A stretch of DNA of 64,000 nucleotides. It comes from Candidatus Latescibacterota bacterium (GTDB taxonomy: Bacteria; Latescibacterota; UBA2968). Below the pieces are notes generated by a model. That model was not told the origin of the DNA. It saw nothing but the letters and a program-made list of their open reading frames with translations, and did no database searches. This document shows positions 1 to 64,000 of this stretch, piece after piece. Position 1 is the stretch's first letter. Each line of letters begins with the position of its first letter. The position numbers and the translations under genes are program-made. Where the stretch lies: the NCBI GenBank assembly GCA_965204375.1, contig OZ241986.1, positions 1 through 64,000 on the forward strand, in the 5' to 3' direction.

Positions 1-1020
1 CAATTCATTGGCGATCTTAAGTTCTTCATAAACGCGATGGAGAAACGCAAACGCCGTTTCCGATGGATGTGCAAAATAACCGCCAAGCCGTTGGTCGTCT
101 ATATTGCGCCAAAAATCGGGTTCCCAGTCTGTAATTCTACGCAAACGGTCATACACATCATTCATTTTGCATAAGTTTGGCGCAAAGGGAAAAAACATAT
201 GCAGGCGTTTAACGGTTTGAATATAGAAGCCGTTGACTGGTACAAATTTTCCTATGAAAGAACAACGCCAACACACTTTAGGTAATTCACTCTTCTTTGT
301 TGCCGTCATCGGGTAAAATGAACCCAAACCGGTGGTGCCTGTCATAAAGGGAAAAATTGTTTGGTTCATATCGTCCATTTTTGAGGATAGGCAACCACAT
401 AAAAAGCAAGGACTTACTTTCCGTCTGGACTTGCGATTGGGTTCTTGAACCTGAATGATCACCTTTGGGCGCACGCGATTGGGTTCATCAATCAACATCC
501 CCGCAGGTGGCCCCGGTTTCAGTTCTTCCAGTTTTAAGAACTGATCCAATCGATCTTGAAGGTAGGCGTAATCGTCAGGTAATTTTCCTGGCGTTTTATC
601 TGCCCATTTAACTTGTCCACCTGCTGGGCGAGGTGCTTTGTCATAAATAAAGGCGGCTATCCCTCGCGCCTTGCGCTTTGGGAAGCGTTCAAACTTTCCA
701 TCTGAATTATAAAAAAAGTTATGAGATGCGACCTCTTCCCATTGTTTTTGGGAAGAGAGGTCGTAATAGTGTCTGATCAAACGATTATAAGCCGTTTCTA
801 ACAAACCTTGCACAGCATCAACTTCACCGGATATCGTCAATTGGTCGGCCTCAAGTTTTACAATCGTTTGAAAATTTGTATATAAATTTTCGTCTTGATC
901 ATCAATACCCTTTTGTGGTTCCTGATGAATATCTCCGATGATACATCTGTAGAGTCCCAGGACACCGGAATCATTCCAGAATTGATTTAAGCGTGGAAAG
1001 GTTACAGTAATGTCACTCAT
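1..1020 (-). CDS. cas8: Type I (I-B-like) Cascade large subunit Cas8 (Cas8a1/Cas8b1-Cst1, CxxC-CxxC type), 3'-truncated by the window edge
   Basis: Not in the ORF track; translated by hand from ATG 1020, open to base 1: MSDITVTFPRLNQFWNDSGVLGLYR...KSCFLCG...FPFMTG...KVCWRCSF. Two CxxC motifs and an N-terminal NxGxxGL-like motif; starts 3 nt after the cas6 stop. Confidence 0.75.
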   Translation of the reverse strand, partial: MSDITVTFPRLNQFWNDSGVLGLYRCIIGDIHQEPQKGIDDQDENLYTNFQTIVKLEADQLTISGEVDAVQGLLETAYNRLIRHYYDLSSQKQWEEVASHNFFYNSDGKFERFPKRKARGIAAFIYDKAPRPAGGQVKWADKTPGKLPDDYAYLQDRLDQFLKLEELKPGPPAGMLIDEPNRVRPKVIIQVQEPNRKSRRKVSPCFLCGCLSSKMDDMNQTIFPFMTGTTGLGSFYPMTATKKSELPKVCWRCSFIGKFVPVNGFYIQTVKRLHMFFPFAPNLCKMNDVYDRLRRITDWEPDFWRNIDDQRLGGYFAHPSETAFAFLHRVYEELKIANEL

Positions 1021-1023
1021 GGA

Positions 1024-1683
1024 TTACTCCTTGATCTGGCGGACAGTGCCGAAACCTCTGGCACTTTGTTTGCCAATACCCCATAATGGTGGAAGTTGAA
1101 AATTAACGGTAAATGTGCCCATAAATCCAGTCAGCGTCACACCAGATTTGATTTGAATGGATTTTGGCTTCTCAATATAGAGATTCGCTTTGAGCCTATC
1201 CGTAATGGTGAGACGAACAGATTTGCATAGTGAAATCAAATTGCCAATCAAAATGCTGCTGAGTAAATCTTGTCGCTTAGCTTTATTGATCAATTTGTTG
1301 TAGCGTTGATGGTTTGCTTGGTTAAGCGCGAGCCAGGGACTCAAAAATTGATATTTCACAGGTGCCTCAGTCGCACCAATTGAAATGGTCTCGGTATTCC
1401 GATTTTGCTCAATCACGTTCAAAGTCTGTCCGTTTAAATTGAGTATATCAATTTCAGGTAGTGCCCGTACGAGAAATGACCCGCTTTCCAATCCCATTAC
1501 ACGCCCCACGCCACCAATTGTTTTATATTGAATCAGCGGATGTTGATATAACAGACCACTTGGTCCATGGTGGTGAAATTCTATCCGATTCTTATACCGC
1601 TGTCCAAAAAAGCCACGCAAGAGCCGTGCGTCATTTTCCTGTAATGACTGATCGCAGCAAAGTGTCAGTGTTGTAAGTTCCAT
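1024..1683 (-). CDS. cas6: CRISPR-associated endoribonuclease Cas6
   Basis: 219 aa with LRGFF, YQHPLIQYK and FLSPWLALNQ motifs and the C-terminal G-rich loop GIGKQSARGFG. Confidence 0.92.
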   Translation of the reverse strand: MELTTLTLCCDQSLQENDARLLRGFFGQRYKNRIEFHHHGPSGLLYQHPLIQYKTIGGVGRVMGLESGSFLVRALPEIDILNLNGQTLNVIEQNRNTETISIGATEAPVKYQFLSPWLALNQANHQRYNKLINKAKRQDLLSSILIGNLISLCKSVRLTITDRLKANLYIEKPKSIQIKSGVTLTGFMGTFTVNFQLPPLWGIGKQSARGFGTVRQIKE

Positions 1684-1769
1684 AGTTATTATCCTTATTT
1701 TTATGGATTGTAGGATGACAAATCAAAAAACCAGAACATATTTCAATCTATATTTTGAGCGGCTAAATG

Positions 1770-1789
1770 TAGTGAAAATTTGTTCACTA
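1770..1789. promoter_or_regulatory. Inverted repeat in the cas6 upstream region (candidate operator)
   Basis: TAGTGAA-N6-TTCACTA, about 90-105 nt upstream of the cas6 start. Confidence 0.35.
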
Positions 1790-1825
1790 TGCAAGATTAA
1801 ATTGCACTTGCGATGCAGCTTTTCT

Positions 1826-1861
1826 ATTTTTTGTTCCCCAGAGGAATTATTAGGAGAGTAA
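1826..1861 (+). pseudogene. 3'-terminal scar of a deleted PIN-family toxin gene
   Basis: Reads IFCSPEELLGE*, resembling the ICTPEELxGE C-terminus of PIN proteins that precede the next small gene family; the stop abuts the next start. Confidence 0.55.
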
Positions 1862-1862
1862 T

Positions 1863-2045
1863 GTGATGAACCACGACTATATCATAAAAGAAGTCCGAAT
1901 GATTCGCGAGCAATTGGCGGCATCACACGGCTATAATGTGCGTGCCTTGTTTGCGGAAGCAAAGAAACGTGAAAAAGAAAGTGGGCGAATGGTCGTTAAA
2001 TTGGCTCCCAGGCGGTTAAAAATTGCTGACGAAAAATCGGTATAA
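1863..2045 (+). CDS. Small antitoxin-like protein, copy A1 (family usually downstream of PIN toxins)
   Basis: 60 aa, DxIIKEVRMIREQLAA..YNVRALF..AKKREKESGR; GGAG SD; near-identical paralog at 2814-2996. Confidence 0.6.
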   Translation: MMNHDYIIKEVRMIREQLAASHGYNVRALFAEAKKREKESGRMVVKLAPRRLKIADEKSV

Positions 2046-2122
2046 CCCGTGCATCGGGATAATGTCCCTGGCCGCTACTTTTTTGTCTCGTGTTTGTACA
2101 TTTCCCCTTTAAGGAATTGCTC

Positions 2123-2323
2123 ATGCTCTGCACTGCTTTAGGCGTTGTGAAAGACGGTAAAATCGAAATTTTGGAACACATTGCATTGCCTGAAGGACAA
2201 AAAGTATTGGTCACCATATTGCCCGACGATGATATGTTTTGGCGGGAAGCCAGCCAGGATACCCTGAAGCAAATTTGGGACAATAATGAGGATGATGTAT
2301 ATGCCCGATTACTCGATGAGTGA
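2123..2323 (+). CDS. DUF104/AF2212-like antitoxin, orphan
   Basis: AAGGA SD then ATG 2123; GVVKDGKIEILEHIALPEGQKVLVTIL and an acidic IWDNNEDDVYARL tail. The overlapping ATG at 2316 reads MSDFV and then runs into the WYL scar. Confidence 0.65.
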   Translation: MLCTALGVVKDGKIEILEHIALPEGQKVLVTILPDDDMFWREASQDTLKQIWDNNEDDVYARLLDE

Positions 2324-2330
2324 TTTCGTT

Positions 2331-2452
2331 TCACATATTCACCTCGCCGCGATCATATCCTTTGCGATTATCTGTCACAGCTCCTCTGATTCTATCACCT
2401 CGCAATTAGCGCCCCAGCCTCTGATCTGGAATTTTAGCACCAGAGTGTGACT
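2331..2452 (-). pseudogene. Decayed duplicate of the WYL gene 3' end
   Basis: Translates SHTLVLKFQIRGWGANCEVIESEEL*QIIAKDMIAAR*, versus intact SHTLEMKPWIRGWGADCEVIEPEDLRKVIAKDMIAAG. Confidence 0.9.
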
Positions 2453-2467
2453 TTTCACAGGTTTGTA

Positions 2468-2493
2468 GTATATTGAATCATTGCTCAATATAC
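2468..2493. promoter_or_regulatory. Palindromic operator upstream of antitoxin C1
   Basis: GTATATTGA-N8-TCAATATAC; conserved at 5194-5223. Confidence 0.6.
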
Positions 2494-2560
2494 GGGATAT
2501 TTATATATTTTTTTCTGAAGCTCAAATCTCCATTCGAACAACCCAAAAACGAGGCGTGCG

Positions 2561-2800
2561 ATGGATTTAAGAGTCCTTGAAGAACGTGTTTGCGAAGTAG
2601 AAAAAAGAGTTCAAGAACTTTTGCGAGAAATTGGGTTCTTAAAAAAGAGTGGTCTGATTGCTCCGCCTCAGTACTCTGCGGTCACTGACGCCGATATGGT
2701 GAGACAGCGCGAAATTGCCCGACGTATGCGCGAAGCACGCGACAAAATGCCTCCACTTGGTATGTCAATAAAAGAGATGGTGGAGGAAGGGCGTTCGTAA
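2561..2800 (+). CDS. VapB-like antitoxin, copy C1 (orphan; PIN partner absent)
   Basis: GAGG SD; ends LGMSIKEMVEEGRS. Paralog of 5289-5504, which is coupled to a PIN toxin. Confidence 0.7.
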   Translation: MDLRVLEERVCEVEKRVQELLREIGFLKKSGLIAPPQYSAVTDADMVRQREIARRMREARDKMPPLGMSIKEMVEEGRS

Positions 2801-2813
2801 ATAGGCGAGTAAT

Positions 2814-2996
2814 GTGATGAACCACGACCATATCATAAAAGAAGTCCGAATGATTCGCGAGCAATTGGCGGCATCACACAGCTATAATGTGCGTGCCCTG
2901 TTTGCGGCAGCAAAGAAACGCCAAAAAGAAAGTGGGCGGAAGGTCGTTAAATTGACTCCCAGGCGTTTAAAAACTGCTGACGAAAAAGCGGTATAA
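2814..2996 (+). CDS. Small antitoxin-like protein, copy A2
   Basis: Near-identical to 1863-2045; preceded only by the ATA GGC GAG TAA (IGE*) toxin-end scar. Confidence 0.6.
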   Translation: MMNHDHIIKEVRMIREQLAASHSYNVRALFAAAKKRQKESGRKVVKLTPRRLKTADEKAV

Positions 2997-3062
2997 CCAA
3001 TGCATACGGCGATACTTGATCTCAGTCAGAAATCCGCTGATTCTAATTCTCGCATACCCATA

Positions 3063-4064
3063 TCAGAGATCTGATTCCATAGATTTTCCCTTCTCATACA
3101 TCTTTCCTGCCGCGATCATATCCTTTGCAATTACCTTTCTCAAATCCTCTGGTTCTATCACTTCGCAATCTGCGCCCCAGCCTCTGATCCACGGTTTCAT
3201 CTCCAGCGTGTGACTTACGGTTAATGTCATGAGACAGCCGCCGTCTGGCAGATCGTCAATGGTATCGACGCAGGGCCAGTCCGATTCCCGCACGCGGTAT
3301 GCCACATTGGGCGAGAAGCGGAGTTTGACGACGATGCGCTCATCGCCACCCATGACGCCCCAGGCTTGCGTCAGATAATCGTAGGGATCGAAATTGTCCC
3401 GAATCTGATATGACGAATCGAGAATTTTGACCCGTTGCACGCGCTCAATTTTGAACTCGCGGATGTCGTGGCGCAGATGGTCATATCCGATCACATAACA
3501 GGCATATCCCACAGGCGATGGCTCGATAAAATACGGGTCAAAAATCCGCTCTGTCACATCACCCTTTTCTGGATTCCAGTAAACTATATACACTTGACGG
3601 CGTGTTGCCCATGCCAGAGTCAGGGTCTCTAACACACCTAAATAATCCGACCATAGCCGCCGCCGATCTGCAGCAGATGCCGTTCGCGTAATGTGTTCGC
3701 CTATTGGTTCAGGCATGGCACTGGCCAGCTTGTTCAGGGCCGATACAGCGTGCGGATTGTGTTTATCACCATAAGCGGCGAGCAATCGCGCTGCCAGATA
3801 AAGGGCCAGTGCTTCGTCCAAATTTAAATGAACTGGAAGCAAATCGAACTGTGCATCTTCAACCAGATGCCAAAGTCGGCCCTCATAATAAACTGGCAGC
3901 CGTCCACTCTCTGACAATTGCACGATATACCGCCGGGCTGTTCGCTCCGATACATTGAGAAGGTCGGCAATTTCCCGAGTCCGGAATCCCTCTGGTCGTT
4001 GCCGCGCGAAAATCTGTACTTGCAACAGCCTTTCATTTTTGGTCTCAGCATCTATAACTGGCAT
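3063..4064 (-). CDS. HTH-WYL-WCX transcriptional regulator (PafB/PafC-like, CRISPR-associated)
   Basis: N-terminal HTH (REIADLLNVSERTARRY), WYL core (RIFDPY...CYVIGYD...REFKIERV) and WCX tail (WIRGWGADCEVIEP). Confidence 0.92.
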   Translation of the reverse strand: MPVIDAETKNERLLQVQIFARQRPEGFRTREIADLLNVSERTARRYIVQLSESGRLPVYYEGRLWHLVEDAQFDLLPVHLNLDEALALYLAARLLAAYGDKHNPHAVSALNKLASAMPEPIGEHITRTASAADRRRLWSDYLGVLETLTLAWATRRQVYIVYWNPEKGDVTERIFDPYFIEPSPVGYACYVIGYDHLRHDIREFKIERVQRVKILDSSYQIRDNFDPYDYLTQAWGVMGGDERIVVKLRFSPNVAYRVRESDWPCVDTIDDLPDGGCLMTLTVSHTLEMKPWIRGWGADCEVIEPEDLRKVIAKDMIAAGKMYEKGKSMESDL

Positions 4065-4100
4065 GGCTTTCTCCGTTTTTCAGGATAATATAGTTTGGAA

Positions 4101-4119
4101 GCGGACAGTTTTTGTCCGC
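4101..4119. promoter_or_regulatory. Perfect palindrome upstream of the WYL gene (probable WYL operator)
   Basis: GCGGACA-N5-TGTCCGC, 37-55 nt upstream of the WYL start. Confidence 0.6.
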
Positions 4120-4219
4120 AAAAGTAAAAAATTTTTCCCGTGCAAAGAAAATCAAAAAAGAGAGCGTTGTAAGGTGGGATTTTGATGACGGCACAGGCAA
4201 AGTAAGAGCCGGAGGACGT

Positions 4220-4256
4220 ATTTCTCCCACCGGCTAATGAGTTTAGAGATTGAAAC
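4220..4256 (+). CRISPR. Single degenerate CRISPR-repeat-like element (not an array)
   Basis: ...CTAATGAGTTTAGAGATTGAAAC: type I-B/I-D-like ATTGAAAC end preceded by a short CTAA/TTAG stem. No second copy seen in the window. Confidence 0.35.
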
Positions 4257-4277
4257 GTTATCAAGTGCGACTAAGAG

Positions 4278-4757
4278 CTATGAGGTGGCAGGGCGATTGT
4301 GCGTGGTTTTGCTTTCTTCTATAGCCTGATCTATTTTGGCGGATAAGTCATCCACGTCTTTGAAAGCTTCTGCTACGCGATCAAAAACGGCAAAATCTTC
4401 TGCTTTCTGGTGGAAAACAGGTATTCCGTCTCGCGTAACAGTTTGCCAGAAAGGGGCTTCATAGTCCTGGTGATATATCCATTCCTCTGCGGTAAGTACG
4501 ATAAGCGAAGGCACAACCTCGGTGCCAATCGCGAGCGTGTATCCGGGTTCAGCAACGGACTTCTTCGTTTTCCAATCTCCTTCGTGGATGATAACGAGAA
4601 CATCCAAATCAGAGTCCTCATTGGATGATCCATGTGCTTTGGAACCAAAAATAATGATATCTTTGATGAGACCCGCAAATTGTGCTTCCAGAGCTTTCTG
4701 GTAAGCTTCAAGCCAAATGCGTTCTTCGCGCGTCAATGTCAAATTTTCTAAAGTCAT
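4278..4757 (-). CDS. Minimal nucleotidyltransferase (MNT/MntA-type antitoxin) with a C-terminal extension; no HEPN partner
   Basis: IFGSKAHGSSNEDSDLDVLV (GS/DxD motif); the MNT fold ends near RDGIPV, followed by about 45 extra aa. Confidence 0.8.
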   Translation of the reverse strand: MTLENLTLTREERIWLEAYQKALEAQFAGLIKDIIIFGSKAHGSSNEDSDLDVLVIIHEGDWKTKKSVAEPGYTLAIGTEVVPSLIVLTAEEWIYHQDYEAPFWQTVTRDGIPVFHQKAEDFAVFDRVAEAFKDVDDLSAKIDQAIEESKTTHNRPATS

Positions 4758-5035
4758 ATCGAGGTGGTTAGAGAGCGATGGGTCATGCCTACGATTTCAC
4801 CGGTGTGGTCATTGATTTCAACGACCTTGAACGAACGGTTCTTCCAGTCTTTTCCCCCGAGGTTGGCTGCCAGGCTCCGCCGTTCCCAGGGCCGAGAGAA
4901 CCCTATGGTTATTTTCCAGGTATTTGCTGTTTCGTCGAATACAACCTCTTCAAGTCCTAAGTCCTGAACTTCCTCGTCGGCAAACAGTTCAGTTATGTAT
5001 TTGTTCGCCGCCCGCACGGCTTCTTTTACGTTCAT
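4754..5035 (-). CDS. Small hypothetical protein of a family usually found upstream of PIN toxins (antitoxin-like)
   Basis: MNVKEAV..A...LGLEEVVFD....WKITIGFSRPW; ATGA overlap with the MNT gene. Confidence 0.55.
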   Translation of the reverse strand: MNVKEAVRAANKYITELFADEEVQDLGLEEVVFDETANTWKITIGFSRPWERRSLAANLGGKDWKNRSFKVVEINDHTGEIVGMTHRSLTTSI

Positions 5036-5193
5036 TTATGCCCCATTTCTACAGTCTTATCATTTTTTTAAAATCGAGGAATTTCGGTACAATCTGCCTA
5101 CTTAAAGAGTAACCAATTTGTACTTTTTAGAAAAGTGTTTCTCATGTGTAAAAAATCAAAACTGAGAGAATGGGGGCGAGAAGTAAGTTATGG

Positions 5194-5223
5194 CTGTATA
5201 TTGAACCATTGCTCAATATACAG
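5194..5223. promoter_or_regulatory. Perfect 11-bp inverted repeat upstream of the vapBC-like pair
   Basis: CTGTATATTGA-N8-TCAATATACAG. Confidence 0.65.
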
Positions 5224-5288
5224 TATGTTTATATATTTATCATTAAAGCTCAAATTTCCATTCGAACGACCCAAAGATGAGGTGTGCG

Positions 5289-5504
5289 ATGGATTTAAGT
5301 GTCCTTGAAAGACGTGTTTGTGAAATAGAAAAAAATGTTCAAGAACTCTTACACGAAATTCGTTTGTTGAAACAAAATGGACAAACGACAGACGCCGATA
5401 TTGCGAGACAGCGCGAAACTGCCCGACGTATGCGCGAAGCACGCGACAAAATGCCACCTCTTGGTATGTCCATAAAAGAAATGGTAGAGGAAGGACGTGA
5501 GTAA
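5289..5504 (+). CDS. VapB-like antitoxin, copy C2
   Basis: GAGGTG SD, ATG 5289; overlaps the PIN gene start; paralog of 2561-2800. Confidence 0.75.
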   Translation: MDLSVLERRVCEIEKNVQELLHEIRLLKQNGQTTDADIARQRETARRMREARDKMPPLGMSIKEMVEEGRE

Positions 5505-5946
5505 ACGCATTGTGATTGACTCCAGCGTTGCTCTCAAATGGCGACTGCGCGATGAAGAAGCTTTGGAACAGGCCGATGTCTTATTAGAGCATTTCTTATC
5601 CCAAGAGCTTGTGTTAATTGTGCCGACGCTCTTTGATTATGAGATTGCCAATGTGCTGAAAGTTGCGATTGTTCGAAAGCGTCTTGCCAAGGAAGAAGCA
5701 GACAAAATTATAGAAGAATTTCAGAACTACGCGTTAAGGCGATATGAGTTTGTTCCATTACAAAAGCAGGCGTTTCAACTGGCTTATGATCACCAACGCT
5801 CTGTTTATGACAGTGCATATCTCGCATTGGCCCAGACAATGGATGTGTGGTTTTATACAGGTGATTTGAAGCTCTTTCGAGGTGTTCAGCAAAAACTGAA
5901 TTTTGTAAAATGGATTGGAGACTATGACCTTGATCTGATCCCCTGA
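5497..5946 (+). CDS. vapC: PIN-domain toxin (VapC family)
   Basis: IVIDSSVALKW, YEIANVL, SVYDSAYLALA and YTGD acidic PIN motifs. Confidence 0.9.
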   Translation: MSKRIVIDSSVALKWRLRDEEALEQADVLLEHFLSQELVLIVPTLFDYEIANVLKVAIVRKRLAKEEADKIIEEFQNYALRRYEFVPLQKQAFQLAYDHQRSVYDSAYLALAQTMDVWFYTGDLKLFRGVQQKLNFVKWIGDYDLDLIP

Positions 5947-5949
5947 TCA

Positions 5950-6028
5950 TTTCCTCATATACATTTCCTGCCGCGATCATATCCTTTGCAATTTCTGCCC
6001 TAAAATCTGCTGATTCCAGCCCCTCGCA
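5950..6028 (-). pseudogene. Second decayed duplicate of the WYL gene 3' end
   Basis: Translates CEGLESADFRAEIAKDMIAAGNVYEE, versus intact CEVIEPEDLRKVIAKDMIAAGKMYEK. Confidence 0.85.
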
Positions 6029-6196
6029 GTGATAACCGCTGCAATCCTATTGATAATCTGTGTTAGACCTCAACCCCCAGTTCTCGGTTTGCGACGCTCT
6101 GGTAGTGGTTCAGCGAGCCATCTATTACTTCTGTCATCGGAACCTGGTGTCCAGCAACTTTTGCTCGGGCGAAGCTGCCGAACCTCCGCGCGGTTT

Positions 6197-7567
6197 TTAA
6201 CTCATCTGGAACCGAAAAGCAAATAGATCCGCGTCCTTGAGGGTGAAGCGTAACCGCACCGGCTGACCTGCCAGCAGGCGCATATCTTCCTTGCTCTCCC
6301 AACGGACTGTACCGTCGATGGCATCACCGAATATCTCAGGGCACTCGTCCAGTGCGAAGCCCGGCTGCGGATGCCCTTCCGTATCCTGGATCTCAACGCG
6401 CACAAATCCCACCGCTGATGTCGAAAAGTTCAATCTCAGACTGTCGCCTGTGAAAATTAACGGACGGGTGACGAACTCGCCGCCAGCGTAGTCTGCGCGG
6501 ACCGACACGAACCCGTCGGTTCGGAGCGAGAATCGACGAATATGGACAGTTGGTAGGCGCCAGTTTTCCATACCGTACAGCGAGAGTTCATCGGGTGACG
6601 TTTGCAAAATACCTCGCTCCATGAACATCCCGCGCTCATGCCAGTTGCCCTCATCGAGCCCGGGGCGGACAAAAGCCTCCATGAAGCTGCGGTCAAAGTG
6701 GCGTCCATCGCGGCTGGACATAAACACGATGTCATTCACGCCTGAACCGTATTTCCACCCCGGAATTGGCTCGCGTTCTGTCACGAAGCGTGACGGAAAC
6801 ATCAAATACACTCCCGGTGCCCGCTCGTAGGGCACGCAGGAATTGGTATAGAGGTGCTCATAGGGCGTCTCGCCGGGGTCAATCAGTTCAAGCGGTGTCC
6901 AACGGCGAAAGTCTTTGGAGGTCGTGCGGCGAATCCAGCGCACCCCGTTTTTGAAGTTGCCCTTACCTGCCACGCCGCGCGTGTACGCGACATATTCCTC
7001 CCGTTCCACGTCCCAAAAGGCGATATTGTGTGAATCAAAGGGTCCATCGGTCAGGATTGGCGCATCCTGCACCAGTCGCCAGCGGAGACCGTCAGGCGAG
7101 ACCAACGCGAGTACATCGCTGGTACGTACAATGGCTTTGTACCGTTCTTCGTCCAACGCGTCGGGATTGCCATCGAGAAACGGCGACATGTTATTACCGG
7201 GTCCCGCCCAGACGAGGTTATTCTCCTTCGAATCTTGAAACTCAATCAGTCCGAGTCGTGGCTTCTCCCAGTGAATGCCGTCGGTGCTTTCAGCGTAGGC
7301 GATGAGCGGGTGACGCGTACCGCGAATCGGCATCTCCTGGTCGCAGCGATACCACGCGCGGAACCGGTCGCCCTCGCGGAACGTGACCATATAGGAAACA
7401 CCGCCCCGTTCCCACGGATGTTCAGCGGAAATTACAACCTCACGACGCACAGGTTCATGCAAGCGCTGTGTGACACCCTGCGCTTCAGCAATCCAGAAAT
7501 TGTCCACGAATAGTTGTCGGTCTGTGCCGATGTGGATAGGTGAACTGTTGTTATCTTGTCGTTCCAT
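6197..7567 (-). CDS. Putative five-bladed beta-propeller glycoside hydrolase (GH32/GH43-like)
   Basis: RQLFVD start, Asp-box repeats (ESTDGIHW, SPDGLRW, SKDFRRW, SRDGRHF) and C-terminal LRTDGFVS; higher GC than the flanks. Confidence 0.65.
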   Translation of the reverse strand: MERQDNNSSPIHIGTDRQLFVDNFWIAEAQGVTQRLHEPVRREVVISAEHPWERGGVSYMVTFREGDRFRAWYRCDQEMPIRGTRHPLIAYAESTDGIHWEKPRLGLIEFQDSKENNLVWAGPGNNMSPFLDGNPDALDEERYKAIVRTSDVLALVSPDGLRWRLVQDAPILTDGPFDSHNIAFWDVEREEYVAYTRGVAGKGNFKNGVRWIRRTTSKDFRRWTPLELIDPGETPYEHLYTNSCVPYERAPGVYLMFPSRFVTEREPIPGWKYGSGVNDIVFMSSRDGRHFDRSFMEAFVRPGLDEGNWHERGMFMERGILQTSPDELSLYGMENWRLPTVHIRRFSLRTDGFVSVRADYAGGEFVTRPLIFTGDSLRLNFSTSAVGFVRVEIQDTEGHPQPGFALDECPEIFGDAIDGTVRWESKEDMRLLAGQPVRLRFTLKDADLFAFRFQMS

Positions 7568-7593
7568 TTTGGTCTCTTTCGTCTACAAAAGAA

Positions 7594-8556
7594 TTAAAAA
7601 AGTGAGAGTTGGACGGGGTCTTGTTCTGTTGTGGGTTGTCTGGCAGGTCTCTCATTGGGATAGCACACGGCTTTGAAGGGGCAGGTGGTACACAGGTGGA
7701 TATTTGTCGTCATTGGGAAGGTGTCTTGCGAAGCGGTGTTTTGCTCGGGATCGTCGAGGAGGGCACGCATTTTCTGGACACTTTCGGTGACAAAGATACG
7801 GGTCTGGTCGAGGTCGTCGGGAGAGAGGTGCAGGGTGCGTTCGGTGTTGGTTTGCAGGTAGATGTCCTGGAGGTGCAGGTCGGATAATGCGACGCCCCAC
7901 TGCGAGGTGGCGTACAGGGCGTACACAGCGAGTTGGTGGCGGTCGGCCTGGCGTTCCCGCCCGGTTTTCCAGTCGAATATATAGACCGATTTGTTGCGGC
8001 GAATTGCGATGTCGAGCACGACCCATATTTTGGTATTGGCAAGGGTAAAATCTGTGAGGTCTTCAATGGTGAGATAGTTTTCGGGGCGGGCAGATTGCAG
8101 GGTGGCGTAGGCATCGGAGGCGAAAAAAGCGTTGAGACTTGTCGAGATGTGATTGGCCGACTTGTTCTGATCGGTTTCTGTAAAGGGTTCGCTGTAATAG
8201 TGTTCAAACAAATTGGTGTATTGAGAGGCTGAATAGCGCCAGAGGTGGTCTTTGGATTCTTGCAGGTGTTGACCGAATAATTTTTGCGCGTAGGTCTCGG
8301 TAGCTGACGGGTGAATAGGGCGTCCCAATTTCAGTGCATTGAGTACGTTGCTAATGGCGTCGTGTACCACGGTACCGACGAGTTGTGGTACTGTGGTTAT
8401 TTTTTTGAGGCGATAGAGTAATTGGGTCTGCGCGTCTGCGTTTTTGTCCCAGCCACCCCAGCTACCGTAGTAGTTGAAGTAGTATTGTCGCCTGCACGAT
8501 TCAAACATGCGATGGCGCGAAGGCGACCAGGAGAATTCGTTTTGGAGTTTGGGCAT
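7594..8556 (-). CDS. PD-(D/E)XK nuclease, RecB/AddB/Cas4-like, with Fe-S cysteines
   Basis: WSPSR...CRRQYY, GTVVH, LD...IFDWKTG, QLAVY, CTTCPFKAVC; directly downstream of aroA. Confidence 0.85.
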   Translation of the reverse strand: MPKLQNEFSWSPSRHRMFESCRRQYYFNYYGSWGGWDKNADAQTQLLYRLKKITTVPQLVGTVVHDAISNVLNALKLGRPIHPSATETYAQKLFGQHLQESKDHLWRYSASQYTNLFEHYYSEPFTETDQNKSANHISTSLNAFFASDAYATLQSARPENYLTIEDLTDFTLANTKIWVVLDIAIRRNKSVYIFDWKTGRERQADRHQLAVYALYATSQWGVALSDLHLQDIYLQTNTERTLHLSPDDLDQTRIFVTESVQKMRALLDDPEQNTASQDTFPMTTNIHLCTTCPFKAVCYPNERPARQPTTEQDPVQLSLF

Positions 8557-8559
8557 GTT

Positions 8560-9840
8560 TCAATAAAGCGCGTTCAAGACATCAAAATACGTCGGAAATG
8601 TTTTGTTGACGCAGTCGGGGTCGTTTATGACAATACCGGGGATTTTCAGTCCGATTAGCGATAGGCTCATCGCCATGCGGTGGTCGTCGTATGTGTCGAG
8701 TGCCGCGGGCTGGATGTGGTCTGCGGGATAAACTGTGAGGCCATCGGCGCGGGTGTCAACGCGCACGCCGAGTTTGTTCAGTTCGGTTTTGAGTGCGGCG
8801 ATGCGGTCGGTTTCGTGGATGCGGAGGACGGCTACGTTGTGTACGCTGATTGGAGCAGAGGCAAACGGGGCCAGGGCGCACAGGGTTGGCACGATGTCGG
8901 GCGTGGCGTTCATGTCGATGTCGAGGCCCGATAGGCGTCCTGTTCCGCGCACTTCAATGCCTTCGGAGTCTTTGCTCACGTCACAGCCCATTTTGGACAG
9001 GATATCGACAAAGCCGATGTCGCCCTGAATGGATTGCGCTGTTAAATTGGGTACGCGCACGCGGCCACGGGTGAGTGCGGCTGCGGCAAAAAAATAGGAG
9101 GCGTTGGATGCATCGGGTTCGATCAGGTAGGTTCGGGAATGATAGCGCTGGCCTGCGCGCACTGTGAAAGAGCGGTAATTATTATTGGTGACTTCAATAC
9201 CGAAGTCGCGCATGACGGCAATGGTGAGGTCGATATACGGTTTGGATACGAGGTCGCCTTTGACGTGGATTTCGACATCGGTTTGGGCGTAGGAAGCCAC
9301 TTGAAGCAGAGCCGTGAAATACTGGCTGCTTTTGCTGCCGTTCATGGTGGTGCGGCCGCCTTTGAGGCCAGAGGCGACGATGAGCGCGGGGGGGCATAGC
9401 CCGTCCTTGCCTTCACAACGCGCGGTTACGCCGAGGGGGGTGAGGCCGTCGAGGAGGTCCTGGATGGGGCGCTCGCGCATCCGTTCGACGCCGTCTATGG
9501 TATAGGTCCCAGCACCCAGGCCGAGATATGCCGCGAGAAAGCGCGCTGAGGTGCCCGAGTTGCCAATGTGGAGTTCTGCCTGATCAGCGGGAATGTGCCC
9601 GCCTGTGCCATAGACGCGGAATGCGGCGTCCGATTCGTTTTCTTCCACGCGAATGCCCAGATCGCGCAGGGCATTTGCCATGTATCGCGTGTCGTCGCTC
9701 ATGAGTGCGTTTTTGAGGTGGCTGACGCCATCAGCAAGTGCAGCAATTAGCAAAACGCGGTTGGTGATGCTTTTAGAACCCGGAATCGCGACATTTGCAT
9801 CGACTGGGGCTGTCAGGAGTTGGATTTCAAGAGTTTTCAT
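8560..9840 (-). CDS. aroA: 3-phosphoshikimate 1-carboxyvinyltransferase
   Basis: PGSKSITNR, GNSGTSAR, SSQY, ETDRI, DDHRMAM, KTFP; likely start ATG 9840. Confidence 0.97.
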   Translation of the reverse strand: MKTLEIQLLTAPVDANVAIPGSKSITNRVLLIAALADGVSHLKNALMSDDTRYMANALRDLGIRVEENESDAAFRVYGTGGHIPADQAELHIGNSGTSARFLAAYLGLGAGTYTIDGVERMRERPIQDLLDGLTPLGVTARCEGKDGLCPPALIVASGLKGGRTTMNGSKSSQYFTALLQVASYAQTDVEIHVKGDLVSKPYIDLTIAVMRDFGIEVTNNNYRSFTVRAGQRYHSRTYLIEPDASNASYFFAAAALTRGRVRVPNLTAQSIQGDIGFVDILSKMGCDVSKDSEGIEVRGTGRLSGLDIDMNATPDIVPTLCALAPFASAPISVHNVAVLRIHETDRIAALKTELNKLGVRVDTRADGLTVYPADHIQPAALDTYDDHRMAMSLSLIGLKIPGIVINDPDCVNKTFPTYFDVLNALY

Positions 9841-10080
9841 AGGACTAAAAATAAATGAAAAATTAAAAATGAACAAGGCACAATAGTTTTCCTGTGGGCG
9901 TTTTTTCGATGTCCTGTTTTAATGGCGTTACACCCTGCCAATCTGTCGCTTGATTTTTTCTGATACCGGTTTTAGATTAGAGTCCAGACTGTTGTATTCT
10001 TTCCTGATTCTTTTTCCTCTCTCCAATTCTTTTTTCCGAGATGCCCCTCCCCCAACATCTCCATTTACGGGAGCGTGTTG

Positions 10081-13000
10081 ATGAAATCCTCTGACTTTGT
10101 CCATTTGCACAGCCACACCATGTACAGCCTGCTCGATGGTGCGTCGAGAATAGAAGATATTGCCCAAGTCGCGGCCGAATGGGGCATGCCTGCGGTTGCG
10201 ATGACCGATCACGGCAATCTTTTTGGCGCTATTGATTTTTATCGCGCGATGAAAGATGTTGGTGTCAATCCGATTATCGGGTGCGAAGTGTATTGCGCGA
10301 TGGGGAGCCGATTTGACAGAAAATCTATGCCGGGTCTCCAGGGCAGTTCAAACCATCTGGTTTTGCTGGTTAAAAATTATACGGGCTATAAAAATCTGAT
10401 TAAGCTGGTGTCTGCGGGGTATCTCGAGGGCTATTATTACAATCCGCGCATAGACAAAGATTTGTTGCGCCAGCATTCGGAAGGGCTGATTTGCCTGTCG
10501 GCGTGCATCGGGGGCGAGATCCCCTATTTGATCGAACGCGAGGGATACAAATCGGCGCAAAAGGCTGTGGAAACATATCTCGATATTTTTGGCGATGATT
10601 ATTATCTGGAGATTCAGCGGCACGGCATTGATAAAGAAAAAAAGGTCAATCCCGGATTGGTCAAGCTGCACAAAGAGATGGGTGTGCCTCTGGTGGCGAC
10701 CAATGATTCGCATTTTACGCGGGCTGAAGACCACGAAGCGCATGCGGCGCTTGTCGCTATTCAGACGGGTAAGACATTGGACGATCCCAAGCGCATGTGT
10801 TATCCCGAAGGCGTGTATTTTAAGTCGGCAGAAGAGATGTACAAGCTGTTTCAGGATATGCCGCACGTTTTGGAACCCACGCTCGAGATTGCCGAAAAAT
10901 GTAATCTGGAGATTTCATTTGATGAATACCGCGCGCCCGATTTCCCTTTGCCAGAGAGGTATGATGCGGCCAGCGATTATCTCGGCGATCTGGCGCGCGC
11001 GGGGATGGAGGCGCGGTGCAAGCAGGTGACCTCTGAGCATGAGGAACGCCTGAAGTTTGAGTTGGACGTGATCAATCAGACGGGATATCCGGGCTATTTT
11101 TTGATTTTGCACGATTTGATGCAGTTTTCCAATGCCTCAGATATCCGAGCAGGCGCGCGTGGGTCTGCTGTGAGTAGTCTGGTGGCTTACGCACTGGGCA
11201 TAACGGCTGTGGATCCCATCGAATACGGGCTGGTGTTTGAGCGATTTTTGAATCCCGAGCGGATTTCGCCGCCCGATATCGATCTCGATATCGCTGACCG
11301 CGACCGCGAGCAGGTCATCGATTACGTGGTGGATAAATACGGGCGCGACAATGTGTGTCAGGTCATTACGTTTGGTACCATGGGTGCGAAGGGCGTGATT
11401 CGCGATGTGGGACGGGTGTTGGACCGGCCATTTGCAGAAGTCGATAGAATTTCAAAACTGGTGCCCGCAGAATTGAAGATGACGCTCGATAAAGCACTCG
11501 ACCAGGTGCCCGAGTTGCGTCAGATTGCCGAAGATGGGGACATGGGGCAAAAGATGATCGGCATTGGCAAGCAACTCGAAGGTCTGGCGCGCCATGCGTC
11601 GATTCACGCGGCTGCGGTGGTGATTACGCCCGAGCCTGTGACCGAGTTTATGCCCGTTTACAAAGCGCCCAAAGGCGGCGAGGTGATGACGCAGTACAAT
11701 ATGCATCACGTGGAAGATCTGGGCTTTTTGAAGATGGATTTTTTGGGGCTTCGCAATCTGACGGTGATTGACGATGCCGTGAAGATGGTGAAGGAAAATT
11801 ACGGCGTGGATGTGGATGTGGATAACTTGCCTCTGGACGATGAGGAGACCTATCGCCTGTTTGGCCGGGGCGATACGACCGGGGTGTTCCAGTTTGAAAG
11901 CGCGGGGATGAGGGGCTATTTGCAACAACTGAAGCCGGATACGATTGGCGATATTATTGCGATGAACGCGCTTTATCGCCCGGGGCCGATGCAGTACATT
12001 CCCAATTACGTTGACCGCAAGCACGGGCGGGAAGAAGTGACGTATGACGACGAGAAAATGCGCCCGGCTCTGGAAGAGACGTACGGCATTATTACCTACC
12101 AGGAACAGGTACAACGACTGTGCCGCGACCTGGCCGGATTTACACTTGCCAAAGCCGATGGCATCCGCAAAGCCATGGGGAAGAAGTTGGCCGATGTAAT
12201 GGAGCGGTACCGGCTCGAATTTTTAGAAGGTGCCATGACCAATGGTGTTGAAAAAACGGTTGCGCAACAGATATGGCGAGACATCGAGGTTTTCTCGGGC
12301 TATGGATTCAACAAGGCGCACAGTGCGGGCTATTCGATGGTGGCTTACCAGTGCGCGTATCTCAAGGCGCATTATCCGGCTGAATTTATGGCGGCGAACC
12401 TCAACAGTGAAATTGGCAATATCGAGCGCCTGGTCGTTTTGATTGAAGAATGCCGGCGGATGGATCTGGATGTATTGCCGCCAGATGTAAATGAAGGGCA
12501 GAGCGATTTTGTGGCGGCTAAAAATGAGATTCGAATGGGTATGGCTGCCATTCGCAATGTGGGGCGCAGCGCGGTTCAAGCGATTGTTGCGGCGCGTGAA
12601 GCAGATGACCCTTTTGAGTCGCTATTTGATTTTTGCGACCGCGTGGATTCTCAGGCTGTGAACAGGCGGTGTATCGAAAGTCTGATTAAAGCCGGTGCTT
12701 ATGATTGCGTGCCCGGGCATCGCGCGCAGTTGCTCGAAGCCTTAGACCGCGCACTGGAGATGGCGCAATCTGTACAGATGGACCGCGCACGCGGGCAAAT
12801 TTCCATGTTTGAAATGGTCGAGATGCAAACGCAGGTGGTGAACGACCAATCGTTGCCCGATGTTGAGGAATGGACTGAGCGCGAACGCCTCGCACACGAA
12901 AAAGATATGCTGGGCTTTTATCTTTCGGGGCATCCGCTGGAACGCTACAGAATCGATTTGGTGGAAATGGGTATGAGATCGGTAAATGATCTGGAGGGAT

Positions 13001-13578
13001 TGCCCGATGGTGCTGAGGTCCAGATTGGAGGCGTGTTGGCCGAGGTAAAACCGCATACGACACGCGATGGCCGGTCCATGGCTTTTGGTGCGCTGGAAGA
13101 TTTGAGCGGCACGGTTGATCTCGTGGTGTTTTCCGATAATTTTGAAAAATTGCGCGAGCAACTGCTGGTCGATGAAATGGTGGTTTTACAAGGTCGGTTT
13201 TCCGCACGCAATGGGCGGTCTTCGGTGCAGGTTGAAAATGTGATGCCTATTGAGCAAGCGCGCGAGCAACTGGCCGATACCGTCAATGTGATGTTGCCGG
13301 GTGATTTAATTCGAATGGAGCCACTCAAATCACTGCATACCCTGTGTCTGAGACATCCGGGCAACTGTCAGTTGCGATTGCATCTGGAATTGGAGCGCGA
13401 CCATTCCACTGTCGTCCTGTCTCGCCAGGTTCAGGTGTTGCCTTCTGATGCCCTGTTGCGAGAAATTGTCGAACTCACGGGCGGCAGGGCTAATGCCTGG
13501 GTATCAACTGAGGCGGGACGCGCCCGACGTGCGGCGAGACGCCAATCCGATGAAATGGTCGTCGAAGGGGGCTTGTAA
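10081..13578 (+). CDS. dnaE: DNA polymerase III alpha subunit
   Basis: PHP domain FVHLHSHTMYSLLDG; FLNPERISPPDIDLD, LKMDFLGL, YGFNKAH; OB fold. Confidence 0.98.
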   Translation: MKSSDFVHLHSHTMYSLLDGASRIEDIAQVAAEWGMPAVAMTDHGNLFGAIDFYRAMKDVGVNPIIGCEVYCAMGSRFDRKSMPGLQGSSNHLVLLVKNYTGYKNLIKLVSAGYLEGYYYNPRIDKDLLRQHSEGLICLSACIGGEIPYLIEREGYKSAQKAVETYLDIFGDDYYLEIQRHGIDKEKKVNPGLVKLHKEMGVPLVATNDSHFTRAEDHEAHAALVAIQTGKTLDDPKRMCYPEGVYFKSAEEMYKLFQDMPHVLEPTLEIAEKCNLEISFDEYRAPDFPLPERYDAASDYLGDLARAGMEARCKQVTSEHEERLKFELDVINQTGYPGYFLILHDLMQFSNASDIRAGARGSAVSSLVAYALGITAVDPIEYGLVFERFLNPERISPPDIDLDIADRDREQVIDYVVDKYGRDNVCQVITFGTMGAKGVIRDVGRVLDRPFAEVDRISKLVPAELKMTLDKALDQVPELRQIAEDGDMGQKMIGIGKQLEGLARHASIHAAAVVITPEPVTEFMPVYKAPKGGEVMTQYNMHHVEDLGFLKMDFLGLRNLTVIDDAVKMVKENYGVDVDVDNLPLDDEETYRLFGRGDTTGVFQFESAGMRGYLQQLKPDTIGDIIAMNALYRPGPMQYIPNYVDRKHGREEVTYDDEKMRPALEETYGIITYQEQVQRLCRDLAGFTLAKADGIRKAMGKKLADVMERYRLEFLEGAMTNGVEKTVAQQIWRDIEVFSGYGFNKAHSAGYSMVAYQCAYLKAHYPAEFMAANLNSEIGNIERLVVLIEECRRMDLDVLPPDVNEGQSDFVAAKNEIRMGMAAIRNVGRSAVQAIVAAREADDPFESLFDFCDRVDSQAVNRRCIESLIKAGAYDCVPGHRAQLLEALDRALEMAQSVQMDRARGQISMFEMVEMQTQVVNDQSLPDVEEWTERERLAHEKDMLGFYLSGHPLERYRIDLVEMGMRSVNDLEGLPDGAEVQIGGVLAEVKPHTTRDGRSMAFGALEDLSGTVDLVVFSDNFEKLREQLLVDEMVVLQGRFSARNGRSSVQVENVMPIEQAREQLADTVNVMLPGDLIRMEPLKSLHTLCLRHPGNCQLRLHLELERDHSTVVLSRQVQVLPSDALLREIVELTGGRANAWVSTEAGRARRAARRQSDEMVVEGGL

Positions 13579-13613
13579 CAGCGTGATGAGAGACGAGAAA
13601 AATGAATAAAAAT

Positions 13614-13647
13614 AAAAGGCGAGAGGCCCAATGGCCTCTCGCCTTTT
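13614..13647. terminator. Bidirectional intrinsic terminator between convergent dnaE and rodA
   Basis: AAAAGGCGAGAGGCC-CAAT-GGCCTCTCGCCTTTT perfect stem. Confidence 0.9.
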
Positions 13648-13660
13648 GCGTTTCACATCT

Positions 13661-14881
13661 TTAATAATCATCATACCTGTTGGCATAAATGTTGAGCAAC
13701 AGACCAATGAGGATCATGTTTGTGATGAGGGTGGAACCTCCGTAGCTCAGAAAAGGCAAAGGCAGGCCCGTGACGGGCATGATGCCGACGGTCATGCCGA
13801 TGTTGACAAAAATGTGGAAGAGGAGAATGGTCGCCAGACCGATAGCGGTCAAGCTGGAGAAGCGACTTTTGGTCTGTATGGCAATGGACAAGGCGCGCCA
13901 TAAGATGAACATAAACAATGCCAGAACAAAAAAGGCACCGATAAATCCAAATTCTTCGCATATAACGGAAAAGATAAAGTCGGTATGTTGCTCGGGTAAA
14001 AAGGCGAGTTTGGTTTGTGTGCCTTCTAAAAATCCCTTGCCCTTGAGACCACCAGACCCAATGGCGATTTTGGACTGAATGACCTGATAACCCGCACCGA
14101 GTTTGTCCATATTGGGGTCGAGAAAGGTGAGGATGCGGCGTTTTTGGTAGTCGTGGAGTTTGTTTTCCCACACGTAGGGTGCGGCGATAGCAACCGCGAG
14201 ATTGACCAATAGCAAGATGCTTGCGGTGAATAAACGAGGGCGTTCATAGAAAAGGATCCCAATGAGCAGGAGTACCACCGCGACTAACATCCACGGGTGA
14301 AAAGCACATATCAGAGTGAGGGCAGGAGAAACTAAAAAAAATAAATGCATAAGTCTGGCACCAGCCCAAAAGAACATGGGCAGGATGAGGATGCTAAAAA
14401 CCAGAGCGGTGCCCAGATCGGGTTGCTTGAAAACGAGCAAAATGGGCACGATAACGAGCAATAGAGGATGGATAAAGGCACGCACGCGGGTCAGGTCGCG
14501 GTTGGGATAGGCCAAAAAGCGCGCGAGTACCAGGATGGTCGTTATCTTGGCTAATTCGGAGGGCTGTATGTGAATGGGACCAACGTTGAACCAGCGCCGG
14601 TCGCCCAATTCGAGCACCAGAACCAAAAGTGCGACCGTCAGGCCGTAGAGGACATACGCAAAGGCGTAAAAAAATTTAAGGGGAATGACCATGGTGATGA
14701 CCATGGCAATAAACCCGAGCAATGCCCAGAGGATTTGCTTTTCATAAATGTTGCCGGCCAGGCCCAAATCCCAATTGTAGCTGGCACTATAGATGATCGT
14801 AATGCCCACACCAATGCTCAGGCATATTGCTGAGAGGAGGCCGATATCGAGGTCCCGTCGAACAAATAGAGAGAGATTCAC
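13661..14881 (-). CDS. rodA: Rod shape-determining SEDS protein RodA
   Basis: IQPSELAK, QPDLGT, LPEQHTDFIF, GLPLPFLSYGGS; follows mrdA; likely GTG start 14881. Confidence 0.95.
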   Translation of the reverse strand: MNLSLFVRRDLDIGLLSAICLSIGVGITIIYSASYNWDLGLAGNIYEKQILWALLGFIAMVITMVIPLKFFYAFAYVLYGLTVALLVLVLELGDRRWFNVGPIHIQPSELAKITTILVLARFLAYPNRDLTRVRAFIHPLLLVIVPILLVFKQPDLGTALVFSILILPMFFWAGARLMHLFFLVSPALTLICAFHPWMLVAVVLLLIGILFYERPRLFTASILLLVNLAVAIAAPYVWENKLHDYQKRRILTFLDPNMDKLGAGYQVIQSKIAIGSGGLKGKGFLEGTQTKLAFLPEQHTDFIFSVICEEFGFIGAFFVLALFMFILWRALSIAIQTKSRFSSLTAIGLATILLFHIFVNIGMTVGIMPVTGLPLPFLSYGGSTLITNMILIGLLLNIYANRYDDY

Positions 14882-14903
14882 AATTACCTCGAAAAATGAG
14901 AGG

Positions 14904-16778
14904 TTACTGGTTATTGACCACAATCATTTCGTTGGCGGGTTTTGGCACCACGTGTTCAAAATAGGCTTCGAGCGTTTTTTGTGCAATAGGTGCGGCAACT
15001 CTACCCCCCGAACCGCCGTTTTCAACAATCACGGCAATGGCAATGCGCGGGTTTTCAACCGGTGCATAAGCGACAAACCAGGCGTGGTCTTCACCGTGAG
15101 GATTTTGTGCAGTGCCCGTTTTTCCCGCAACGACAATATTGGGTAAACGGGCAGAACGCCCGGTGCCGTATGGACTGTTGACCACGTCTTCCATCATGCT
15201 TTGCACGGTCTTGAGAGTCGCTTTCGAGAGGGGTAGAGATGTAGTTCCTCCCTGTGCGCCTTTGATCACATGCGGAGTGGGTAACTGACCGGTTGCCAGC
15301 GCGCTCGTATAGCGCACCACCTGAAGGGGCGTTGCCAGGAGTTCCCCCTGTCCAATGGTCAGGTTGAGCATATAGCCACCAGCCCAGAAGCCGTACCTTT
15401 GCTTGTAATAGGCGCGGTTGGGCAACAGACCGCGTGCTTCACCATCGCCTTCCGAAGCGATGTCGATATTTGTCAATTCACCAAATCCGAACATAGCGGC
15501 ATACCGATGCCAGTTGTCAATGCCTACTTTGAGGCCAAGTTGGTAAAAGAATACATCACACGATTTTACGAGTGCTTGTCGCATGTTGAGAAGCCCACAA
15601 CCTTTTTTGTTGTGACATCTAAACCGGCGATCGCCCAAAACCATGCCTCCTGTGCATGGTCTCAAGCGATATTCATCGGCTTTGATTATGCCCATGTCCA
15701 AAGCGGCTATCGATGTAATCATTTTGAAGACCGAAGCGGGTGGATATTCACCTTTAAGGCTGCGGTTGAGCAAGGGTTTTGATGGGGCTGTTTGTAAGTG
15801 CTGCCAGGCTTTGGGGGCCCGGATAGATTGTGGATGAAAACCAGGTTTGCTGACCATGGCAATGATTTCGCCAGATTGTGGGTGCATGGCAATCAGGCTG
15901 CCGCGCATGCTATCTGCAAAGGCGTGCTCAGCGGCATGCTGCACACGCCAGTCGAGCGTGAGCCATAGATCTTCACCGGAAATGGGAGGATCTGTTTTTT
16001 CGGGGAAACTGCCCACTTCGCGTCCTTTTGCATTCACTTCGATGTATTTGACGCCCTTATGGCCTCGCATTCGGTCTTCAAATATGCGCTCAATACCTCG
16101 TTTTCCAATCTGATCGTCGTAGCTATATCCCCGCGTTTTCATGTGGGTATATTGAGATGCGTTGATAAGCCCGACATAGCCCAAAATATGGGGTGCTAAG
16201 ACCAGGGGGTTACTGGCGTTGTGCTGGGCGTGCGAAAACCCGGTGGAAAGCACCGCGGGTGTGTCAAAGATGGGATAGCCCCTGCGGGGTTCGATTTGAA
16301 TTTCTACACCTGGAAAGTCATAGCGGTTTTCTTCGATAATGGAAATGGCTTCAAAATCCACATCGAGTTTGAGTTTGACCGGGTCGTAAAAATGCCGATT
16401 ATGCGATTGCAATTTTTCTGTTATTGTTTTGCAGGGCAGATCTACAATTTGCCCAAGGCGTTCGAGAAGTCCATTACATTTATCTTCTTCAATATTTGCC
16501 AAAAAGCGAGGGGGAATGACTGAGATGTTATAAGCTGGTCTGTTATCGACCAAAATGATACCATTGCGGTCGCGGATCAGGCCGCGATTGGCCTGGATGA
16601 TGACGGGCTGCATGGTATTCTTTTCAGATTGGATGCGATACTGTTCCCATTCGGCAATCTGCAATATATAGAGGCGAATGCCCAATATGCCAAAAAGAAA
16701 CGCGATTACACCTAAAAGAATGCGTGCGCGATGTGCTCGAATGCCGTTATGTGTGAAGTCATTCTGCATGGGATTCAA
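14904..16778 (-). CDS. mrdA: Penicillin-binding protein 2
   Basis: N-terminal TM, RGLIRDRNG, YPPASVFK (SxxK), SCD, KTGTAQ. Confidence 0.95.
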   Translation of the reverse strand: MNPMQNDFTHNGIRAHRARILLGVIAFLFGILGIRLYILQIAEWEQYRIQSEKNTMQPVIIQANRGLIRDRNGIILVDNRPAYNISVIPPRFLANIEEDKCNGLLERLGQIVDLPCKTITEKLQSHNRHFYDPVKLKLDVDFEAISIIEENRYDFPGVEIQIEPRRGYPIFDTPAVLSTGFSHAQHNASNPLVLAPHILGYVGLINASQYTHMKTRGYSYDDQIGKRGIERIFEDRMRGHKGVKYIEVNAKGREVGSFPEKTDPPISGEDLWLTLDWRVQHAAEHAFADSMRGSLIAMHPQSGEIIAMVSKPGFHPQSIRAPKAWQHLQTAPSKPLLNRSLKGEYPPASVFKMITSIAALDMGIIKADEYRLRPCTGGMVLGDRRFRCHNKKGCGLLNMRQALVKSCDVFFYQLGLKVGIDNWHRYAAMFGFGELTNIDIASEGDGEARGLLPNRAYYKQRYGFWAGGYMLNLTIGQGELLATPLQVVRYTSALATGQLPTPHVIKGAQGGTTSLPLSKATLKTVQSMMEDVVNSPYGTGRSARLPNIVVAGKTGTAQNPHGEDHAWFVAYAPVENPRIAIAVIVENGGSGGRVAAPIAQKTLEAYFEHVVPKPANEMIVVNNQ

Positions 16779-17238
16779 TATTGAGAAGTGAGAAATGAGT
16801 GAGGACAGACGACAATGCCGTGCCCAACACGGCTGTGTAAAGGCCTGTACCCAATCCGACGCTCAAAATTTTGAGCGGTTGCAAAGCAACGAGAAAAAAA
16901 ATAATATCGTGCAAGAGTGTTGCCAAAAATAAAATGGCGGCCTGTGCCCGCAGAGCTTCTGCTGCAACGCTCACGCGACTATAACCTGCAAAAAAACCAA
17001 TCAGGCTGTTGCCGAGAGCATTGACACCCAAACGCGTGCCGGGGTCGTATATGTCGATAAGCAATCCCGATATAAAACCCAGTACCGTCGCTTCAATTTG
17101 CCCTCGGGTAAAGGCAATAAAAACCATTATGATGATGACGATGTCCGGCGCAATGCCATAAATGGCGAGGCTATCAATCCAGGATGCCTGGATAAGCAGT
17201 GCCAGAAGAATGAGCAAAATATTGCGGGTGATAATCAT
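16759..17238 (-). CDS. mreD: Rod shape-determining protein MreD
   Basis: Hydrophobic 159 aa with PD and GFISGLLID; directly upstream of mrdA. Confidence 0.85.
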   Translation of the reverse strand: MIITRNILLILLALLIQASWIDSLAIYGIAPDIVIIIMVFIAFTRGQIEATVLGFISGLLIDIYDPGTRLGVNALGNSLIGFFAGYSRVSVAAEALRAQAAILFLATLLHDIIFFLVALQPLKILSVGLGTGLYTAVLGTALSSVLTHFSLLNIESHAE

Positions 17239-17289
17239 TGGTAAAGCAGTCAGCGGTCAGCTTTCCACCAGGGCGGACTAATAGTTTCA

Positions 17290-19134
17290 TTAATCCGCAA
17301 TTTCTCTGACGCGAATTCGGGTGCCGGGCCGCAAGCGCGATGGACTTCGAATGTCATTCCAGGATTGCAAAGCTGCCACACTGGTATCAAAGGCGCGCGC
17401 TATGCCCCACAAGGTATCGCCCGTGCGTACTGTATAAAAGATGGTAGATTCCGATGTTCCATCTTTGGGTACCCATAATGTGAGACGATCTCCTGGATGA
17501 ATGGGACGATTGGTATTCAAATTGTTCCAGGCGCGCAGGTGCGAGACTGTAATGCCTTTTCGTTTGGCAATGCCCCATAGGGTATCACCTGTACGCACCG
17601 TGACATTGATCTGGCGATAGTGTTTGGGGTCGGGCTTGTGGCTGATATTTTTTGTTTGTAGTGCCGGGCGCGTCTGTGTTGCGGCAGACAGGCGTTGGGC
17701 GTGGGGATACATAGGAATACTGAGTTTCTGACCGATTTGCAGGCGGCGAGGATTGGTGATGCCATTGGCTGCCTGCAGGTCGGCTGACGATACCCCCACG
17801 CGGGATGCGATACCCGATAAGGTATCGCCGCGTTTGACCACATAGTCGATGAGTTGAATTTTTTTGTGTTCTGGGATTTGCGCGTAATTGGCTCTAAATT
17901 TCGCGCCTGTGCCTTTTGGGACGCGCAAAGTATAGGCGTTTCGCCGCATGGCAGGCGGTGTATATGGGCGGCGCAGTTCGGGGTTGAGATGTCGCAGATA
18001 GGTGTAAGTAGTGCCCGCACATTCCGCTGCCAAGCGCAGGTTTACTGGTTCTGTTAAAACGACTTTGTCGTAGGACATGGGAGGTTGATAGACAACATCT
18101 TTAAAGCCAAAAAAAGCGGGATCTTTGGCGATGATGACCATAGCCATGAACTTGGGTACATGATTGCGGGTTTCTCTGGGTAATGCGTCGATTTCCCAAA
18201 AGTCGCGGGTTCTGGATCTTGCAATGGCGCGATCCATCCGGCCCTGCCCACAGTTGTAGGCCGCGACAACCAGATGCCAATCTCCAAAGTAGTCATATAG
18301 ATGATTGAGATGTCGCGCAGCAGCATGTGTGGATTTTTCGGGGTTCATACGATCATCGATATAGGTGTTGCGCCGCAGGCCATAGAGCAGGCCAGTGCGA
18401 TACATAAATTGCCACATGCCCAGAGCGTATGCACGCGAGAGCGCGCGGGGATTAAATCCGCTTTCGATCATGGCTTTGTACGCGAGGTCCAAAGGCAGAC
18501 CCTGTTCGCGGAAGATTGTCTGGATCATGGGCAAATAGGCGGTGGAGCGAGATAGACTGCGTTCAAAGAAGTCGCGCTTTTCCGTGAGGAAATATTGGAT
18601 ATAAGCCAGGACTTCGGGCCTGAGGTCAATGGGTACATCGGCTTGCCCTGCCAGCACTCTTATTTTGAGTTCTCGATAGTGCGGATGATGCAACAAGTCG
18701 GCAACTACAGATTCGGGAAGGGTATTGAGCAGGGTTGCCAGCGGTGCATGCGGCGGTATGGGCGCACGGGACAGAATCGCGTGATAGCGTTCGAGTGTGA
18801 AACGCATCAACGCGGCCCATTTTTTCGCTGTTTCCGGTTTGGAAACAAAACGTTCGCGCAATATGAAAGATGCCGTATCGAGCAAAGCTCTTACGCGAAG
18901 AGAGTGGGTTTCGACTGCGGCTTTTTGAAGCAGATCATAGAGACGGTCGCCCCTGGGTTCTATATCTTCTATAGCTATAGAAGGCTCTATTTGTATAATT
19001 GGTTCTGCAACTTCCGCTGGTTCTGTAACTTCTGGTACAGTTACGGGGGCAGGTGCGGGTGCAAGAGGAGTGCGTGCGGTGGTTGCACAACCGCCAAAAA
19101 TTAGAACTGCAATAAGACACAGGTTATACCGCAT
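17290..19134 (-). CDS. mltD: Lipoprotein lytic transglycosylase with LysM repeats (MltD-like)
   Basis: Lipobox FGGC; IESGFNP, GMWQF, AAYNCG, ETRNHVPK; three C-terminal LysM repeats (GDTL). Confidence 0.9.
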   Translation of the reverse strand: MRYNLCLIAVLIFGGCATTARTPLAPAPAPVTVPEVTEPAEVAEPIIQIEPSIAIEDIEPRGDRLYDLLQKAAVETHSLRVRALLDTASFILRERFVSKPETAKKWAALMRFTLERYHAILSRAPIPPHAPLATLLNTLPESVVADLLHHPHYRELKIRVLAGQADVPIDLRPEVLAYIQYFLTEKRDFFERSLSRSTAYLPMIQTIFREQGLPLDLAYKAMIESGFNPRALSRAYALGMWQFMYRTGLLYGLRRNTYIDDRMNPEKSTHAAARHLNHLYDYFGDWHLVVAAYNCGQGRMDRAIARSRTRDFWEIDALPRETRNHVPKFMAMVIIAKDPAFFGFKDVVYQPPMSYDKVVLTEPVNLRLAAECAGTTYTYLRHLNPELRRPYTPPAMRRNAYTLRVPKGTGAKFRANYAQIPEHKKIQLIDYVVKRGDTLSGIASRVGVSSADLQAANGITNPRRLQIGQKLSIPMYPHAQRLSAATQTRPALQTKNISHKPDPKHYRQINVTVRTGDTLWGIAKRKGITVSHLRAWNNLNTNRPIHPGDRLTLWVPKDGTSESTIFYTVRTGDTLWGIARAFDTSVAALQSWNDIRSPSRLRPGTRIRVREIAD

Positions 19135-19147
19135 GGCCGTCTTCGCG

Positions 19148-19879
19148 TTATTGAGAAGATTTTGCCTGTACAATGAATGCTGTTTCATAGCCTTTCTTTG
19201 TTACCTCCATGAGTAATATTTCTGCATCGTTGCGCGTCTGAAAATTGCCGACGCGCACCTTAAAATAAGGGGGTTCAAACTCGATAAAAACATCGTTGCG
19301 CGCCAGTTGATCACGCGCTTGGATTTGTGCATCTTCCGCTGAGCCTCGCGTCGATGAAGAAAAAATTTGAACTCGAAAACCCGGTGTGGCAGCACTTTCG
19401 GGTTGCACAACGGAAATTTGTGTGCGAACCACATAAGCATCGGGAAAGCCCAGTGCTCTGATGGCGTCGCGCAGTGTTTCTGCTGATTCGGGCGTGCGGC
19501 TGTTGCCGGCTTGAATTTTGTAGAGTTGGATGTCTTCGTCGAGATGAATATATGTCAGGACCTGAGCCTCACGCTGAATTTGTTCGCGCAAGGCTTCTGC
19601 CCGGTTGTGATCGCGAAGGGCCGCAACTTGAACGCGAAAGCCCTCAATTTGTGGTACTTCCGCAGGGGACATTGCTTCGGCGCGTGCAGGCGTTTGCAAT
19701 ACCATGTCGTCGTCCCTGAGGGTCTGCGGATCAAATTCTTCTCGCGCCGCCGATGAATCAGCTACCGATGAATCAGCCACCGGTGAATTAGCCGGAGGAA
19801 CGAGTTGGGGCTGCTGTGCGACACAGCCGATCAGGAATACGACAAATAGGACAAATAATAAGATTTTTTTTCTCATCAT
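19148..19879 (-). CDS. SPOR-domain lipoprotein (two SPOR domains)
   Basis: Lipobox LIGC; GFRVQ twice; PYFKVRVGNF. Confidence 0.85.
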   Translation of the reverse strand: MMRKKILLFVLFVVFLIGCVAQQPQLVPPANSPVADSSVADSSAAREEFDPQTLRDDDMVLQTPARAEAMSPAEVPQIEGFRVQVAALRDHNRAEALREQIQREAQVLTYIHLDEDIQLYKIQAGNSRTPESAETLRDAIRALGFPDAYVVRTQISVVQPESAATPGFRVQIFSSSTRGSAEDAQIQARDQLARNDVFIEFEPPYFKVRVGNFQTRNDAEILLMEVTKKGYETAFIVQAKSSQ

Positions 19880-20118
19880 TTTGCATCCACGGGCAGTTGT
19901 CAGTTTCATCTTCACCCATGCCATCTACCTCTACTCATTATTCAGATATAATTCTACATGTTAGACCCTCACACTTTAAGAATGCATGCAAAATTTGTCA
20001 ATAACTTATATTGCGTAATTTGGTTGAAAAATGCTCTATTTTGCCCAATATCTTGTATATCTTGTGCAAAATAGATCGCGAGGTATAAAGCCGCTTAATG
20101 ATGGCCTAAACTACGTAT

Positions 20119-21156
20119 TTACTTTCCAAACCACCGATCAAATATTTCTGAGTAATTGCCTTTTGCCACGCCTTTTTCCGTTATGATCGCCGTGACGAGG
20201 TGGTTAGGGGTCACGTCAAAGGCGGGATTATACACATGGATGCCACCGGGTGCGGTTTGCCGGCCCATGCCGTGCGTGATTTCTTTTTTTTCGCGCTCTT
20301 CAATGGGAATTTGTGCGCCAGTTTCGCGTTTCATGTCAATGGTAGATAAGGGCGCGGCCACATAAAAAGGCACCTGATGCGCTTTGGCTAAAATTGCCAG
20401 TCCATAGGTACCGATTTTGTTGGCTACATCTCCGTTTTTGGCAATGCGATCTGCGCCGACAACAATGCTGTCGATGTTTTTTTCGCGCAGCACTGCAGCG
20501 GCCATGCTATCGCATATCACGGTGACATCTACGCCGCTTTGATTCAGTTCCCAGGCGGTGAGGCGCGATCCCTGTAAGAGTGGCCGGGTTTCGTCGGCAT
20601 AGACCGCGACTTGTTTGCCCGCTTCAACGGCGGCGTAAACCACTGCGAGAGCCGTGCCGTAGTCAGCAGTGGCCAGGCCGCCTGCATTGCAGTGGGTCAA
20701 TACAGTCGCCTGTGAAGATAGCAATTCGGCACCATTGCGACCAATTTGGCGGCATATTCTTTTGTCGTCTTCAAAAATTTCATGGGCTTCTTTGAGCAGG
20801 TGGTCGCGTTTTTTAGCGGGTGAATGGTCATCTGCTTTGGCGAGGACCTTTTTCTGGCGGTCCAGTGCCCAAAAGAGGTTGACAGCTGTGGGGCGCGTTT
20901 GCGCCAGTTTTTGAATGCTTTTCGCGACATACCGATCAAAGTCGGCATTTCGCGCTATGGCTTCTTGTGCTGCAATCACGACGCCATAAGCAGCCGCTAC
21001 GCCAATGGCTGGCGCGCCGCGCACCCTCAAGCTGACAATGGCTTCTGCCACTGTGCCGACATCGCGACAAGTGATGAATTTGTACTCTTCGGGCAATAAG
21101 GTCTGGTCGATGAGGCGCAGGGCATCATTTTCCCAGGTGATGGTCGGAACGGGCAT
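20119..21156 (-). CDS. mtnA: Methylthioribose-1-phosphate isomerase
   Basis: VRGAPAIG, RPTAVNL, THCNAG, DETRP, GADRI, NPAFDVTP. Confidence 0.97.
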   Translation of the reverse strand: MPVPTITWENDALRLIDQTLLPEEYKFITCRDVGTVAEAIVSLRVRGAPAIGVAAAYGVVIAAQEAIARNADFDRYVAKSIQKLAQTRPTAVNLFWALDRQKKVLAKADDHSPAKKRDHLLKEAHEIFEDDKRICRQIGRNGAELLSSQATVLTHCNAGGLATADYGTALAVVYAAVEAGKQVAVYADETRPLLQGSRLTAWELNQSGVDVTVICDSMAAAVLREKNIDSIVVGADRIAKNGDVANKIGTYGLAILAKAHQVPFYVAAPLSTIDMKRETGAQIPIEEREKKEITHGMGRQTAPGGIHVYNPAFDVTPNHLVTAIITEKGVAKGNYSEIFDRWFGK

Positions 21157-21172
21157 TGGCCATCTCCAGTTG

Positions 21173-21556
21173 TCACGGGTCGCGGATTAAGTTGTCCATT
21201 ACTACATCGTCCTCAATACGCTCTATTGGCGCGTCTCGCCACAGGCGTTCCAGGCCGTAAAATTGGCGCGATTCTTTTTGAAAAATATGTACGACAATGT
21301 CGAAAAAGTCGATCAGTACCCATTTCCGCACATCATATCCTTCGACCTGATAGGGGTGCTGCCCCTCTGCTTTGAGTCCCTCGATTACCGCATCGGCCAG
21401 GGCGCGAACATGCACATCGGAGGTTCCCGTGCAGATGATAAAGTAATCGACAAAGTCAGCTGTTTGGCGCAGATCAATGGCTATGAGGTCTTCGGCTTTG
21501 CGCGATAGCAACTGTTCAATACAGGTACTGCGAACGATTTCGGTGGTATCTGACAA
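21173..21556 (-). CDS. rsfS: Ribosome silencing factor
   Basis: KAEDL, DYFIICTG, WVLIDF, RQFYGLERLW; likely TTG start 21556 after a GAGGAG SD. Confidence 0.95.
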   Translation of the reverse strand: MSDTTEIVRSTCIEQLLSRKAEDLIAIDLRQTADFVDYFIICTGTSDVHVRALADAVIEGLKAEGQHPYQVEGYDVRKWVLIDFFDIVVHIFQKESRQFYGLERLWRDAPIERIEDDVVMDNLIRDP

Positions 21557-21572
21557 AGTAAACTCTTTCTCC

Positions 21573-21998
21573 TCATTTAAATATTTCCAACCCGCGATAA
21601 TCGCGCCCAATGATGACGGTGACTTCCTCAATGCGGAAGGGATCGGGTGTTTTTTGCTGGATCACATTGGGCGTACCGAGCACATTGGCGACTTGTTTGG
21701 CATATTCTATTTTGCCCAGGCGATCTATGACAATGGTCTCGGGAAAGTTGAAATTTTCAGCATTGCCCAGGGTCATGACATCTATGCCAAAATCGCGCAG
21801 TTTTTGCCCGACCTCGGTTGCAATGCCGCCTGTGCCACAGCCATTGAGAATTTCAACGCGAATATTGTGAGAGACCTGGGGGGCTTCAGGCACGACATCG
21901 GGCACCGTTTCCGGTTCCCAAAAGGCTTTTGTCGCAAAGACCAGTCCGGCGATGAGCAGTCCGCCGAGAATCCATAACCAGCGTTTCATGTTGGCCAA
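21573..21998 (-). CDS. LytR C-terminal domain protein
   Basis: N-terminal TM; VEILNGCGTGGIA; VTVIIGRDY. Confidence 0.85.
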   Translation of the reverse strand: MANMKRWLWILGGLLIAGLVFATKAFWEPETVPDVVPEAPQVSHNIRVEILNGCGTGGIATEVGQKLRDFGIDVMTLGNAENFNFPETIVIDRLGKIEYAKQVANVLGTPNVIQQKTPDPFRIEEVTVIIGRDYRGLEIFK

Positions 21999-22084
21999 TA
22001 TAACAATAAAAAAAACAATAAAAAGAAAAAAAAAAGAGGCGCCTGCCTTACGCGCTGGCGCCCCTATCTGTTCAGGTCAGTCTT

Positions 22085-22552
22085 TTAATAGCGTCTGTAC
22101 CTGTCGTTGTAATAATAGGGATAGCCATAGCCATTGAAGGTGCTGAATCCAAATTCGATGCGAATATTGGGTTTGGGCTGATACAAAAGACTGACATTGG
22201 GAACGACGACTTGAACACCACCCGATGAGGTCGAACCGTAACGCGTATTGCCCGACATTTGATTGACCAGGCCAACTTGCGCTCTGACGATGAGCGGTTT
22301 GGATATCTGATAGGTGATGTCGTTGAGATAATACTGGTTCAGACCACCGCCGTATCCCGAACTGTAACTGATTCCGATGGTGTGGTTAAATTTGAGCTTT
22401 TTCAGGTCTAACAAACCGCTGGTGGTTTTTAACCCGTTCACGAGGTTCTCACCTGCGAGCGGGATTTTGTTTTGCGGCTGAATGCCAATGTCTGCCCGTG
22501 CCTGCGTCGCAATCAAGGCTACAACTGCAAGTGTACAAATCCATTTGTGCAT
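22085..22552 (-). CDS. Hypothetical exported protein
   Basis: Signal peptide (ATQARA); beta-strand-rich mature part. Confidence 0.7.
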   Translation of the reverse strand: MHKWICTLAVVALIATQARADIGIQPQNKIPLAGENLVNGLKTTSGLLDLKKLKFNHTIGISYSSGYGGGLNQYYLNDITYQISKPLIVRAQVGLVNQMSGNTRYGSTSSGGVQVVVPNVSLLYQPKPNIRIEFGFSTFNGYGYPYYYNDRYRRY

Positions 22553-22725
22553 GTTTAAAACCCCCTTTCCATTATAAACAGGATACGGAAACTGAGATGA
22601 GATGTCAAGTGTTCTGTTTTCTTAGACACCTGAGCCTATCTGTGTGTTCCAAAATAGAAATTGCGCTTGAAAGAGAGGGGTGGGATGGCTATACTTATGT
22701 GTGTTCTACGCGAAAGGAGAATGTC

Positions 22726-23001
22726 ATGGCAGAACAAATATCTACAACAGACGCGCCCTTGTCGTGTCCGACATTAGAAAAATTGTCGGAGAAAGAGCAG
22801 GAGATGTTGTTCGATGCGTTTGAGAAGGCTATCGAACTGGCAAAAAAAGCAGGTTTCTCAGAGGCTGAAATTTTTCAATTTTTTGAAGATGTGATCGATG
22901 TTCGCGCGTCTGAACAGGTCTTGGATAAAATGGAGAGAAAAGGGGAGAAACCAATGCCTTTGGAGGAATTCGAAAAAGAATTGGACATACAGAGTGAATA
23001 G
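22726..23001 (+). CDS. Antitoxin (RelB-type partner)
   Basis: AAGGAG SD, ATG 22726; acidic protein ending PMPLEEFEKELDI; overlaps the relE start. Confidence 0.75.
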   Translation: MAEQISTTDAPLSCPTLEKLSEKEQEMLFDAFEKAIELAKKAGFSEAEIFQFFEDVIDVRASEQVLDKMERKGEKPMPLEEFEKELDIQSE

Positions 23002-23263
23002 GGCCTATACGGTTGAAATTACATCTGTTGCTCGTCGTCAGATAAGGCTTTTACCCAGATCCATGCGGGATAGAATCATCTCCCGACTGTACGCTTTAGC
23101 TGATAATCCACGCCCACCGGGTGTTGTCAAGGTGAAAGGCCGCCGCAGGAGCGATGAATATCGAATACGAGTGGGGAATTATCGCGTGATATACCAGATT
23201 AACGATGATATGCTGGTTGTGCTGATTGTCCGTGTCGCAAATAGACGAGAAGCATATAGATAG
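22994..23263 (+). CDS. relE: RelE/ParE family toxin
   Basis: YTVEI..ARRQI, NPRPPG, YRIRVGNYRVIY, VANRREAYR; GTG start 22994. Confidence 0.92.
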   Translation: MNRAYTVEITSVARRQIRLLPRSMRDRIISRLYALADNPRPPGVVKVKGRRRSDEYRIRVGNYRVIYQINDDMLVVLIVRVANRREAYR

Positions 23264-23315
23264 ATAAATAGATGAATATCCTACTCATCTTCGCACCGCG
23301 CATCAACTGGTTCGC

Positions 23316-26300
23316 CTACAGGGGGGGCAATAAAGAGAGCGGAGAGGGGTTTTTCCTTTCTTCGCAGAAATACATCGCCTTGAACCGTTCCATTTGTTTG
23401 ATTTTATCGATCAGAACTCGTTCGTGTTGCGAACTCGCCACATTCCGGACAAGGAACTTAGCATCCACATCAGTCAATCTTAGTACCAAGTAATTCGCAA
23501 TAGCTGAAAAAACAGAGACGTTGAAGTCCTTTGCTTCCTGTGAGGCAAGCACCAGCGAAATACCGTATTTTCGACATTCCTTGGCCATGGTGGGAATAAG
23601 TTTGAGGCCCGCGGCGCGGTGCGCCTCGTCGAAGATCAACGCATGGGTGACGCGGTCATGGATGCCTCGTCGAAACATGTCCTTGTAAAGGCTATAAAAC
23701 ACCAATGAGGCAAAAGCCCGTTGAAGGTTATCATTCTGTGTTGTGTGAATACGGATGACTATCGGTTGTTCACTTTCCCATAAACTGCTACGCGACTCAC
23801 GGAGATTAAAGAATCCGTAGTCTTCAAGTTCTTCCAGACGAGCAAGTAATGTGGCCAATCCACGGTCCAGTTTCTCGTCACGCAGAATCTCAACGAAACG
23901 GCTAAACGCCGGTTCTTGTAAATCTGTGGTACCTGCGTTGGCATTTCCCCATCCTGCTTCGGTAAAGCTGTCTTTGATTGCCCTGCGGATACGCTCGGTC
24001 TGGATGTCGCCGAGTTCTGGGTAAATCGCCGCGAAGATGTCCCGTATTGCGCCTGCCACGTCGAGATGCGCCATACGGGATTCCCGATTTACTACCTCTA
24101 GCGGGTTGAAACCCAGACCATCAAAATCGATGAACCGAACTGAATCAACCGACTGCTCGAGTTTCTCATCAATGTCCTGATGGTAGGAGAAGATGATCGG
24201 GCAGATGTCTGCTGCGACCATCTGCTGGCACAGATTCAGAAGGCAGGTGGTCTTGCCCATCCCCGGCAATCCCGCGATCAGAAGATGGGGGTTGCCCTTT
24301 ACAGTTAGCGGCCAGTCAACTTTTGCATTTGTAAAGGAATCTGTTCCCAAACAGATTGAGGGAATAGTGTCAACGGAGGCTTCCACCTGCTCAACCGATA
24401 TTTGTTGAGAGTCTATGTCCCCTTTGACTTTCTTATTGTCCCGTTTCGACGCTGAGCGAATCTCCGGTTCGTGGTTGTTTATAGCCAAATGAAAGTCCGA
24501 ATCGGGCAAAAGGCTGGGACCGAATAGGAATACCTTTGTATTCCAATTGTCGGGAGAAATTTCCAACGGGCTCGCCCCAGCATACTCGGGACAAAATACC
24601 CAACCTCGATCTCCGCTTTCGTCTATATCCAGCTTGTAGTCCCCACCTTTCTCGATCATGCGATTAATCTCTGTTACAAGTTCTCCATGTCGCGTCTCAG
24701 ACAAATGATGCCTGCGTGCCTTATCCACATAAAAGCGTAGTACACGAGCGAGCTTGGCGCGACGCACTGCTCTAAACGCAGAGCACACTTCATGCGAATA
24801 CCAATCGTTCCAGCGTTTGCGCATCCCCTCAATCTGATCTCGAACGCGACTCAGGATATCTGGCGATTTCGTAGCGCGTAGATCTCGACGGTGCTTGATC
24901 TCGATAAAACGGAATATCAATCCTTTTCTCCGCGCCGTAGTCACATAAACCAGATCAGGTCTCACATTTTTCTCATCGTCATTCTTGTCCTTGAACGGCG
25001 GCAAGAGGTCCCGAACGTCATCTACAGGAACGATGAAACCGTGATCCAGCGGTACCCAGCATGGATCTTCCTCTCGCGCCTGTCTGCAATTTGCCTGCGA
25101 AAAAGCGAGTGCGATCAACTCCGAAATCGGTGGTTTATCTCCGGTGAGACGAATGGCGAGCCGTCCGCTGAGAGCCTTCAAATGCTCAAGGAGAAACTCA
25201 GCGTTTCGACGGCTGCGACTCAGCCCCATCTGATTTAAGGCACCATCGAGCAGTCTGCGCACCTCATCTAGATTGCTGGTGGAGGTGATGAGTTGTAAGC
25301 AGCCCAGGTCTTCCCGTTCAGGAACGCAATCGATCACGTAAGCATCGTAGATTTCTCCATTATCCCGAGGAGAATCAAAATATTCGATGCCAGCGTTCCG
25401 GTCCAGTGTAATGACCCAGTCACAAAGCCGATGGAGATTCTTGAGGTTATCCGCCTTTTCCGGCGAGATTGCTGTGTGCAGCACTGGTAGTTTGTTATTT
25501 TCAGTACCGACATGGCGTGCTACAGTACCCTGTATGGCTTGTTGCAAACGCGCCATACGTTCGGTATGTATGCGCTCTGACGGATGCTTTTCTCCATCTT
25601 TTGCCGGTGGGATCGTACTATACCACATAGGCGTGGGCTTTGTGGTGAAGTCGCGCTTGTAGAAGGAGAGCAGGCCAAACGCGTGGAACGGTCCATCATT
25701 CGATGGTTCCTGTCCGTCCGACACAACATACGACTCGAACGTGTCGAACGCGACGGCAACATGGGCGGCGGTCTCAGGCTCAGTTCGATCCTTGCGTGCC
25801 CAGCGCAATTTGGGCATGTTTACCCCGCCAGCCATACTCAAGGATTCGAGCATCCACCGATCTTCAATTGACACCACACCCGCACCACTGCGCCGCCGTT
25901 CCCGTGCCTCGACGATGAATCTACCTGCAATTCCTCGTTGCTCCTCGGACGGATACATCTCCAGAGAAAAAATGGGTGGTTCTCGAGATTCTTCCTCTGA
26001 ATCAACAGATAGTCCATCCTCGTCATCAGCTATGTGTAGATGGTCGTGGACATGGCCCAATGATCTGGCGATGGTCAGACCATCGCCAGATCGAAGCGCG
26101 TGGACGTGAAGCAGCCGAGATGTGTTGTGGCAATCCAGATACTTGATGATCTCGTCACCTACTATCTTTGCGCTTTGTCCCCCCACCGTTGGAGCGTTTT
26201 CCATTGACGCGCCTTCCCCCAGCGCACTCGCGAGAATTGCTACAGCAGCTTTGGGTTCTTTGTCAGTGTCGGGGACCATACCGACCGCATGAAAGCCGAG

Positions 26301-28262
26301 GGTGTCTGCAAAAACAAACGATCCGCCAGCCGGATTCGGTAGAAAAGTAGGAAACATGGCACCGTCCAAGCACTGGAGTTCGTCCCTTATGGCTTTCGCT
26401 TTTTGACCCTGCTCAAAGGCCGCGTGGAGAACGAGGTTGTCATAAGCCGCATGCCACGCAACGCGCAATGGATGCATTGGCAGGACGATCAAACCGATCA
26501 TTCGTCCTGCAAGGGACTGCACTTCCACGGTGTTGCAAAGTGCCAAGGATGGATCCCCACTTTCCAGTAAGAGAGTCCAGGCGCGGATATACTCTTTAAC
26601 CAAATTAAACGCTTTTGCCTTATCGTCATAAATGTGGCCTACCACACTGTTGTTCTTGCAGACATAGTCAGCCCATCTTCGGCTCGCTGTGGTAACTCGA
26701 TTCCATGCATCCCCATTGCCCTCACAGCGAATGAAATCCACTTCTCCCGCTTGGGTTCCAGATGCACGTACTTTAACGCGCCAATGTCCTGGTATTCCGG
26801 CTCTACCCATCCACTGCTTTTCTACTTCGCGGATCAGCGGTGGACAAGACACGCGAAAACTCAACCGTTTTGAAGCTGTCGTGCGCAACAGCACCGAGTT
26901 GCCTTTCTCATCGAAGCTAAAACCCGCTGGATTATCGACGATAGCCGAGACGTTTTCTCTGTCATTGAGTTCGACCATCCCCTCACTGAAGGTGCGAACC
27001 TTTTTGCCAGCACCCCCCGCGTTCTTTTCAGGTGGCTCGCCAAAGCGAATGAAGAATTCCTCGCTCTCTTGAGGTTCAACTACATCGTTACCGACTACGG
27101 AAATCACCACCTTAGCGGAGACAAGAGATTCCTCATTCAACAATGAGAAGTCGTCATTGCTGAATCGACATTTTTCCTCTCTTTTTCCTGAATGACCTGC
27201 TTCGTGTACGGCAAGTTCTTCATCCATGCCTGTCAGGATGGCAACATGGTACTCAACAGCATTTTTTTCTAAGTTGCTGGGCCTTGCCTTCCATCTGATT
27301 TCCAAATTCGAATAGTCAGCTGAAGTCGCGGGTTCTGGATTCAAAATTAACTCTGGCGGTTCGTCATCAGGTCGTTCTGTCAATCCCGACCACTTGGCAA
27401 TCGTGCCATTTCGATTGCGCCAAGACACAAGTTCAATTGATTCGATGTCACTCGCATTCTCTATCTGCAATGCACCTACCCACAGGTGTTTCTTATCTGC
27501 CAGTTTTTCCAATGCAGGAAGAAGAGATTGGGTTTCCGCAGTGTGCAGGAAGCCTTCAAGGTCGCGGCGCTGTTCATCCGTCAACTTAGCTAGCCGTAGC
27601 GACTCAATGCGTGCTGGAATAGTCAGACCAAAGGCTGCCGTCCCCAACAAGTGATCCACGAATCGGCGTGCAAAGTCCAACTCTTCCTTCGAAACTGAGT
27701 CATCGATTTTTTTTACTGGCCACAGACCAAGTAGGTGAAAATACGCGCCAGGATGTCGTTTGTGCGCTGCAATCCGGCACAAAAAATCGAATACTGTCCA
27801 GGGTGAAACACTGTACTGCCTACCGAATCCTTCGGCTTTTTTTATTGCGTCTTCGGCATACTGGCGATCAGCGCGGGACAATTGGCGCGTCACTTCAGCA
27901 GCAGCCAGTCGTCGAGCTTCCTTGAACAGTCCTGTCTCATCTACTTCCCGCGACGCGCTGTAAATGCCGTCCATGCCAGCACCGGCACGATCAGTGTCCA
28001 CCAGTAGCAAAGTTGCTTTGCCTTTGGTCTCGCGTATCTCGACAGCATGATCCGCTGTAATGGTTCGCGTTTTGGCATTATCCGAATCCGCGACCCGTCG
28101 AATCTGCCAATCCTGTAGGCTGAAGTTATCGTCCACAGCGAGCTTCATCACCACATCTGACGTCAAACAACGGACGAAGGCCATAGCACCAGATTCAGCT
28201 TGACCCAGTACATTTGAAAACGCATTCCCGAGTATTTTCCCATGTAAGTTGGTCCATTCCAT
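23316..28262 (-). CDS. mad8: MADS Mad8 / DndH(DptH)-like large protein: PD-(D/E)XK-like motif plus C-terminal HerA/VirB4-like ATPase
   Basis: 1648 aa; Walker A GLPGMGKT, Walker B LIFDEAH, RKYGISLVLASQ; RPDL...FIEIK motif; third gene of the kinase-unknown-ATPase triad. Confidence 0.75.
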   Translation of the reverse strand: MEWTNLHGKILGNAFSNVLGQAESGAMAFVRCLTSDVVMKLAVDDNFSLQDWQIRRVADSDNAKTRTITADHAVEIRETKGKATLLLVDTDRAGAGMDGIYSASREVDETGLFKEARRLAAAEVTRQLSRADRQYAEDAIKKAEGFGRQYSVSPWTVFDFLCRIAAHKRHPGAYFHLLGLWPVKKIDDSVSKEELDFARRFVDHLLGTAAFGLTIPARIESLRLAKLTDEQRRDLEGFLHTAETQSLLPALEKLADKKHLWVGALQIENASDIESIELVSWRNRNGTIAKWSGLTERPDDEPPELILNPEPATSADYSNLEIRWKARPSNLEKNAVEYHVAILTGMDEELAVHEAGHSGKREEKCRFSNDDFSLLNEESLVSAKVVISVVGNDVVEPQESEEFFIRFGEPPEKNAGGAGKKVRTFSEGMVELNDRENVSAIVDNPAGFSFDEKGNSVLLRTTASKRLSFRVSCPPLIREVEKQWMGRAGIPGHWRVKVRASGTQAGEVDFIRCEGNGDAWNRVTTASRRWADYVCKNNSVVGHIYDDKAKAFNLVKEYIRAWTLLLESGDPSLALCNTVEVQSLAGRMIGLIVLPMHPLRVAWHAAYDNLVLHAAFEQGQKAKAIRDELQCLDGAMFPTFLPNPAGGSFVFADTLGFHAVGMVPDTDKEPKAAVAILASALGEGASMENAPTVGGQSAKIVGDEIIKYLDCHNTSRLLHVHALRSGDGLTIARSLGHVHDHLHIADDEDGLSVDSEEESREPPIFSLEMYPSEEQRGIAGRFIVEARERRRSGAGVVSIEDRWMLESLSMAGGVNMPKLRWARKDRTEPETAAHVAVAFDTFESYVVSDGQEPSNDGPFHAFGLLSFYKRDFTTKPTPMWYSTIPPAKDGEKHPSERIHTERMARLQQAIQGTVARHVGTENNKLPVLHTAISPEKADNLKNLHRLCDWVITLDRNAGIEYFDSPRDNGEIYDAYVIDCVPEREDLGCLQLITSTSNLDEVRRLLDGALNQMGLSRSRRNAEFLLEHLKALSGRLAIRLTGDKPPISELIALAFSQANCRQAREEDPCWVPLDHGFIVPVDDVRDLLPPFKDKNDDEKNVRPDLVYVTTARRKGLIFRFIEIKHRRDLRATKSPDILSRVRDQIEGMRKRWNDWYSHEVCSAFRAVRRAKLARVLRFYVDKARRHHLSETRHGELVTEINRMIEKGGDYKLDIDESGDRGWVFCPEYAGASPLEISPDNWNTKVFLFGPSLLPDSDFHLAINNHEPEIRSASKRDNKKVKGDIDSQQISVEQVEASVDTIPSICLGTDSFTNAKVDWPLTVKGNPHLLIAGLPGMGKTTCLLNLCQQMVAADICPIIFSYHQDIDEKLEQSVDSVRFIDFDGLGFNPLEVVNRESRMAHLDVAGAIRDIFAAIYPELGDIQTERIRRAIKDSFTEAGWGNANAGTTDLQEPAFSRFVEILRDEKLDRGLATLLARLEELEDYGFFNLRESRSSLWESEQPIVIRIHTTQNDNLQRAFASLVFYSLYKDMFRRGIHDRVTHALIFDEAHRAAGLKLIPTMAKECRKYGISLVLASQEAKDFNVSVFSAIANYLVLRLTDVDAKFLVRNVASSQHERVLIDKIKQMERFKAMYFCEERKNPSPLSLLPPL

Positions 28263-28263
28263 A

Positions 28264-30072
28264 TCAATTCTCCACTTCAGTATCGAAGCGAGGCTTTAGC
28301 CGCTTCATTGCTTCTGCATCATTGACACCCACCAAAAGTCCCAGATCGCGCAGGCGTCGCTCCAAAATCGTGCGATTTCTTTGCAGTAATTCGTTGGAGA
28401 TCGTCATCCCTGATGGAGCGGTATCAACATAGAAGCCGTATCGTTCGCGCAGAATTTCGATAAATTCCTTGAATGAGAGGGTCCGGATGCCCAGTTTATT
28501 GCCACTTCGCAACAAATGGAGATGGACAAGATAGTCCAGTACCGAATCGGTGAATACCAAAGAACGCACATCGCGTTTGCGGCGCGTTGTACTTCCACCA
28601 AGACCACGCGTCGTCACTCTTTTCGCGGCCAGACCGTTCGGACGCCCGGTGAGCAAGATTGAGTCAATCATTCCCATAAACTTGGTACGAGAGCTTGCCC
28701 CTATTAGAACCATTAAACCATCGGCAAATCGCCAGACCGGATTGGGCTGGTTATCTGCATTGCCAAGAATCTCCGCTGCCTCGGCATAGGCGTCCGCTAC
28801 TTCTGTAGCCAATTTGTTAGCATCATCTTCAATCCTGAACAAAATTCGTTGCGCTTCTGAATGGCGATTGTGCAGCAAGTCCCCTAACAGATTTAGCCAC
28901 TCGGTAGAATAAGGTCGGGTAACAATACCCTGATTTTTGATTTTTTGATTGTCCTGTGCATGATAATCCAGCAGCCGCAGTGCCATTAGAATAGCGGGAA
29001 GGCGCTCCAAGCGTCGCATATGGTCATCCATTGACTGCTCAGCTATATCCCGAATACTGCGTTCGACTCCGTTAGAGCAGTCGATGAATAATGGAGCCGG
29101 TAGCTGTTTCCTTCGATCTGGGATGGCACCCGTATCCGACCACTGCAACAGCAACTCTATCGTGCTGGTAAGAATGGTCATCAGGCCAATGGCAATACAG
29201 GACTCCAGCATTTCCACCAGAGCGTATCGCGGCACCAAAGCAGAGTATGAGCGTACGAAGCGGCGAATGTCCTCGGAGAAGTTCTGCGCTGCTTGCTCGG
29301 CAATAGGGCGTTGATTAGAGATTGGGCCTGCTTCCCTACCACGTATCTTATCTGGTGCCCTTTCAAGTTGCTGAGCGAGTCGGACCATCAATAGTTGGTC
29401 TAATCCTACTGAGTCATTTTTCTCCTCAAACCGCTCCGATGCCAGGTCTCCCGAGAATTCTCCCTGGCGGATAACACCTTGGCTAAAGGCATTCAACAAA
29501 ACGTTATCTTCGTAGTTTTTCCCTATGGGGAACCATGTTTGTTTCTTATTTTCGCTCAGCCCGACAAACTCACCATTCTTTTGATCGGCCAGCAGGGCCA
29601 CGATCATTTCGGGAACGTAGCGGAGGTTCACTACTCTTTCTGGTAAATCAATCCAACTCGCCATATAATGGGCTGGTGCAACGCGCTGTATCTGCTGGTC
29701 CCGCCCCAAACCATGCTTGACATTTTCAAGACAGAAACAGAGTAATAAATCGCCGAGGATGGCTTTTTCGAGTTCGCTGTTAAAACCGTCTAACTTTTCT
29801 ATGTTGGAAAGCCTCTCTGCGATGCGCTCAATATTCACTGACCGTCTTATTTGGCTGGGCGATCCGCTTTTGTCTCCAAAGGTCTTTAGAAAATTTCCAA
29901 TACCTCTGCGTTGGCCGAAACGGAACATGTAGAAAACAGCGGGAAGAATGGAAGACAACTCAAAAGACTGAACAGAGACAGGTAACACTTTGTCGTAGTT
30001 CCCAGACCAGATTTCTCGGGTCATTTTGCGCCCCAGAATATCATCAACGAGTGCGCGGGCATTATCGGCCAT
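28264..30072 (-). CDS. mad7: MADS Mad7 / DndG(DptG)-like protein
   Basis: 602 aa between the Mad6- and Mad8-like genes; C-terminal F...LRERYG...LERRLRDLGLLVGVNDA resembles DndG-like ends. Confidence 0.65.
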   Translation of the reverse strand: MADNARALVDDILGRKMTREIWSGNYDKVLPVSVQSFELSSILPAVFYMFRFGQRRGIGNFLKTFGDKSGSPSQIRRSVNIERIAERLSNIEKLDGFNSELEKAILGDLLLCFCLENVKHGLGRDQQIQRVAPAHYMASWIDLPERVVNLRYVPEMIVALLADQKNGEFVGLSENKKQTWFPIGKNYEDNVLLNAFSQGVIRQGEFSGDLASERFEEKNDSVGLDQLLMVRLAQQLERAPDKIRGREAGPISNQRPIAEQAAQNFSEDIRRFVRSYSALVPRYALVEMLESCIAIGLMTILTSTIELLLQWSDTGAIPDRRKQLPAPLFIDCSNGVERSIRDIAEQSMDDHMRRLERLPAILMALRLLDYHAQDNQKIKNQGIVTRPYSTEWLNLLGDLLHNRHSEAQRILFRIEDDANKLATEVADAYAEAAEILGNADNQPNPVWRFADGLMVLIGASSRTKFMGMIDSILLTGRPNGLAAKRVTTRGLGGSTTRRKRDVRSLVFTDSVLDYLVHLHLLRSGNKLGIRTLSFKEFIEILRERYGFYVDTAPSGMTISNELLQRNRTILERRLRDLGLLVGVNDAEAMKRLKPRFDTEVEN

Positions 30073-30082
30073 TTTTTGTCTC

Positions 30083-33000
30083 CTACATCAGTTGTTGAAT
30101 AATCATTCGTTGCTGATCGTCTGTACCATCACTTTCAACGATCTCAGCAGAAATTTCATAGATTGCATCGTCCTGCATTGGATTATATGCCAATATCTTG
30201 CGATCATCCTCGCGAACCAATCGCTGCACAAAGATGGATAATTGGGCAAATGTATCATCCGTTGAGACGTCGCCCAACTGGTATCCATCATTCAGTTCCA
30301 GTAACAAATGAAACAAATCGGCACCAAGACGGAGACGCTCTTTCCGTCCATCCCGGTAGCGATAGATCAAAAAGACTTGGCGATGTAGTCGGTCGAGTCC
30401 CGGGGCTTCAGTGGGCAGATCAGCTTCGAGCCGAAAAGCGGTAATAGGCTTTTCTACCCAGAATGCTGTTTCAGTAGGGGTGCGAGGAGTGATACGTAGT
30501 GGGATGACTCTCGAGCGATCAAATGCTTTAGGAGGTAGGTTTTCCAGGCGCGCAATCCCCCCACATAGTTTTTGGCAAAGATCATCGAGATTGGCCTTGT
30601 CAATTGGAAGACTCTGGAACTTTGGATAATGCCGCGCTTGGGCTAAACCTAGGGCATTAGGATCGCCGGTAAGTTCAGCGACCTCGTCTTGGATCCATTC
30701 AAAATAAGCTCGCCGTCGCGCTGATTCCAATTCCATCTCTGCATAATGGGTAACATCAATGGTAGTATCAATAGATGGCGTACGCAGCAGTTTCCGATCG
30801 ATCTGTGGATGGGCTTCAAGAGCCGGGTCAAAACGTATCAGTTCTTGTAACACTTCGCCCTGCCGTCCCGGCGACTCTGGCGAAAAGGCGCGGTCCCAAT
30901 AGGGCAATAAGGTATCCTTACCGTCGTGATAGTCGCGGCAGAAGTGAACCCCAAACAGGATATATACCAGTGCGGCCCGCAGTTCGCGGATAGTGATGTG
31001 GGTTTCGCCGCGGAAGTGAACAGCTTGCAACATCTCGAACAATCGTTGCCGAGCGTGGGTACGGCGTTCCTTTAAATCCAAACCAGATAATCCATCAGGC
31101 CCAAATAACCGCAGAGCGCGGCGGACCTCACACCGGTCTTGGGCTGAACACGTTTCGCAGGGTGCCCAAATTTTGGATGCCTTCTCGCCACCGTAAAGGC
31201 TGTTTAGCAGGTCATCGAGAAAGTTGGTTTCGATATTTTTTGCATCAGCGGTTATACCTCCCACGAGAGAACGCTGGTTGAGATTGATGAATCGGATGTG
31301 CGATTCGAAGGCAGATCCCTCGCTGTTGAGCAGGCTATCAAGTGCCTGCGTTAAGGGCGTTTCCCCACCCTGAATGTGTACTACACCTTCGATCCATTCC
31401 AAGAGACGACCGTCATTGATCGCCAGAAGATGTACAATATCCTCATGGGGTGGGCCTTCTTGAAATGGTTCCAGAAATTCATCCAGTAACTCATCCGCTG
31501 ATCGTCCTTGCCAAGATGCCGAACCATCGAGATTCAGGCGCACCGTCAGGCCGTCATCCATTTGCTTTTCGAGAATGCGCTCTGAGGAAGTGTGGTCGCC
31601 AAACCCGAGACGACTGGCCAAGTGCTGAAGTAACGCGGTCTTACCATCCCCAGCGTTACCACACAGGACGACGAGGCGAACCTGCCGTTTCTGTATCTGA
31701 TCAAACAGCGATTGCTCTAAGTTAGTTTCTACATAGGTTTGCGAGGCAAAATCTGTATCGAGGCCGCGTGTTTCTCTATTACCCCAGCGCGAACCAGGAT
31801 AGGATTGTAGTAGGGATAGGAGCCAAGGAACTTCGTTTTCACTGCGAGCGTGAGGTTCCGATGGTGGTTTTGCGACATCGCTACCTTCCTTATCAATGAG
31901 TTCTTCTCCGTTTTCGGCGTCAATGGAGCTAGGCGGGAACAAAATGGCCTTCGCTTCAGTTGCGGACTTAAATCGTTGCTCGGGATCGGGATTTGTAGCT
32001 TGATCCAGAAATGCGGCGACGATTGGGTACTTGTCTCGCTCGACGCCTTCCCAATTCAATCCGCGGTCCTTGATTTGATTGCCATCGTATATAAATGGCT
32101 TCTTTTCAAAAAGCACATGGAAGAAACTCGCGGCCAACGCAAAGAAGTCATCTGAGGGTGTGGCTGGGCGGTCTTCAAGATGGGTATGCACGCTATACAT
32201 GACGGTCCCAGCAGCGGCTGGCGATCCTATCTTGGCTACACAGTCATAGTCGGTCAAAACGATCTCGCTATCGGCAACGATCAAGTTGCGCGGACTGACA
32301 TCGCCATGCACCAAACCATTGCGGTGTAGAACAGCCAACGCATCGCAAATCGTCCGTAACCAACGCAAAGATAGGGCCTCTTCCGACTCTTCATGGAAGT
32401 CTTCGGCAAGAATCGGGAGTAGCCCGGAAAGTTCGCTTAAAGGTTCGCCTTCTATCCATGCCATCAATGCAACGAATTCGTTGGCAAGCCACTCGTCCGC
32501 TGTCTCGAAGATGGTCGAAAGGGCTGTTGAATGATGGAGGTGCGAATGCGCCAAATTGTATGACTGAAGGACTCGCTTGCCCGTTTTCTTTTCTCGTGCA
32601 ACCTTGGCAACATAGGCCCCGAGGTCTCCACCAGTCGAGTCATCAATCTTCACCACCTTGAACGTAGTGCCGACACCACCTGACCCCAGACGCGACACAA
32701 TGCGGTAATCTCGACCTCGGAAGCTCACAATTTGGTCTTCAGTCCAGAATTGAGCCGGTGGCGCAATGACAGGCGGTGGTTCGCCCAATGGGATAGACAG
32801 AGAGTTGCGGAGTTCCTGCAAGGTGCTACGCTTCGCTGGATCATCTGCCAACCCCTCTGCAAGCACCTCCTTGGTTTTTCTACTTTCCTCATCATCCCGT
32901 TCCGAGAACAGAACGGACAGACTGGCACATAACGAATACACATCGGAGCGACGATCCGCTGCGCCGAGTCCTTGGGCACGCACCTCGGGAGCAATCGCAT

Positions 33001-34090
33001 TGTCTCCCTCATCTTCTGCACTATCAGAGATTGCCACCGTAATATCGTCGGGAATTCGGGCATGTTCGAAACCGGTTAGGATCGGGGTATTGTCATGTCT
33101 AACAAGAATCGTGCCCGGCGTGAGGTTTCGATGCAACAGGGGTTCTTCGCCTTCGTCTGTTTCATGCAGTTCCATCAATGCGTCAACTGTGTGCCGCGCA
33201 AAGGCTATGCGTGTCTTCGTATCCCAGGTGTCATCTTCCCTGCGTTGCTCAATACTGGGAGCTGCCGGATCTGCAACTGTGAAGAACCACATCTCGCCCG
33301 TGTACCCCGGTGCTTCTTGGAATGAGTCGTCAATACGCGGTGCCCAGGGGTGGAGTTGTAGTCGGTGCAGCGCGTCAAATTCCCGCCGCGCCCTCGACTC
33401 TGGATTCCGTTGGTCGATTGCCGACACATCGTATAGATGCAGGAGTACGCGATTGCGCCGTGTGAAATGTGTGCCTTTGTAGATTCGGTGAAAACGTTCA
33501 TCTGAAGGCGTCTGAAGTACCAGATTGACATAGCCAGCCATGCGTCTCAAGTCACCATGGGCCAACACATCGGTCTTTGGGTACAGAGCTTTTCCCAGTA
33601 CCTTGACCTGCGGCGGCGATAAGGACGCTGGCTCATCCAGTGCCACAGCACCTTGCCAGGTTTTTAATGTATGGAACGAAACGCCGCGGATTTTTTTCCC
33701 TTCAAGCGATTTGACTTTCAAAGCGTCCTGCGTGACGAGGAACACCCCATCAACTCGGTCGAGATTCGAGACCCTCCGACGTAATGTGGTACCGACCTTG
33801 CGTGCCTTGGCCATTACGCGCTCGGCTTCATGCTCTACAAGTTCGGTATTTTGTTTCACCCAAGTTGCGGTCCAGTGCTTGACCTCAATAACCCGGACCC
33901 CGGGCGGGCCGATGGCGATAATGTCGATTTCATCTGATTGGCGTTGATGGGTGGTGGAAAACGCGAGATTTGTCAACAGTAGCCATTCACCATCGCCCAA
34001 TTCGGAAATCAGGCCCGACTTAAGTCGCTCAAAGGCTTTCTGTTCGCTATCGTTGGCAAAAGGTCCACAGTTAATAGGAATTACTTTCAT
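30083..34090 (-). CDS. mad6: MADS Mad6-like protein: NERD nuclease + degenerate kinase + Ser/Thr kinase + DndF-like P-loop ATPase
   Basis: NERD EIDII...VIEVK; kinase 1 HRNLTPGT; kinase 2 LGSGGVG/VAK/HGDVSPRN/DYD; CGNAGDGKT and LAINDG; CxxC. Likely start ATG 34090 after GAAGGTG. Confidence 0.78.
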   Translation of the reverse strand: MKVIPINCGPFANDSEQKAFERLKSGLISELGDGEWLLLTNLAFSTTHQRQSDEIDIIAIGPPGVRVIEVKHWTATWVKQNTELVEHEAERVMAKARKVGTTLRRRVSNLDRVDGVFLVTQDALKVKSLEGKKIRGVSFHTLKTWQGAVALDEPASLSPPQVKVLGKALYPKTDVLAHGDLRRMAGYVNLVLQTPSDERFHRIYKGTHFTRRNRVLLHLYDVSAIDQRNPESRARREFDALHRLQLHPWAPRIDDSFQEAPGYTGEMWFFTVADPAAPSIEQRREDDTWDTKTRIAFARHTVDALMELHETDEGEEPLLHRNLTPGTILVRHDNTPILTGFEHARIPDDITVAISDSAEDEGDNAIAPEVRAQGLGAADRRSDVYSLCASLSVLFSERDDEESRKTKEVLAEGLADDPAKRSTLQELRNSLSIPLGEPPPVIAPPAQFWTEDQIVSFRGRDYRIVSRLGSGGVGTTFKVVKIDDSTGGDLGAYVAKVAREKKTGKRVLQSYNLAHSHLHHSTALSTIFETADEWLANEFVALMAWIEGEPLSELSGLLPILAEDFHEESEEALSLRWLRTICDALAVLHRNGLVHGDVSPRNLIVADSEIVLTDYDCVAKIGSPAAAGTVMYSVHTHLEDRPATPSDDFFALAASFFHVLFEKKPFIYDGNQIKDRGLNWEGVERDKYPIVAAFLDQATNPDPEQRFKSATEAKAILFPPSSIDAENGEELIDKEGSDVAKPPSEPHARSENEVPWLLSLLQSYPGSRWGNRETRGLDTDFASQTYVETNLEQSLFDQIQKRQVRLVVLCGNAGDGKTALLQHLASRLGFGDHTSSERILEKQMDDGLTVRLNLDGSASWQGRSADELLDEFLEPFQEGPPHEDIVHLLAINDGRLLEWIEGVVHIQGGETPLTQALDSLLNSEGSAFESHIRFINLNQRSLVGGITADAKNIETNFLDDLLNSLYGGEKASKIWAPCETCSAQDRCEVRRALRLFGPDGLSGLDLKERRTHARQRLFEMLQAVHFRGETHITIRELRAALVYILFGVHFCRDYHDGKDTLLPYWDRAFSPESPGRQGEVLQELIRFDPALEAHPQIDRKLLRTPSIDTTIDVTHYAEMELESARRRAYFEWIQDEVAELTGDPNALGLAQARHYPKFQSLPIDKANLDDLCQKLCGGIARLENLPPKAFDRSRVIPLRITPRTPTETAFWVEKPITAFRLEADLPTEAPGLDRLHRQVFLIYRYRDGRKERLRLGADLFHLLLELNDGYQLGDVSTDDTFAQLSIFVQRLVREDDRKILAYNPMQDDAIYEISAEIVESDGTDDQQRMIIQQLM

Positions 34091-34334
34091 AAACACCTTC
34101 TTCCCGTTTGTCATCACGCGCATTCAGAATACTCGAAGGTCGAACGCGGGTTCCCGTCGCTTTCTTGCGCTCGCGAACTCTTTGCAGCCACTCTTCAACT
34201 GAAGGTCGCGACGCGATTCGTTCCAACTCCTCGCGGAGAAATGCTTGCATAGACTGACGTTGGCGGGCAGCGCGGACAGCAAGTGCGTCGTGTACATCTT
34301 CTGGAACGTCTTCTATAGTGATTTGTACTGGCAT
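34071..34334 (-). CDS. FitA/VapB-like ribbon-helix-helix antitoxin, orphan; overlaps the mad6 start
   Basis: QITIEDVPEDVHDALAVRAARQRQSMQAFLR RHH signature; no PIN gene follows. Confidence 0.8.
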   Translation of the reverse strand: MPVQITIEDVPEDVHDALAVRAARQRQSMQAFLREELERIASRPSVEEWLQRVRERKKATGTRVRPSSILNARDDKREEGVYESNSY

Positions 34335-34352
34335 GACGGTTTAGTCCTATGG

Positions 34353-35477
34353 TTATTTCGCCTTGTCCATTAATTTTGCAAACTCATCGAAGAGATAATC
34401 GGCATCGTGGGGACCGGCAGAGGCTTCGGGGTGGTATTGGACGGAGAAGGCGGGCAGTTCGCGGTGGCGCAGGCCCTCCAGGGTGTTGTCGTTGAGGTTG
34501 ATGTGGGTGAGCGCTACGACTTCCCGGTTGAGGGTGTTGAGATCGACGCAGAAACCGTGGTTTTGCGCGGTGATTTCGACTTTGCCCGTGTTGGCGTGCT
34601 GCACGGGCTGGTTGGCACCCCGGTGGCCAAATTTGAGTTTGTACGTTTTTCCCCCCAGCGCCAGGCCGAGGAGCTGATGCCCCAGGCATATTCCAAAGGT
34701 GGGGCGTTCGCGGATCAATTTGTGGATGTTTTCGACCGCATACGTCACGGGTTCTGGATCGCCCGGGCCGTTGGATAAAAATATGCCGTCGGGATCGATT
34801 TCGAGGAGTTGCTCTGCGGGTGTATCGGCGGGAAAAACAGTTACATCGCAGCCGCGGTCAACGAGGTAGCGCAAGATGTTGTGTTTGATGCCAAAGTCGT
34901 AAGCCGCCACGCGGTATCTGACGTTTTGTCGCAGGTGTCTGGTCTGACCGGTTTTGAGATCGCAAAGGCCCTCGGCCCAGTGGTAGGGTTCTGTGCAGGT
35001 GACGTTTTGCACGAGGTCGCGTCCGATCAGGCCGGGGAAGTCTCGCGCTTTTTGAACGAGGCTGTCGGAATCGAGATCGATGGTTGACAGTACGCCTTTC
35101 ATTGCGCCTTGACGGCGGATATGCCGCACGAGGGCGCGGGTGTCAATGCCCTCAATGCCGGGTATGTTGTGTTCTTTTAGAAAGTCGCCGAGGGCAATGG
35201 TCGATCGCCAATTGCTGGGGTATGGACAGTATTCTTTGACGATAAAGCCAGAGACCTGGGGTTTTTGCGATTCAAAGTCAGATGGGTTGATGCCGTAGTT
35301 GCCAATGAGTGGATAGGTCATGGTGACGATCTGGCTGTTATAAGACGGATCTGTGAGGATTTCCTGATATCCCGTCATGCTGGTGTTGAAGACAACTTCT
35401 CCTTCGCATTCGACTTCTGCGCCAAAGGATTTGCCTTTGAAAATGGTGCCGTCTTCCAATGCGAGAATCGCTTCCAT
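34353..35477 (-). CDS. carA: Carbamoyl-phosphate synthase small subunit
   Basis: [34 protein letters not shown]. Confidence 0.98.
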
Positions 35478-35490
35478 GAATGTTGTTCCT

Positions 35491-36762
35491 TTATTGTTCG
35501 TACGTCACCTGACCACCCAGTATAGTCATTGTGGCCCGGCCTTTTAATGACCATCCGTGAAAGGGCGTGTTACGAGATTTGGATTTGAACTGATTGGCAT
35601 CTACAATCCATTCGAGATTGGGATTGATGACTGTAATATCGGCGGGTTTGCCAGGGGAGAGGCTCCCGCCTTCGATGCCGAGGATGCGCGCGGGTTCTAT
35701 GGTGAGTTTGGCAATTGTATCTGAAAGGGAGAGCAGGTTGGTGTGGACGAGTTTGGTGAAGATGATGCTGACAGCGGTTTCAAGGCCAAGGATACCATTG
35801 GGTGCGTTGGTAAATGCACCCAATTTTTCTTTTATCGTGTGTGGCGCGTGGTCTGTGGCGAGTGCGTCAATGGTGCCGTCCTGTAAGCCAGCGATCACGG
35901 CTTCTCGGTCTTCACTGGAACGCAGTGGCGGACTCATTTTGCCTGCTGTGCCGAGGATGCGCACGTCCTCATCGGTCAATGCGATGTGATGAGGAGAGGC
36001 TTCGCAGGTGACGGGCAGGCCCTCTGCTTTGGCTCTGCGCACGAGTTCGGCGGCGCGTTTGACGCTGAGGTGCAGGATATGGAGACGCCCCCGGGTTTGG
36101 CGCACGAGTTCGATGTCGCGCGCGTTCATGGCTGCTTCGCCTTCGGCGGGCATGCCTTTCAGGCCGAGTTCGCGGGAAACCGTGCCTTCGTGCATGTGCC
36201 CGCCGCGCGTGAGTTCAAAGACTTCGGAGTGGGGGTAAACCGCAAAATCGTTGGCGGCTGCGCGCTCCAAAAGTTGGCGCATCAGAGCTTCGGATTCAAT
36301 GGGGAGGCCGTCGTCGGAAAATCCAACAGCACCTGCTTTGAGCAGGGCATCGGTATCGGTGAGTTTTTCGCCCTGCATTTTTTGGGTTGCACAGGCGATG
36401 GGATACACGCGGGCATCTGCCGATTTTGCCTGTTGGACGATGTATTGGACAATTTCTGGGTTGTCTGTCGGCGGTTCTGTATTGGGTAGGCAGGCCATAG
36501 ATGTGAAGCCTCCGGCAGCAGCGGCTTCACATCCGGTTTTGATGGTTTCTTTTTCTGGAAAACCCGGATCGCGCAGGTGGACATGCATATCGATGAGGCC
36601 GGGTACGACGATTTGGCCCGAGACATCAATGGCTTTGGCACTTGCGACGATATGCGGTTCAATGCGCGCGATGTGACCGCGTTGTATGAGCAGATCGGCG
36701 ATTTCATCGCGGTTGTTAGCCGGGTCGAGGATGCGACCGTTTTTGAGCAGGAGATCGGACAT
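35491..36762 (-). CDS. pyrC: Dihydroorotase
   Basis: [25 protein letters not shown]; adjacent to carA. Confidence 0.95.
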
Positions 36763-36786
36763 TAGAAAGGTTGTAAATATCCTCTC

Positions 36787-38088
36787 TCAATCTGCGAAAA
36801 CGGATTCGGGTACGCGGTCGCGGTAGGCTTCGATGGGCGGTAGATTGCCGTCGGCTTCGGTTTCGAGGGGGCGCAGCCCGGTCAGGATTTCGAGGTCGTC
36901 GCGGATGTCGGCCTGTGCCAGATAGGCTTCAGAGGCTTCGACTTCACCCAGGTCGAGTGTGTTGGGGATCCAGAGTACGCGGGCGTCTTCCGGCGCGATG
37001 AGGCCAACGGATTCGAGGGCGATGTCGAGGACTTCGGCGTCTGTGTCGCAGTGCAGCGGGACCGCCCCTGCTGAAACGTGTTGTCCGGTGATGACATTGG
37101 TATAGGTGGCGTGATAGTCGATTTTATCGACGAGACGCCTGGTGGCAAATTCGGCCATGCCGATGCCGGTGGCGTTGCCGTGCGTGGCTTCGGTGAGATC
37201 GCGCACAAAGATGCGCAAGACGCGCGGGGTTTCGTCGCCCATTGCGCGGCGGTCGTTGCGTTTGCGCCCGATGACGTTGGTGTCCATGCCCGAGCCGGAG
37301 ATGTTTTTGCCCATTTCGTCGATGATGAGCAGATCGACATCATCGAAGGGCAGTGAGGGACACCACTCTTTGGATTTGGCTTGCAGCACTTTTTCGCGTT
37401 CTTCAAAGTCTGCCGCGGGAATGGCTTCGATAAGTGCGGTTTCGTCATAGCCGTTTTCAAGGGTGGCTACGCCAAAGGTAATGGGCATTTCCTCGCGCAC
37501 GACTTGGCCGACTAAGCGCACGATTTTGTCAAAGGAATGGTGGATGATGGCGCGGTGATACACCGAGGCGCCTTTGTGTTTGCCCAGGCCTATGAGCATC
37601 ATTTTCATCAGTCCGCTTTCAATTTCGCCGGCAAATCCCGTATGTGGTTTGACGCGGTTGACCACAATGACGTGATCGGCTTCGGATGCGTGTTTGTCAA
37701 AGTAGATGGGCATGCCAAAATCCGATACGCCGATCTGGACGACGTCCATCGACGATTTGATTGGGCAACCCATTGTGCCTTCGGTGATGCCATATCCGGC
37801 CAGGACCTGGGTTTGTCCTTCGGCTGTGCCTCCGCCGTGCGATCCCATTGCGGGTACGATGTAGGGGACAGCGCCAATGGCTTTCATTTCTTCGACGATG
37901 GTTTTGATGATGGTGTCGATGTTGGCGACGCCGCGGCTGCCCGCGGTTATGGCGACGGTTTGACCGGGTTTGATCACAGAACTGGGATTGATTCTGGCGA
38001 TTTCATCGCGCACAGTGCCGGCGATGTCATCGACGCGAGGAGCGTCAAAGTGCTGACGAATGCGGAACATTTGCGGGTAAGTCGGCAT
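36787..38088 (-). CDS. LarA-like (DUF2088) nickel-pincer racemase/epimerase family protein
   Basis: AGSRG, PAMGSHGG, NRVKPHT, GKNISGSGMDTNVIGR. Confidence 0.8.
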   Translation of the reverse strand: MPTYPQMFRIRQHFDAPRVDDIAGTVRDEIARINPSSVIKPGQTVAITAGSRGVANIDTIIKTIVEEMKAIGAVPYIVPAMGSHGGGTAEGQTQVLAGYGITEGTMGCPIKSSMDVVQIGVSDFGMPIYFDKHASEADHVIVVNRVKPHTGFAGEIESGLMKMMLIGLGKHKGASVYHRAIIHHSFDKIVRLVGQVVREEMPITFGVATLENGYDETALIEAIPAADFEEREKVLQAKSKEWCPSLPFDDVDLLIIDEMGKNISGSGMDTNVIGRKRNDRRAMGDETPRVLRIFVRDLTEATHGNATGIGMAEFATRRLVDKIDYHATYTNVITGQHVSAGAVPLHCDTDAEVLDIALESVGLIAPEDARVLWIPNTLDLGEVEASEAYLAQADIRDDLEILTGLRPLETEADGNLPPIEAYRDRVPESVFAD

Positions 38089-38115
38089 GGTTTATCCTCC
38101 TGTTGTGATTTGCTA

Positions 38116-39276
38116 TCACATGGATTCTTCGTAAAGGGCGATTACGTCTTTTATCGTTGTTTTGCGCGGGTTGATCTGAATATTGCCGCTTTTCATCGCG
38201 TCTTCGGCCATGACAGGGATGCCTTCGGCTTTTGCACCTGCTTCTCCCAATGTGGTGGGAATACCCACGTCTTCGGATAGATTTTGTACGGCTTCTACCG
38301 CGAGAACAGATGCGTCAACAGCGCTCAATCCATTGACATCTTCGCCCATGGCAGCGGCGATGTCGGCGAATTTCTCTGGGCAGGCATAGCGATTGTAGGT
38401 CATGATGCGGGTGAGCAAGATTGAGTTGGCAATGCCGTGTGGCACGCCGTAGTGACCGCCAACCGGATGCGACATGGCATGTACGTTTCCCAAACGCGTT
38501 TGTGAGAATGCGAACCCGGCCATGGTGCTGGCGATGATCATGTTTTGCGTGGCCTCGTGGTTGTGGTCGCTGTACGCGGCTTGTCGCAAATTTTGCGAGA
38601 TGAGGCGGATGGCGTGCAGGGCCATGCCTTCGGAGATGGGGTTGGACATCAGCGATACATAGGATTCAATGGCGTGTGTCAATGCATCCATTCCGGTCGC
38701 TGCGGCTATGGGCAGCGGCAATGCGACGGCCATATCGGCATCGAGTATACCCACATCGGGAATGACATGGGGTCCCGCGACGGTGCCTTTGAAGTGGTTG
38801 TCGTCGGTAATGACGGCAAAGGGCGTGACTTCACTGGCTGTGCCATAGGTGGTGGGGACGCACAGGAGAAAGGGGATGGGACCGGGAACGGGTTTTTCGC
38901 CGATAAAATAATCGGTGATTTTCCCCCCGTGATTGACGAGTACGCCCGAGGTTTTTGCCACGTCCATTGAGGATCCCCCGCCAATGGCGAGCAGGAAATC
39001 GCATTTTTCCGACTGGTATTGCGCGGCACAATCCTCGACGTTGCGGATGGGGGGGTTGGGTTCAACGCCGTCGTAGATGCTGTAGGCGATGTGCGATTTG
39101 TCGAGTATTTCTGTAACGCGCGCGACAACGCCAGCCTGGACGAGACCTCCGTCGGTGACGATTTGTGCCTTTTTTACCTGCTGTTCGTTTAAAATTTGGG
39201 GGATGTTGCCAATAGTCCCTCGCCCCATGATGAGGCGCGTGGGACCGTGATAACCAGAGTGATCTTGAAACGCCAC
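38116..39276 (-). CDS. Iron-containing alcohol dehydrogenase
   Basis: GGGSSMD, PTTYGTASE, DALTHAIE, HAMSH, PHG. True start likely GTG 39276 after AGAGGAG; the ORF-track extension to 39900 is spurious. Confidence 0.92.
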   Translation of the reverse strand: MAFQDHSGYHGPTRLIMGRGTIGNIPQILNEQQVKKAQIVTDGGLVQAGVVARVTEILDKSHIAYSIYDGVEPNPPIRNVEDCAAQYQSEKCDFLLAIGGGSSMDVAKTSGVLVNHGGKITDYFIGEKPVPGPIPFLLCVPTTYGTASEVTPFAVITDDNHFKGTVAGPHVIPDVGILDADMAVALPLPIAAATGMDALTHAIESYVSLMSNPISEGMALHAIRLISQNLRQAAYSDHNHEATQNMIIASTMAGFAFSQTRLGNVHAMSHPVGGHYGVPHGIANSILLTRIMTYNRYACPEKFADIAAAMGEDVNGLSAVDASVLAVEAVQNLSEDVGIPTTLGEAGAKAEGIPVMAEDAMKSGNIQINPRKTTIKDVIALYEESM

Positions 39277-39403
39277 GAGCAAACTCCTCTGCGATTTTTT
39301 TCGGCGATAGTAGTTTGAAAAAAGAAAATGGTTTTTGATGGTGTTGTCAATCAGATAAAAATGCGGGAAAGGCAGGGGCTGGGTGGACTGGCAACTGGCA
39401 ACT

Positions 39404-42373
39404 TTAAAACGACATGCCGAGTCGGACGTAGTAGCCGACGCCCTCTGGATCGGTGAATCGGTATGCCACGCCGAGGCGGTAGCGGATTGCCGAATAGAGG
39501 ATGTAATAGTCGATGATAATCTCGGTGCCGGCTGATAGGAGTGGGCGAGATTGCGAGGTGTCGCGCCCATAGGTGTTGGCGGCGTCGGCGAAGAATGTCC
39601 AGAAGATGCGGTTGTAATGTATCGGCCACGCCCGCAGGCCGCGGTTCTCCAATGCGAGGGGGGCGCGGTATTCCAGCGATGCGGACCAGGCGTGCTGTCC
39701 CGATCGCGTTGATGTATCGTATCCACGCACAGGAAAAGTGATCGACTCAGCGCCTCCGATGTCGAAGTAGCTGTTGTCGCTGCCCGGTCCCCGAGATGCG
39801 CCAGCACTCGTGCGCAGTGCCAGGACGGGTGCCGCGAATTGTCGTCCCGGAAACCAGTGTGGTAGTCGCGCATAGGTCCTGACTGTGCCTCTGATGTCAT
39901 CTATGGAGCGGTCGTTTGAGGCGGGAGAGAGGTCGTGGCGTCGCCTGACGCGGACGGAAAATGATGTGCCGATCGCCTGTCCCATCTGAAAGGCGGATGA
40001 GCGCGCATTGGTGGCGGATAATCGCACCGATAGTTCGCCCAGGGTGCTGCGTGGATCGTCGAGTCGATACCGATACGTTTTCCGTAGTGCGGAGTCCAGT
40101 ACTTCCCAGTTCTTTCGCACCAGTCCGCCAGAGACTGTGAATGAGACACTGCTCCGCGCCTTTGGCTTTACCATCGTCATTGACCCTGAGGCTCTGCGTT
40201 CCCGCTCGAGGACGAAGAAGGTTTCGGTTGGGGCATCGGTGCTCTCCTGGTATAATCTGGCGCCGTCTTCGTCCCAGTCCTGCGATAGGGATAACCCGAG
40301 CGAAGGATTCCCCAGCCCGTAATAGCGGTAAGATAAATCGCCTGCTACTCTTTCGTCAGAATACGATCGAACTGGCAGGAATATGCGAGCGCCGACGGTG
40401 TATGAGTGCCGGCGCACGAGGTCGATCCCGGAGGTGCGAGCGCCGATGGATGTGCCGAGTACTTTAGTGCGGCGTATCGTCGTTTCTCCCTTGCGGTGAG
40501 CGGGTACTGAGATGGGGTGATTCCATATGGGTTCCCAGTAGTAGGGACGCAGGGTTGCAAGTGGTGAGTAGGCGCGCACCGGTCCTTCTGCGTGTCCGCG
40601 TGGTCTGTTGGCGACCTCGGCAGTGATGTGTGTCGAGTCAGTGTGAAGCGCGGTTGGTGCAGCAGTGGGATTGAAGGGGATGCGTTCGATCTCCCAGCCA
40701 TCGACGTGGTAAGCCGAGAAGTAGAGCCAGCGGCCCGACGGATCGACGCTGGGATACGCCGCCCCTGTGCGGAGATTGGTTAGCATGACGGGGGGCGAGA
40801 CTTGCCCGTTATCGACTTTTGTCGCGAGTATGTTCGGGATGCCGCTGCGGTCAGATGCCCAGACCAGCCACTGGCCGTTGGTGCTCCATGATGGGGCGAA
40901 GTCGAGGGCGCGGTCGCGGGTCACTTCGCAGATGAGGTTGCCATGTGTATCGAGGAGGACGATGTCGTGGTGCCCTCGGGTCCAGCGGGTTGCCGCGATC
41001 CATTGGCCATCGGGTGAGATTGCCGGGTACGCCCAGTGGATATCCGGGTCGGGAGGGACCAGCATTTCGATGGCACCGTTGCCGAGATTGACCCGCGCCA
41101 GCCCGCTGGTTCCCCCTCCTTCGACGACTGCGACTGCCCAGCCTGCAGGACTGGCCGATGGGGCGGTTAAGCGGGCGCGAGTTGTTATGCGTCGTACATC
41201 ACTGCCCGGCGTTGCGCGGTAGAGATCTCTAAATCTGCGATAGCGACCAGCAAATTCATATTGCGCGAAGACGATGTCTCCATTGGGGGTGAAGGCAAAT
41301 GTGGTGCTGCCGTTGGTCAGGGCTACGGTCGATTCATCACTGCCATCTAATCTGGTTGATACCAGTTTGGCATCTGACCGTCCATCTGATCGGATGTAGT
41401 ACAGTGTTTTGCCATCGGGCGATACTTTTGGGTGGTATGCATAGCGGGCACCGCGGGTTATCGCCTGTGGCTCGGTGATTGCACCGAATCTGGCGAGGTG
41501 GGTGTCCAGTTTTGCCGCCGCCACCCGCTGTGTATCTGCCCACGCTTTCCACTCGCTCGTCAAGGTGATGCCAAAGGCGCTGCGACCAGCAGCATCGAGG
41601 CGGTAGGGGATCCACTGTTTTTCCACTGCTTTGACGAAGGCTATCATGCGGTCGCGTCCGTATTTTTGTATCAGGTGTTCGAAGAAGAGCGATCCGTAAG
41701 CATAAGCACGGGTGCCACCCGGCCACTGGGGCGAGTTGCCACCCGCCTGACCGATGGACTCAAACCGCCCTTCGAGAGCCGCTGTTCGCAGTACCATTTT
41801 GTGGAATGTTCCAAGAGTGCGTCCGGTGCCAGTCAGTGCCGATTCGTACCAGACGGCAATGCCTTCGCGTACCCACCGCGGTGTGGCACCTGCGGGGAAT
41901 GATAAGAAGGGTACTGGTGCTCTTCCAAAAGGTTTGTACAACCAGCTATAACGGCCCGGACGGTCAATGTGGAAGATGTGGGTCAGTTCGTGTACAATGA
42001 CGTTTTCCAACCGATCATTGTAATAAGCACGTCCGAAAGAATCGATCGGTGGGCGGGCGTAGATGGTGATTCGGTTCGAGGGCCACACACCCGCGAAGCC
42101 ATTCGAGGTGTCGATGTGATCGGTTAGTACGAGGTCGATTATACCGCGTGGTCCGGCGATGAATTGTTCGGATAGCCGGGCATGCGCCCATTCTGCACGT
42201 TCCGCTGCCCTGCGTCCCAAGTCTTCGAGATGCGCGGGAAACGTGACGCGGAAATGTTCGGTATCGAGCGTGCGCCACGATTCGTCCGGCGCAATGCGTT
42301 GCGCCGATGCCGTAGCTGTGCATAAGGCGATGACGAGTAATACTTTTATCCCTATACCTATTCTCGATCTCAT
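39404..42373 (-). CDS. Exported protein: gluzincin-like domain + TolB/PD40 beta-propeller + Omp85/BamA-like C-terminal barrel
   Basis: Signal peptide; HELTH...REG; SPDG/PSWS repeats; VRGY motif; terminal YVRLGMSF. Confidence 0.75.
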   Translation of the reverse strand: MRSRIGIGIKVLLVIALCTATASAQRIAPDESWRTLDTEHFRVTFPAHLEDLGRRAAERAEWAHARLSEQFIAGPRGIIDLVLTDHIDTSNGFAGVWPSNRITIYARPPIDSFGRAYYNDRLENVIVHELTHIFHIDRPGRYSWLYKPFGRAPVPFLSFPAGATPRWVREGIAVWYESALTGTGRTLGTFHKMVLRTAALEGRFESIGQAGGNSPQWPGGTRAYAYGSLFFEHLIQKYGRDRMIAFVKAVEKQWIPYRLDAAGRSAFGITLTSEWKAWADTQRVAAAKLDTHLARFGAITEPQAITRGARYAYHPKVSPDGKTLYYIRSDGRSDAKLVSTRLDGSDESTVALTNGSTTFAFTPNGDIVFAQYEFAGRYRRFRDLYRATPGSDVRRITTRARLTAPSASPAGWAVAVVEGGGTSGLARVNLGNGAIEMLVPPDPDIHWAYPAISPDGQWIAATRWTRGHHDIVLLDTHGNLICEVTRDRALDFAPSWSTNGQWLVWASDRSGIPNILATKVDNGQVSPPVMLTNLRTGAAYPSVDPSGRWLYFSAYHVDGWEIERIPFNPTAAPTALHTDSTHITAEVANRPRGHAEGPVRAYSPLATLRPYYWEPIWNHPISVPAHRKGETTIRRTKVLGTSIGARTSGIDLVRRHSYTVGARIFLPVRSYSDERVAGDLSYRYYGLGNPSLGLSLSQDWDEDGARLYQESTDAPTETFFVLERERRASGSMTMVKPKARSSVSFTVSGGLVRKNWEVLDSALRKTYRYRLDDPRSTLGELSVRLSATNARSSAFQMGQAIGTSFSVRVRRRHDLSPASNDRSIDDIRGTVRTYARLPHWFPGRQFAAPVLALRTSAGASRGPGSDNSYFDIGGAESITFPVRGYDTSTRSGQHAWSASLEYRAPLALENRGLRAWPIHYNRIFWTFFADAANTYGRDTSQSRPLLSAGTEIIIDYYILYSAIRYRLGVAYRFTDPEGVGYYVRLGMSF

Positions 42374-42381
42374 CGTTATAA

Positions 42382-44364
42382 TTAAAAATTGTGGAAGCCG
42401 TGTCCCGAGCCGGGGAACCAGATGAGGTCTATGACCATTCCGACGCCAATGCCGGTGCAATAGCCAATTACTGTGCCGTAGAAGAAGGGTTTTGCGCGTT
42501 CGTAGAGGCGGGGACCGCCAAAATGGACGATGAGGAGTTTGGCTGCCCAGACCATGAGTATGCTCAGGGCGTAATAGCGCGGTCCAGTTGTGTATTGAAA
42601 TGCGAGGCCGAGGGGATGCAGCGGCCAGCGGGGAAACCAGGTGCGCAGGCCCGCCAATAATGCGGCTATTCCCGCTCCGAGGAGCCAGATGCCGAGTTTT
42701 TGGAGGTCAAAAGATGTTTTTTCGGTTTCGCCCAATGCGCGCCCAATTCCACCAAAAATACCCAGGGGTCCTTCCCAGAGGGTCCACGAACGCAGGAAGA
42801 GCGCGGAGTCCCGATAACAATAGTAGATGATGGTGGCGGCACAGACAAAGAAGCCCATGGTGAATGCGAGAAAGACGACGCTACTCGTCCAGTGTTTGCC
42901 GCGTTCTGCGGGTACATCGTCCATGGCTTTGAAGTGGTGGGGCAATACTTGCATGGTTTGTATGCGTCCACCGCCGTAGAATACGCCGCTGTTGACGAGG
43001 TGCATTGCGGTCATTTCGCGGGTCGATAAGGTGGCTGTGCCGAGGATGGCGTTGACAAAGCCCGATCCTTTGATCCACACGGGGAAGAGATATCCAAATC
43101 CGCTGGCGGCAATGAATTTGGAGGTCGCAAAATACGCGATGAACATCATTAGCAGATGGACAATTGCGAGAGATAGCGACATGCCCAGGGATATGAAAAA
43201 GCTACAGAGGTATAACACGGAAATGATCAGGCCGATAACGGCGAAGCGATAGGAGATGGGGCCATCGCCGCGGTCGCCTCTTAAGGCGGTTTTTGCCACA
43301 TGTACCAGATGTCGCCGCGCGATCCATACAGACCAGACGACGAGCACGGTCATTGCTCCGTGGCTTTCGAGGTTGACGATTTCTCCCCCTTTGGCAACTT
43401 GTCCTTCTAAACCGACTGTGAAACCGGTGCGGTTGATGACGCCCATTTTGACTACGGCGAAGAGGCCAAAGAACCAGAAGCTGAACAGAAGATCCAGACT
43501 GCACAAATATCCGAGGCCAATGACCAGGGGTAAGACGCGCAAATAGACGGGCGGAAAGCTCTGTGCAACGGTCATGGATTTGGTGTTGATGCTGTCAAAT
43601 AGCGTGATGCGGGGTACGTTGGGAAACCAGAAGTTGATGATGTTCCATCCGATGATGCCTGCGGTCCAGGCAAAGCCAGCCCAGAAGACGGGATCGCGGA
43701 AAATTTTGGGCAATGCGCGGCCTTCGCCAAAGCCCTCCATGAGGTCCATGGGGAAGTTGACGAGTGGATAGGTCAAGCGCTCGGCATCGGCCCATTGGCG
43801 GTGAAAGATGGCGATGACAAAAAATCCGGCGGCCATGAAGGCCAGTACGCCAGAGAACCACCATAAGACGGATGGTATCCAGCCTGTCCAGGGGACAGTT
43901 TCGCCCGTGTGCAGGCCAAAGTAGAAGCGGTCCATGATCCAGGGCGTGGGTTCGGGAAATGCCCAGTGGGGCAGTTCATCTAAGAACAATTCTGCCCAGC
44001 GATTTTCCGGCGATGCAAAAAAATAAGGTGCGGGCAATGCGCCGATAAAATATCCCATCCAGCCGACGCCGGGCATCATACCCACGATCCACATGGTGGC
44101 AAAGATGACCATCATTTCGTGACGCGAGAGCACAGATTGGGGCGCGATCCGGGCGATGATCATGTTGATCACGACCCAGAGGAGGAATCCCAGGATGAGG
44201 GCGACGGGAAAACTGGATTTGACCATCGATCCCGCGTGGAGTACGATTTCAAGGACATTTTGAGAATAGGCCATCAGACCGGCGGTGAGCAGGCCAAGGA
44301 GGATAGATCGCCCGGTGATACGCGGTGATTCAGTCGGTTGGATTTGGGGATCGGGTAGAGCCAT
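42382..44364 (-). CDS. Polytopic membrane protein, DUF6785/DUF6784-like (putative peptide transporter)
   Basis: Many TM helices; ASPENRW, RQW..ERLTYPL, WPLHPLG, PFFYG. Confidence 0.7.
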   Translation of the reverse strand: MALPDPQIQPTESPRITGRSILLGLLTAGLMAYSQNVLEIVLHAGSMVKSSFPVALILGFLLWVVINMIIARIAPQSVLSRHEMMVIFATMWIVGMMPGVGWMGYFIGALPAPYFFASPENRWAELFLDELPHWAFPEPTPWIMDRFYFGLHTGETVPWTGWIPSVLWWFSGVLAFMAAGFFVIAIFHRQWADAERLTYPLVNFPMDLMEGFGEGRALPKIFRDPVFWAGFAWTAGIIGWNIINFWFPNVPRITLFDSINTKSMTVAQSFPPVYLRVLPLVIGLGYLCSLDLLFSFWFFGLFAVVKMGVINRTGFTVGLEGQVAKGGEIVNLESHGAMTVLVVWSVWIARRHLVHVAKTALRGDRGDGPISYRFAVIGLIISVLYLCSFFISLGMSLSLAIVHLLMMFIAYFATSKFIAASGFGYLFPVWIKGSGFVNAILGTATLSTREMTAMHLVNSGVFYGGGRIQTMQVLPHHFKAMDDVPAERGKHWTSSVVFLAFTMGFFVCAATIIYYCYRDSALFLRSWTLWEGPLGIFGGIGRALGETEKTSFDLQKLGIWLLGAGIAALLAGLRTWFPRWPLHPLGLAFQYTTGPRYYALSILMVWAAKLLIVHFGGPRLYERAKPFFYGTVIGYCTGIGVGMVIDLIWFPGSGHGFHNF

Positions 44365-44498
44365 TTTGTGCTCCGTATTTAGAATGCGCGTTAATATACG
44401 ATGCCCGAATAGAGGTGTCAAACGCCTGAGGGTAGTATTTGTCAATTTGTGATATTGGGATTATTATGATGGGTGAAGGGTTGGGTGGTTAGGAAGGT

Positions 44499-44587
44499 AT
44501 CCGCAGATGGCCGCAGATGAAAGGCGAGAGGCAAAAGGGGACTGGGGGCTGGTGGGTGGGGATTTCACCCTTCACCCTTCACACTTT
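44499..44587. repeat. Short intergenic repeats (CCGCAGATG x2; TTCACCC repeats)
   Basis: CCGCAGATGGCCGCAGATGA is the reverse complement of the motif at 48635-48663; CCCTTCACCC is the inverse of GGGTGAAGGG at 44471. Confidence 0.6.
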
Positions 44588-44590
44588 CTC

Positions 44591-44845
44591 ATGGCACGCA
44601 AAGATATTCGAACCATTTCGATTTTTTGTGCGAAATGTAAAACACTGCTGTACAAATACCGCAAGGGTGGGCGAGGCGGATTGGTGAAGTGCATGGTGGA
44701 ACGGATTGCCGAAGACCATACCCGGGGGGATATGAAATGCCCAAAATGCAGACAGGCGTTTGCGAGGTTCAGGATGTATGGTCGGCAGGCCGCGCACAAA
44801 ATTATACAGGGAAAGGTTTTTACGAAGGGTATGAGTAGGCGGTAA
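44591..44845 (+). CDS. Small basic zinc-ribbon protein
   Basis: CAKC...LVKC...CPKC; ATG 44591. Confidence 0.7.
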
Positions 44846-44865
44846 AAAAAAGGAGTGAAAACACG

Positions 44866-46056
44866 ATGGCTGAATTTGTCGCGAATTACGATGAAGACAA
44901 GGTGCCCGATTACACATTGCCCGATCCGTTGATTTTTGAAGATGGGACAAAGGTCGAAGATGCGGCCAGTTGGCAACAACGGAGGGCAGAGATTTTGTCT
45001 TTGTTTGAAACACAGGTGTATGGCAAGATGCCAGGTGCTGCGGCGGGCATGCATTTTGAGACGCGGTTTGTGAATGGAGATGCGTTGGACGGGATTTGTA
45101 AGGAAGTTCGCGTTTACTTTTCCGCAGATGCGGAGCCGCGAATGGATATTTTAATTTTTTTGCCAAAAGACGCCGATGGGCCCGTGCCGTTGTTTGTGGG
45201 ATTGAATTTTGGGGGAAATCATACCGTTCAGCCCGATCCCCAAATTACATTGTCCGAGCGGTGGATGCGCTCGAAGACGGAAGGGGTTGTAGATCATCGG
45301 GCGACGGAAGCAGCGCGGGGGACGGCTGCGAGCAGGTGGCCTGCAGGGCGGATTTTAGCAAGGGGCTACGGTCTGGCTACGATTTATTGCGGCGATCTGG
45401 ATCCGGATTATGACGATGGGTTTCAAAATGGCGTGCATCCGCTTTTTGATAGGCAAAATACTGGGGATGACTGGGGGGCTATTGGCGCGTGGGCGTGGGG
45501 ATTGATGAGGGCGATGGATTATTTTGAGAGCGATGAGGCAATTGATCACGCGCGGGTTGCCGTGATGGGGCATTCGCGATTGGGCAAGACAGCGTTGTGG
45601 GCTGGCGCGCAAGACGCGCGGTTTGCCCTTGTGATTTCAAATAATTCGGGATGTGGGGGCGCAGCGCTTTCCCGCCGTCGATATGGCGAAACTGTGGGGC
45701 GGATTAATACCAGTTTTCCTCACTGGTTTTGCGACAATTTTAAGCGGTATAATGAGCGCGAAGACGATTTGCCCGTTGATCAGCATTTGCTCATTGCTCT
45801 AATGGCGCCTCGTCCGGTTTATGTTGCCAGTGCCGAAGAAGATCGCTGGGCGGATCCCCAGGGGGAGTTTTTGGGCGCGAAAAATGCCGATGCGGTTTAT
45901 CGTTTGTTGGGAACAGATGGTCTGGATGCTGAAAATATGCCGGGCGTTCACGAGCCGATTATGAGTCGAATTGGGTATCATATTCGCGCAGGTGGGCACG
46001 ATGTGACGAATTACGACTGGGACAGATATATGGATTTTGCCGATAAACACTGGTAA
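44866..46056 (+). CDS. CE15 glucuronoyl/acetylxylan esterase family protein
   Basis: [36 protein letters not shown]. Confidence 0.9.
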
Positions 46057-46093
46057 AGAAGTTCGACGGATAGTTGAACAGAAAGGAATAGCT

Positions 46094-47146
46094 ATGGCAA
46101 CTCAAGTAGAACGATCTTACGCGCTTAAAGCTGTGCCGGGATTTTATTCGACGTGTTCGGGTATTCAGATTGCGGCGCAGACGTCGGATAATGCGAGCGA
46201 TGAAGATTTGCAATTTATGCAACAACTCGGCGTGGAATGGATGATGGTCGGCGTTGGTGACCAGGAGAACCAGAATGCCGATTATTACAAGGCGTTGAAG
46301 GCGCGGTTTGCAAAATACGGTTTGCAGATTTATCGCATTGCGAATCGCAGTGTACACAATATGCCCGAAGTGACCTTGAATTTGCCGGGGCGCGATGAGA
46401 AGGTCGAGGAATTTATCACTTTTATTCGCAATCTGGGCGAGGCGGGTATTCCGTACAATACGTATGCACACATGGGTAATGGGATCTGGAGTTCGGGGCG
46501 CACAACGCGGCGCGGGGGCATGGATGCGAGGACGCTCGATATCGAGAATGCCACAGGGCATTGGGACGGTCAAATTTTTGAAGGCAAATTGACACATGGG
46601 CGGGTGTATAGCGAAGACGAGCTTTGGGAGAATTACGAATATATGATCCGCAAGGTCGCGCCTGTTGCCGAAGAATCGGGTGTTTATATTGGTATTCATC
46701 CCGATGATCCCCCCGTGTATTCTCTGGGCGGAATTCCGCGTTGTATGTTTGGCAATTTTAAGGGGTACAAGCAGGCGATGGATATTGCAGATAGTCCAAA
46801 TATTGGGGTTTGTTTGTGCGTGGGGTGTTGGCTCGAAGGGGGTAAAGAGGGCATGGGCGTGGATGTGATTGAGGCTATTCACTATTTTGCCAGCCGCAAG
46901 AAGTTGTTTAAGGTGCATTTTCGCAATGTTTCAAATCCGATGCCAGAGCCGTGGACAGAGACTTTGATGGATGATGGGTACCAGGATATGCATGCGGTGA
47001 TGAAAGCTCTGCGAGAGGTGGCGTTTGACGGGGCGATTATTCCCGATCATATCCCGCAGATTCTGGGAGGCCATCGCGCGGGGGTGGCGTATTCGATTGC
47101 CTATATGCGCGCGCTGGTTCAGGCTGTGAATAACGAAGCGGGTTGA
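46094..47146 (+). CDS. uxuA: Mannonate dehydratase-like protein
   Basis: HPDDPP, VHFRNV, PDH motifs. Confidence 0.75.
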   Translation: MATQVERSYALKAVPGFYSTCSGIQIAAQTSDNASDEDLQFMQQLGVEWMMVGVGDQENQNADYYKALKARFAKYGLQIYRIANRSVHNMPEVTLNLPGRDEKVEEFITFIRNLGEAGIPYNTYAHMGNGIWSSGRTTRRGGMDARTLDIENATGHWDGQIFEGKLTHGRVYSEDELWENYEYMIRKVAPVAEESGVYIGIHPDDPPVYSLGGIPRCMFGNFKGYKQAMDIADSPNIGVCLCVGCWLEGGKEGMGVDVIEAIHYFASRKKLFKVHFRNVSNPMPEPWTETLMDDGYQDMHAVMKALREVAFDGAIIPDHIPQILGGHRAGVAYSIAYMRALVQAVNNEAG

Positions 47147-47157
47147 TGGGGATAACG

Positions 47158-48618
47158 TTATGGTCCACGTTTTCCCGTCGCGATGATTGTACCGGCGGGC
47201 AATAAGGTGTCAAGGCGGTTTGGCAGGTTGTCGCCGACGCTGTGCAGCCAGGTCATGAGTTGATCGCGCAGGTCGTTTTCTGCTGTTGATATGTGGGGTT
47301 GCCCGCTCAGGTTTTTCATTTCGTGTGGGTCGGTTTGAAGGTCGTAAAATTCGTCGATGTCTTGCGGATTCCACACGTATTTGTATCGTTCGTTGCGAAT
47401 GGCGCGCACTTCAAAGCTATAACCGTTGTAGCGGTAATAAACGCCATGTGCGATTTGTGGCCAGTCGGGCGGGCGGTTTTGCGTGCCGACGAGTGGGAGA
47501 AGGTTGCGCCCTTCGCGCGGTTGGTCAGCGGATGATTCGGCGCAGATGAGAGAGAAGAGGGTTTCGCCGATGTCGAGCAATGAGACATAAGCGTCCTGGG
47601 TTGCCGGCGATGTGTTGGGCGCGCGAATGATGAGCGGGATGCGCCAGACTTCTTCGTAAAAATAAGCCCCTTTGTCAAATCGGTTGTGCGCGCCTTCCAT
47701 GTCGCCGTGGTCAGATGTGAAGACAACGGTTGTTGTATCGGCGAGGTTGAGTCGGTCTAAGGCGTTGAGTATGCGTCCGATGGCTTCATCGACCATTGTG
47801 ATGTGTGCGTGGGAATACGCGATAACGGTTTTCCATTCTTCTTCGTTGATTGGGGAGGTGTCCATGCATCCCCACCAGGGTGTCGAATGGAAATAGGGGC
47901 GTCCTTCGCAGTTGTCGCTCAGGTTTGTGGGGAGTTCAACGCGCGTGCGGAGTTCTTGGGCGAGTTTGACGTATTCTTCGGGCAGGTGATGTGGAAAGTG
48001 TGGCGGTGCGGAAGATACGGTGAGAAAGAAGGGTTTGTTTTTGTGGCTCTGCGCCCACGTTTCGAGAAATTTTACGCCTTTGTTCACCGTGGGAAAGGGT
48101 TGGATATTTTCTTTTGGTTGCGGTGAATCTCCCCAAAATGGCGCGCGTCCTTTGATGAGGTTTTGGGTTTGATTGGCGTAGTTGGCAACGGTCTTTTCGT
48201 AGGTGTGATCATTTGTTTGTGGGTGGTATGGCTTTGAGTGTATTTCGATGTTGGGATCAAAGCCGTGTGCGCCGCGTTTTTCCGGGTTGATATGCCCGAG
48301 GTGCCACTTGCCGTAGTAACCGACGTGATAGCCGAGGCGCACGGCTTCGTCAATCCAGGTTTTTTGGTCGAGCGGCATGGATTCCTGGAGGGAATAGCCG
48401 ACTGATTGGTTGTCGTAAACGCCATTTTGATGCGGCCAGCGAGCCGTGAGCAGTGTGCCCCGAGCTGGCGTGCAGAGGGGACAGGATGTGAAGGCATTTG
48501 TGAATACTGTGCCTTCGGATGATAGGCGATCAATATTCGGTGTGGGAATGTCGGCGCCGAGAAAGCCAAATGCCCATGCAGGCCATTGGTCGGTGAGGAT
48601 AAATAAGACGTTTTGCAT
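47158..48618 (-). CDS. Sulfatase
   Basis: ILTDQ, CTPAR (CxPxR), GKWHLG, SDHG. Confidence 0.92.
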   Translation of the reverse strand: MQNVLFILTDQWPAWAFGFLGADIPTPNIDRLSSEGTVFTNAFTSCPLCTPARGTLLTARWPHQNGVYDNQSVGYSLQESMPLDQKTWIDEAVRLGYHVGYYGKWHLGHINPEKRGAHGFDPNIEIHSKPYHPQTNDHTYEKTVANYANQTQNLIKGRAPFWGDSPQPKENIQPFPTVNKGVKFLETWAQSHKNKPFFLTVSSAPPHFPHHLPEEYVKLAQELRTRVELPTNLSDNCEGRPYFHSTPWWGCMDTSPINEEEWKTVIAYSHAHITMVDEAIGRILNALDRLNLADTTTVVFTSDHGDMEGAHNRFDKGAYFYEEVWRIPLIIRAPNTSPATQDAYVSLLDIGETLFSLICAESSADQPREGRNLLPLVGTQNRPPDWPQIAHGVYYRYNGYSFEVRAIRNERYKYVWNPQDIDEFYDLQTDPHEMKNLSGQPHISTAENDLRDQLMTWLHSVGDNLPNRLDTLLPAGTIIATGKRGP

Positions 48619-48634
48619 GATCAGAAGCCTTTCT

Positions 48635-48663
48635 TCTGCGTTTATCTGCGTTCATCTGCGGAT
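48635..48663. repeat. Intergenic ATCTGCG tandem repeat (REP-like)
   Basis: TCTGCG TTTATCTGCG TTCATCTGCGG, 10-nt period. Confidence 0.6.
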
Positions 48664-48872
48664 TGTTCTTTTCGATAATAAACCGATCTTTGCGGTATTT
48701 CGCAATCTCAGATTTGCCCTTGATAGATGCACATAGAGTCACTATATTATATTACTTCTTATTTCTCCCCTGAATATGCGGTACCCCGCCGTGCATTGAT
48801 TTTCCCCTCTCCACATGTCTGTACTGTTACGTCACCTTCCAAACATGTGTCCATCAGGATAAGGGATGTCTT

Positions 48873-50765
48873 ATGGCAACAGCAACAAAATCACGCGCTT
48901 CTAACGCTACGCAACTCGATTTGCTCTCGCAACCGAAGACCAATGGGAAAGCCAATGGCAGAACCAGGGGCAAGAGCAATGGTGCTCATAATTACGACGA
49001 GAGCAAGATTAAAACCCTTTCGTCGCTCGAGCATATTCGGTTGCGTACGGGTATGTACATTGGGCGGCTCGGTTCGGGTGCTGATCCCGACGATGGCATA
49101 TACGTTTTACTCAAAGAGGTGGTCGATAATGCCGTCGATGAATTTATTTCGGGTTTTGGCAAAAAAATCGATGTGACTATTGATGCCAATCACGTCAGTG
49201 TGCGCGACTATGGGCGCGGCGTGCCGCTCGGCAAAATTGTCGAATGCGTTTCTGTGATCAATACCGGTGCAAAATACAACGACGATGTTTTCCAATTTAG
49301 CGTGGGCCTCAACGGCGTGGGTAGCAAAGCGGTCAATGCGCTTTCTACGGATTTTCGCGTGGTGGCCTATCGCGACGGTAAGTACGCAGAAGCCCGGTTT
49401 ACACGCGGAAAACTCATTGGCGAAAAAAAGGGTAGGACTCGGGAACCAGATGGCTCCCTTTTTGAGTTCACGCCCGATTCGGAGATTTTTGAGGAATACG
49501 ATTACAATTTCGAATACGTCGAGCGCCGCATGTGGAACTACGCCTGTCTCAATAGCGGTCTCACGCTCGTTTTTAACAAACAGAAATTCGTCTCCAGGCG
49601 TGGCTTGCTCGATTTTCTCAGCCGCGAAGTCGATGATTCGGCGCTTTATGAACCCGCGTATTATAAGGGGCAATATCTCGAATTTGCATTTACCCATACG
49701 TCCAATTACGGGGAAAACTATTTTTCTTTTGTCAATGGGCAATACACCATTGACGGTGGTACGCATCAAAGTGCTTTTCGAGAGGGTATCTTAAAAGGCG
49801 TCAATGAGTTTTACAAGAAGAATTACAGCGGGGTGGATGTGCGGGAATCCATCAATGGTGCTGTTGCGGTCAAGCTCAAAGAACCCGTTTTTGAGTCGCA
49901 AACAAAAAATAAACTCGGCAATACCGAAGTGCGCTCGTGGATTGTTTCTGAAACGCGTAGTGCGGTGGTCGATTTTTTGCACAAGAATACCGCGGCGGCG
50001 CAAAAACTCCAGGAGAAGATCAACCACAATGAGCGCCTGCGGAGAGAACTCAACGATGTGAAGAAAAAGGCCAAGGAAGTCGCTCGCAAAGTCTCTATCA
50101 AAATTCCGCATTTCAAGGATTGTAAATATCACAAGGGCGATAAAAAAGGCGGCGATGAATCTACTATTTTTATCACCGAAGGTCCCTCTGCTGCCGGGTC
50201 TATGGTCGCTGCGCGAGATGTGGAGACTCAGGCTATTTTTGGTCTGAAGGGCGTGCCCCTCAATGTATTTGGAAAAACAAAAGCCGCGATTTACAAGAAT
50301 GAAGAACTCTACAATCTCATGACGGCTTTGGGCATTGAAGACAGCGTTGAGAATCTCCGTTTCAACAATGTGGTCATTGCTACGGATGCCGATTACGATG
50401 GCTTCCACATCCGCAATCTGCTGATGACCTTTTTCCTCAATTACTTCGAAGAGCTCGTTACTTCTGGTCATGTCTATATTCTGGAGACGCCAATTTTTCG
50501 CGTTCGCAATAGTCGTGAGACGCGCTATTGTTATAGCGAAAAAGAACGCAATCAGGCTGTTGCAGATTTGCGAAATCCCGAGGTCACGCGCTTCAAGGGG
50601 TTGGGGGAGATCTCTCCCGGTGAGTTTGGACAGTTTATCGGAGAGGATATGCGCCTGATCAAAGTCGGCGTGCGCTCGCTCGCCGAGGTTCCAAATACCC
50701 TCGATTTTTACATGGGTAAGAATACCCCTGATCGCAGAGATTATATTGTGGAGCATTTGATTTAG
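48873..50765 (+). CDS. parE: DNA topoisomerase IV subunit B
   Basis: EVVDNAVDE, DYGRG, GLNGVG, TEGPSA, DADYDG, RFKGLGE; short length and a parC neighbour. Confidence 0.92.
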   Translation: MATATKSRASNATQLDLLSQPKTNGKANGRTRGKSNGAHNYDESKIKTLSSLEHIRLRTGMYIGRLGSGADPDDGIYVLLKEVVDNAVDEFISGFGKKIDVTIDANHVSVRDYGRGVPLGKIVECVSVINTGAKYNDDVFQFSVGLNGVGSKAVNALSTDFRVVAYRDGKYAEARFTRGKLIGEKKGRTREPDGSLFEFTPDSEIFEEYDYNFEYVERRMWNYACLNSGLTLVFNKQKFVSRRGLLDFLSREVDDSALYEPAYYKGQYLEFAFTHTSNYGENYFSFVNGQYTIDGGTHQSAFREGILKGVNEFYKKNYSGVDVRESINGAVAVKLKEPVFESQTKNKLGNTEVRSWIVSETRSAVVDFLHKNTAAAQKLQEKINHNERLRRELNDVKKKAKEVARKVSIKIPHFKDCKYHKGDKKGGDESTIFITEGPSAAGSMVAARDVETQAIFGLKGVPLNVFGKTKAAIYKNEELYNLMTALGIEDSVENLRFNNVVIATDADYDGFHIRNLLMTFFLNYFEELVTSGHVYILETPIFRVRNSRETRYCYSEKERNQAVADLRNPEVTRFKGLGEISPGEFGQFIGEDMRLIKVGVRSLAEVPNTLDFYMGKNTPDRRDYIVEHLI

Positions 50766-50776
50766 AGGAATGAAAA

Positions 50777-52678
50777 ATGGCTTATATCGACAGGTTATTT
50801 GACCAGTATTTTTTAGAACACGCTTCTTATGTTGTGAAGGATAGGGCGATTCCCGACATTGACGATGGTCTCAAGCCCGTACAGCGCCGCATTTTACACG
50901 CGTTGAAAGAGCAGGATGATGGGAAATTTCACAAGGTAGCCAATGTCGTGGGGCAGACGATGAAATACCATCCCCACGGCGATCAGTCGATTTACGGTGC
51001 GCTGGTTCATCTGGCGAACAAAGATCTGTTCATCGACAAACAGGGCAATTTCGGCAATATTTATACGGGTGATGAAGCCTCGGCTGCGCGTTATATCGAA
51101 TGCCGATTGACCCCGCTTGCCAAAGATGTGCTCTTTAATCCGGAGATTACTGAATACATCGAATCCTACGATGGCCGCAATAACGAGCCCGTTGTTTTTC
51201 CGGCGAAGATCCCCGTGCTTCTCGCGCAGGGCACTGAGGGCATTGCGCCGGGTATGACGACGCGGGTTTTGTCCCACAATTTGATCGAATTGTTGCAGGC
51301 GCAAATTGCCTATCTCCAGGGGGAGGATTTTCAGATCTTTCCCGATTTTGCGACGGGTGGTTTTGTCGATGTCACCGAATATGCCGATGGCAATGGCAAA
51401 GTGCTCGTGCGCGCCAAACTCGATACCAAAAATTCCAAACGCATTGTCGTGCGCGAATTGCCTTTTGGATCTACGTCTGACTCCCTCATTGCCTCAATTG
51501 AAAGTGCAGCCCGGAAAAACAAACTCAAGATCGCGGGTATCAGCGATTATACAGGGGAGGAAGTCGAGATTGAAATTCGCCTTGCACGGGGCGTGCATAC
51601 CAAAGATACCGTGGATGCGCTTTACGCTTTTACCGACTGCGAGCAATCTATCAGCGTTAGTGCTCTGGTCATCAAGGATAACCGCCCCCATATCGCCACG
51701 GTGAGCGATATTCTCAAACACAATGCCGACCGATTGGTCGATGTTCTTACGGCAGAGCTTAAAATTGAGCAGAGTCAGGTGCGCGATAAGTTGCACGCCA
51801 AAACTCTCGAACAGATTTTTATCGAGAACCGGGTTTACAAAGCCATTGAGGAAGTCGCGGATTCCGGTGCGATTCACGAGGCGATACGTATGGGTTTGGA
51901 GCGTTTTCTCAGTACAATTAGACGCAAGGTTACAGCAGAAGACCTCGATACGCTTTTACAAATTCCCATTCGGCGCATTTCACTTTACGATATCACGAAA
52001 GCGAAAAAGGAAATGCGTGAGATGCACGCGCGGCTCAGAGAGATCAAGACTAATCTCGACAATATTACGGGCTTTACTATTGATTTTCTGGAATATCTGA
52101 TTGATGAATACAAAGATGCGTATCCCCGTCGCACTGAAGTGACTTCTTTTGATCAGGTGGATGCACGCGAAGTGGCGCAGCGCAATCTCAAGTTGCGCTA
52201 TGATAAGAAGACGGGCTATCTCGGTTATGATGTCAATGGCAACACGCTCATGGATGTGTCGCAATACGATCGCGTGCTCGTGATTCGCAAAAATGGCACT
52301 TATTCTCTACACGAAGCACCCGACCGTCTCTTTGTGGATAAGGGTATGCTATTTTGCGATTTTGTCGATTCCGAACGGGTGTACACAGTTGTTTACCGGG
52401 ATAAGAAGACCAATTATCCCTGTATTAAACGCTGTAAGCTGGACACATTTATTATGAACAGGGGATATGAACTCGTGCCACCGGGATGCCGATTGCTCAA
52501 GCTCACAACCGACCGCGATGTCGAGGTTCACGTATCCTATAAATCCAAACCCCGCGTGCGCATCCTCAATGAAGAATTTGCCATCGAAGATTATGCGGTT
52601 CGCGGTAAAACCGCCAAAGGAGTGCGTCTGTCAGCGCGCGAGGTCAGAAGTGCTAAATTTGTGAAGCCTAAAATTTGA
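50777..52678 (+). CDS. parC: DNA topoisomerase IV subunit A
   Basis: RAIPD..DGLKPVQRR, YHPHGD, AARYIE; short CTD and no GyrA box seen. Confidence 0.92.
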   Translation: MAYIDRLFDQYFLEHASYVVKDRAIPDIDDGLKPVQRRILHALKEQDDGKFHKVANVVGQTMKYHPHGDQSIYGALVHLANKDLFIDKQGNFGNIYTGDEASAARYIECRLTPLAKDVLFNPEITEYIESYDGRNNEPVVFPAKIPVLLAQGTEGIAPGMTTRVLSHNLIELLQAQIAYLQGEDFQIFPDFATGGFVDVTEYADGNGKVLVRAKLDTKNSKRIVVRELPFGSTSDSLIASIESAARKNKLKIAGISDYTGEEVEIEIRLARGVHTKDTVDALYAFTDCEQSISVSALVIKDNRPHIATVSDILKHNADRLVDVLTAELKIEQSQVRDKLHAKTLEQIFIENRVYKAIEEVADSGAIHEAIRMGLERFLSTIRRKVTAEDLDTLLQIPIRRISLYDITKAKKEMREMHARLREIKTNLDNITGFTIDFLEYLIDEYKDAYPRRTEVTSFDQVDAREVAQRNLKLRYDKKTGYLGYDVNGNTLMDVSQYDRVLVIRKNGTYSLHEAPDRLFVDKGMLFCDFVDSERVYTVVYRDKKTNYPCIKRCKLDTFIMNRGYELVPPGCRLLKLTTDRDVEVHVSYKSKPRVRILNEEFAIEDYAVRGKTAKGVRLSAREVRSAKFVKPKI

Positions 52679-52696
52679 TTAAAAGGATTTTGTGTT

Positions 52697-53344
52697 ATGC
52701 CGAAGTTTTTTGTCATTGGTCGGTATGTATTTTTCATCTACTCTGCTGATGAGGTGGAGCGAGCACATATTCATGTGCGAATCAGAGCATCGGCATTTCC
52801 CACGGCGAAGTTCTGGTTGGTTCCTGTTGTCGAGTTAGCATATAACAATGGTTTTAAGCGTAAAGAAATTTCAGATATCAGGAAACTGACTGTGAAACAC
52901 GCGCAGGAATTATTGACAAAATGGAACGCAGAGTTTAATCAGGATCAAGCAATGGATAACGGCGAAATACGTGAAGCACTCCTGCGCGGTTATGATAAAG
53001 TGCGTTGGTTGGATGAGGCGAAGCGTTTGGAATGCCATCGTCCGTCTATTTTGGATATTCGATTCGATGAGTCACACATGCATGTTTATCTCGATGACGA
53101 TCGGGGTATCTCTGTACCGTTACGGTGGTATCCGCGTTTGTACTTCGGCTCGCCAGAAGATCGGGCGGATTGGGAACTATGGTGCCACGAAAGCGAAGAT
53201 GTGTATGATGTGATTGCCTGGGAAACCCTGGATGAACACATACGTCTTGAAAGTTTGTTGGCAGGACGAGCAAGCCGTGAAAGTGTAACATCTATACGTC
53301 GATGGTTGAAAGGTGAAAGATTGTACGAAGTATATGATGAATAA
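52697..53344 (+). CDS. Fused DUF4160 (toxin-like) + DUF2442 (antitoxin-like) protein
   Basis: N-half FFIYSAD..AHIHV..AKFWL.P.LAYNNGF; C-half V.LDDDR.ISVPL.WYPRL...W..LDEHI..LLAG; single reading frame. Confidence 0.8.
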   Translation: MPKFFVIGRYVFFIYSADEVERAHIHVRIRASAFPTAKFWLVPVVELAYNNGFKRKEISDIRKLTVKHAQELLTKWNAEFNQDQAMDNGEIREALLRGYDKVRWLDEAKRLECHRPSILDIRFDESHMHVYLDDDRGISVPLRWYPRLYFGSPEDRADWELWCHESEDVYDVIAWETLDEHIRLESLLAGRASRESVTSIRRWLKGERLYEVYDE

Positions 53345-53403
53345 TTTTTTTGGGCCGTTTTGTATATAATTCCTAAAACAAAGTTGTAAGACGGAGAAAT
53401 TTT

Positions 53404-54867
53404 ATGGAAGTTGCTGAATTAACACTTGAACATGCGACAACTCTGGAAGATGAGTGCAGAAATGAAAGCCACACACTGTACAGAGACCTGTTAGAAAAGA
53501 AATACAAGAGCCTGATCACCCACAATCCGAAATTGACAAGGACCCTTGTCAGCTTTCAGGCTAATAAAAACACACCGTATTATCGATGGTTTAAGTATAA
53601 AGAAGGCTTCTCAGCGCAGATGGTTCATTATCTTCTGAACGCATTGGCGGAGAAGCAGGGCGCACTATTGGATCCGTTCTCGGGAACAGGAGCGGCTCTA
53701 TTTGCATCGCAAGAATTGGGATGGGAAGCAACGGGTATTGAGCTTCTTCCTGTAGGATGTGCGATCACCGAAGCCAGACAAGCAGCCGAGCAGGTGGATA
53801 TTATACGGCTAAAAAAAGAAATTGAGGCCCTGGATAGCATTGATTTTTCGACTATCAAATCCGATAGCTCGATCCAACATATCGCGATTACGGAAGGTGC
53901 ATTTTCTCGAGATACGGAAGACCAACTGAACGGTTATTTAACCTATTGTGAAAATCAGATTAAAGATTCTCATATTAAGACGCTTCTTCGCTTTGCCGCT
54001 TTTTGTATTCTGGAAAGGATCAGTTATACCAGAAAGGACGGGCAATATCTCCGCTGGGATTATCGTGCGGGCAGAACGAGAGTGAAGTCGAAATTTAACA
54101 AGGGCAAAGTCTATCAGTTCAAAGAAGCACTTCAACTTCAGCTCAATTTGATGGTTGAGGATCTTCTCTATGAGGACATGGACCTTTTTAAAAAGGAAAA
54201 TTTGTCTAAAGAAGAACAGAACATTCGGTTGATTCAAGGGTCCTGTCTTGAAGAGTTGTGCAAATTCAGTGAGGAGAGTTTTAACTTTATTTTGACGTCT
54301 CCGCCCTATTGTAATCGCTATGATTACACGCGCACCTACGCGCTTGAACTGGTATTTCTCAATAAGAACGAAGAGGAAGTCAAGCACCTGCGACAACAAA
54401 TGCTATCCTGTACCGTTGAAAACAAAGAGAAAGTTGAATCGTTGGTGACTCAATATGCGGACCTGAAAAGAGAAGACTTTTTGCAGAAGGCTATTTTTGC
54501 TTTTGAGAACCATAATGCACTGCAAGAAGTCCTATATTGGCTGAATACATATAACGGGAAAGGTCAGTTGAATAACTCCAATATTCCTCGAATGATCGCA
54601 AATTACTTCCTCGAAATGGCTCTGGTCATATTTGAAATGAGCAGAGTACTGAAGCCGGGCGGAAAGGTCGCGATGGTGAACGACAATGTGCGGTATGCGG
54701 GAGAAGAGATTCCCGTTGATTTAATTCTTTCCGACTTTGCTGAAGCAGCGGGCTTATCCACCAGGAACATCTGGGTTCTGGGAACTGGCAAGGGGAATAG
54801 CAGCCAACAGATGGGCAAGTACGGCCGCGCAGAATTGCGGAAATGCGTGTATGTTTGGGAAAAATAG
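53404..54867 (+). CDS. Type II amino-DNA methyltransferase (M.AvaI/M.BsoBI-like, probably m4C)
   Basis: WFKYKEGFS, DPFSGTG (motif I), TSPPY (motif IV), KGNSSQQMG; convergent with a BsoBI-like REase. Confidence 0.88.
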   Translation: MEVAELTLEHATTLEDECRNESHTLYRDLLEKKYKSLITHNPKLTRTLVSFQANKNTPYYRWFKYKEGFSAQMVHYLLNALAEKQGALLDPFSGTGAALFASQELGWEATGIELLPVGCAITEARQAAEQVDIIRLKKEIEALDSIDFSTIKSDSSIQHIAITEGAFSRDTEDQLNGYLTYCENQIKDSHIKTLLRFAAFCILERISYTRKDGQYLRWDYRAGRTRVKSKFNKGKVYQFKEALQLQLNLMVEDLLYEDMDLFKKENLSKEEQNIRLIQGSCLEELCKFSEESFNFILTSPPYCNRYDYTRTYALELVFLNKNEEEVKHLRQQMLSCTVENKEKVESLVTQYADLKREDFLQKAIFAFENHNALQEVLYWLNTYNGKGQLNNSNIPRMIANYFLEMALVIFEMSRVLKPGGKVAMVNDNVRYAGEEIPVDLILSDFAEAAGLSTRNIWVLGTGKGNSSQQMGKYGRAELRKCVYVWEK

Positions 54868-54868
54868 T

Positions 54869-55843
54869 CTAAAGGTCAACCAGCCAGTTCACGAGTCTTT
54901 CGATTTGTTGCGGTTTACATAGATTTGCTACGCCAACCAGTTTTCCTTCCTTCATGCGTTGGATGATTTCCTGCGCCATTGAATCCTCTATAGCAGCACC
55001 GATGAAAACCAGTCCGGGAGCAGGCGTTGAAAAACTTCCCGCGATCCGATCAAGCGCAGATCTTGCTGTCTTCCAGTGTTCATCCGCACCAGCCGGATCA
55101 ATACCTCCTTTTAATTCCCCACAAAGAATATAATTTTCTCGCTTGCTTAATAACGCTCTTATGTCAACGCGTGAGCAAATAATCCTGGGAGTTCTCAAGA
55201 GAATGATGTCCACATTATTTCCTCTTGGTCCGACAAAAGGGCATTGCATATTAAAAGCGAGAATTCTATCCGGCCATTACAAGGCACTCAGGCCACTTTC
55301 AAGGAGATCACGGGTGTCTGTACCGAGTAGATTCATGAAATTATTTATTCTTCTTTGCAAATAGCTCACGCCAAAACTTTGATACTTTGTCTGCATCCTC
55401 TTCAAAAGATATTCCCTGAATTTTATTTCAGCCTGCCTACCAGTATCGTTGCGCTTGACGCCTCCGAGTTGATCCCCAGAATTCAGCGCGTATCGGTACA
55501 GAATATTATTGATTATATCCGGTTTAAGGAAGTCTTGCTTTCTTGCTAAGATATGTCTTCTTAGAAATTTTTTCGTTTCTTCGGAACCAATAGCATTTCT
55601 GGCCTTCTCGATCAGCCCCAGTGCTCCAATGAGAATTTCTATAATCTCTTGATCTCTTTCCGCTGCTTGGAGCAAATTCTCTAAATCCGGTCCGATGTGT
55701 GCGAGCTTTCTCTGGGCTTCAATTATTCTGCTGACAAATGGTGATGCCGATGTGAACTGCCTCATGGATTGTTGGCGAAATCCTTCGGCAGTTTCTGCTG
55801 GGGTGGTTGTGATTTCAGATGGATGATGATAAATGGGCTGCAT
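54869..55843 (-). pseudogene. AvaI/BsoBI-family type II restriction endonuclease interrupted by one in-frame stop
   Basis: ORFs 55277-55843 and 54869-55249 share a frame: ...GLSAL*WPDRILAFNMQ...; catalytic ELKGGIDPAGADEHWKTA present. Confidence 0.88.
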
Positions 55844-55858
55844 CTGAAGTTCCTTGCA

Positions 55859-56122
55859 TTATAGAGACGAGTGATTTTTCTTTATATTCAGTGGCGTCTT
55901 CCACTCTCGTTCTGTGGTTGAGAACTCATTGTTAATTTTTTGAAGTTCCCTTTGGATTTCAGGATCAGCGGCCATTTCGCTTAACTGTGCATCATCATCT
56001 GTTTTGTCAGAGATATTTTCTCGTATTCGGTGGCTCACGCGCTCAATAAGGAGCAATTGATCGTCCAGGGACAACCGACTGATATTTTCTTCCAATTCAG
56101 AAAGAAGAGATGGTGCAGGCAT
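55859..56122 (-). CDS. Small antitoxin-like protein, orphan, leading the REase gene
   Basis: AAGGAG SD; LSLDDQLLLIE...MAADPEIQREL..IN.EF, a family typically upstream of MazF/PemK-type toxins. Confidence 0.55.
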   Translation of the reverse strand: MPAPSLLSELEENISRLSLDDQLLLIERVSHRIRENISDKTDDDAQLSEMAADPEIQRELQKINNEFSTTEREWKTPLNIKKNHSSL

Positions 56123-56269
56123 GGCTTTTCTCCTTAAATCATCCCGCTCAAGATGGGCGCGGATGTTTTTTCTTTTACAACTTCAAATTGTCTATTAACT
56201 TTCTGATGAAGTATAGAAAGAATTTTTAAAAAAACAAGACCAGATGTCCTTTCAAACTGGAGAACCTCA

Positions 56270-57601
56270 ATGGGTAGTGTTGAACCTGTGGATTTGCGCG
56301 ATGTTCGCAAGCAGGATTTGAATCACGTATGGCATCCTTTGATGCAGTATGAGGGCAGGAGCGAAGACGACCTGCTCGTTATTGTGTCGGCAGATGGATG
56401 TGAGATCACGGATTCGGACGGGAAAACATATCTCGATGCGTATGGCGGGATATGGAATGTCAATGTGGGGTATGGCCGGGATGAGATTGTCGAAGCTGTG
56501 TATGAACAGATGAAGACACTCCCGTTTTATCCCATGACGCAGATCAATGTGCCTGCGGCGCAACTCGCTGCGCGGTTGGCTGAATTGTCACCGGGCGATC
56601 TCAATCATTTCTATTTTGTGAATAGCGGTTCAGAGGCTAATGAAACCGCGATTAAAGTTGCGAGACAATATGGCAGAGCGACGCATCCGGGCGAGAGTCG
56701 CTTTAAAATTATCTGCCGGTATAAGGGCTATCACGGCTTTACGATGGGATCTATGTCTGCGACCGGGCAGGTGAGGCGGCGAGCGCCGTTTGAACCTCTG
56801 GCGCCGGGATTTATCCACGTTGAGTTGCCCACTGCCAATGCCCATGGGGCGGATGAGATCGCGCGGGTTATCGAACGCGAGGGGCCCGATACGGTCGCGG
56901 CTGTTCTTGCGGAACCCGTTGTTGGCGGCGGTGGCGTGCATGTCCCGCCAGACGATTATTTTCCCGCTCTGCGCGAGGTGTGCGACTACTATGGTTGTTT
57001 GCTGATGTTTGATGAGGTGATTACTGGGTTTGGGCGGACCGGGAAATTGTTCGCTGCCGAGCACTGGGATGTTGTGCCCGATGTGATGACGATTGCCAAG
57101 GGCGTGTCGAGCGGGTACCTGCCGCTGGGTGCATGTGCTGTTACTGAAAAGGTCTGGTCGGCATTTTTGGGAGGGGCGGATGAAGGAAAGGAATTTGCTC
57201 AGGTTTCCACGTATGGCGGGCATCCGGCATGTTGTGCCGCGGCGCTGGCGAATATCGAAATTCTGACTCGGGAACGGCTGTGGGAAAATTCGGAGACTGT
57301 GGGGGCGTACTTGTTGGCGCGGCTCAAAGATATGTCATCGCCTTTGATCAAAGAAGTTAGAGGGCTGGGGCTTATGCTCGCGGTTGAGCTTCAAAATGAA
57401 GATGGGACGGAACTGGATGGCGAGAGGACAAAAAAGTTTGGTAGTGCGCTTCGAGACGCGGGTGTGATTACCGGGAAGATGAGTCATGTTATGGTCGGGT
57501 CGGAGCCTGTTTTTACACTGGCACCACCCCTGATTTTAACTGAGGAGCAAGCCGATCGAATAGCTGGTGCTTTTGTGACTGCGTTGCGGGCTATAAGCTG
57601 A
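56270..57601 (+). CDS. Class III PLP-dependent aminotransferase
   Basis: SGSEANE, YHG, DEVITGFGRTG, AKG, TYGGHP. Confidence 0.95.
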   Translation: MGSVEPVDLRDVRKQDLNHVWHPLMQYEGRSEDDLLVIVSADGCEITDSDGKTYLDAYGGIWNVNVGYGRDEIVEAVYEQMKTLPFYPMTQINVPAAQLAARLAELSPGDLNHFYFVNSGSEANETAIKVARQYGRATHPGESRFKIICRYKGYHGFTMGSMSATGQVRRRAPFEPLAPGFIHVELPTANAHGADEIARVIEREGPDTVAAVLAEPVVGGGGVHVPPDDYFPALREVCDYYGCLLMFDEVITGFGRTGKLFAAEHWDVVPDVMTIAKGVSSGYLPLGACAVTEKVWSAFLGGADEGKEFAQVSTYGGHPACCAAALANIEILTRERLWENSETVGAYLLARLKDMSSPLIKEVRGLGLMLAVELQNEDGTELDGERTKKFGSALRDAGVITGKMSHVMVGSEPVFTLAPPLILTEEQADRIAGAFVTALRAIS

Positions 57602-57623
57602 GTTGGTAAAAAAGGAAACCGCG

Positions 57624-58091
57624 ATGATCAATGCGACCCTGTGCTATGTCAAAAATGGCAATAAAACGCTGATGCTGCACCGAGTGAAAAAAGAGAATGA
57701 CATACACGAGGGCAAATGGAATGGCCTGGGTGGCAAAATGGAAGCGGGCGAGACGCCTGAGGAATGCGTGATCCGAGAGGTGCGCGAAGAGAGTGGTCTG
57801 CAGATTCAAAAACCCGCTTTAAGAGGTGTGCTCACTTTTCCAAAATTTGATGGGGTCAATGATTGGTTGGCTTTTGTGTTTACTGCGGAGAGTTTTACGG
57901 GTGAGTTGATCGACTCGAGTGAAGGTGTCCTGAAATGGATTGACGACTCAGAACTGCTCGACCTCAACCTTTGGGAAGGCGACAAAATTTTTCTGAAGTG
58001 GTTACACCAGGATGCGTTTTTTTCGGGTAAATTTACGTATGAAAACAAGCAGTTGATCGATCACGATGTTGTGTTTCACACATTTATTTAA
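57624..58091 (+). CDS. NUDIX hydrolase (MutT/MTH1-like 8-oxo-dGTPase)
   Basis: Nudix box GGKMEAGETPEECVIREVREESG; WNG and WEGD motifs. Confidence 0.9.
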   Translation: MINATLCYVKNGNKTLMLHRVKKENDIHEGKWNGLGGKMEAGETPEECVIREVREESGLQIQKPALRGVLTFPKFDGVNDWLAFVFTAESFTGELIDSSEGVLKWIDDSELLDLNLWEGDKIFLKWLHQDAFFSGKFTYENKQLIDHDVVFHTFI

Positions 58092-58941
58092 CTTTTTCTA
58101 AAATCCGCCGCAGATAATCCGCGTCTTCTTTTGCCCATACTTCCAAATTTGGAGGCGATGTTTGCGCGTAACCGACTTGACGGATGATGGTTTCGTCAAA
58201 TTTGTATTCGGTGTGGACGGATAGGGGTCCATCAAATCCCATCTCGTGCAATAGCCCCAGACAGCGATGCCAATCTACGCATCCTTCTCCTGCTTTTGTG
58301 AAGCAGGGACGATAGCGCGGTGTTTGATCTTCCGGTTGCGGCAGATAATACGCATCTTTAATTCCCACGACTGAGATATAATCCCGAATCATCGCCAATC
58401 CCATTGCCCAGTCTTCTCCATCCAGTAAGAGATGTCCGAAATCGGGGTATGCGCCTACGTATTGTGGGTCAAAGCCTTTGATGAGGTGCATCAATCCCGC
58501 GCAGTTGCTTCCCAGACAAGGCCCACTGTGAATCTGATAGCAGGTCTGAACGCCGTATTTTTCACTCAGGCGTACAATTTTTTCCAGATCTCTCCGCGCT
58601 GTATCCACAACCTGCCAGTAATCATCGCCGGGCTGATATTTCCAGAATCCGATTTTGAGACGGGGTATTTCGGCTTCGGCGCAGGCGGTATAGTAATTTT
58701 CTATTTCTGGTGATTCTGGATCTACGAGTGTCACGGGCGCGGTTATCATGGGGCAGATCAGGTCCTGACTGCGCCAGATTTCCGCCGCTTTGGGCAATGC
58801 CCCAATCACATTGTCTGCGTGAATGGGATGGCCCGGACGCACGCACAGGTCAATGCCGTCATAGCCCAGTTCTATCGCTTTTTCGCCGAGTTCGGGCACG
58901 GAATACTGGGCGAAAAATTTGGAGTTGATAATGAGTTCCAT
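58084..58941 (-). CDS. Sugar phosphate isomerase/epimerase (xylose isomerase-like TIM barrel)
   Basis: GYDGIDLCVRPG, DFGH, IKD, GFDGPLSVHTEY. Confidence 0.85.
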   Translation of the reverse strand: MELIINSKFFAQYSVPELGEKAIELGYDGIDLCVRPGHPIHADNVIGALPKAAEIWRSQDLICPMITAPVTLVDPESPEIENYYTACAEAEIPRLKIGFWKYQPGDDYWQVVDTARRDLEKIVRLSEKYGVQTCYQIHSGPCLGSNCAGLMHLIKGFDPQYVGAYPDFGHLLLDGEDWAMGLAMIRDYISVVGIKDAYYLPQPEDQTPRYRPCFTKAGEGCVDWHRCLGLLHEMGFDGPLSVHTEYKFDETIIRQVGYAQTSPPNLEVWAKEDADYLRRILEKVK

Positions 58942-58958
58942 CTGAATGGTTCCTTATT

Positions 58959-60416
58959 CTATATGGGAAAATCGTAAGTTTCATCGCCCAGGCCGTAGGG
59001 CTTGAGGGAAATTTTGAGGATTCGCCTTGAGGGCCAGAGGGGCGCGACGAGTTGCGATTCCCATTCTGTGAGTGCTTGTTCTAATTCTTTTACAACCTGC
59101 GGATTTTCTTTGGAGAGGTCTGTGTGTTCTCCAATGTCGGTTTTCAGATCAAATAAGAGGGTTCTTTTGCCGTTCAGATTGATATATTTCCATTTCCCCT
59201 TTCGCATCCCCTTATTTGGGCCCGATCGCCAAAAAAGTGCGTCGTGAGGCTGGGTATCTGTCTCTCCCGTGAGAAATGGCACGAGATTGACGCCATCAAT
59301 CGCGTGATCGAGTTTCGCGCCGGCAAGACCAACTGCTGTTGCGAATATGTCGAGTGATGAGACGGGGGCTTCAACGACTTTGCCTGCGGGAAAATGTCCG
59401 GGCCATTGCACCATGAACGGTACCCGCAGCCCGCCCTCAAACGGCAATATTTTTCCTGCATTTAAGGGATCGTTATAACAGGCCTGGATGTAGTTGGCAC
59501 ACCCGTTGTCGCTCAAAAAAAATACAATGGTATTTTCTTCGATGTCGAGGTCTTTCAACTTTTGCAAGACGGCGCCTACACTGTCGTCAACGGCGCTGAC
59601 CATGGCCGAATAGATGCGTTTTTTTTCGTCCTTTATTTGTGGGAAACGGTTGTAATATTTGTCAGTTGCTTGCAACGGCGTGTGGGGCGCATTGTGAGCC
59701 AAATACAAAAAGAAGGGTTTATCTGCGTTTTGATCGATAAAGCTCAGGGCTTCTCGCGTGAAGGCATCTGGCAAATACGCCGCTTCTTGAACTGTTTCGG
59801 TGTTTCGATAAATCTGATGATGTGGACCGCGTTTTTTCAGGTTTAACCTGCGCCGTTCGCCATCTGTTCTGATCACCGTGTGTGTGTCCGGTCTGAGAGG
59901 CGGTTCTACATAGCTGTTTTCACCGTGAAGAAATCCGAAGTACGAATCAAATCCCCGATTGGTTGGCAAGAATTGCGCTTGTGAACCCAGGTGCCACTTG
60001 CCGACCATGCCGGTTGTATATCCCGCGGTTTTTAGCACCTCTGATAGGGTGATTTCCGAAGTTGGCAAACCGAGTCCTTCGCGATGCGCCCGCGCCGCGC
60101 CACCGGCATTGTATTCATGTCCAAAGCGTTGCTGATATCGGCCCGTGAGTAATCCAGCCCGCGACGGACTGCACAGAGGTGCAGTGACATACCCGTCGGT
60201 GAATTTGATACCCTGTTTTGCGAGCGAAGATATATTGGGTGTGGAGACTTCGGGGCGTCCATAGCAGCACACATCGCCATATCCCAGATCATCTGCGAGG
60301 ATCACGATGATATTGGGGCGTTTGTTTGCCAACTGTTCTTGCCCGCGCAATGCACCCGGTATTATCAGACCCGCCGCGCCCGCACCCGCAAGTGCCATAA
60401 AATTTCGACGATCCAT
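58959..60416 (-). CDS. Tat-exported sulfatase
   Basis: MDRRNF twin-arginine signal; ADDLGYGD, CSPSR, GKWHLG, SDNG. Confidence 0.93.
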   Translation of the reverse strand: MDRRNFMALAGAGAAGLIIPGALRGQEQLANKRPNIIVILADDLGYGDVCCYGRPEVSTPNISSLAKQGIKFTDGYVTAPLCSPSRAGLLTGRYQQRFGHEYNAGGAARAHREGLGLPTSEITLSEVLKTAGYTTGMVGKWHLGSQAQFLPTNRGFDSYFGFLHGENSYVEPPLRPDTHTVIRTDGERRRLNLKKRGPHHQIYRNTETVQEAAYLPDAFTREALSFIDQNADKPFFLYLAHNAPHTPLQATDKYYNRFPQIKDEKKRIYSAMVSAVDDSVGAVLQKLKDLDIEENTIVFFLSDNGCANYIQACYNDPLNAGKILPFEGGLRVPFMVQWPGHFPAGKVVEAPVSSLDIFATAVGLAGAKLDHAIDGVNLVPFLTGETDTQPHDALFWRSGPNKGMRKGKWKYINLNGKRTLLFDLKTDIGEHTDLSKENPQVVKELEQALTEWESQLVAPLWPSRRILKISLKPYGLGDETYDFPI

Positions 60417-60555
60417 ATTGTCAGTATCTGTTTTTTTAAAAAAATGGAAATGCGCGATCAACTTTCGGATATCAGAACCGGTTTGATTTCTGACCACTGA
60501 CTCATTATACTGCTTATGTGGGCTGTTCGGTAGTTAAAACGACGGGGAAAATGAT

Positions 60556-61371
60556 ATGAAGACGTTGACAAAAAAAGATGTTGAGGCTTTCAGGGGGCGG
60601 GGATACCACATTGCGCGGGGCGTGTTTGATGGGGATGAGATTGCGCGTTTGCGTGAGGGGTATGATTATATTCTCGAATTGGCAGCGAGGACAGATCTTC
60701 CCGATGCAATTCTTCAGGGCAAAGACCGCGAAGTGCATATTCACTTGCAGACACCCGGGCCGATGGTTGGTCCAGGGGCGGTTCAGTATCTGCGAAAAGT
60801 CCAGTGGCCTTCTCTTATTCACCCCGCGTTTGAGGAGATTCGGAATAGTGCGAAGTTTCCCGCGCTGTTAGAGCCGTTGATCGGTACGTCGTTGAAGCAG
60901 TATATCAATCAGATTAATTTCAAGATGCCTGGTGGGGATATTCAGTTTCCGTGGCATCAGGATATCCGCCCTACACCCGCGTTTCGCGATCAGGTGAATA
61001 ATTATGTGCAGACTATTATTGTGGTGGATGAGGCGACTGTTGCCAATGGCTGTTTGCACATTGTTCCCGGTAGTCATAAGTTGGGAAATTTGAAGGTGAC
61101 GCGGTATGCAAAGGGAGAAGTTGAAGATCAGGTGGATGTGTCGTCGGCTGTGCCGTGTGAGGCAATGCCGGGTGATGTGGTGATGTTCACGTCTTATACG
61201 GTTCACGGCTCGGTACCAAATACGACGGATAAGCCGCGGCGTTCGTATATCAATGGTTTTGTTCGCGCTTCGGCGTGTGATGTGGGAAAGTGGGCATTTC
61301 TGGAAGGGAAACCCGTTCCGATTACGAGTGACCGCGATTATCACGAGATTCGCTATGGGGCTGCAGGATAA
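60556..61371 (+). CDS. Phytanoyl-CoA dioxygenase (PhyH) family protein
   Basis: WHQD, NGCL..VPGSH, HGS..N....RR. Confidence 0.9.
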   Translation: MKTLTKKDVEAFRGRGYHIARGVFDGDEIARLREGYDYILELAARTDLPDAILQGKDREVHIHLQTPGPMVGPGAVQYLRKVQWPSLIHPAFEEIRNSAKFPALLEPLIGTSLKQYINQINFKMPGGDIQFPWHQDIRPTPAFRDQVNNYVQTIIVVDEATVANGCLHIVPGSHKLGNLKVTRYAKGEVEDQVDVSSAVPCEAMPGDVVMFTSYTVHGSVPNTTDKPRRSYINGFVRASACDVGKWAFLEGKPVPITSDRDYHEIRYGAAG

Positions 61372-61388
61372 ATCAAAAGAGGTTCACA

Positions 61389-62705
61389 ATGCGTACAGCA
61401 AAAGCTGGTTGGGCGCAGTTTGATTCAACGCCGCCGCTGGGGTTGCCAATGGGCGGGCGGGGTCCGCGGTTTTCGCCCGGGTCTGAGGTGCTCGATCCTC
61501 TGGTCGCGCAGGCGGTTGTTATTGAGGACCAAAAGGGCTATCGCACGGTCTGGATTTCGATTGATATGATTGGGATGACATGGCATGTGACGAGTCGTTT
61601 GCGCGGCGAGTTGGCTGCGATAGTGGGTATTCCTTTTGAAGCGATTATTGTCAATTTTTCACATACGCACAGCGGGCCGATGTCCGGGTTTGAAGGGTAT
61701 GCGACGACTGTGGCTAAACCAGCTGAACTCGAGGCTTATGAAGCTGATTTGTTGTCTCGCACGGTGAAGATGGTGGTCGAGGCCATTGAGAATATGCGAG
61801 AAGTCTCTGTTTGCGTGTATCGCGGGACGTCTGAGATTGGGATTAACAGACGCGGGCGGGGTGCCGATGGCAGTATGGGGATGAGGCCAAATCCGGATGG
61901 ATATATGAATCGGGATCTCTGGGTGCTGGATCTCGCCGCAGAAGACGGTCGTTGTGTGCTGTTTAACTATGGATGCCATCCTGTGATGGTTTACGGTTTT
62001 GCCTGGGATGGCATTTCTGCTGATTTTCCCGGGGTGTGTCGCAATCGGTTGGTCGAATCTCTCGGGCCGAATACCCACGCGCAGTTTATTCAGGGGCTTG
62101 CCGGCAATATTCGACCGCGCCGCCTCGCGGGGGCAGACGCATTTCGCAAATCTACGCCAGAGGATGTTGTTGCGACGGGTGCTCAACTCGCGGATGATGT
62201 TCTCTCGGCTATGGATGCGGACGGTGAATTGTTGGAATTGGATCTCAATTGCGTTTCGGGATTTGCGCTGGCTCCTCGTGACCGTGATGCGATTCCGCCC
62301 CTTGCCCACTGGGAAGCACTTGCCAATGGCGAGGCAGAACTGGAGCAAAATCTCGGCGCGTACTGGGTCGGGCGTTTGGGGTCTGGCATACCTCCGGCGC
62401 GTTTTTTGCCCTGGGCGGTGGGGCTTATTCGCCTGACGGGGGAACACACCATCGCGTGGCTTGGCAACGAGGTTGTTGCCGAGTGGCTTCCCTTGCTGAG
62501 AACTTATCTCAATGATCCGAATCTCGTTGCCTGGGGATATTGTCAGGATGGGCGCAATTACATGCCGACAGACGCGCTTATTCCCGAAGGTGGGTACGAG
62601 GTTGATAGCGCGAATGCGTACACCAAAGCTGGTCCCGGTCCGTTTCAGATTGGTATTAATGAAGTGACCGAGAAGACATTTCTCGAACTGGCCGGACGGC
62701 TGTGA
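61389..62705 (+). CDS. Neutral/alkaline ceramidase-like hydrolase
   Basis: SHTHSGP, INRR, NYGCHP, ISADFPG, Y.P....EGGYE. Confidence 0.8.
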   Translation: MRTAKAGWAQFDSTPPLGLPMGGRGPRFSPGSEVLDPLVAQAVVIEDQKGYRTVWISIDMIGMTWHVTSRLRGELAAIVGIPFEAIIVNFSHTHSGPMSGFEGYATTVAKPAELEAYEADLLSRTVKMVVEAIENMREVSVCVYRGTSEIGINRRGRGADGSMGMRPNPDGYMNRDLWVLDLAAEDGRCVLFNYGCHPVMVYGFAWDGISADFPGVCRNRLVESLGPNTHAQFIQGLAGNIRPRRLAGADAFRKSTPEDVVATGAQLADDVLSAMDADGELLELDLNCVSGFALAPRDRDAIPPLAHWEALANGEAELEQNLGAYWVGRLGSGIPPARFLPWAVGLIRLTGEHTIAWLGNEVVAEWLPLLRTYLNDPNLVAWGYCQDGRNYMPTDALIPEGGYEVDSANAYTKAGPGPFQIGINEVTEKTFLELAGRL

Positions 62706-62708
62706 CGG

Positions 62709-63800
62709 TTAGTTTTGATTCGTTCGCCTGCCTCGTCCGCGGCGACGCTGTTCACGCCACCGTTGGTATGCTTCTTCGTCAAACTCGATAACGGGGACCT
62801 GTCCTTGCCAGGCCTCGGCAATGATGGGCATAATGCGCGATGTCGCCAATTGGAAATCCCGTCCAAAAGGTCTCGGGTTTGGGAACCATTTCCACAGGAG
62901 AGCGCCTGCAATGCGCGGTTCGTTTTCAATGGCTTCGAGCGCGATGCGCCAGCACATTTCCTGTAAGGGGCGCGCGCCATCGTCATCCACGCGATATGTC
63001 CACGGTTCTGACGCGGCTTTATAAGATTGGTTGTATCCCAATTCGGTAAATACGATGTTGCGATTCATTTTTACAGCATAAGTTCGCAGTTCTTTTATTA
63101 GGCGATCCCATCCATTGCGCAGGTCGGCCTCTGTGGGATTTTGATTTTTTGTTATCGGAAAATAGCCCTGAATACCGATTACATCCAGGGCATCCCAGAA
63201 TGGCACGCGCGTGTAATCCGTCCAATTCGCCGCATAGGTGATCCGCCCTTTATACACTTTTCGCACATCTGCAATCAGGGCACGCCATTCGGCTTCATGA
63301 TGCAGGGTTTTGTCCAATTCTGTTCCTATGACAAATGCATCGGCGTCTTTGCAGGCTTCGGCCACAGCCAAAATCCAGGCGCGGTAATCTGCCCAAAAGC
63401 GCGTCCATTCTTCCTCAGAGCGAAACGCAATTTCGCCCCGCCACTCAAATCCCGACCGCCAGTATGCCAGATGGGGCTTGATGCAAATTTTCAATCCCCG
63501 TTTGTGTGCTTCTACAATTGGCCGCGTCCAGTGCGCGGGAGCCAAATCACCGGCTCCTTCAAACCGCCTCACCCTGACCGATCCGTCCTGCGAAATGCCC
63601 GCGTAGGGATGGGTCGCCACCCAGTTTGCCCCCAGAATTTTAATATCTCGTAGCGTTGAAACCATTTCGTCACTCGCCCAGTCTCGCCCACCCCCGTGTG
63701 TTGAAATGGTAATTCCCTGCATTGGCATTTTATCGTCAAATGCATGGGATTCAAATGCGTTACATAAACTGAAAAATAGAATGATGCAATAACGGGACAT
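62709..63800 (-). CDS. Glycoside hydrolase family 113-like protein
   Basis: Signal peptide; KPHL, WRG, IGTE, TYAANW, FWDALD.IG, FTELGY. Confidence 0.8.
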   Translation of the reverse strand: MSRYCIILFFSLCNAFESHAFDDKMPMQGITISTHGGGRDWASDEMVSTLRDIKILGANWVATHPYAGISQDGSVRVRRFEGAGDLAPAHWTRPIVEAHKRGLKICIKPHLAYWRSGFEWRGEIAFRSEEEWTRFWADYRAWILAVAEACKDADAFVIGTELDKTLHHEAEWRALIADVRKVYKGRITYAANWTDYTRVPFWDALDVIGIQGYFPITKNQNPTEADLRNGWDRLIKELRTYAVKMNRNIVFTELGYNQSYKAASEPWTYRVDDDGARPLQEMCWRIALEAIENEPRIAGALLWKWFPNPRPFGRDFQLATSRIMPIIAEAWQGQVPVIEFDEEAYQRWREQRRRGRGRRTNQN

Positions 63801-63817
63801 AGTGGTGTCCTTTACGC

Positions 63818-63843
63818 AAAAAAGGCGCAGTGCAAACTGCGCC
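63818..63843 (-). terminator. Intrinsic terminator downstream of gltD
   Basis: GGCGCAGT-GCAA-ACTGCGCC stem with a U-run on the minus strand. Confidence 0.75.
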
Positions 63844-63865
63844 CTCCCGTGTGGTCTGATTCGTT

Positions 63866-63905
63866 TTTATCCTGCTCATCCTTAAATCCTGAAAATCCTG
63901 ATCCT
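63866..63905. repeat. ATCCTG-type short intergenic repeat
   Basis: ATCCTGCTCATCCTTAAATCCTGAAAATCCTGATCC, about 9-nt period. Confidence 0.55.
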
Positions 63906-63908
63906 TTT

Positions 63909-64000
63909 TTACGGCAGGTCGGTCGATCCCATGAGGTAGCGATCTGCTTCGCGGGCAGCACCGCGACCTTCTGCGAAGGCAAAGACAACGAGGCTCATGC
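63909..64000 (-). CDS. gltD: Glutamate synthase small subunit, C-terminal end
   Basis: Translates ...SLVVFAFAEGRGAAREADRYLMGSTDLP*. Confidence 0.85.
   Translation of the reverse strand, partial: MSLVVFAFAEGRGAAREADRYLMGSTDLP

Follow-up and report, generated by a model that had tools for sequence, protein, structure and literature searches.

Several roles have been proposed for orphan antitoxins and anti-addiction modules, among them anti-addiction, cross-talk and regulation, as put forward in the parts consulted of a Klebsiella survey (PMC7192599) and of PMC6478593. According to the latter, a ccdA copy on the E. coli chromosome eased the burden that CRISPR immunity against a ccdAB plasmid imposes. 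Addiction and CRISPR also come together in CreTA, a CRISPR-regulated RNA toxin-antitoxin (TA) system that guards cas genes (PMC9458426). Here we describe a locus of a Candidatus Latescibacterota bacterium in which antitoxin-type genes have accumulated at the border of a cas operon. The window is a stretch of 64,000 nucleotides from the start of contig OZ241986.1, and all coordinates refer to it.

Organization of the locus

The region from 1750 to 6030 adjoins a type I-B cas operon and flanks the WYL regulator gene of this operon (3063..4064, minus strand). It contains six intact antitoxin-type genes without a toxin and one intact TA pair (5289-5946). All six toxin-less ORFs listed in a preliminary description of the sequence (1863, 2123, 2561, 2814, 4278, 4754) are open at these positions, and they fall into five families as stated there. 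The cas operon starts with cas6b (1024..1683, minus strand; Pfam Cas6b_N and Cas6b_C, PADLOC Cas6, 3e-59), followed by the N-terminal 340 codons of cas8b (1..1020, minus strand; PADLOC Cas8b, E 1e-12), which runs off the window and the contig start and has orthologues of 79% identity in the sister genomes G002 and G012. The rest of the operon (cas7, cas5, cas3, cas1, cas2 and cas4) is located together with a 59-repeat array at the genome/contig end. The regulator is a cas-associated HTH-WYL-WCX protein (Pfam WCX, WYL and HTH_11; PADLOC WYL, 1.7e-34) that also matches the N-terminus of the Cas3c profile (PADLOC, 1.2e-82). The 3' end of its gene occurs three times in the window, namely in the gene itself (3093-3216) and in two minus-strand remnants, the first comprising codons about 284-319 (2330..2453; repeats D3 and D5; tblastn 72% over 36 aa) and the second matching repeat D3 (5954..6028; tblastn at 5906-6037). 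The sequence is present in contigs from RNA libraries, which shows its presence only, and elsewhere the genome tolerates 19 PIN and four PemK open frames.

A comparison of 14 WYL loci shows how variable the content of this position is: the antitoxin-type gene AF66 occurs in eight of them, MazF in two, and the PIN toxins PIN178 and PIN149 in one each. Throughout the genus, the WYL-cas junction is a mosaic TA hot spot in which chimeric antitoxin ORFs are present and the WYL 3' end recurs. The initial observation that the stack adjoins cas genes holds beyond this genome, as the cluster is always located at the WYL-cas junction and a Cas3-like gene is found close by in all 13 related loci.

The missing toxins

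The missing partner of each orphan could be read from sister genomes and other phyla, in agreement with the earlier proposal that the ORFs are TA partners deprived of their toxins; it is because of these partners elsewhere that the orphans are classified as antitoxin-type. Family A is represented by A1 (59/60 aa; 1866..2045 or from 1863, plus strand), the downstream partner of PIN178-type toxins, and its paralogue A2 (2817..2996 or from 2814, plus strand). Both share 86.7% amino acid identity within a 204-nt repeat (93% nucleotide identity) and have no match in Pfam, NCBIfam or PADLOC; an AF2 model predicts a helical hairpin of two helices with a disordered tail. Their partner is a VapC-like PIN protein whose gene comes first, and an intact copy directly precedes A in G006. 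At least two PIN-then-A pairs are located elsewhere in the same genome and one on a Thiodictyon plasmid. Among 29 A loci in other genomes, screened with a PIN178-family HMM, seven have a full PIN gene upstream, three a remnant only and 19 no PIN match. A genes without a partner are also common at sites remote from cas genes, and three further orphans lie elsewhere in the same genome. Orphan and toxin-linked A alleles are 88% identical.

The PIN178-type gene has left two scars on the plus strand. Its decayed 3' end upstream of A1 (1752..1862) was identified by aligning it with the intact gene of G006 and with G020, which shares the remnant. It measures about 110 nt, has two internal deletions of 14 nt and is no longer open. 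The peptide IFCSPEELLGE* (1826-1861), from which a deletion scar had been deduced, has its counterpart in ...PPIICTPEELLGE*, the C-terminus of the PIN encoded intact before A in G006; the scar is real, but the remnant is larger than assumed. The second scar, IGE* (2801..2812), was correctly recognized as a gene end and corresponds to the last three codons and the stop of a PIN178-type gene. The B cassette ends immediately before this scar, where (2801/2802) the border of repeat D4 abuts that of D1. The identical junction sequence is present in G002, and the B-A order also in G013.

AF66 (66 aa; 2123..2323, plus strand) lies upstream of MazF and overlaps its gene in G007 and G012; the sole family match of AF66 is sub-threshold (AF2212-like, Pfam, E 0.093). 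The intact MazF of G007 (112 aa, MYMPDYLMNDIV...) scores 35.5 bits with PemK_toxin. Its counterpart in the window is reduced to the first ten codons, MYMPDYSMSD (2295..2324, plus strand), and then passes into one of the WYL 3'-end copies. An overlapping PemK/MazF-like start, MSDFV, had been placed at 2316; the remnant exists, but its start codon is at 2295. Orphan and toxin-linked AF66 alleles are 82-85% identical.

Two orphans are encoded on the minus strand. The first is an MNT-like nucleotidyltransferase (4278..4757; residues 1-115, PF01909, 26.6 bits, cut-off 21) with an extension of 45 aa, whose match to MntA is below the cut-off (26 vs 60 bits). In G007, a HEPN gene (52.8 bits), the frame of which lacks about 20 N-terminal residues, follows the nucleotidyltransferase at the place that is occupied by the extension in the window. 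The second, U93 (93 aa; 4754..5035), has no family match in Pfam, NCBIfam or PADLOC and was recognized by its gene neighbourhood, as a PIN-fold protein follows it in 58 of 80 loci elsewhere. The fold of this partner is a prediction (pLDDT 93.5), whose top Foldseek matches are PIN/VapC structures.

The single intact pair that had been recognized (5289/5497) consists of the antitoxin B2 (5289..5504, plus strand) and the VapC-type toxin PIN149 (5497..5946, plus strand; PF01850, 30.4 bits, cut-off 23.6), with an overlap of 8 nt. In the 20 other genomes of the genus, no PIN149 orthologue exceeds 33% identity. B1 (79 aa; 2561..2800, plus strand) is a paralogue of B2 with 72% identity and no toxin behind it. 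Since 33 of the last 38 residues are common to both proteins, B1 could act on PIN149, located 2.7 kb away, and the orphans might generally buffer paralogous toxins of the same genome, for which its 19 PIN and four PemK matches would be candidates. However, MazF has no resident paralogue closer than 32-33% identity. Of the four full-length PIN178 paralogues, at least two are directly followed by an A gene and the remaining two by a small ORF of their own. The PIN-fold family that partners U93 is not matched anywhere in the genome, and PIN149 orthologues are missing from the genomes that keep the B-derived chimera. We consider such cross-neutralisation very unlikely.

Selection on the orphan antitoxins

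Maximum-likelihood estimates of omega (dN/dS) were compared with omega=1 by likelihood ratio tests in five sets: four AF66 copies with one common toxin deletion (omega 0.33, p 0.0012), six toxin-less AF66 copies (0.38, p 2e-4), five A copies lacking an intact PIN (0.17, p 1e-5), four nucleotidyltransferases without HEPN (0.27, p 4e-6) and six U93 copies (0.09, p 6e-15). Omega=1 was rejected in all five sets, including the copies with the shared deletion. The range of 0.09-0.38 compares with 0.16-0.19 for the neighbouring gene 6197-7567. The estimates are noisy because the genes are short, and an appearance of constraint could also arise by gene conversion from alleles linked to a toxin. Within the window, B1 and B2 differ with an omega of 0.27 overall and 0.17 over the C-terminal 38 codons; a single chimera pair reached 0.72. 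At the level of sequence evolution, these values document purifying selection on the orphans after toxin loss.

Plain neutral decay is therefore not supported for the orphan antitoxins. It would regard them as functionless young leftovers whose low dN/dS reflects divergence prior to the loss or gene conversion from intact alleles. Loss of the toxin first is indeed the expected route, the locus is highly recombinogenic, A1 and A2 differ with an omega of 0.54 (on 12 differences), and orphan antitoxins, one proposed source of which is degrading pairs, abound in other bacteria (PMC7192599, as far as considered). Nevertheless, the AF66 copies of four genomes with one compound deletion junction in common are separated by a dS of 0.20-0.44 at an omega of 0.12-0.33, with omega=1 rejected. 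All eight AF66 genes are intact, whereas MazF is intact in only two of these eight loci, and the PIN remnant, in contrast, has lost its open frame. Moreover, U93 retains its low omega although its PIN-fold partner was found (HMM, E up to 1) neither in this genome nor in the 13 fetched WYL loci of the genus. We thus regard decay as unlikely. Since selection conserves them, the orphan antitoxins probably retain some activity independent of a toxin partner.

This activity might be regulatory. Two copies of a 26-nt palindrome, a likely operator, are located at promoter-like sites, one upstream of B1 (2468..2493, overlapping the -10 of the site 2447-2474) and one upstream of B2 (5196..5221), and in G006 an upstream sequence with this palindrome, read from the translated frame, is found before PIN178-A as well. 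The plus-strand antitoxin genes converge on the WYL gene, with transcription toward its 3' end, and a regulatory role of orphan antitoxins has been proposed in the part considered of PMC7192599. The orphans could thus have been domesticated as DNA-binding or other regulators, acting for example on the shared palindromes or on WYL/cas expression. U93 is strongly conserved (95-97% identity across the genus), and this conservation without a detectable partner fits a new function better than anti-addiction. Yet Pfam, NCBIfam and PADLOC searches revealed no DNA-binding domain in A, AF66, B or U93, A is modelled as a helical hairpin with a disordered tail, and no operator was found besides the B palindrome. 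For the stack as a whole we judge domestication to be quite unlikely, more so than decay.

The proximity of the cas operon and the origin of the stack

The preliminary description had suggested a selected antitoxin library that, jointly with type I CRISPR-Cas, removes post-segregational killing when TA-carrying plasmids or phages are cleared. Its first part, selection on genes at the WYL-cas junction, is retained, and the principle has the ccdA precedent (PMC6478593, as far as considered). A functional tie to CRISPR was not found: the 58 spacers have no match in toxin genes or in any of the loci fetched, and IMG/VR contigs contain no relative of MazF or of the A-linked PIN; relatives of both on plasmids are only 32-47% identical. 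The same antitoxin families are also orphaned away from cas genes, and the adjacency in all related loci is also explained by defence-island hot spots beside WYL regulators, to judge from the part considered of PMC9122601. A CRISPR-assisting library is thus very unlikely.

We instead favour, at about an even chance, a hot spot of TA-cassette recombination at the junction of the WYL gene and the type I cas operon, from which toxins were deleted and at which antitoxins are kept by selection, most likely for anti-addiction without CRISPR help. Exchange with related strains would have stacked five cassette families (PIN-A, AF66-MazF, B-PIN, MNT-HEPN and U93-PIN-fold). Decay would then have proceeded in the sole viable direction, with toxin genes deleted, often precisely between short repeats, and antitoxin genes left behind and protected from decay by selection. 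The most likely reason for this selection would be that cognate toxin cassettes still circulate at the same locus in the population, so that a resident antitoxin could neutralise a toxin gained or lost in a segment swap; no contribution of CRISPR would be required. We infer that the orphan proteins still bind and neutralise their toxins and that neutralisation is the selected benefit. Close cognate toxins were seen only at the same chromosomal locus in sister species; that none of the MazF and A-linked PIN type was found on viral contigs or plasmids counts against our explanation. Given the frequent solitary A genes far from cas genes, retention may reflect a toxin-independent role.

Comparison with known systems

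The B2/PIN149 pair has the classical layout of type II VapBC modules, a small overlapping upstream gene and a promoter palindrome, and U93 with its PIN-fold partner shows the same gene order in other phyla. In contrast to VapBC, however, no Pfam or NCBIfam model recognizes B, U93 or the partner of U93, the toxin comes first in the PIN178/A pair, and only one such module of the window still has its toxin. AF66 resembles the antitoxins of MazEF/PemIK in overlapping a PemK_toxin-domain gene in G007 and G012, but it is not a recognised MazE or PemI, and its MazF is down to ten codons in the window. The gene order of HEPN-MNT (type VII), nucleotidyltransferase followed by HEPN, is present in G007, whereas the window has the 45-aa extension instead of HEPN and the MntA equivalog cut-off is not reached.

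CreTA, as presented in the part considered of PMC9458426, is likewise an addiction-type element adjoining cas genes; the modules described here are protein-based and mostly toxin-less, and no CRISPR-repeat-like sequence was detected at positions 1-9000 with up to 12 mismatches. The HTH-WYL-WCX regulator beside defence genes is reminiscent of the defence-adjacent WYL regulators of PMC9122601; relative to the part considered of that work, the distinctive feature is a regulator 3' end that is repeated three times and borders TA cassettes. A further likeness is with the orphan antitoxins and anti-addiction modules of PMC7192599 and PMC6478593, which are also unpaired antitoxin genes in a former TA context. 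Compared with the cases in the parts considered of these two sources, the present locus combines six orphans of five families within 3.2 kb, identified missing toxins and sequence-based evidence for selection after their loss.

The antitoxin block beside the type I-B cas operon

The window, the first 64 kb of a single 6.34-Mb contig, opens with cas8b (1-1020, minus strand; the window begins inside the gene), followed by cas6b (1024-1683, minus strand), both recognized in Pfam and PADLOC scans. The opposite contig end carries cas7, cas5, cas3, a DUF3800-like gene, cas1, cas2, cas4 and a CRISPR array with 59 repeats; with cas8b and cas6b, the cas genes of the type I-B set and an array are thus all represented. 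Because the rest of the cas system lies at the contig end, the block of orphan antitoxins stands beside a type I-B cas operon, and the adjacency claimed in the preliminary description is thus borne out. The contig ends truncate cas8b and cas7 (position 1 of the window and L070:18311-18850), and about 1.1 kb (cas8b C-terminus, cas7 N-terminus) is absent from the assembly in comparison with the operon of G002, a genome of the same genus. The DUF3800-like gene (L070:14069-15004; PADLOC DUF3800_VII, 8e-16) interrupts the operon between cas3 and cas1; a Cas1-like fragment of 24 codons (OWN 10217-10288) lies between it and cas3.

Within the block, a cas-associated HTH-WYL-WCX regulator gene (WYL; 3063-4064, minus strand) is identified by the Pfam domains WCX, WYL and HTH_11 and by the PADLOC WYL profile (1.7e-34); it also matches the N-terminal third of the PADLOC Cas3c profile (1.2e-82). 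A 456-aa gene without Pfam match (6197-7567), 94-96% conserved in four sister genomes, borders the hot spot and is followed by a PD-(D/E)XK/Cas4-like nuclease gene (7594-8556).

The small genes were assigned from their conserved neighbors, the contexts of the A and B homologues covering 61 genomes; A, AF66, B and U93 remained below threshold in Pfam, NCBIfam and PADLOC scans. Six antitoxin-like genes of five families next to one intact pair, as originally proposed, proved to be the correct count. The orphans are two members of the 59/60-aa A family (A1, 1866-2045; A2, 2817-2996), the 66-aa gene AF66 (2123-2323), B1 (2561-2800), an MNT-like nucleotidyltransferase (4278-4757, minus strand) and the 93-aa gene U93 (4754-5035, minus strand). 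A repeat search revealed that the A gene and its ribosome-binding region are duplicated (1851-2054 and 2802-3005, 93% nucleotide identity), that gene B and a 26-nt palindrome form a unit with two copies (2468-2801 and 5196-5505, 83-90%), and that the final 75-124 nt of WYL are present three times (2330-2453, 5954-6028 and, in the real gene, 3093-3216). Sites resembling promoters lie at 1715-1742 and 2447-2474. An integron-like or integrase-driven cassette system was considered, and none of the ORFs read in window 1-9000 was recognized as an integrase.

The A family and the PIN remnants

In the sister genome G006, A is preceded at a distance of 4 nt by a PIN gene that is intact (157 aa; PF01850, 24.4 bits, cut-off 23.6); in the window, no intact PIN gene lies directly upstream of A1 or A2, and PIN remnants alone are left. 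Elsewhere in this genome, four full-length PIN paralogues are each followed by a small gene, two of which belong to the A family according to the HMM, and a fifth A gene lies behind a distinct PIN-like ORF. Among 29 A loci from other genomes of the class, the upstream PIN is full-length in seven (one with a 144-nt gap), reduced to a C-terminal remnant in three and without match in 19; nine of these 19 have no same-strand ORF of at least 80 aa within 120 nt on either side. The same arrangement is found on plasmid pTs485 of Candidatus Thiodictyon syntrophicum (L080:1201-1879), where a 47% identical PIN annotated as VapC family toxin is overlapped downstream by a 68-aa A-like ORF that is missing from the plasmid gene table. 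Since the PIN-then-A order recurs in other loci, A is assigned to a toxin-first PIN module as the downstream gene and putative antitoxin. A profile search retrieved 6125 cluster representatives of the A family at E<=0.001, some with two A domains; 49 A clusters are listed in the large protein database. The AF2 model of A consists of two helices and a disordered tail (pLDDT 72), and for A and U93 the ESM Atlas returned only unnamed clusters.

The sequence at 1752-1862, in front of A1, aligns with the intact PIN gene of G006 at its 3' end, with many substitutions and two 14-nt deletions, ending in FSIFCSPEELLGE and a stop where G006 ends in PPIICTPEELLGE and a stop. The PIN-end scar noted in the preliminary description is accordingly real, but it extends over about 110 nt rather than 11 codons. 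It is an old pseudogene, and the decayed remnant is also present in G020. The second scar, IGE and a stop near 2801-2812, was confirmed by the repeat borders. Homology to the B2-PIN149 cassette (PIN149 being the PIN toxin gene at 5497-5946) stops at 2801/2802, one base past the B stop codon, in a stretch that spans the former first three PIN149-type codons; homology to the A cassette starts at the same point with the final three codons of a gene of the PIN178 type, the VapC-like PIN that precedes A elsewhere. This junction would be explained by one deletion event spanning from a B-PIN into a PIN-A cassette, and its sequence is identical in G002; the B-A order is also found in G013.

Far from the cas genes, a PIN178-family gene of this genome (G000:C1:3383391-3383756) is down to its first 31 and last 27 codons, a second case of toxin-first decay; at 3383590-3383756 this PIN gene has lost its middle, and the A-like gene behind it is retained. 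Two further solitary A-like genes are located at 5074779 and 5394918. The former (G000:C1:5074779-5075388) lies between ccmE-like and ccmF-like genes (named by eye) and overlaps a downstream 148-aa ORF. In two genomes of another genus (L009 and L010, from G041 and G037), an ORF resembling an MNT-like nucleotidyltransferase by eye precedes an A-family gene, and these loci may represent another stack of antitoxin-type genes.

Partners of AF66, the nucleotidyltransferase, B and U93

MazE, PemI and VapB are the names of known antitoxin families. AF66 scores 13.6 bits against the AF2212-like family (PF01954), below the Pfam gathering cut-off of 21.6. Its partner is apparent from G007 and G012, where an intact PemK/MazF gene of 112-115 aa (35.5 bits, cut-off 23.1) has its start within AF66. 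No PemK/MazF gene adjoins AF66 in the window. Ten codons, the first of MazF (MYMPDYSMSD), are left at 2295-2324 and pass directly into what lies behind the MazF stop in G007, namely, the end of WYL, which is convergent. The MazF/PemK-like start recognized in the preliminary description is genuine, but its ATG at 2316 is internal, as the remnant begins at 2295.

The nucleotidyltransferase contains an MNT domain (PF01909, 26.6 bits, cut-off 21) and falls below the NCBIfam MntA equivalog cut-off (26.2 vs 60). In G007, a 115-aa nucleotidyltransferase is followed by a HEPN gene (PF05168, 52.8 bits). Homology of the window gene ends exactly at the stop codon of this short form, and a 45-aa extension is found there instead; a tblastn search with the G007 HEPN gave no credible match in the window or the genome. 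In the G007 gene (L054:9746-10150), the sole HEPN found at the locus, about 20 residues are missing from the N-terminal side of the domain, and since a short out-of-frame ORF (MNQENIVSEFNAA and a stop) begins at the nucleotidyltransferase stop, a frameshift is suggested. G012 has kept about 13 codons alone of the same start.

PIN149 (5497-5946; PF01850, 30.4 bits, cut-off 23.6) is the only intact toxin gene; it starts 8 nt before the end of B2 (5289-5504), the small antitoxin gene directly upstream. B1 and B2 are 72% identical. The B family was not found in 40 genomes searched outside the genus, and a large database yielded only 29 B proteins at E<=0.01 (67-100% identity), among which 57-aa forms are the most numerous. 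As B is barely found beyond the locus, its antitoxin status hangs on the single B2/PIN149 pair. Searches for PIN149 in the other genomes of the genus returned paralogues of 33% identity or less only.

For U93, the large database contains 208 homologues; a Pfam domain is found in none of them, and the 120 listed go by no name other than "hypothetical protein". The genome collection adds 439 relatives. Of the 80 loci kept, 58 have a member of a single family of about 150 aa as the next gene. This partner has no Pfam match, and a sequence search of the PDB gave nothing below E 0.79; only a fold search (Foldseek) with its model (pLDDT 93.5) linked it to PIN/VapC structures. The top match is 2fe1 (E 9.7e-5; TM up to 0.72 across matches), and further matches comprise PAE2754, AF0591, FitB and VapCs of Mycobacterium tuberculosis and Shigella. 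The U93 motif GLEE...W.xTxGFSRPW is invariant (L088:2501-3242 and 57 other loci among L087-L160), and the pair was found in Dehalococcoidia, Nitrospirales, Alphaproteobacteria, Binatia and others. U93 and its PIN-fold partner look like an undescribed VapBC-like family. In the window, no PIN-fold gene of about 150 aa lies directly downstream of U93, and the partner HMM (E up to 1) had no match in this genome, nor at any of the 13 WYL loci fetched from the genus.

A mosaic hot spot in related genomes

Among the other 20 genomes of the genus, 13 yielded a WYL orthologue. Up to 18 kb was fetched around each of them (only 11.7 kb in one case due to a contig end), and the comparison thus comprises 14 loci including the window. 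The anticipated variation in antitoxin content is evident. AF66 is present in 8 of the 14 loci (MazF intact in 2) and A in 7 (preceding PIN intact in 1); B is found, whole or in part, in 8, with full length in the window only, which is also the single locus with PIN149. The nucleotidyltransferase is retained in full or as the 1-115 form in 5 loci, as fragments only in 2 and split around an uncharacterized 447-aa ORF in 1 (G020); HEPN is found in 1 locus and U93 in 6.

Chimeric ORFs are found in sister genomes. One example is a compound junction common to G018, G004, G010 and G002, at which nine codons of MazF, part of the palindrome and 45 codons from the C-terminus of B form one in-frame ORF of 57 aa (L048:8308-8478, L049, L051 and L053; omega mostly 0.13-0.30). 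Another example is an 84-aa ORF of G020 (L007:1501-1752) that combines the N-terminus of A with the C-terminus of B.

A Cas3-like gene is located within a few kb on the 3'-end side of WYL in all 13 related loci, so that the TA block is a constant feature of the WYL-cas junction; the content of the block and the cas module both vary. In G002 and G012, the Cas3-like gene is likewise of the I-B type; elsewhere it is 20-31% identical and hence of another type. The junction takes up other defense genes as well, because in G002 cas6b and the TA block are separated by a ThsB-type TIR gene (PF08937, 97.8 bits; L003:268-762).

RNA-library contigs from four metatranscriptome runs of three studies document the presence of sequences and cover parts of the locus, 2010-2583 being uncovered in all four runs. 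Contigs of related strains exhibit two variants, namely, a single A between cas6b and WYL (joint 1855 to 2807) and the absence of the B2-PIN149 block (joint 5070 to 6063). Run X1 has the order cas6b-A-WYL and run X3 the order B-A-WYL; contigs of X2 and X4 cover B2-PIN149 at 99-100% identity.

Selection on the orphan antitoxins

Pairwise omega values (Nei-Gojobori) are 0.05-0.54 for A, 0.08-0.46 for AF66, 0.13-0.72 for the 57-aa chimera, 0.04-0.17 for U93 and 0.10-0.21 for the nucleotidyltransferase (one pair 0.50); B1 versus B2 gives 0.27, and 0.17 in the C-terminal 38 codons. The conserved neighbor gene at 6197-7567 (0.16-0.19) and WYL (0.03) served for comparison. Four AF66 copies with one inherited toxin deletion show dS of 0.20-0.44 and omega of 0.12-0.33, with non-synonymous changes below expectation in 6/6 pairs (binomial p 2.6e-5 to 0.019, the pairs being non-independent).

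Maximum-likelihood estimates (IQ-TREE, GY+F1X4 codon model) reject omega=1 in 5/5 sets, with values from 0.09 to 0.38: AF66 in the four junction-sharing copies (0.33; LRT p 0.0012) and in six toxin-less copies (0.38; p 2.3e-4), A in five copies without intact PIN (0.17; p 1.2e-5), the nucleotidyltransferase in four copies without HEPN (0.27; p 4.4e-6) and U93 in six copies (0.09; p 5.6e-15). The values stem from short genes in related genomes, with recombination with toxin-linked alleles possible. The comparison of dN/dS across related genomes proposed in the preliminary description has thus documented purifying selection, and the antitoxins are retained without a linked toxin. Unlike the orphans, the PIN remnant has lost its frame.

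Origin and possible function

The best-supported account of the locus is a hot spot of TA cassettes at the WYL-cas junction. The toxins would have been deleted first, the sole viable order, and the antitoxins then held by selection. Toxin loss is not a genome-wide habit, because 19 PIN and 4 PemK matches elsewhere in the genome are open frames, nor is it unique to this locus, given the PIN decay at 3383590-3383756 and the solitary A-like genes.

The most likely selected function would be anti-addiction against cassettes circulating at the same locus. This is favored because the cognate toxins sit at exactly the same locus in sister species, where they adjoin antitoxin alleles 82-88% identical to the orphans, and because antitoxins 71% identical to each other inhibit one toxin, according to PMC7192599. 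U93 is the worst fit among the orphans, as it is the most conserved, yet its partner was not found in the genome or the 13 loci; it may have acquired a different role.

The further proposal of a cooperation with CRISPR-Cas found no support. The cas adjacency of the TA block is real and conserved; the spacer, CreTA, IMG/VR and plasmid tests were negative or silent. None of the 58 spacers matches a toxin gene or any fetched locus, and against the genome they gave three 17-18-nt chance matches only. The MazF and PIN178 families have no relative on IMG/VR contigs and plasmid relatives of 32-47% identity only, and these distant or missing matches lend no support to an origin from mobile elements; the only close cognate toxins observed lie at this chromosomal locus in the sister species. 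In a 2025 review of TA-CRISPR coupling (PMC12737573), no passage was found on orphan, solitary or anti-addiction antitoxins or on positions adjacent to or flanking cas genes. We regard it as a long shot that the WYL-cas junction holds standing, selected antidotes against TA cassettes that ride with cas/WYL segments and mobile elements, such that CRISPR-Cas or homologous replacement could remove this DNA cost-free, without post-segregational killing.

Orphan antitoxins are common, but it is seldom clear which partner is gone and whether the remaining gene is still of consequence. Here, a missing toxin is assignable to each of six orphans at one locus, the deletions can be traced to the nucleotide, and purifying selection is shown to act on the orphans after their toxins were lost. 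As the gene pairs are defined from sister genomes, anti-addiction and the proposed interplay with CRISPR-Cas are directly testable. Two TA-like families outside the Pfam, NCBIfam and PADLOC copies used have come to light, one with a VapC-like PIN followed by a 60-aa protein, the other with a 93-aa protein followed by a PIN-fold protein.

Comparison with known systems

CreTA, a CRISPR-regulated RNA toxin-antitoxin that guards cas genes, is characterized by a repeat-like creA beside the cas genes; this feature was not found in window 1-9000, and a CreTA-like element was rejected as no match resembling the CRISPR repeat was detected there at up to 12/37 mismatches. B2/PIN149 shares with VapBC the PIN-domain toxin and the small gene upstream that overlaps it, as in translationally coupled pairs, but B2 belongs to no known VapB, AbrB, RHH or Phd family at Pfam, NCBIfam and PADLOC thresholds. 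The HEPN-MNT type VII system has the MNT domain in common with the window and differs by its adjacent HEPN, which is absent here. With respect to MazEF, the toxin gene is intact beside AF66 in G007 and G012 and reduced in the window. The ccd genes of Erwinia are reportedly a case of anti-addiction. An engineered precedent for the cooperation of an antitoxin with CRISPR is the ccdA result (PMC6478593), and if the CRISPR-linked scheme were true, the antidote collection at the WYL-cas junction would be its natural counterpart.

Follow-up and report, generated by a model that had tools for sequence, protein, structure and literature searches.

The locus described here is probably a complete, functional and horizontally acquired restriction module of the kinase-fused DndFGH family, a self-contained anti-invader system without linked DNA modification. 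It consists of three adjacent genes in a 64,000-nucleotide window (contig OZ241986.1, positions 1 to 64,000) from the genome of a Candidatus Latescibacterota bacterium. The triad is a further member of a computationally predicted kind and not a new kind of system. An earlier sequence-only reading had put it forward as a new system variant, a proposal superseded by PMC10853773 (Rakesh, Aravind, Krishnan, NAR 2024), which already describes a stand-alone, NERD-kinase-fused DndFGH. According to that paper, DndFGH stands on its own as a system and is often uncoupled from dndABCDE, and a subset of DndF proteins carries a NERD domain together with tandem inactive and active S/T/Y kinases, some of these kinase-fused examples having a wHTH ahead of the NERD. 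PMC12839542 restates both the stand-alone DndFGH and the NERD-kinase-fused DndF. Our locus shares with these systems, as PMC10853773 presents them, the F-G-H gene order, the lack of dndABCDE and the presence of a DndG. A literature search for experiments on the kinase-fused subtype turned up none.

Architecture of the locus

The triad is formed by three long minus-strand open reading frames of 1346 aa (30083-34123), 602 aa (28264-30072) and 1648 aa (23316-28262), here called genes A, B and C (Table 1). None contains an internal stop, and the gaps between them are 10 nt (A-B) and 1 nt (B-C), which bears out the earlier description of a tightly spaced, intact 11-kb operon. Homology with 78 related loci sets in near residue 12 of the A frame, so that M12 at 34090 is the likely start of this gene, giving a protein of 1335 aa, the size estimated before. 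Residue numbers of the domains and motifs of A follow the 1346-aa frame.

The start of gene A is overlapped by a separate gene for an 87-aa RHH antitoxin-like protein. The span first assigned to the operon, 23316-34334, holds for the triad, while its upper end (34071-34334) belongs to this RHH gene. An RHH homologue lies upstream of A at just 2 of the 78 loci, and relatives lacking the triad retain the RHH gene next to carA. The RHH gene is part of the insertion site and is separate from the triad.

At the other end, a ParE/RelE toxin gene converges with C. Direct flanking by carA and relBE had been claimed; carA and a toxin of the ParE/RelE family are indeed there, and the antitoxin is represented by a candidate ORF without a Pfam match. 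A scan for promoters and terminators remained at chance level, with 12 promoter-like sites against 12.4 expected.

Table 1. Coordinates of the triad, its domains and the flanking features (positions in the window)
Feature	Position	Strand	Basis or remark
Accessory island (ParE/RelE pair, triad, RHH gene)	22676..34353	.	11,678 bp; empty-site junctions in relatives
ParE/RelE pair	22726..23263	+	toxin gene and candidate antitoxin ORF; convergent with C
Candidate antitoxin ORF	22726-23001	+	no Pfam match
ParE/RelE toxin gene	22898-23263	+	PF05016, E 2.3e-12; convergent with C
Gene C, DndH-like	23316..28262	-	1648 aa; PADLOC DndH, mad8; PDB 7es4
HerA/FtsK-type ATPase of C	23343..24365	-	residues ~1300-1640; Pfam FtsK_SpoIIIE, TrwB; PADLOC HerA, DndH, mad8
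Presumed PD-ExK nuclease motif of C	24885..24962	-	residues 1101-1126; D1103, E1121, K1123
Gene B, DndG/MAD7 family	28264..30072	-	602 aa; MADS7 match and DndG fold of the model
Gene A, DndF-like, with N-terminal NERD-pseudokinase-kinase extension	30083..34090	-	1335 aa from M12; ORF open from 34123
DndF/SspF-type P-loop module of A	30788..31735	-	residues 797-1112; PADLOC SspF and NCBIfam DptF
Active Ser/Thr-type kinase domain of A	31934..32707	-	residues 473-730; PF00069, E 9e-19
NERD (PD-(D/E)xK-type) nuclease domain of A	33848..34051	-	residues 25-92; PF08378, E 1.6e-9
RHH antitoxin-like gene	34071..34334	-	87 aa; FitA-like RHH, E 4e-10
carA	34353-35477		TIGR01368, 526 bits

Gene A joins a NERD-kinase extension to a DndF-like module

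Of the 54 sequences compared, all have E80 and K82 of the N-terminal NERD domain of A, and 53 have D64. The NERD domain is followed by a pseudokinase (approximately residues 200-440), in which HRN and GFE replace HRD and DFG (N333 in 50/54 sequences, G351 in 46/54). The active kinase comes next. Its Pfam Pkinase match covers residues 473-683, and K507, D608 and D625 are each found in 51 of the 54 sequences, N613 in 52.

The C-terminal half carries a P-loop (~800-866). The P-loop module as a whole contains the Walker A sequence GNAGDGKT together with an INDG motif and a CxxC...C cluster, and all 54 sequences share Walker A, N903-D904 and C989/C992/C998. According to PMC10853773, the DndF core is a derived P-loop kinase with a canonical Walker A, N or ND where Walker B would have its aspartate, a large lid and an optional Zn insert. 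At the level of sequence motifs, A appears to have the canonical Walker A, the ND-type motif and cysteines resembling those of the Zn insert, in a presumed strand placement. The order of NERD, inactive and active kinase and then a P-loop core with Walker A, ND-type motif and optional Zn insert is also that of the kinase-fused DndF proteins in PMC10853773.

Profile matches support this assignment at differing strengths. PADLOC SspF matches residues 797-1059 with E 2e-17, and NCBIfam DptF (TIGR03238) matches 796-1112 with E 7e-4 and 18.6 bits against a cut-off of 50. NCBIfam MADS6 gives 172 bits over residues 17-570, below its cut-off of 460. A profile of the C-terminal half, the DndF core, found nothing significant in the PDB (best match shikimate kinase, E 0.16).

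PADLOC PglW, from type 2 BREX, gives a partial match (E 1e-11), and PglW and A share the N-terminal order NERD, pseudokinase, kinase; a parallel between PglW and kinase-fused DndF is drawn in PMC12839542. In contrast to PglW, the C-terminal half of A is DndF/SspF-like, and the triad has no PglZ or PglX partner.

Gene B has the predicted fold of DndG

The 602-aa product of B, an unknown in the sequence-only reading, can be assigned. NCBIfam MADS7 matches nearly its whole length with E 2e-41 and 142.6 bits, below the cut-off of 410, and PADLOC SspG matches the C-terminal 90 residues only (E 1.6e-4). The predicted model of B (pLDDT 72.0, pTM 0.78) retrieves 7exx, deposited as 'structure of DndG', in Foldseek with E 2.1e-4 and probability 1.00. 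Alignment of the model to 7exx with VIA-align gives Z 17.1 and an rmsd of 6.9 over 398 of 440 residues, the next chain reaching Z 4.5. As judged from the model, B has the fold of the solved DndG, which in the DndFGH family is a triple winged-helix fold according to PMC10853773. The sequence profile of B found no matches in the PDB, so that DndG is not recovered by the sequence profile alone.

A search with B returned 1,314 proteins at E <= 0.001 among 8,000 candidates scored. The protein database assigns Pfam PF26611 to homologues of B.

Gene C combines a HerA/FtsK ATPase with a nuclease motif

The C-terminal part of C is matched by HerA/FtsK/DndH-type ATPase models over approximately residues 1270-1636, including PADLOC DndH (E 5e-27 over 1268-1636) and PADLOC mad8 (E 7.5e-17), a model of 314 positions. 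The best PDB sequence match is 7es4, the C-terminal domain of DptH (E 1.9e-6). All 51 sequences compared have the Walker A motif, the DE of Walker B and Q1575. Ahead of the ATPase lies a D...ExK pattern at 1103/1121/1123, which we take to be a nuclease motif; D1103 is present in 45 of 51 sequences, E1121 in 49 and K1123 in 45, and no model matches this pattern. The features of a DndH C-terminus, a REase motif followed by a HerA/FtsK ATPase with a Q sensor-1, all appear to be found in the sequence. These observations agree with the domain calls made earlier for A (NERD, kinases, ATPase) and for C (nuclease motif and HerA/FtsK ATPase).

Neither the DndH nor the SspH model of PADLOC matches the first 1,250 residues of C, and a sequence profile of the N-terminal region found nothing in the PDB. 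A predicted model of residues 1-1200 (pLDDT 70.6) suggests a Sec63-like helical and Ig unit at 195-408 (Z 8.4), a beta-sandwich at 271-412 (Z 8.8) and a class-I methyltransferase-like fold at 672-985 (Z 7-8.2), all three middling values. The [SDN]PP[FYW] motif is absent from the C sequence by eye. For the 1200-residue model, Foldseek returns only weak matches, namely beta-sandwiches, the Brr2 helicase and the Sec63 unit of that helicase. Among eight distant full-length relatives of C, just two faint colinear DndH/SspH matches were obtained, and clustering at 50% identity gives 947 representatives of the N-terminal region. For comparison, the N-terminus of DndH is described in PMC10853773 as an inactive SWI2/SNF2 lobe, an HTH, two beta-sandwiches, a TRD and an inactive DAM with a nested TRD.

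Several observations weigh against the reading of the locus as a DndFGH-family module: no curated equivalog cut-off is reached, the N-terminal region of C lacks DndH and SspH model matches and its fold matches are middling (Z ~8), and the profile of the DndF core of A finds nothing significant in the PDB. The unlinked DndC and methyltransferase genes and the flat depth of the RNA contigs, described below, also count against it.

Relation to DptFGH, SspFGH and MADS

The kinship of the triad with MADS mad6-8 and with DndFGH/SspFGH, proposed from sequence alone, is upheld by the profile matches, by 7es4 and by the DndG-fold match. With the canonical DptFGH/DndFGH of Salmonella and E. coli the triad shares the fold predicted for B (7exx) and an ATPase in C that is closest to the C-terminal domain of DptH (7es4). 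It departs from them in a host genome without linked or unlinked dndC or dndD. The canonical DptF has no NERD-kinase extension (PMC10853773).

None of the triad proteins matches the NCBIfam DptG and DptH equivalog models (TIGR03236 and TIGR03237) at E <= 0.01. Compared with SspFGH, SspF is the best match of the P-loop module of A and SspG matches the end of B, while C has no SspH match anywhere along its length (PADLOC).

Similarity to MADS, the eight-gene mad1-8 operon of Pseudomonas aeruginosa, extends over all three proteins: the NERD-pseudokinase-kinase part of A resembles MAD6, B resembles MAD7 and the ATPase of C resembles mad8. This raises the alternative that the triad represents the effector half of a MADS system, split off or left over, with mad1-5 elsewhere or lost. 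The best NCBIfam matches of A and B are indeed MADS6 and MADS7, and PADLOC mad6, mad7 and mad8 all find a counterpart. However, the scores lie far under the equivalog cut-offs, A has about 570 extra residues of DndF/SspF module, and C, at 1648 aa and with a nuclease motif of its own, greatly exceeds the mad8 model. The flanks are carA and ParE/RelE with no mad1-5 at the locus, in contrast to MADS, where a methyltransferase and a MAD3-MAD4 OLD-like module complete the operon. The host genome holds a single MAD7 match, with no second MAD7, and no mad4 match; moreover, the three-gene unit stands alone in most genomes that carry it (see below). We consider a MADS origin of this kind extremely improbable, and retain the assignment to kinase-fused DndFGH.

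The triad recurs as a conserved unit

In 74 of 78 species genomes, drawn from many phyla, genes A, B and C keep a colinear arrangement, so the survey of homologous neighbourhoods confirms a recurrent three-gene unit. At the four other loci, A has no match (L050) or the contig ends before C (L068, L069, L075). The flanks of the 78 loci contain 735 ORFs in 623 clusters, and no cluster occurs in more than 6 loci. A modification gene was not found as a conserved neighbour of the triad across these loci, and a methyltransferase-like flank ORF of any sort occurs at 11 of 75. The earlier statement that modification genes are missing from the locus is correct for linked genes, both here and among the relatives.

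The dN/dS of the triad is 0.10-0.16, and the catalytic residues of A and C are kept in 45-54 of 51-54 sequences. The triad is under purifying selection. The same triad is found on a conjugative plasmid of Rhizobium phaseoli, beside SIR2, IS66 and a type ISP restriction enzyme, where RefSeq names its products 'NERD domain-containing protein kinase family protein', 'hypothetical protein' and 'ATP-binding protein'.

Where a run contained one fifth or more of the sampled words and bore a label, that label was coral or sponge metagenome. Contigs from RNA libraries span the triad of a ~97%-identical relative, with a depth as flat as that of a DNA run, so that they are no demonstration of transcription. 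A spike in RNA depth near 22026 sits over an A-rich low-complexity stretch and was discarded as an artefact.

The triad lies on an accessory island

The ParE/RelE pair, the triad and the RHH gene together form an island bounded by an outer-membrane-like gene and the stop codon of carA. The site is empty in at least 14 of 18 genomes of the same genus, where a single contig carries the left flank (to ~22651-22970) and, 0-1.9 kb away, the right flank (from 34068-34351). The junction in one of them (G002) is 22675|34351, and in DNA contigs from two metagenome runs (X4 and X7) 22675 is followed directly by 34354, with the 11,678 bases between them missing. Two congeners carry the triad, one at the same site (G018) and one elsewhere with 76% identity (G017), and two others hold remnants of it (G011, G023). 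Neither a tRNA gene nor an Rfam family was found at the island borders, and no integrase, transposase or conjugation gene was found on the island. The locus is accessory and mobile, and probably horizontally acquired.

Such a setting would also suit a non-immune element, that is, a selfish or maintenance module (a mobile element's machinery for DNA pumping or addiction, for instance), or else a decaying, silent passenger. The position between toxin-antitoxin genes at a variable hotspot, the remnants in the two congeners and the flat depth of the RNA contigs are compatible with this possibility. Against it, the low dN/dS and the intact catalytic motifs argue against decay here, the island lacks the mobility genes listed above, and all homology points to defence families. 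We judge a non-immune role to be highly unlikely, and a DndFGH-family defence module remains our preferred reading.

Modification genes in the host genome

The host genome is a single contig, 95.98% complete by marker genes. It contains no DndC match at E 0.001 and no DndD above cut-off (a score of 40.7 bits, confined to model positions 1-58; cut-off 245.85). BREX-type PglZ is absent, the sole PglZ being fused to a response regulator and located next to a histidine kinase and the housekeeping genes dnaG and ispG. The whole-genome check for mad, dnd and pgl genes suggested in the sequence-only reading is negative for DndC, for DndD above cut-off, for mad4 and for BREX-type PglZ. For mad1, mad2 and mad3, the PADLOC models yield 6, 81 and 186 matches and are too unspecific to serve as markers, each matching in 14 of 14 control genomes. 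The best mad2 matches coincide in position with PF02384 matches. A search for DUF4007 (SspB) found no match in the host genome and none in the control genomes either, so that the lack of any sign of sspABCD is uninformative.

A more serious alternative, which we nonetheless consider unlikely, is that the triad is licensed in trans, with an unlinked epigenetic mark on host DNA as self-protection, in the manner of canonical Dnd, Ssp and MADS. There are precedents: canonical DndFGH works with phosphorothioate modification (PMC11662687, PMC10470545), and MADS uses m6A (PMC13662399). Since phosphorothioation genes are absent from the host genome, the mark here would be methylation. Unlinked DNA methyltransferase genes are numerous in this genome, with 15 PF02384, 21 PF01555 and 7 PF00145 matches, one of them an orphan fusion of an HTH, an N6 methyltransferase and a specificity domain, and any of them could supply a mark.

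The distribution of these genes speaks against licensing in trans. No methyltransferase family travels with the triad. The orphan fusion, considered as a partner, was rejected: its 97% orthologues occur only in two genomes without the triad (G002, G015), with none in the two that bear it (G017, G018).

For the family at large, use of phosphorothioate in trans is possible, and DndC above cut-off is encoded, unlinked, in 17 of 50 triad-bearing genomes versus 5 of 30 relatives. The gene lies within ~25 kb of the triad in just 1 of those 17, and within the genus no clear association emerges: DndC is present in 4 of the 16 genomes that lack the triad, and in 1 of the 2 relatives that carry it (1 of 3 counting the host genome, G000).

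Discussion

Taking the locus as a self-contained DndFGH-family module, the biochemistry of the family and the domain anatomy suggest how it may work. According to PMC11662687, the DndFGH complex acts as a nickase and as a translocase. By analogy, A, B and C would form one complex, in which DNA would be bound by B, through its DndG fold, and by the long N-terminal region of C, with its predicted beta-sandwich and inactive methyltransferase-like module. Translocation of the DNA would fall to the HerA/FtsK ATPase of C, and the PD-ExK site of C may nick or cut it. The P-loop module of A may bind nucleotide and act as a sensor or switch, and the NERD nuclease and the active Ser/Thr kinase would serve as co-effectors or as a gate. 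The trigger of the triad and the sparing of host DNA lie on the inferred side of this explanation.

A broader proposal, which we offer tentatively and hold as possible rather than probable, is that the widespread clade is a restriction machine in need of no host DNA modification. The kinase and the nucleotide-binding DndF would gate the DndH motor-nuclease upon infection, self would be spared by conditional activation in place of an epigenetic mark, and mad6-8 would be a reduced offshoot recruited to a methylation system.

Standard annotation misses the triad, with NCBIfam cut-offs unmet and generic RefSeq labels, yet it is common. The present locus is a clean natural example of a stand-alone DndFGH, in a genome without dnd genes. 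Because its borders are exact, empty-site alleles are available and dnd genes are absent, it is a good test bed for DndFGH restriction without a modification partner, a question that has been raised in print, and for the role of the fused kinase.

Gene organization of the triad

Genes A (DndF-like), B (DndG/MAD7-like) and C (DndH-like) form the three-gene operon proposed by the sequence-only reading. They are long, uninterrupted ORFs on one strand, with intergenic gaps of 10 nt and 1 nt. Because similarity of A to related loci starts from residue 12, its true start is probably M12 at 34090, which gives 1335 aa and agrees with the length first proposed. The originally proposed span of 23316 to 34334 holds for the triad, and its top part is a separate ribbon-helix-helix (RHH) gene. 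The proposed flanks, carA and relBE, also stand: carA and pyrC lie upstream, and downstream, on the plus strand and convergent with the triad, are a gene for a ParE/RelE toxin and a candidate antitoxin ORF. As claimed, none of these neighbours is a modification gene.

Coordinates of the triad and of other listed features (window positions unless stated otherwise)
Feature	Position	Strand	Basis or description
Gene A ORF	30083-34123	minus	ORF listing, 0 internal stops
Gene B ORF	28264-30072	minus	ORF listing, 0 internal stops
Gene C ORF	23316-28262	minus	ORF listing, 0 internal stops
RHH antitoxin-like gene, 87 aa	34071-34334		Domain match (ribbon-helix-helix); overlaps start of A
PIN gene	5497-5946		
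PD-(D/E)xK nuclease gene	7594-8556		
Orphan 770-aa fusion	L087 (extracted stretch) 8025-10337 (G000:C1:5675024-5677336)		MerR-type HTH + N6 adenine methyltransferase + type I specificity domain

Domains and folds of the three proteins

A domain search on A finds NERD at residues 25-92, a protein kinase at 473-683 and, near 800-866, a P-loop. The MAD6 model matches residues 17-570 (172 bits, under the cut-off of 460), SspF matches residues 797-1059 (E 2e-17) and DptF matches residues 796-1112 weakly. The first kinase-like domain has HRN and GFE in place of the HRD and DFG of active kinases; in the second, the lysine, HGD, N and DYD are retained. Within the P-loop module, INDG is invariant and is accompanied by GNAGDGKT and a CxxC...C cluster.

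B, previously described as a 602-aa unknown, can now be assigned. No match was found in the Pfam copy searched; MAD7 matches residues 68-596 (E 2e-41, 142.6 bits, cut-off 410). A structure model built from 28 sequences (pLDDT 72.0, pTM 0.78) has the DndG fold, its only real structural match being 7exx, 'the structure of DndG' (Foldseek E 2.1e-4, probability 1.00; VIA-align Z 17.1, rmsd 6.9, 398 of 440 residues aligned). The next chain in VIA-align reaches Z 4.5, and SspB (Z 3.8) and BrxA (Z 3.6) are found further down the list.

The PADLOC DndH (E 5e-27), mad8 and HerA models match C only within residues 1268-1636, and its top sequence match in the PDB is 7es4, the C-terminal domain of DptH. 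The ATPase is preceded by a D...ExK motif (residues 1103, 1121 and 1123). No model matched residues 1-1,250. The structure model of residues 1-1200 (pLDDT 70.6, weaker beyond residue 680) gives middling matches to a beta-sandwich at 271-412 (best Z 8.8), a Sec63-like helical and Ig unit at 195-408 (Z 8.4) and a class-I methyltransferase-like fold at 672-985 (Z 7-8.2); no [SDN]PP[FYW] methyltransferase motif was seen by eye in the C sequence. These predicted N-terminal folds agree with the published DndH layout, short of proof. The MAD6, MAD7, mad8, SspF and DndH matches and the DndG fold of B uphold the likeness to MADS mad6-8 and DndFGH that had been claimed.

Distribution and conservation

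A profile of the first 1,095 positions of C retrieved 947 cluster representatives at E<=0.001; 368 of them reach E<=1e-30. The DptH model failed in all 8 distant full-length C representatives, and faint colinear DndH or SspH matches around residues 900-1200 appeared in only 2 of them. For B, 1,314 relatives were found at E<=0.001 among 8,000 candidates scored, the best 120 being ~600 aa long and 64-94% identical. Scanning one genome per species gave 133 relatives; the 80 that were kept yield 78 loci in Latescibacterota, Acidobacteriota, Binatia, Alpha- and Gammaproteobacteria, Caldilineaceae, Spirochaetia, Planctomycetota and others.

The survey of homolog neighbourhoods that the sequence-only reading called for reveals a recurrent three-gene unit, with order and strand of A, B and C identical in 74 of the 78 loci. 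The exceptions are L050, without an A match, and L068, L069 and L075, which end ahead of C. In Rhizobium phaseoli, the triad is located on a conjugative plasmid, adjoining SIR2, IS66 and a type ISP restriction enzyme, and is annotated with generic product names. At five Vicinamibacterales loci (L013, L015, L028, L036, L072) A is immediately preceded on its strand by a conserved ORF of up to ~1,260 aa with no Pfam match, which may be a fourth gene of a sub-clade. At three Bryobacterales loci (L031, L037, L040) the C match ends near residue 1250, before the HerA/FtsK ATPase, and a UvrA-like double ABC ATPase and a small cytochrome-c7-like ORF are found upstream on the same strand.

Motifs were counted using full-length, single-piece A from 53 loci and full-length C from 50. 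The NERD residues of A are conserved (D64 in 53/54 sequences, E80 and K82 in 54/54), as are the kinase residues (K507, D608 and D625 each in 51/54, N613 in 52/54) and Walker A (54/54). The nuclease residues of C are present in 45/51 (D1103), 49/51 (E1121) and 45/51 (K1123) sequences, and its ATPase keeps Walker A, Walker B and the sensor residue Q1575 in 51/51. The triad is under purifying selection, with dN/dS of 0.10-0.16 for A, B and C against three relatives.

Modification genes and possible partners

The 735 flank ORFs of the related loci fall into 623 clusters, none present in more than 6 of the 78 loci; the larger ones reflect synteny among close kin. HMMs built from the host genome's own methyltransferases identified a methyltransferase-like ORF in the flanks of 11 loci, out of 75 with flank ORFs, in differing families and orientations.

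In the host genome (one contig, 95.98% complete), DndC was not found, and DndD gave only an N-terminal P-loop match (40.7 bits vs a cut-off of 245.85). Of a mad1-5 block elsewhere, which the sequence-only reading held would undo its claim, searches with mad4 and MAD7 gave no sign: mad4 was not found, and the one MAD7 match is gene B itself. One orphan methyltransferase, the 770-aa fusion of the table, resembles a fused mad1-mad2-specificity protein and lies alone among unrelated genes. It has 97% orthologues in the triad-less relatives G002 and G015 and is broken in G001; the other 15 same-genus genomes searched, including the triad-bearing G017 and G018, hold no close copy (best 28-37% identity or no match). 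The genome is rich in DNA methyltransferases (15 PF02384, 21 PF01555 and 7 PF00145 matches), an unusually high number. Its single PglZ was considered as BREX and rejected, being a PorX-like fusion to a response regulator with a histidine kinase and housekeeping genes as neighbours (stretch L081 13125-14699; G000:C1:6071124-6072698).

DndC scores above cut-off in 17 of 50 triad-bearing genomes (50 of the 78 were searched), lying by coordinates within ~25 kb of the triad in one of the 17. It also occurs in 5/30 relatives, including 4/16 same-genus genomes without the triad. Since kin are not independent, we draw no association from these counts.

A mobile island in a cargo hotspot

A DNA search of 30 relatives for the left and right flanks found that at least 14 of 18 same-genus genomes lack the triad here and have the flanks 0-1.9 kb apart on one contig. 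The whole region is shared by G018 (90% identity), and G017 carries a 76% identical triad at a different place. In G002 the junction joins 22675 to 34351; in two metagenome runs, DNA contigs pass directly from 22675 to 34354 and leave out 11,678 bases. No integrase is encoded on the island, and its borders have neither a tRNA nor an Rfam element. At this site other relatives have small cargo of their own (other toxin-antitoxin pairs, transposase fragments), and several keep the RHH gene beside carA. This marks the insertion site as a hotspot, with the RHH gene a part of the site and not of the triad.

Within the genus, this hotspot separates carA from an outer-membrane-like gene at 22085-22552 (window 22552-34353; stretches L082-L084). 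It is empty in G002, holds the triad in the host (G000) and G018, transposase fragments in G015, and in G008 a DUF433-like/PIN-like pair with an antitoxin ORF like that of the window.

Remnants of the triad are found in G011 (L085, G011:C1:874000-882500) and G023 (G023:C1:3990435-3991421) as short pieces matching C at its 3' end and A in its 5' part (76-85% identity), with the middle missing. The triad has been lost by deletion in some lineages.

Contigs of a coral metagenome RNA library, which cannot show transcription, cover most of the triad at ~97% identity; the library's depth over it is about as flat as that of the DNA run of the same sample. A depth spike at ~21952-22040 (~41,500 at 22026 vs ~50 nearby) coincides with a low-complexity, A-rich stretch ahead of a GC hairpin, and most likely reflects cross-matching of poly-A-like words.

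Other features of the window

A Cas6b gene with both Cas6b domains and a WYL/WCX/HTH regulator (1024-1683 and 3063-4064) suggest a type I-B CRISPR-Cas locus at the window start. At 53404-55843, a BsoBI-like restriction endonuclease in two ORFs (55277-55843, 54869-55249) adjoins a methyltransferase-like gene of 487 aa whose N6_N4_Mtase match is weak; together they look like a broken type II restriction-modification pair.

Relation to known systems and proposed mechanism

MADS is described in PMC13662399 as an eight-gene, m6A-dependent operon with two modules, an OLD-like one of MAD3-MAD4 and another of MAD7-MAD8. The triad shares MAD6-, MAD7- and mad8-like parts with it, but lacks mad1-5 and adds a DndF/SspF module and a full-length DndH-like protein.

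A closer counterpart appears in PMC10853773 (Rakesh, Aravind and Krishnan), which reports DndFGH in 1,798 taxa, with all eight dnd genes in only 316, and presents it as a stand-alone counter-invader system. Some DndF proteins described there combine NERD with tandem inactive and active S/T/Y kinases, followed by a P-loop kinase core. In this core Walker A is canonical, Walker B contains an asparagine, an ND motif is present and in some cases the lid includes a Zn insert. Each of these DndF sequence features is present in A. PMC12839542 restates the kinase-fused DndF and likens it to PglW. In our literature search, with most subscription journals outside its scope, only these two Krishnan-group papers treat DndF and NERD together, and no experiments on the kinase-fused subtype were found. 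The claim of a new system variant thus falls to these prior descriptions of stand-alone DndFGH and NERD-kinase-fused DndF, and the triad is a real, intact, mobile DndFGH-type module of this published subtype.

The DndFGH complex combines DNA nicking and translocation, as stated in PMC11662687. By analogy, A, B and C would join in one complex, with DNA read by B and the N-terminal region of C. The ATPase of C would travel along DNA and its nuclease would cut, nucleotide would be sensed by the P-loop module of A, and the kinase and NERD domains of A may act as a gate or as back-up effectors. If the system is active, we see roughly even chances that host DNA is spared by conditional activation without any mark.
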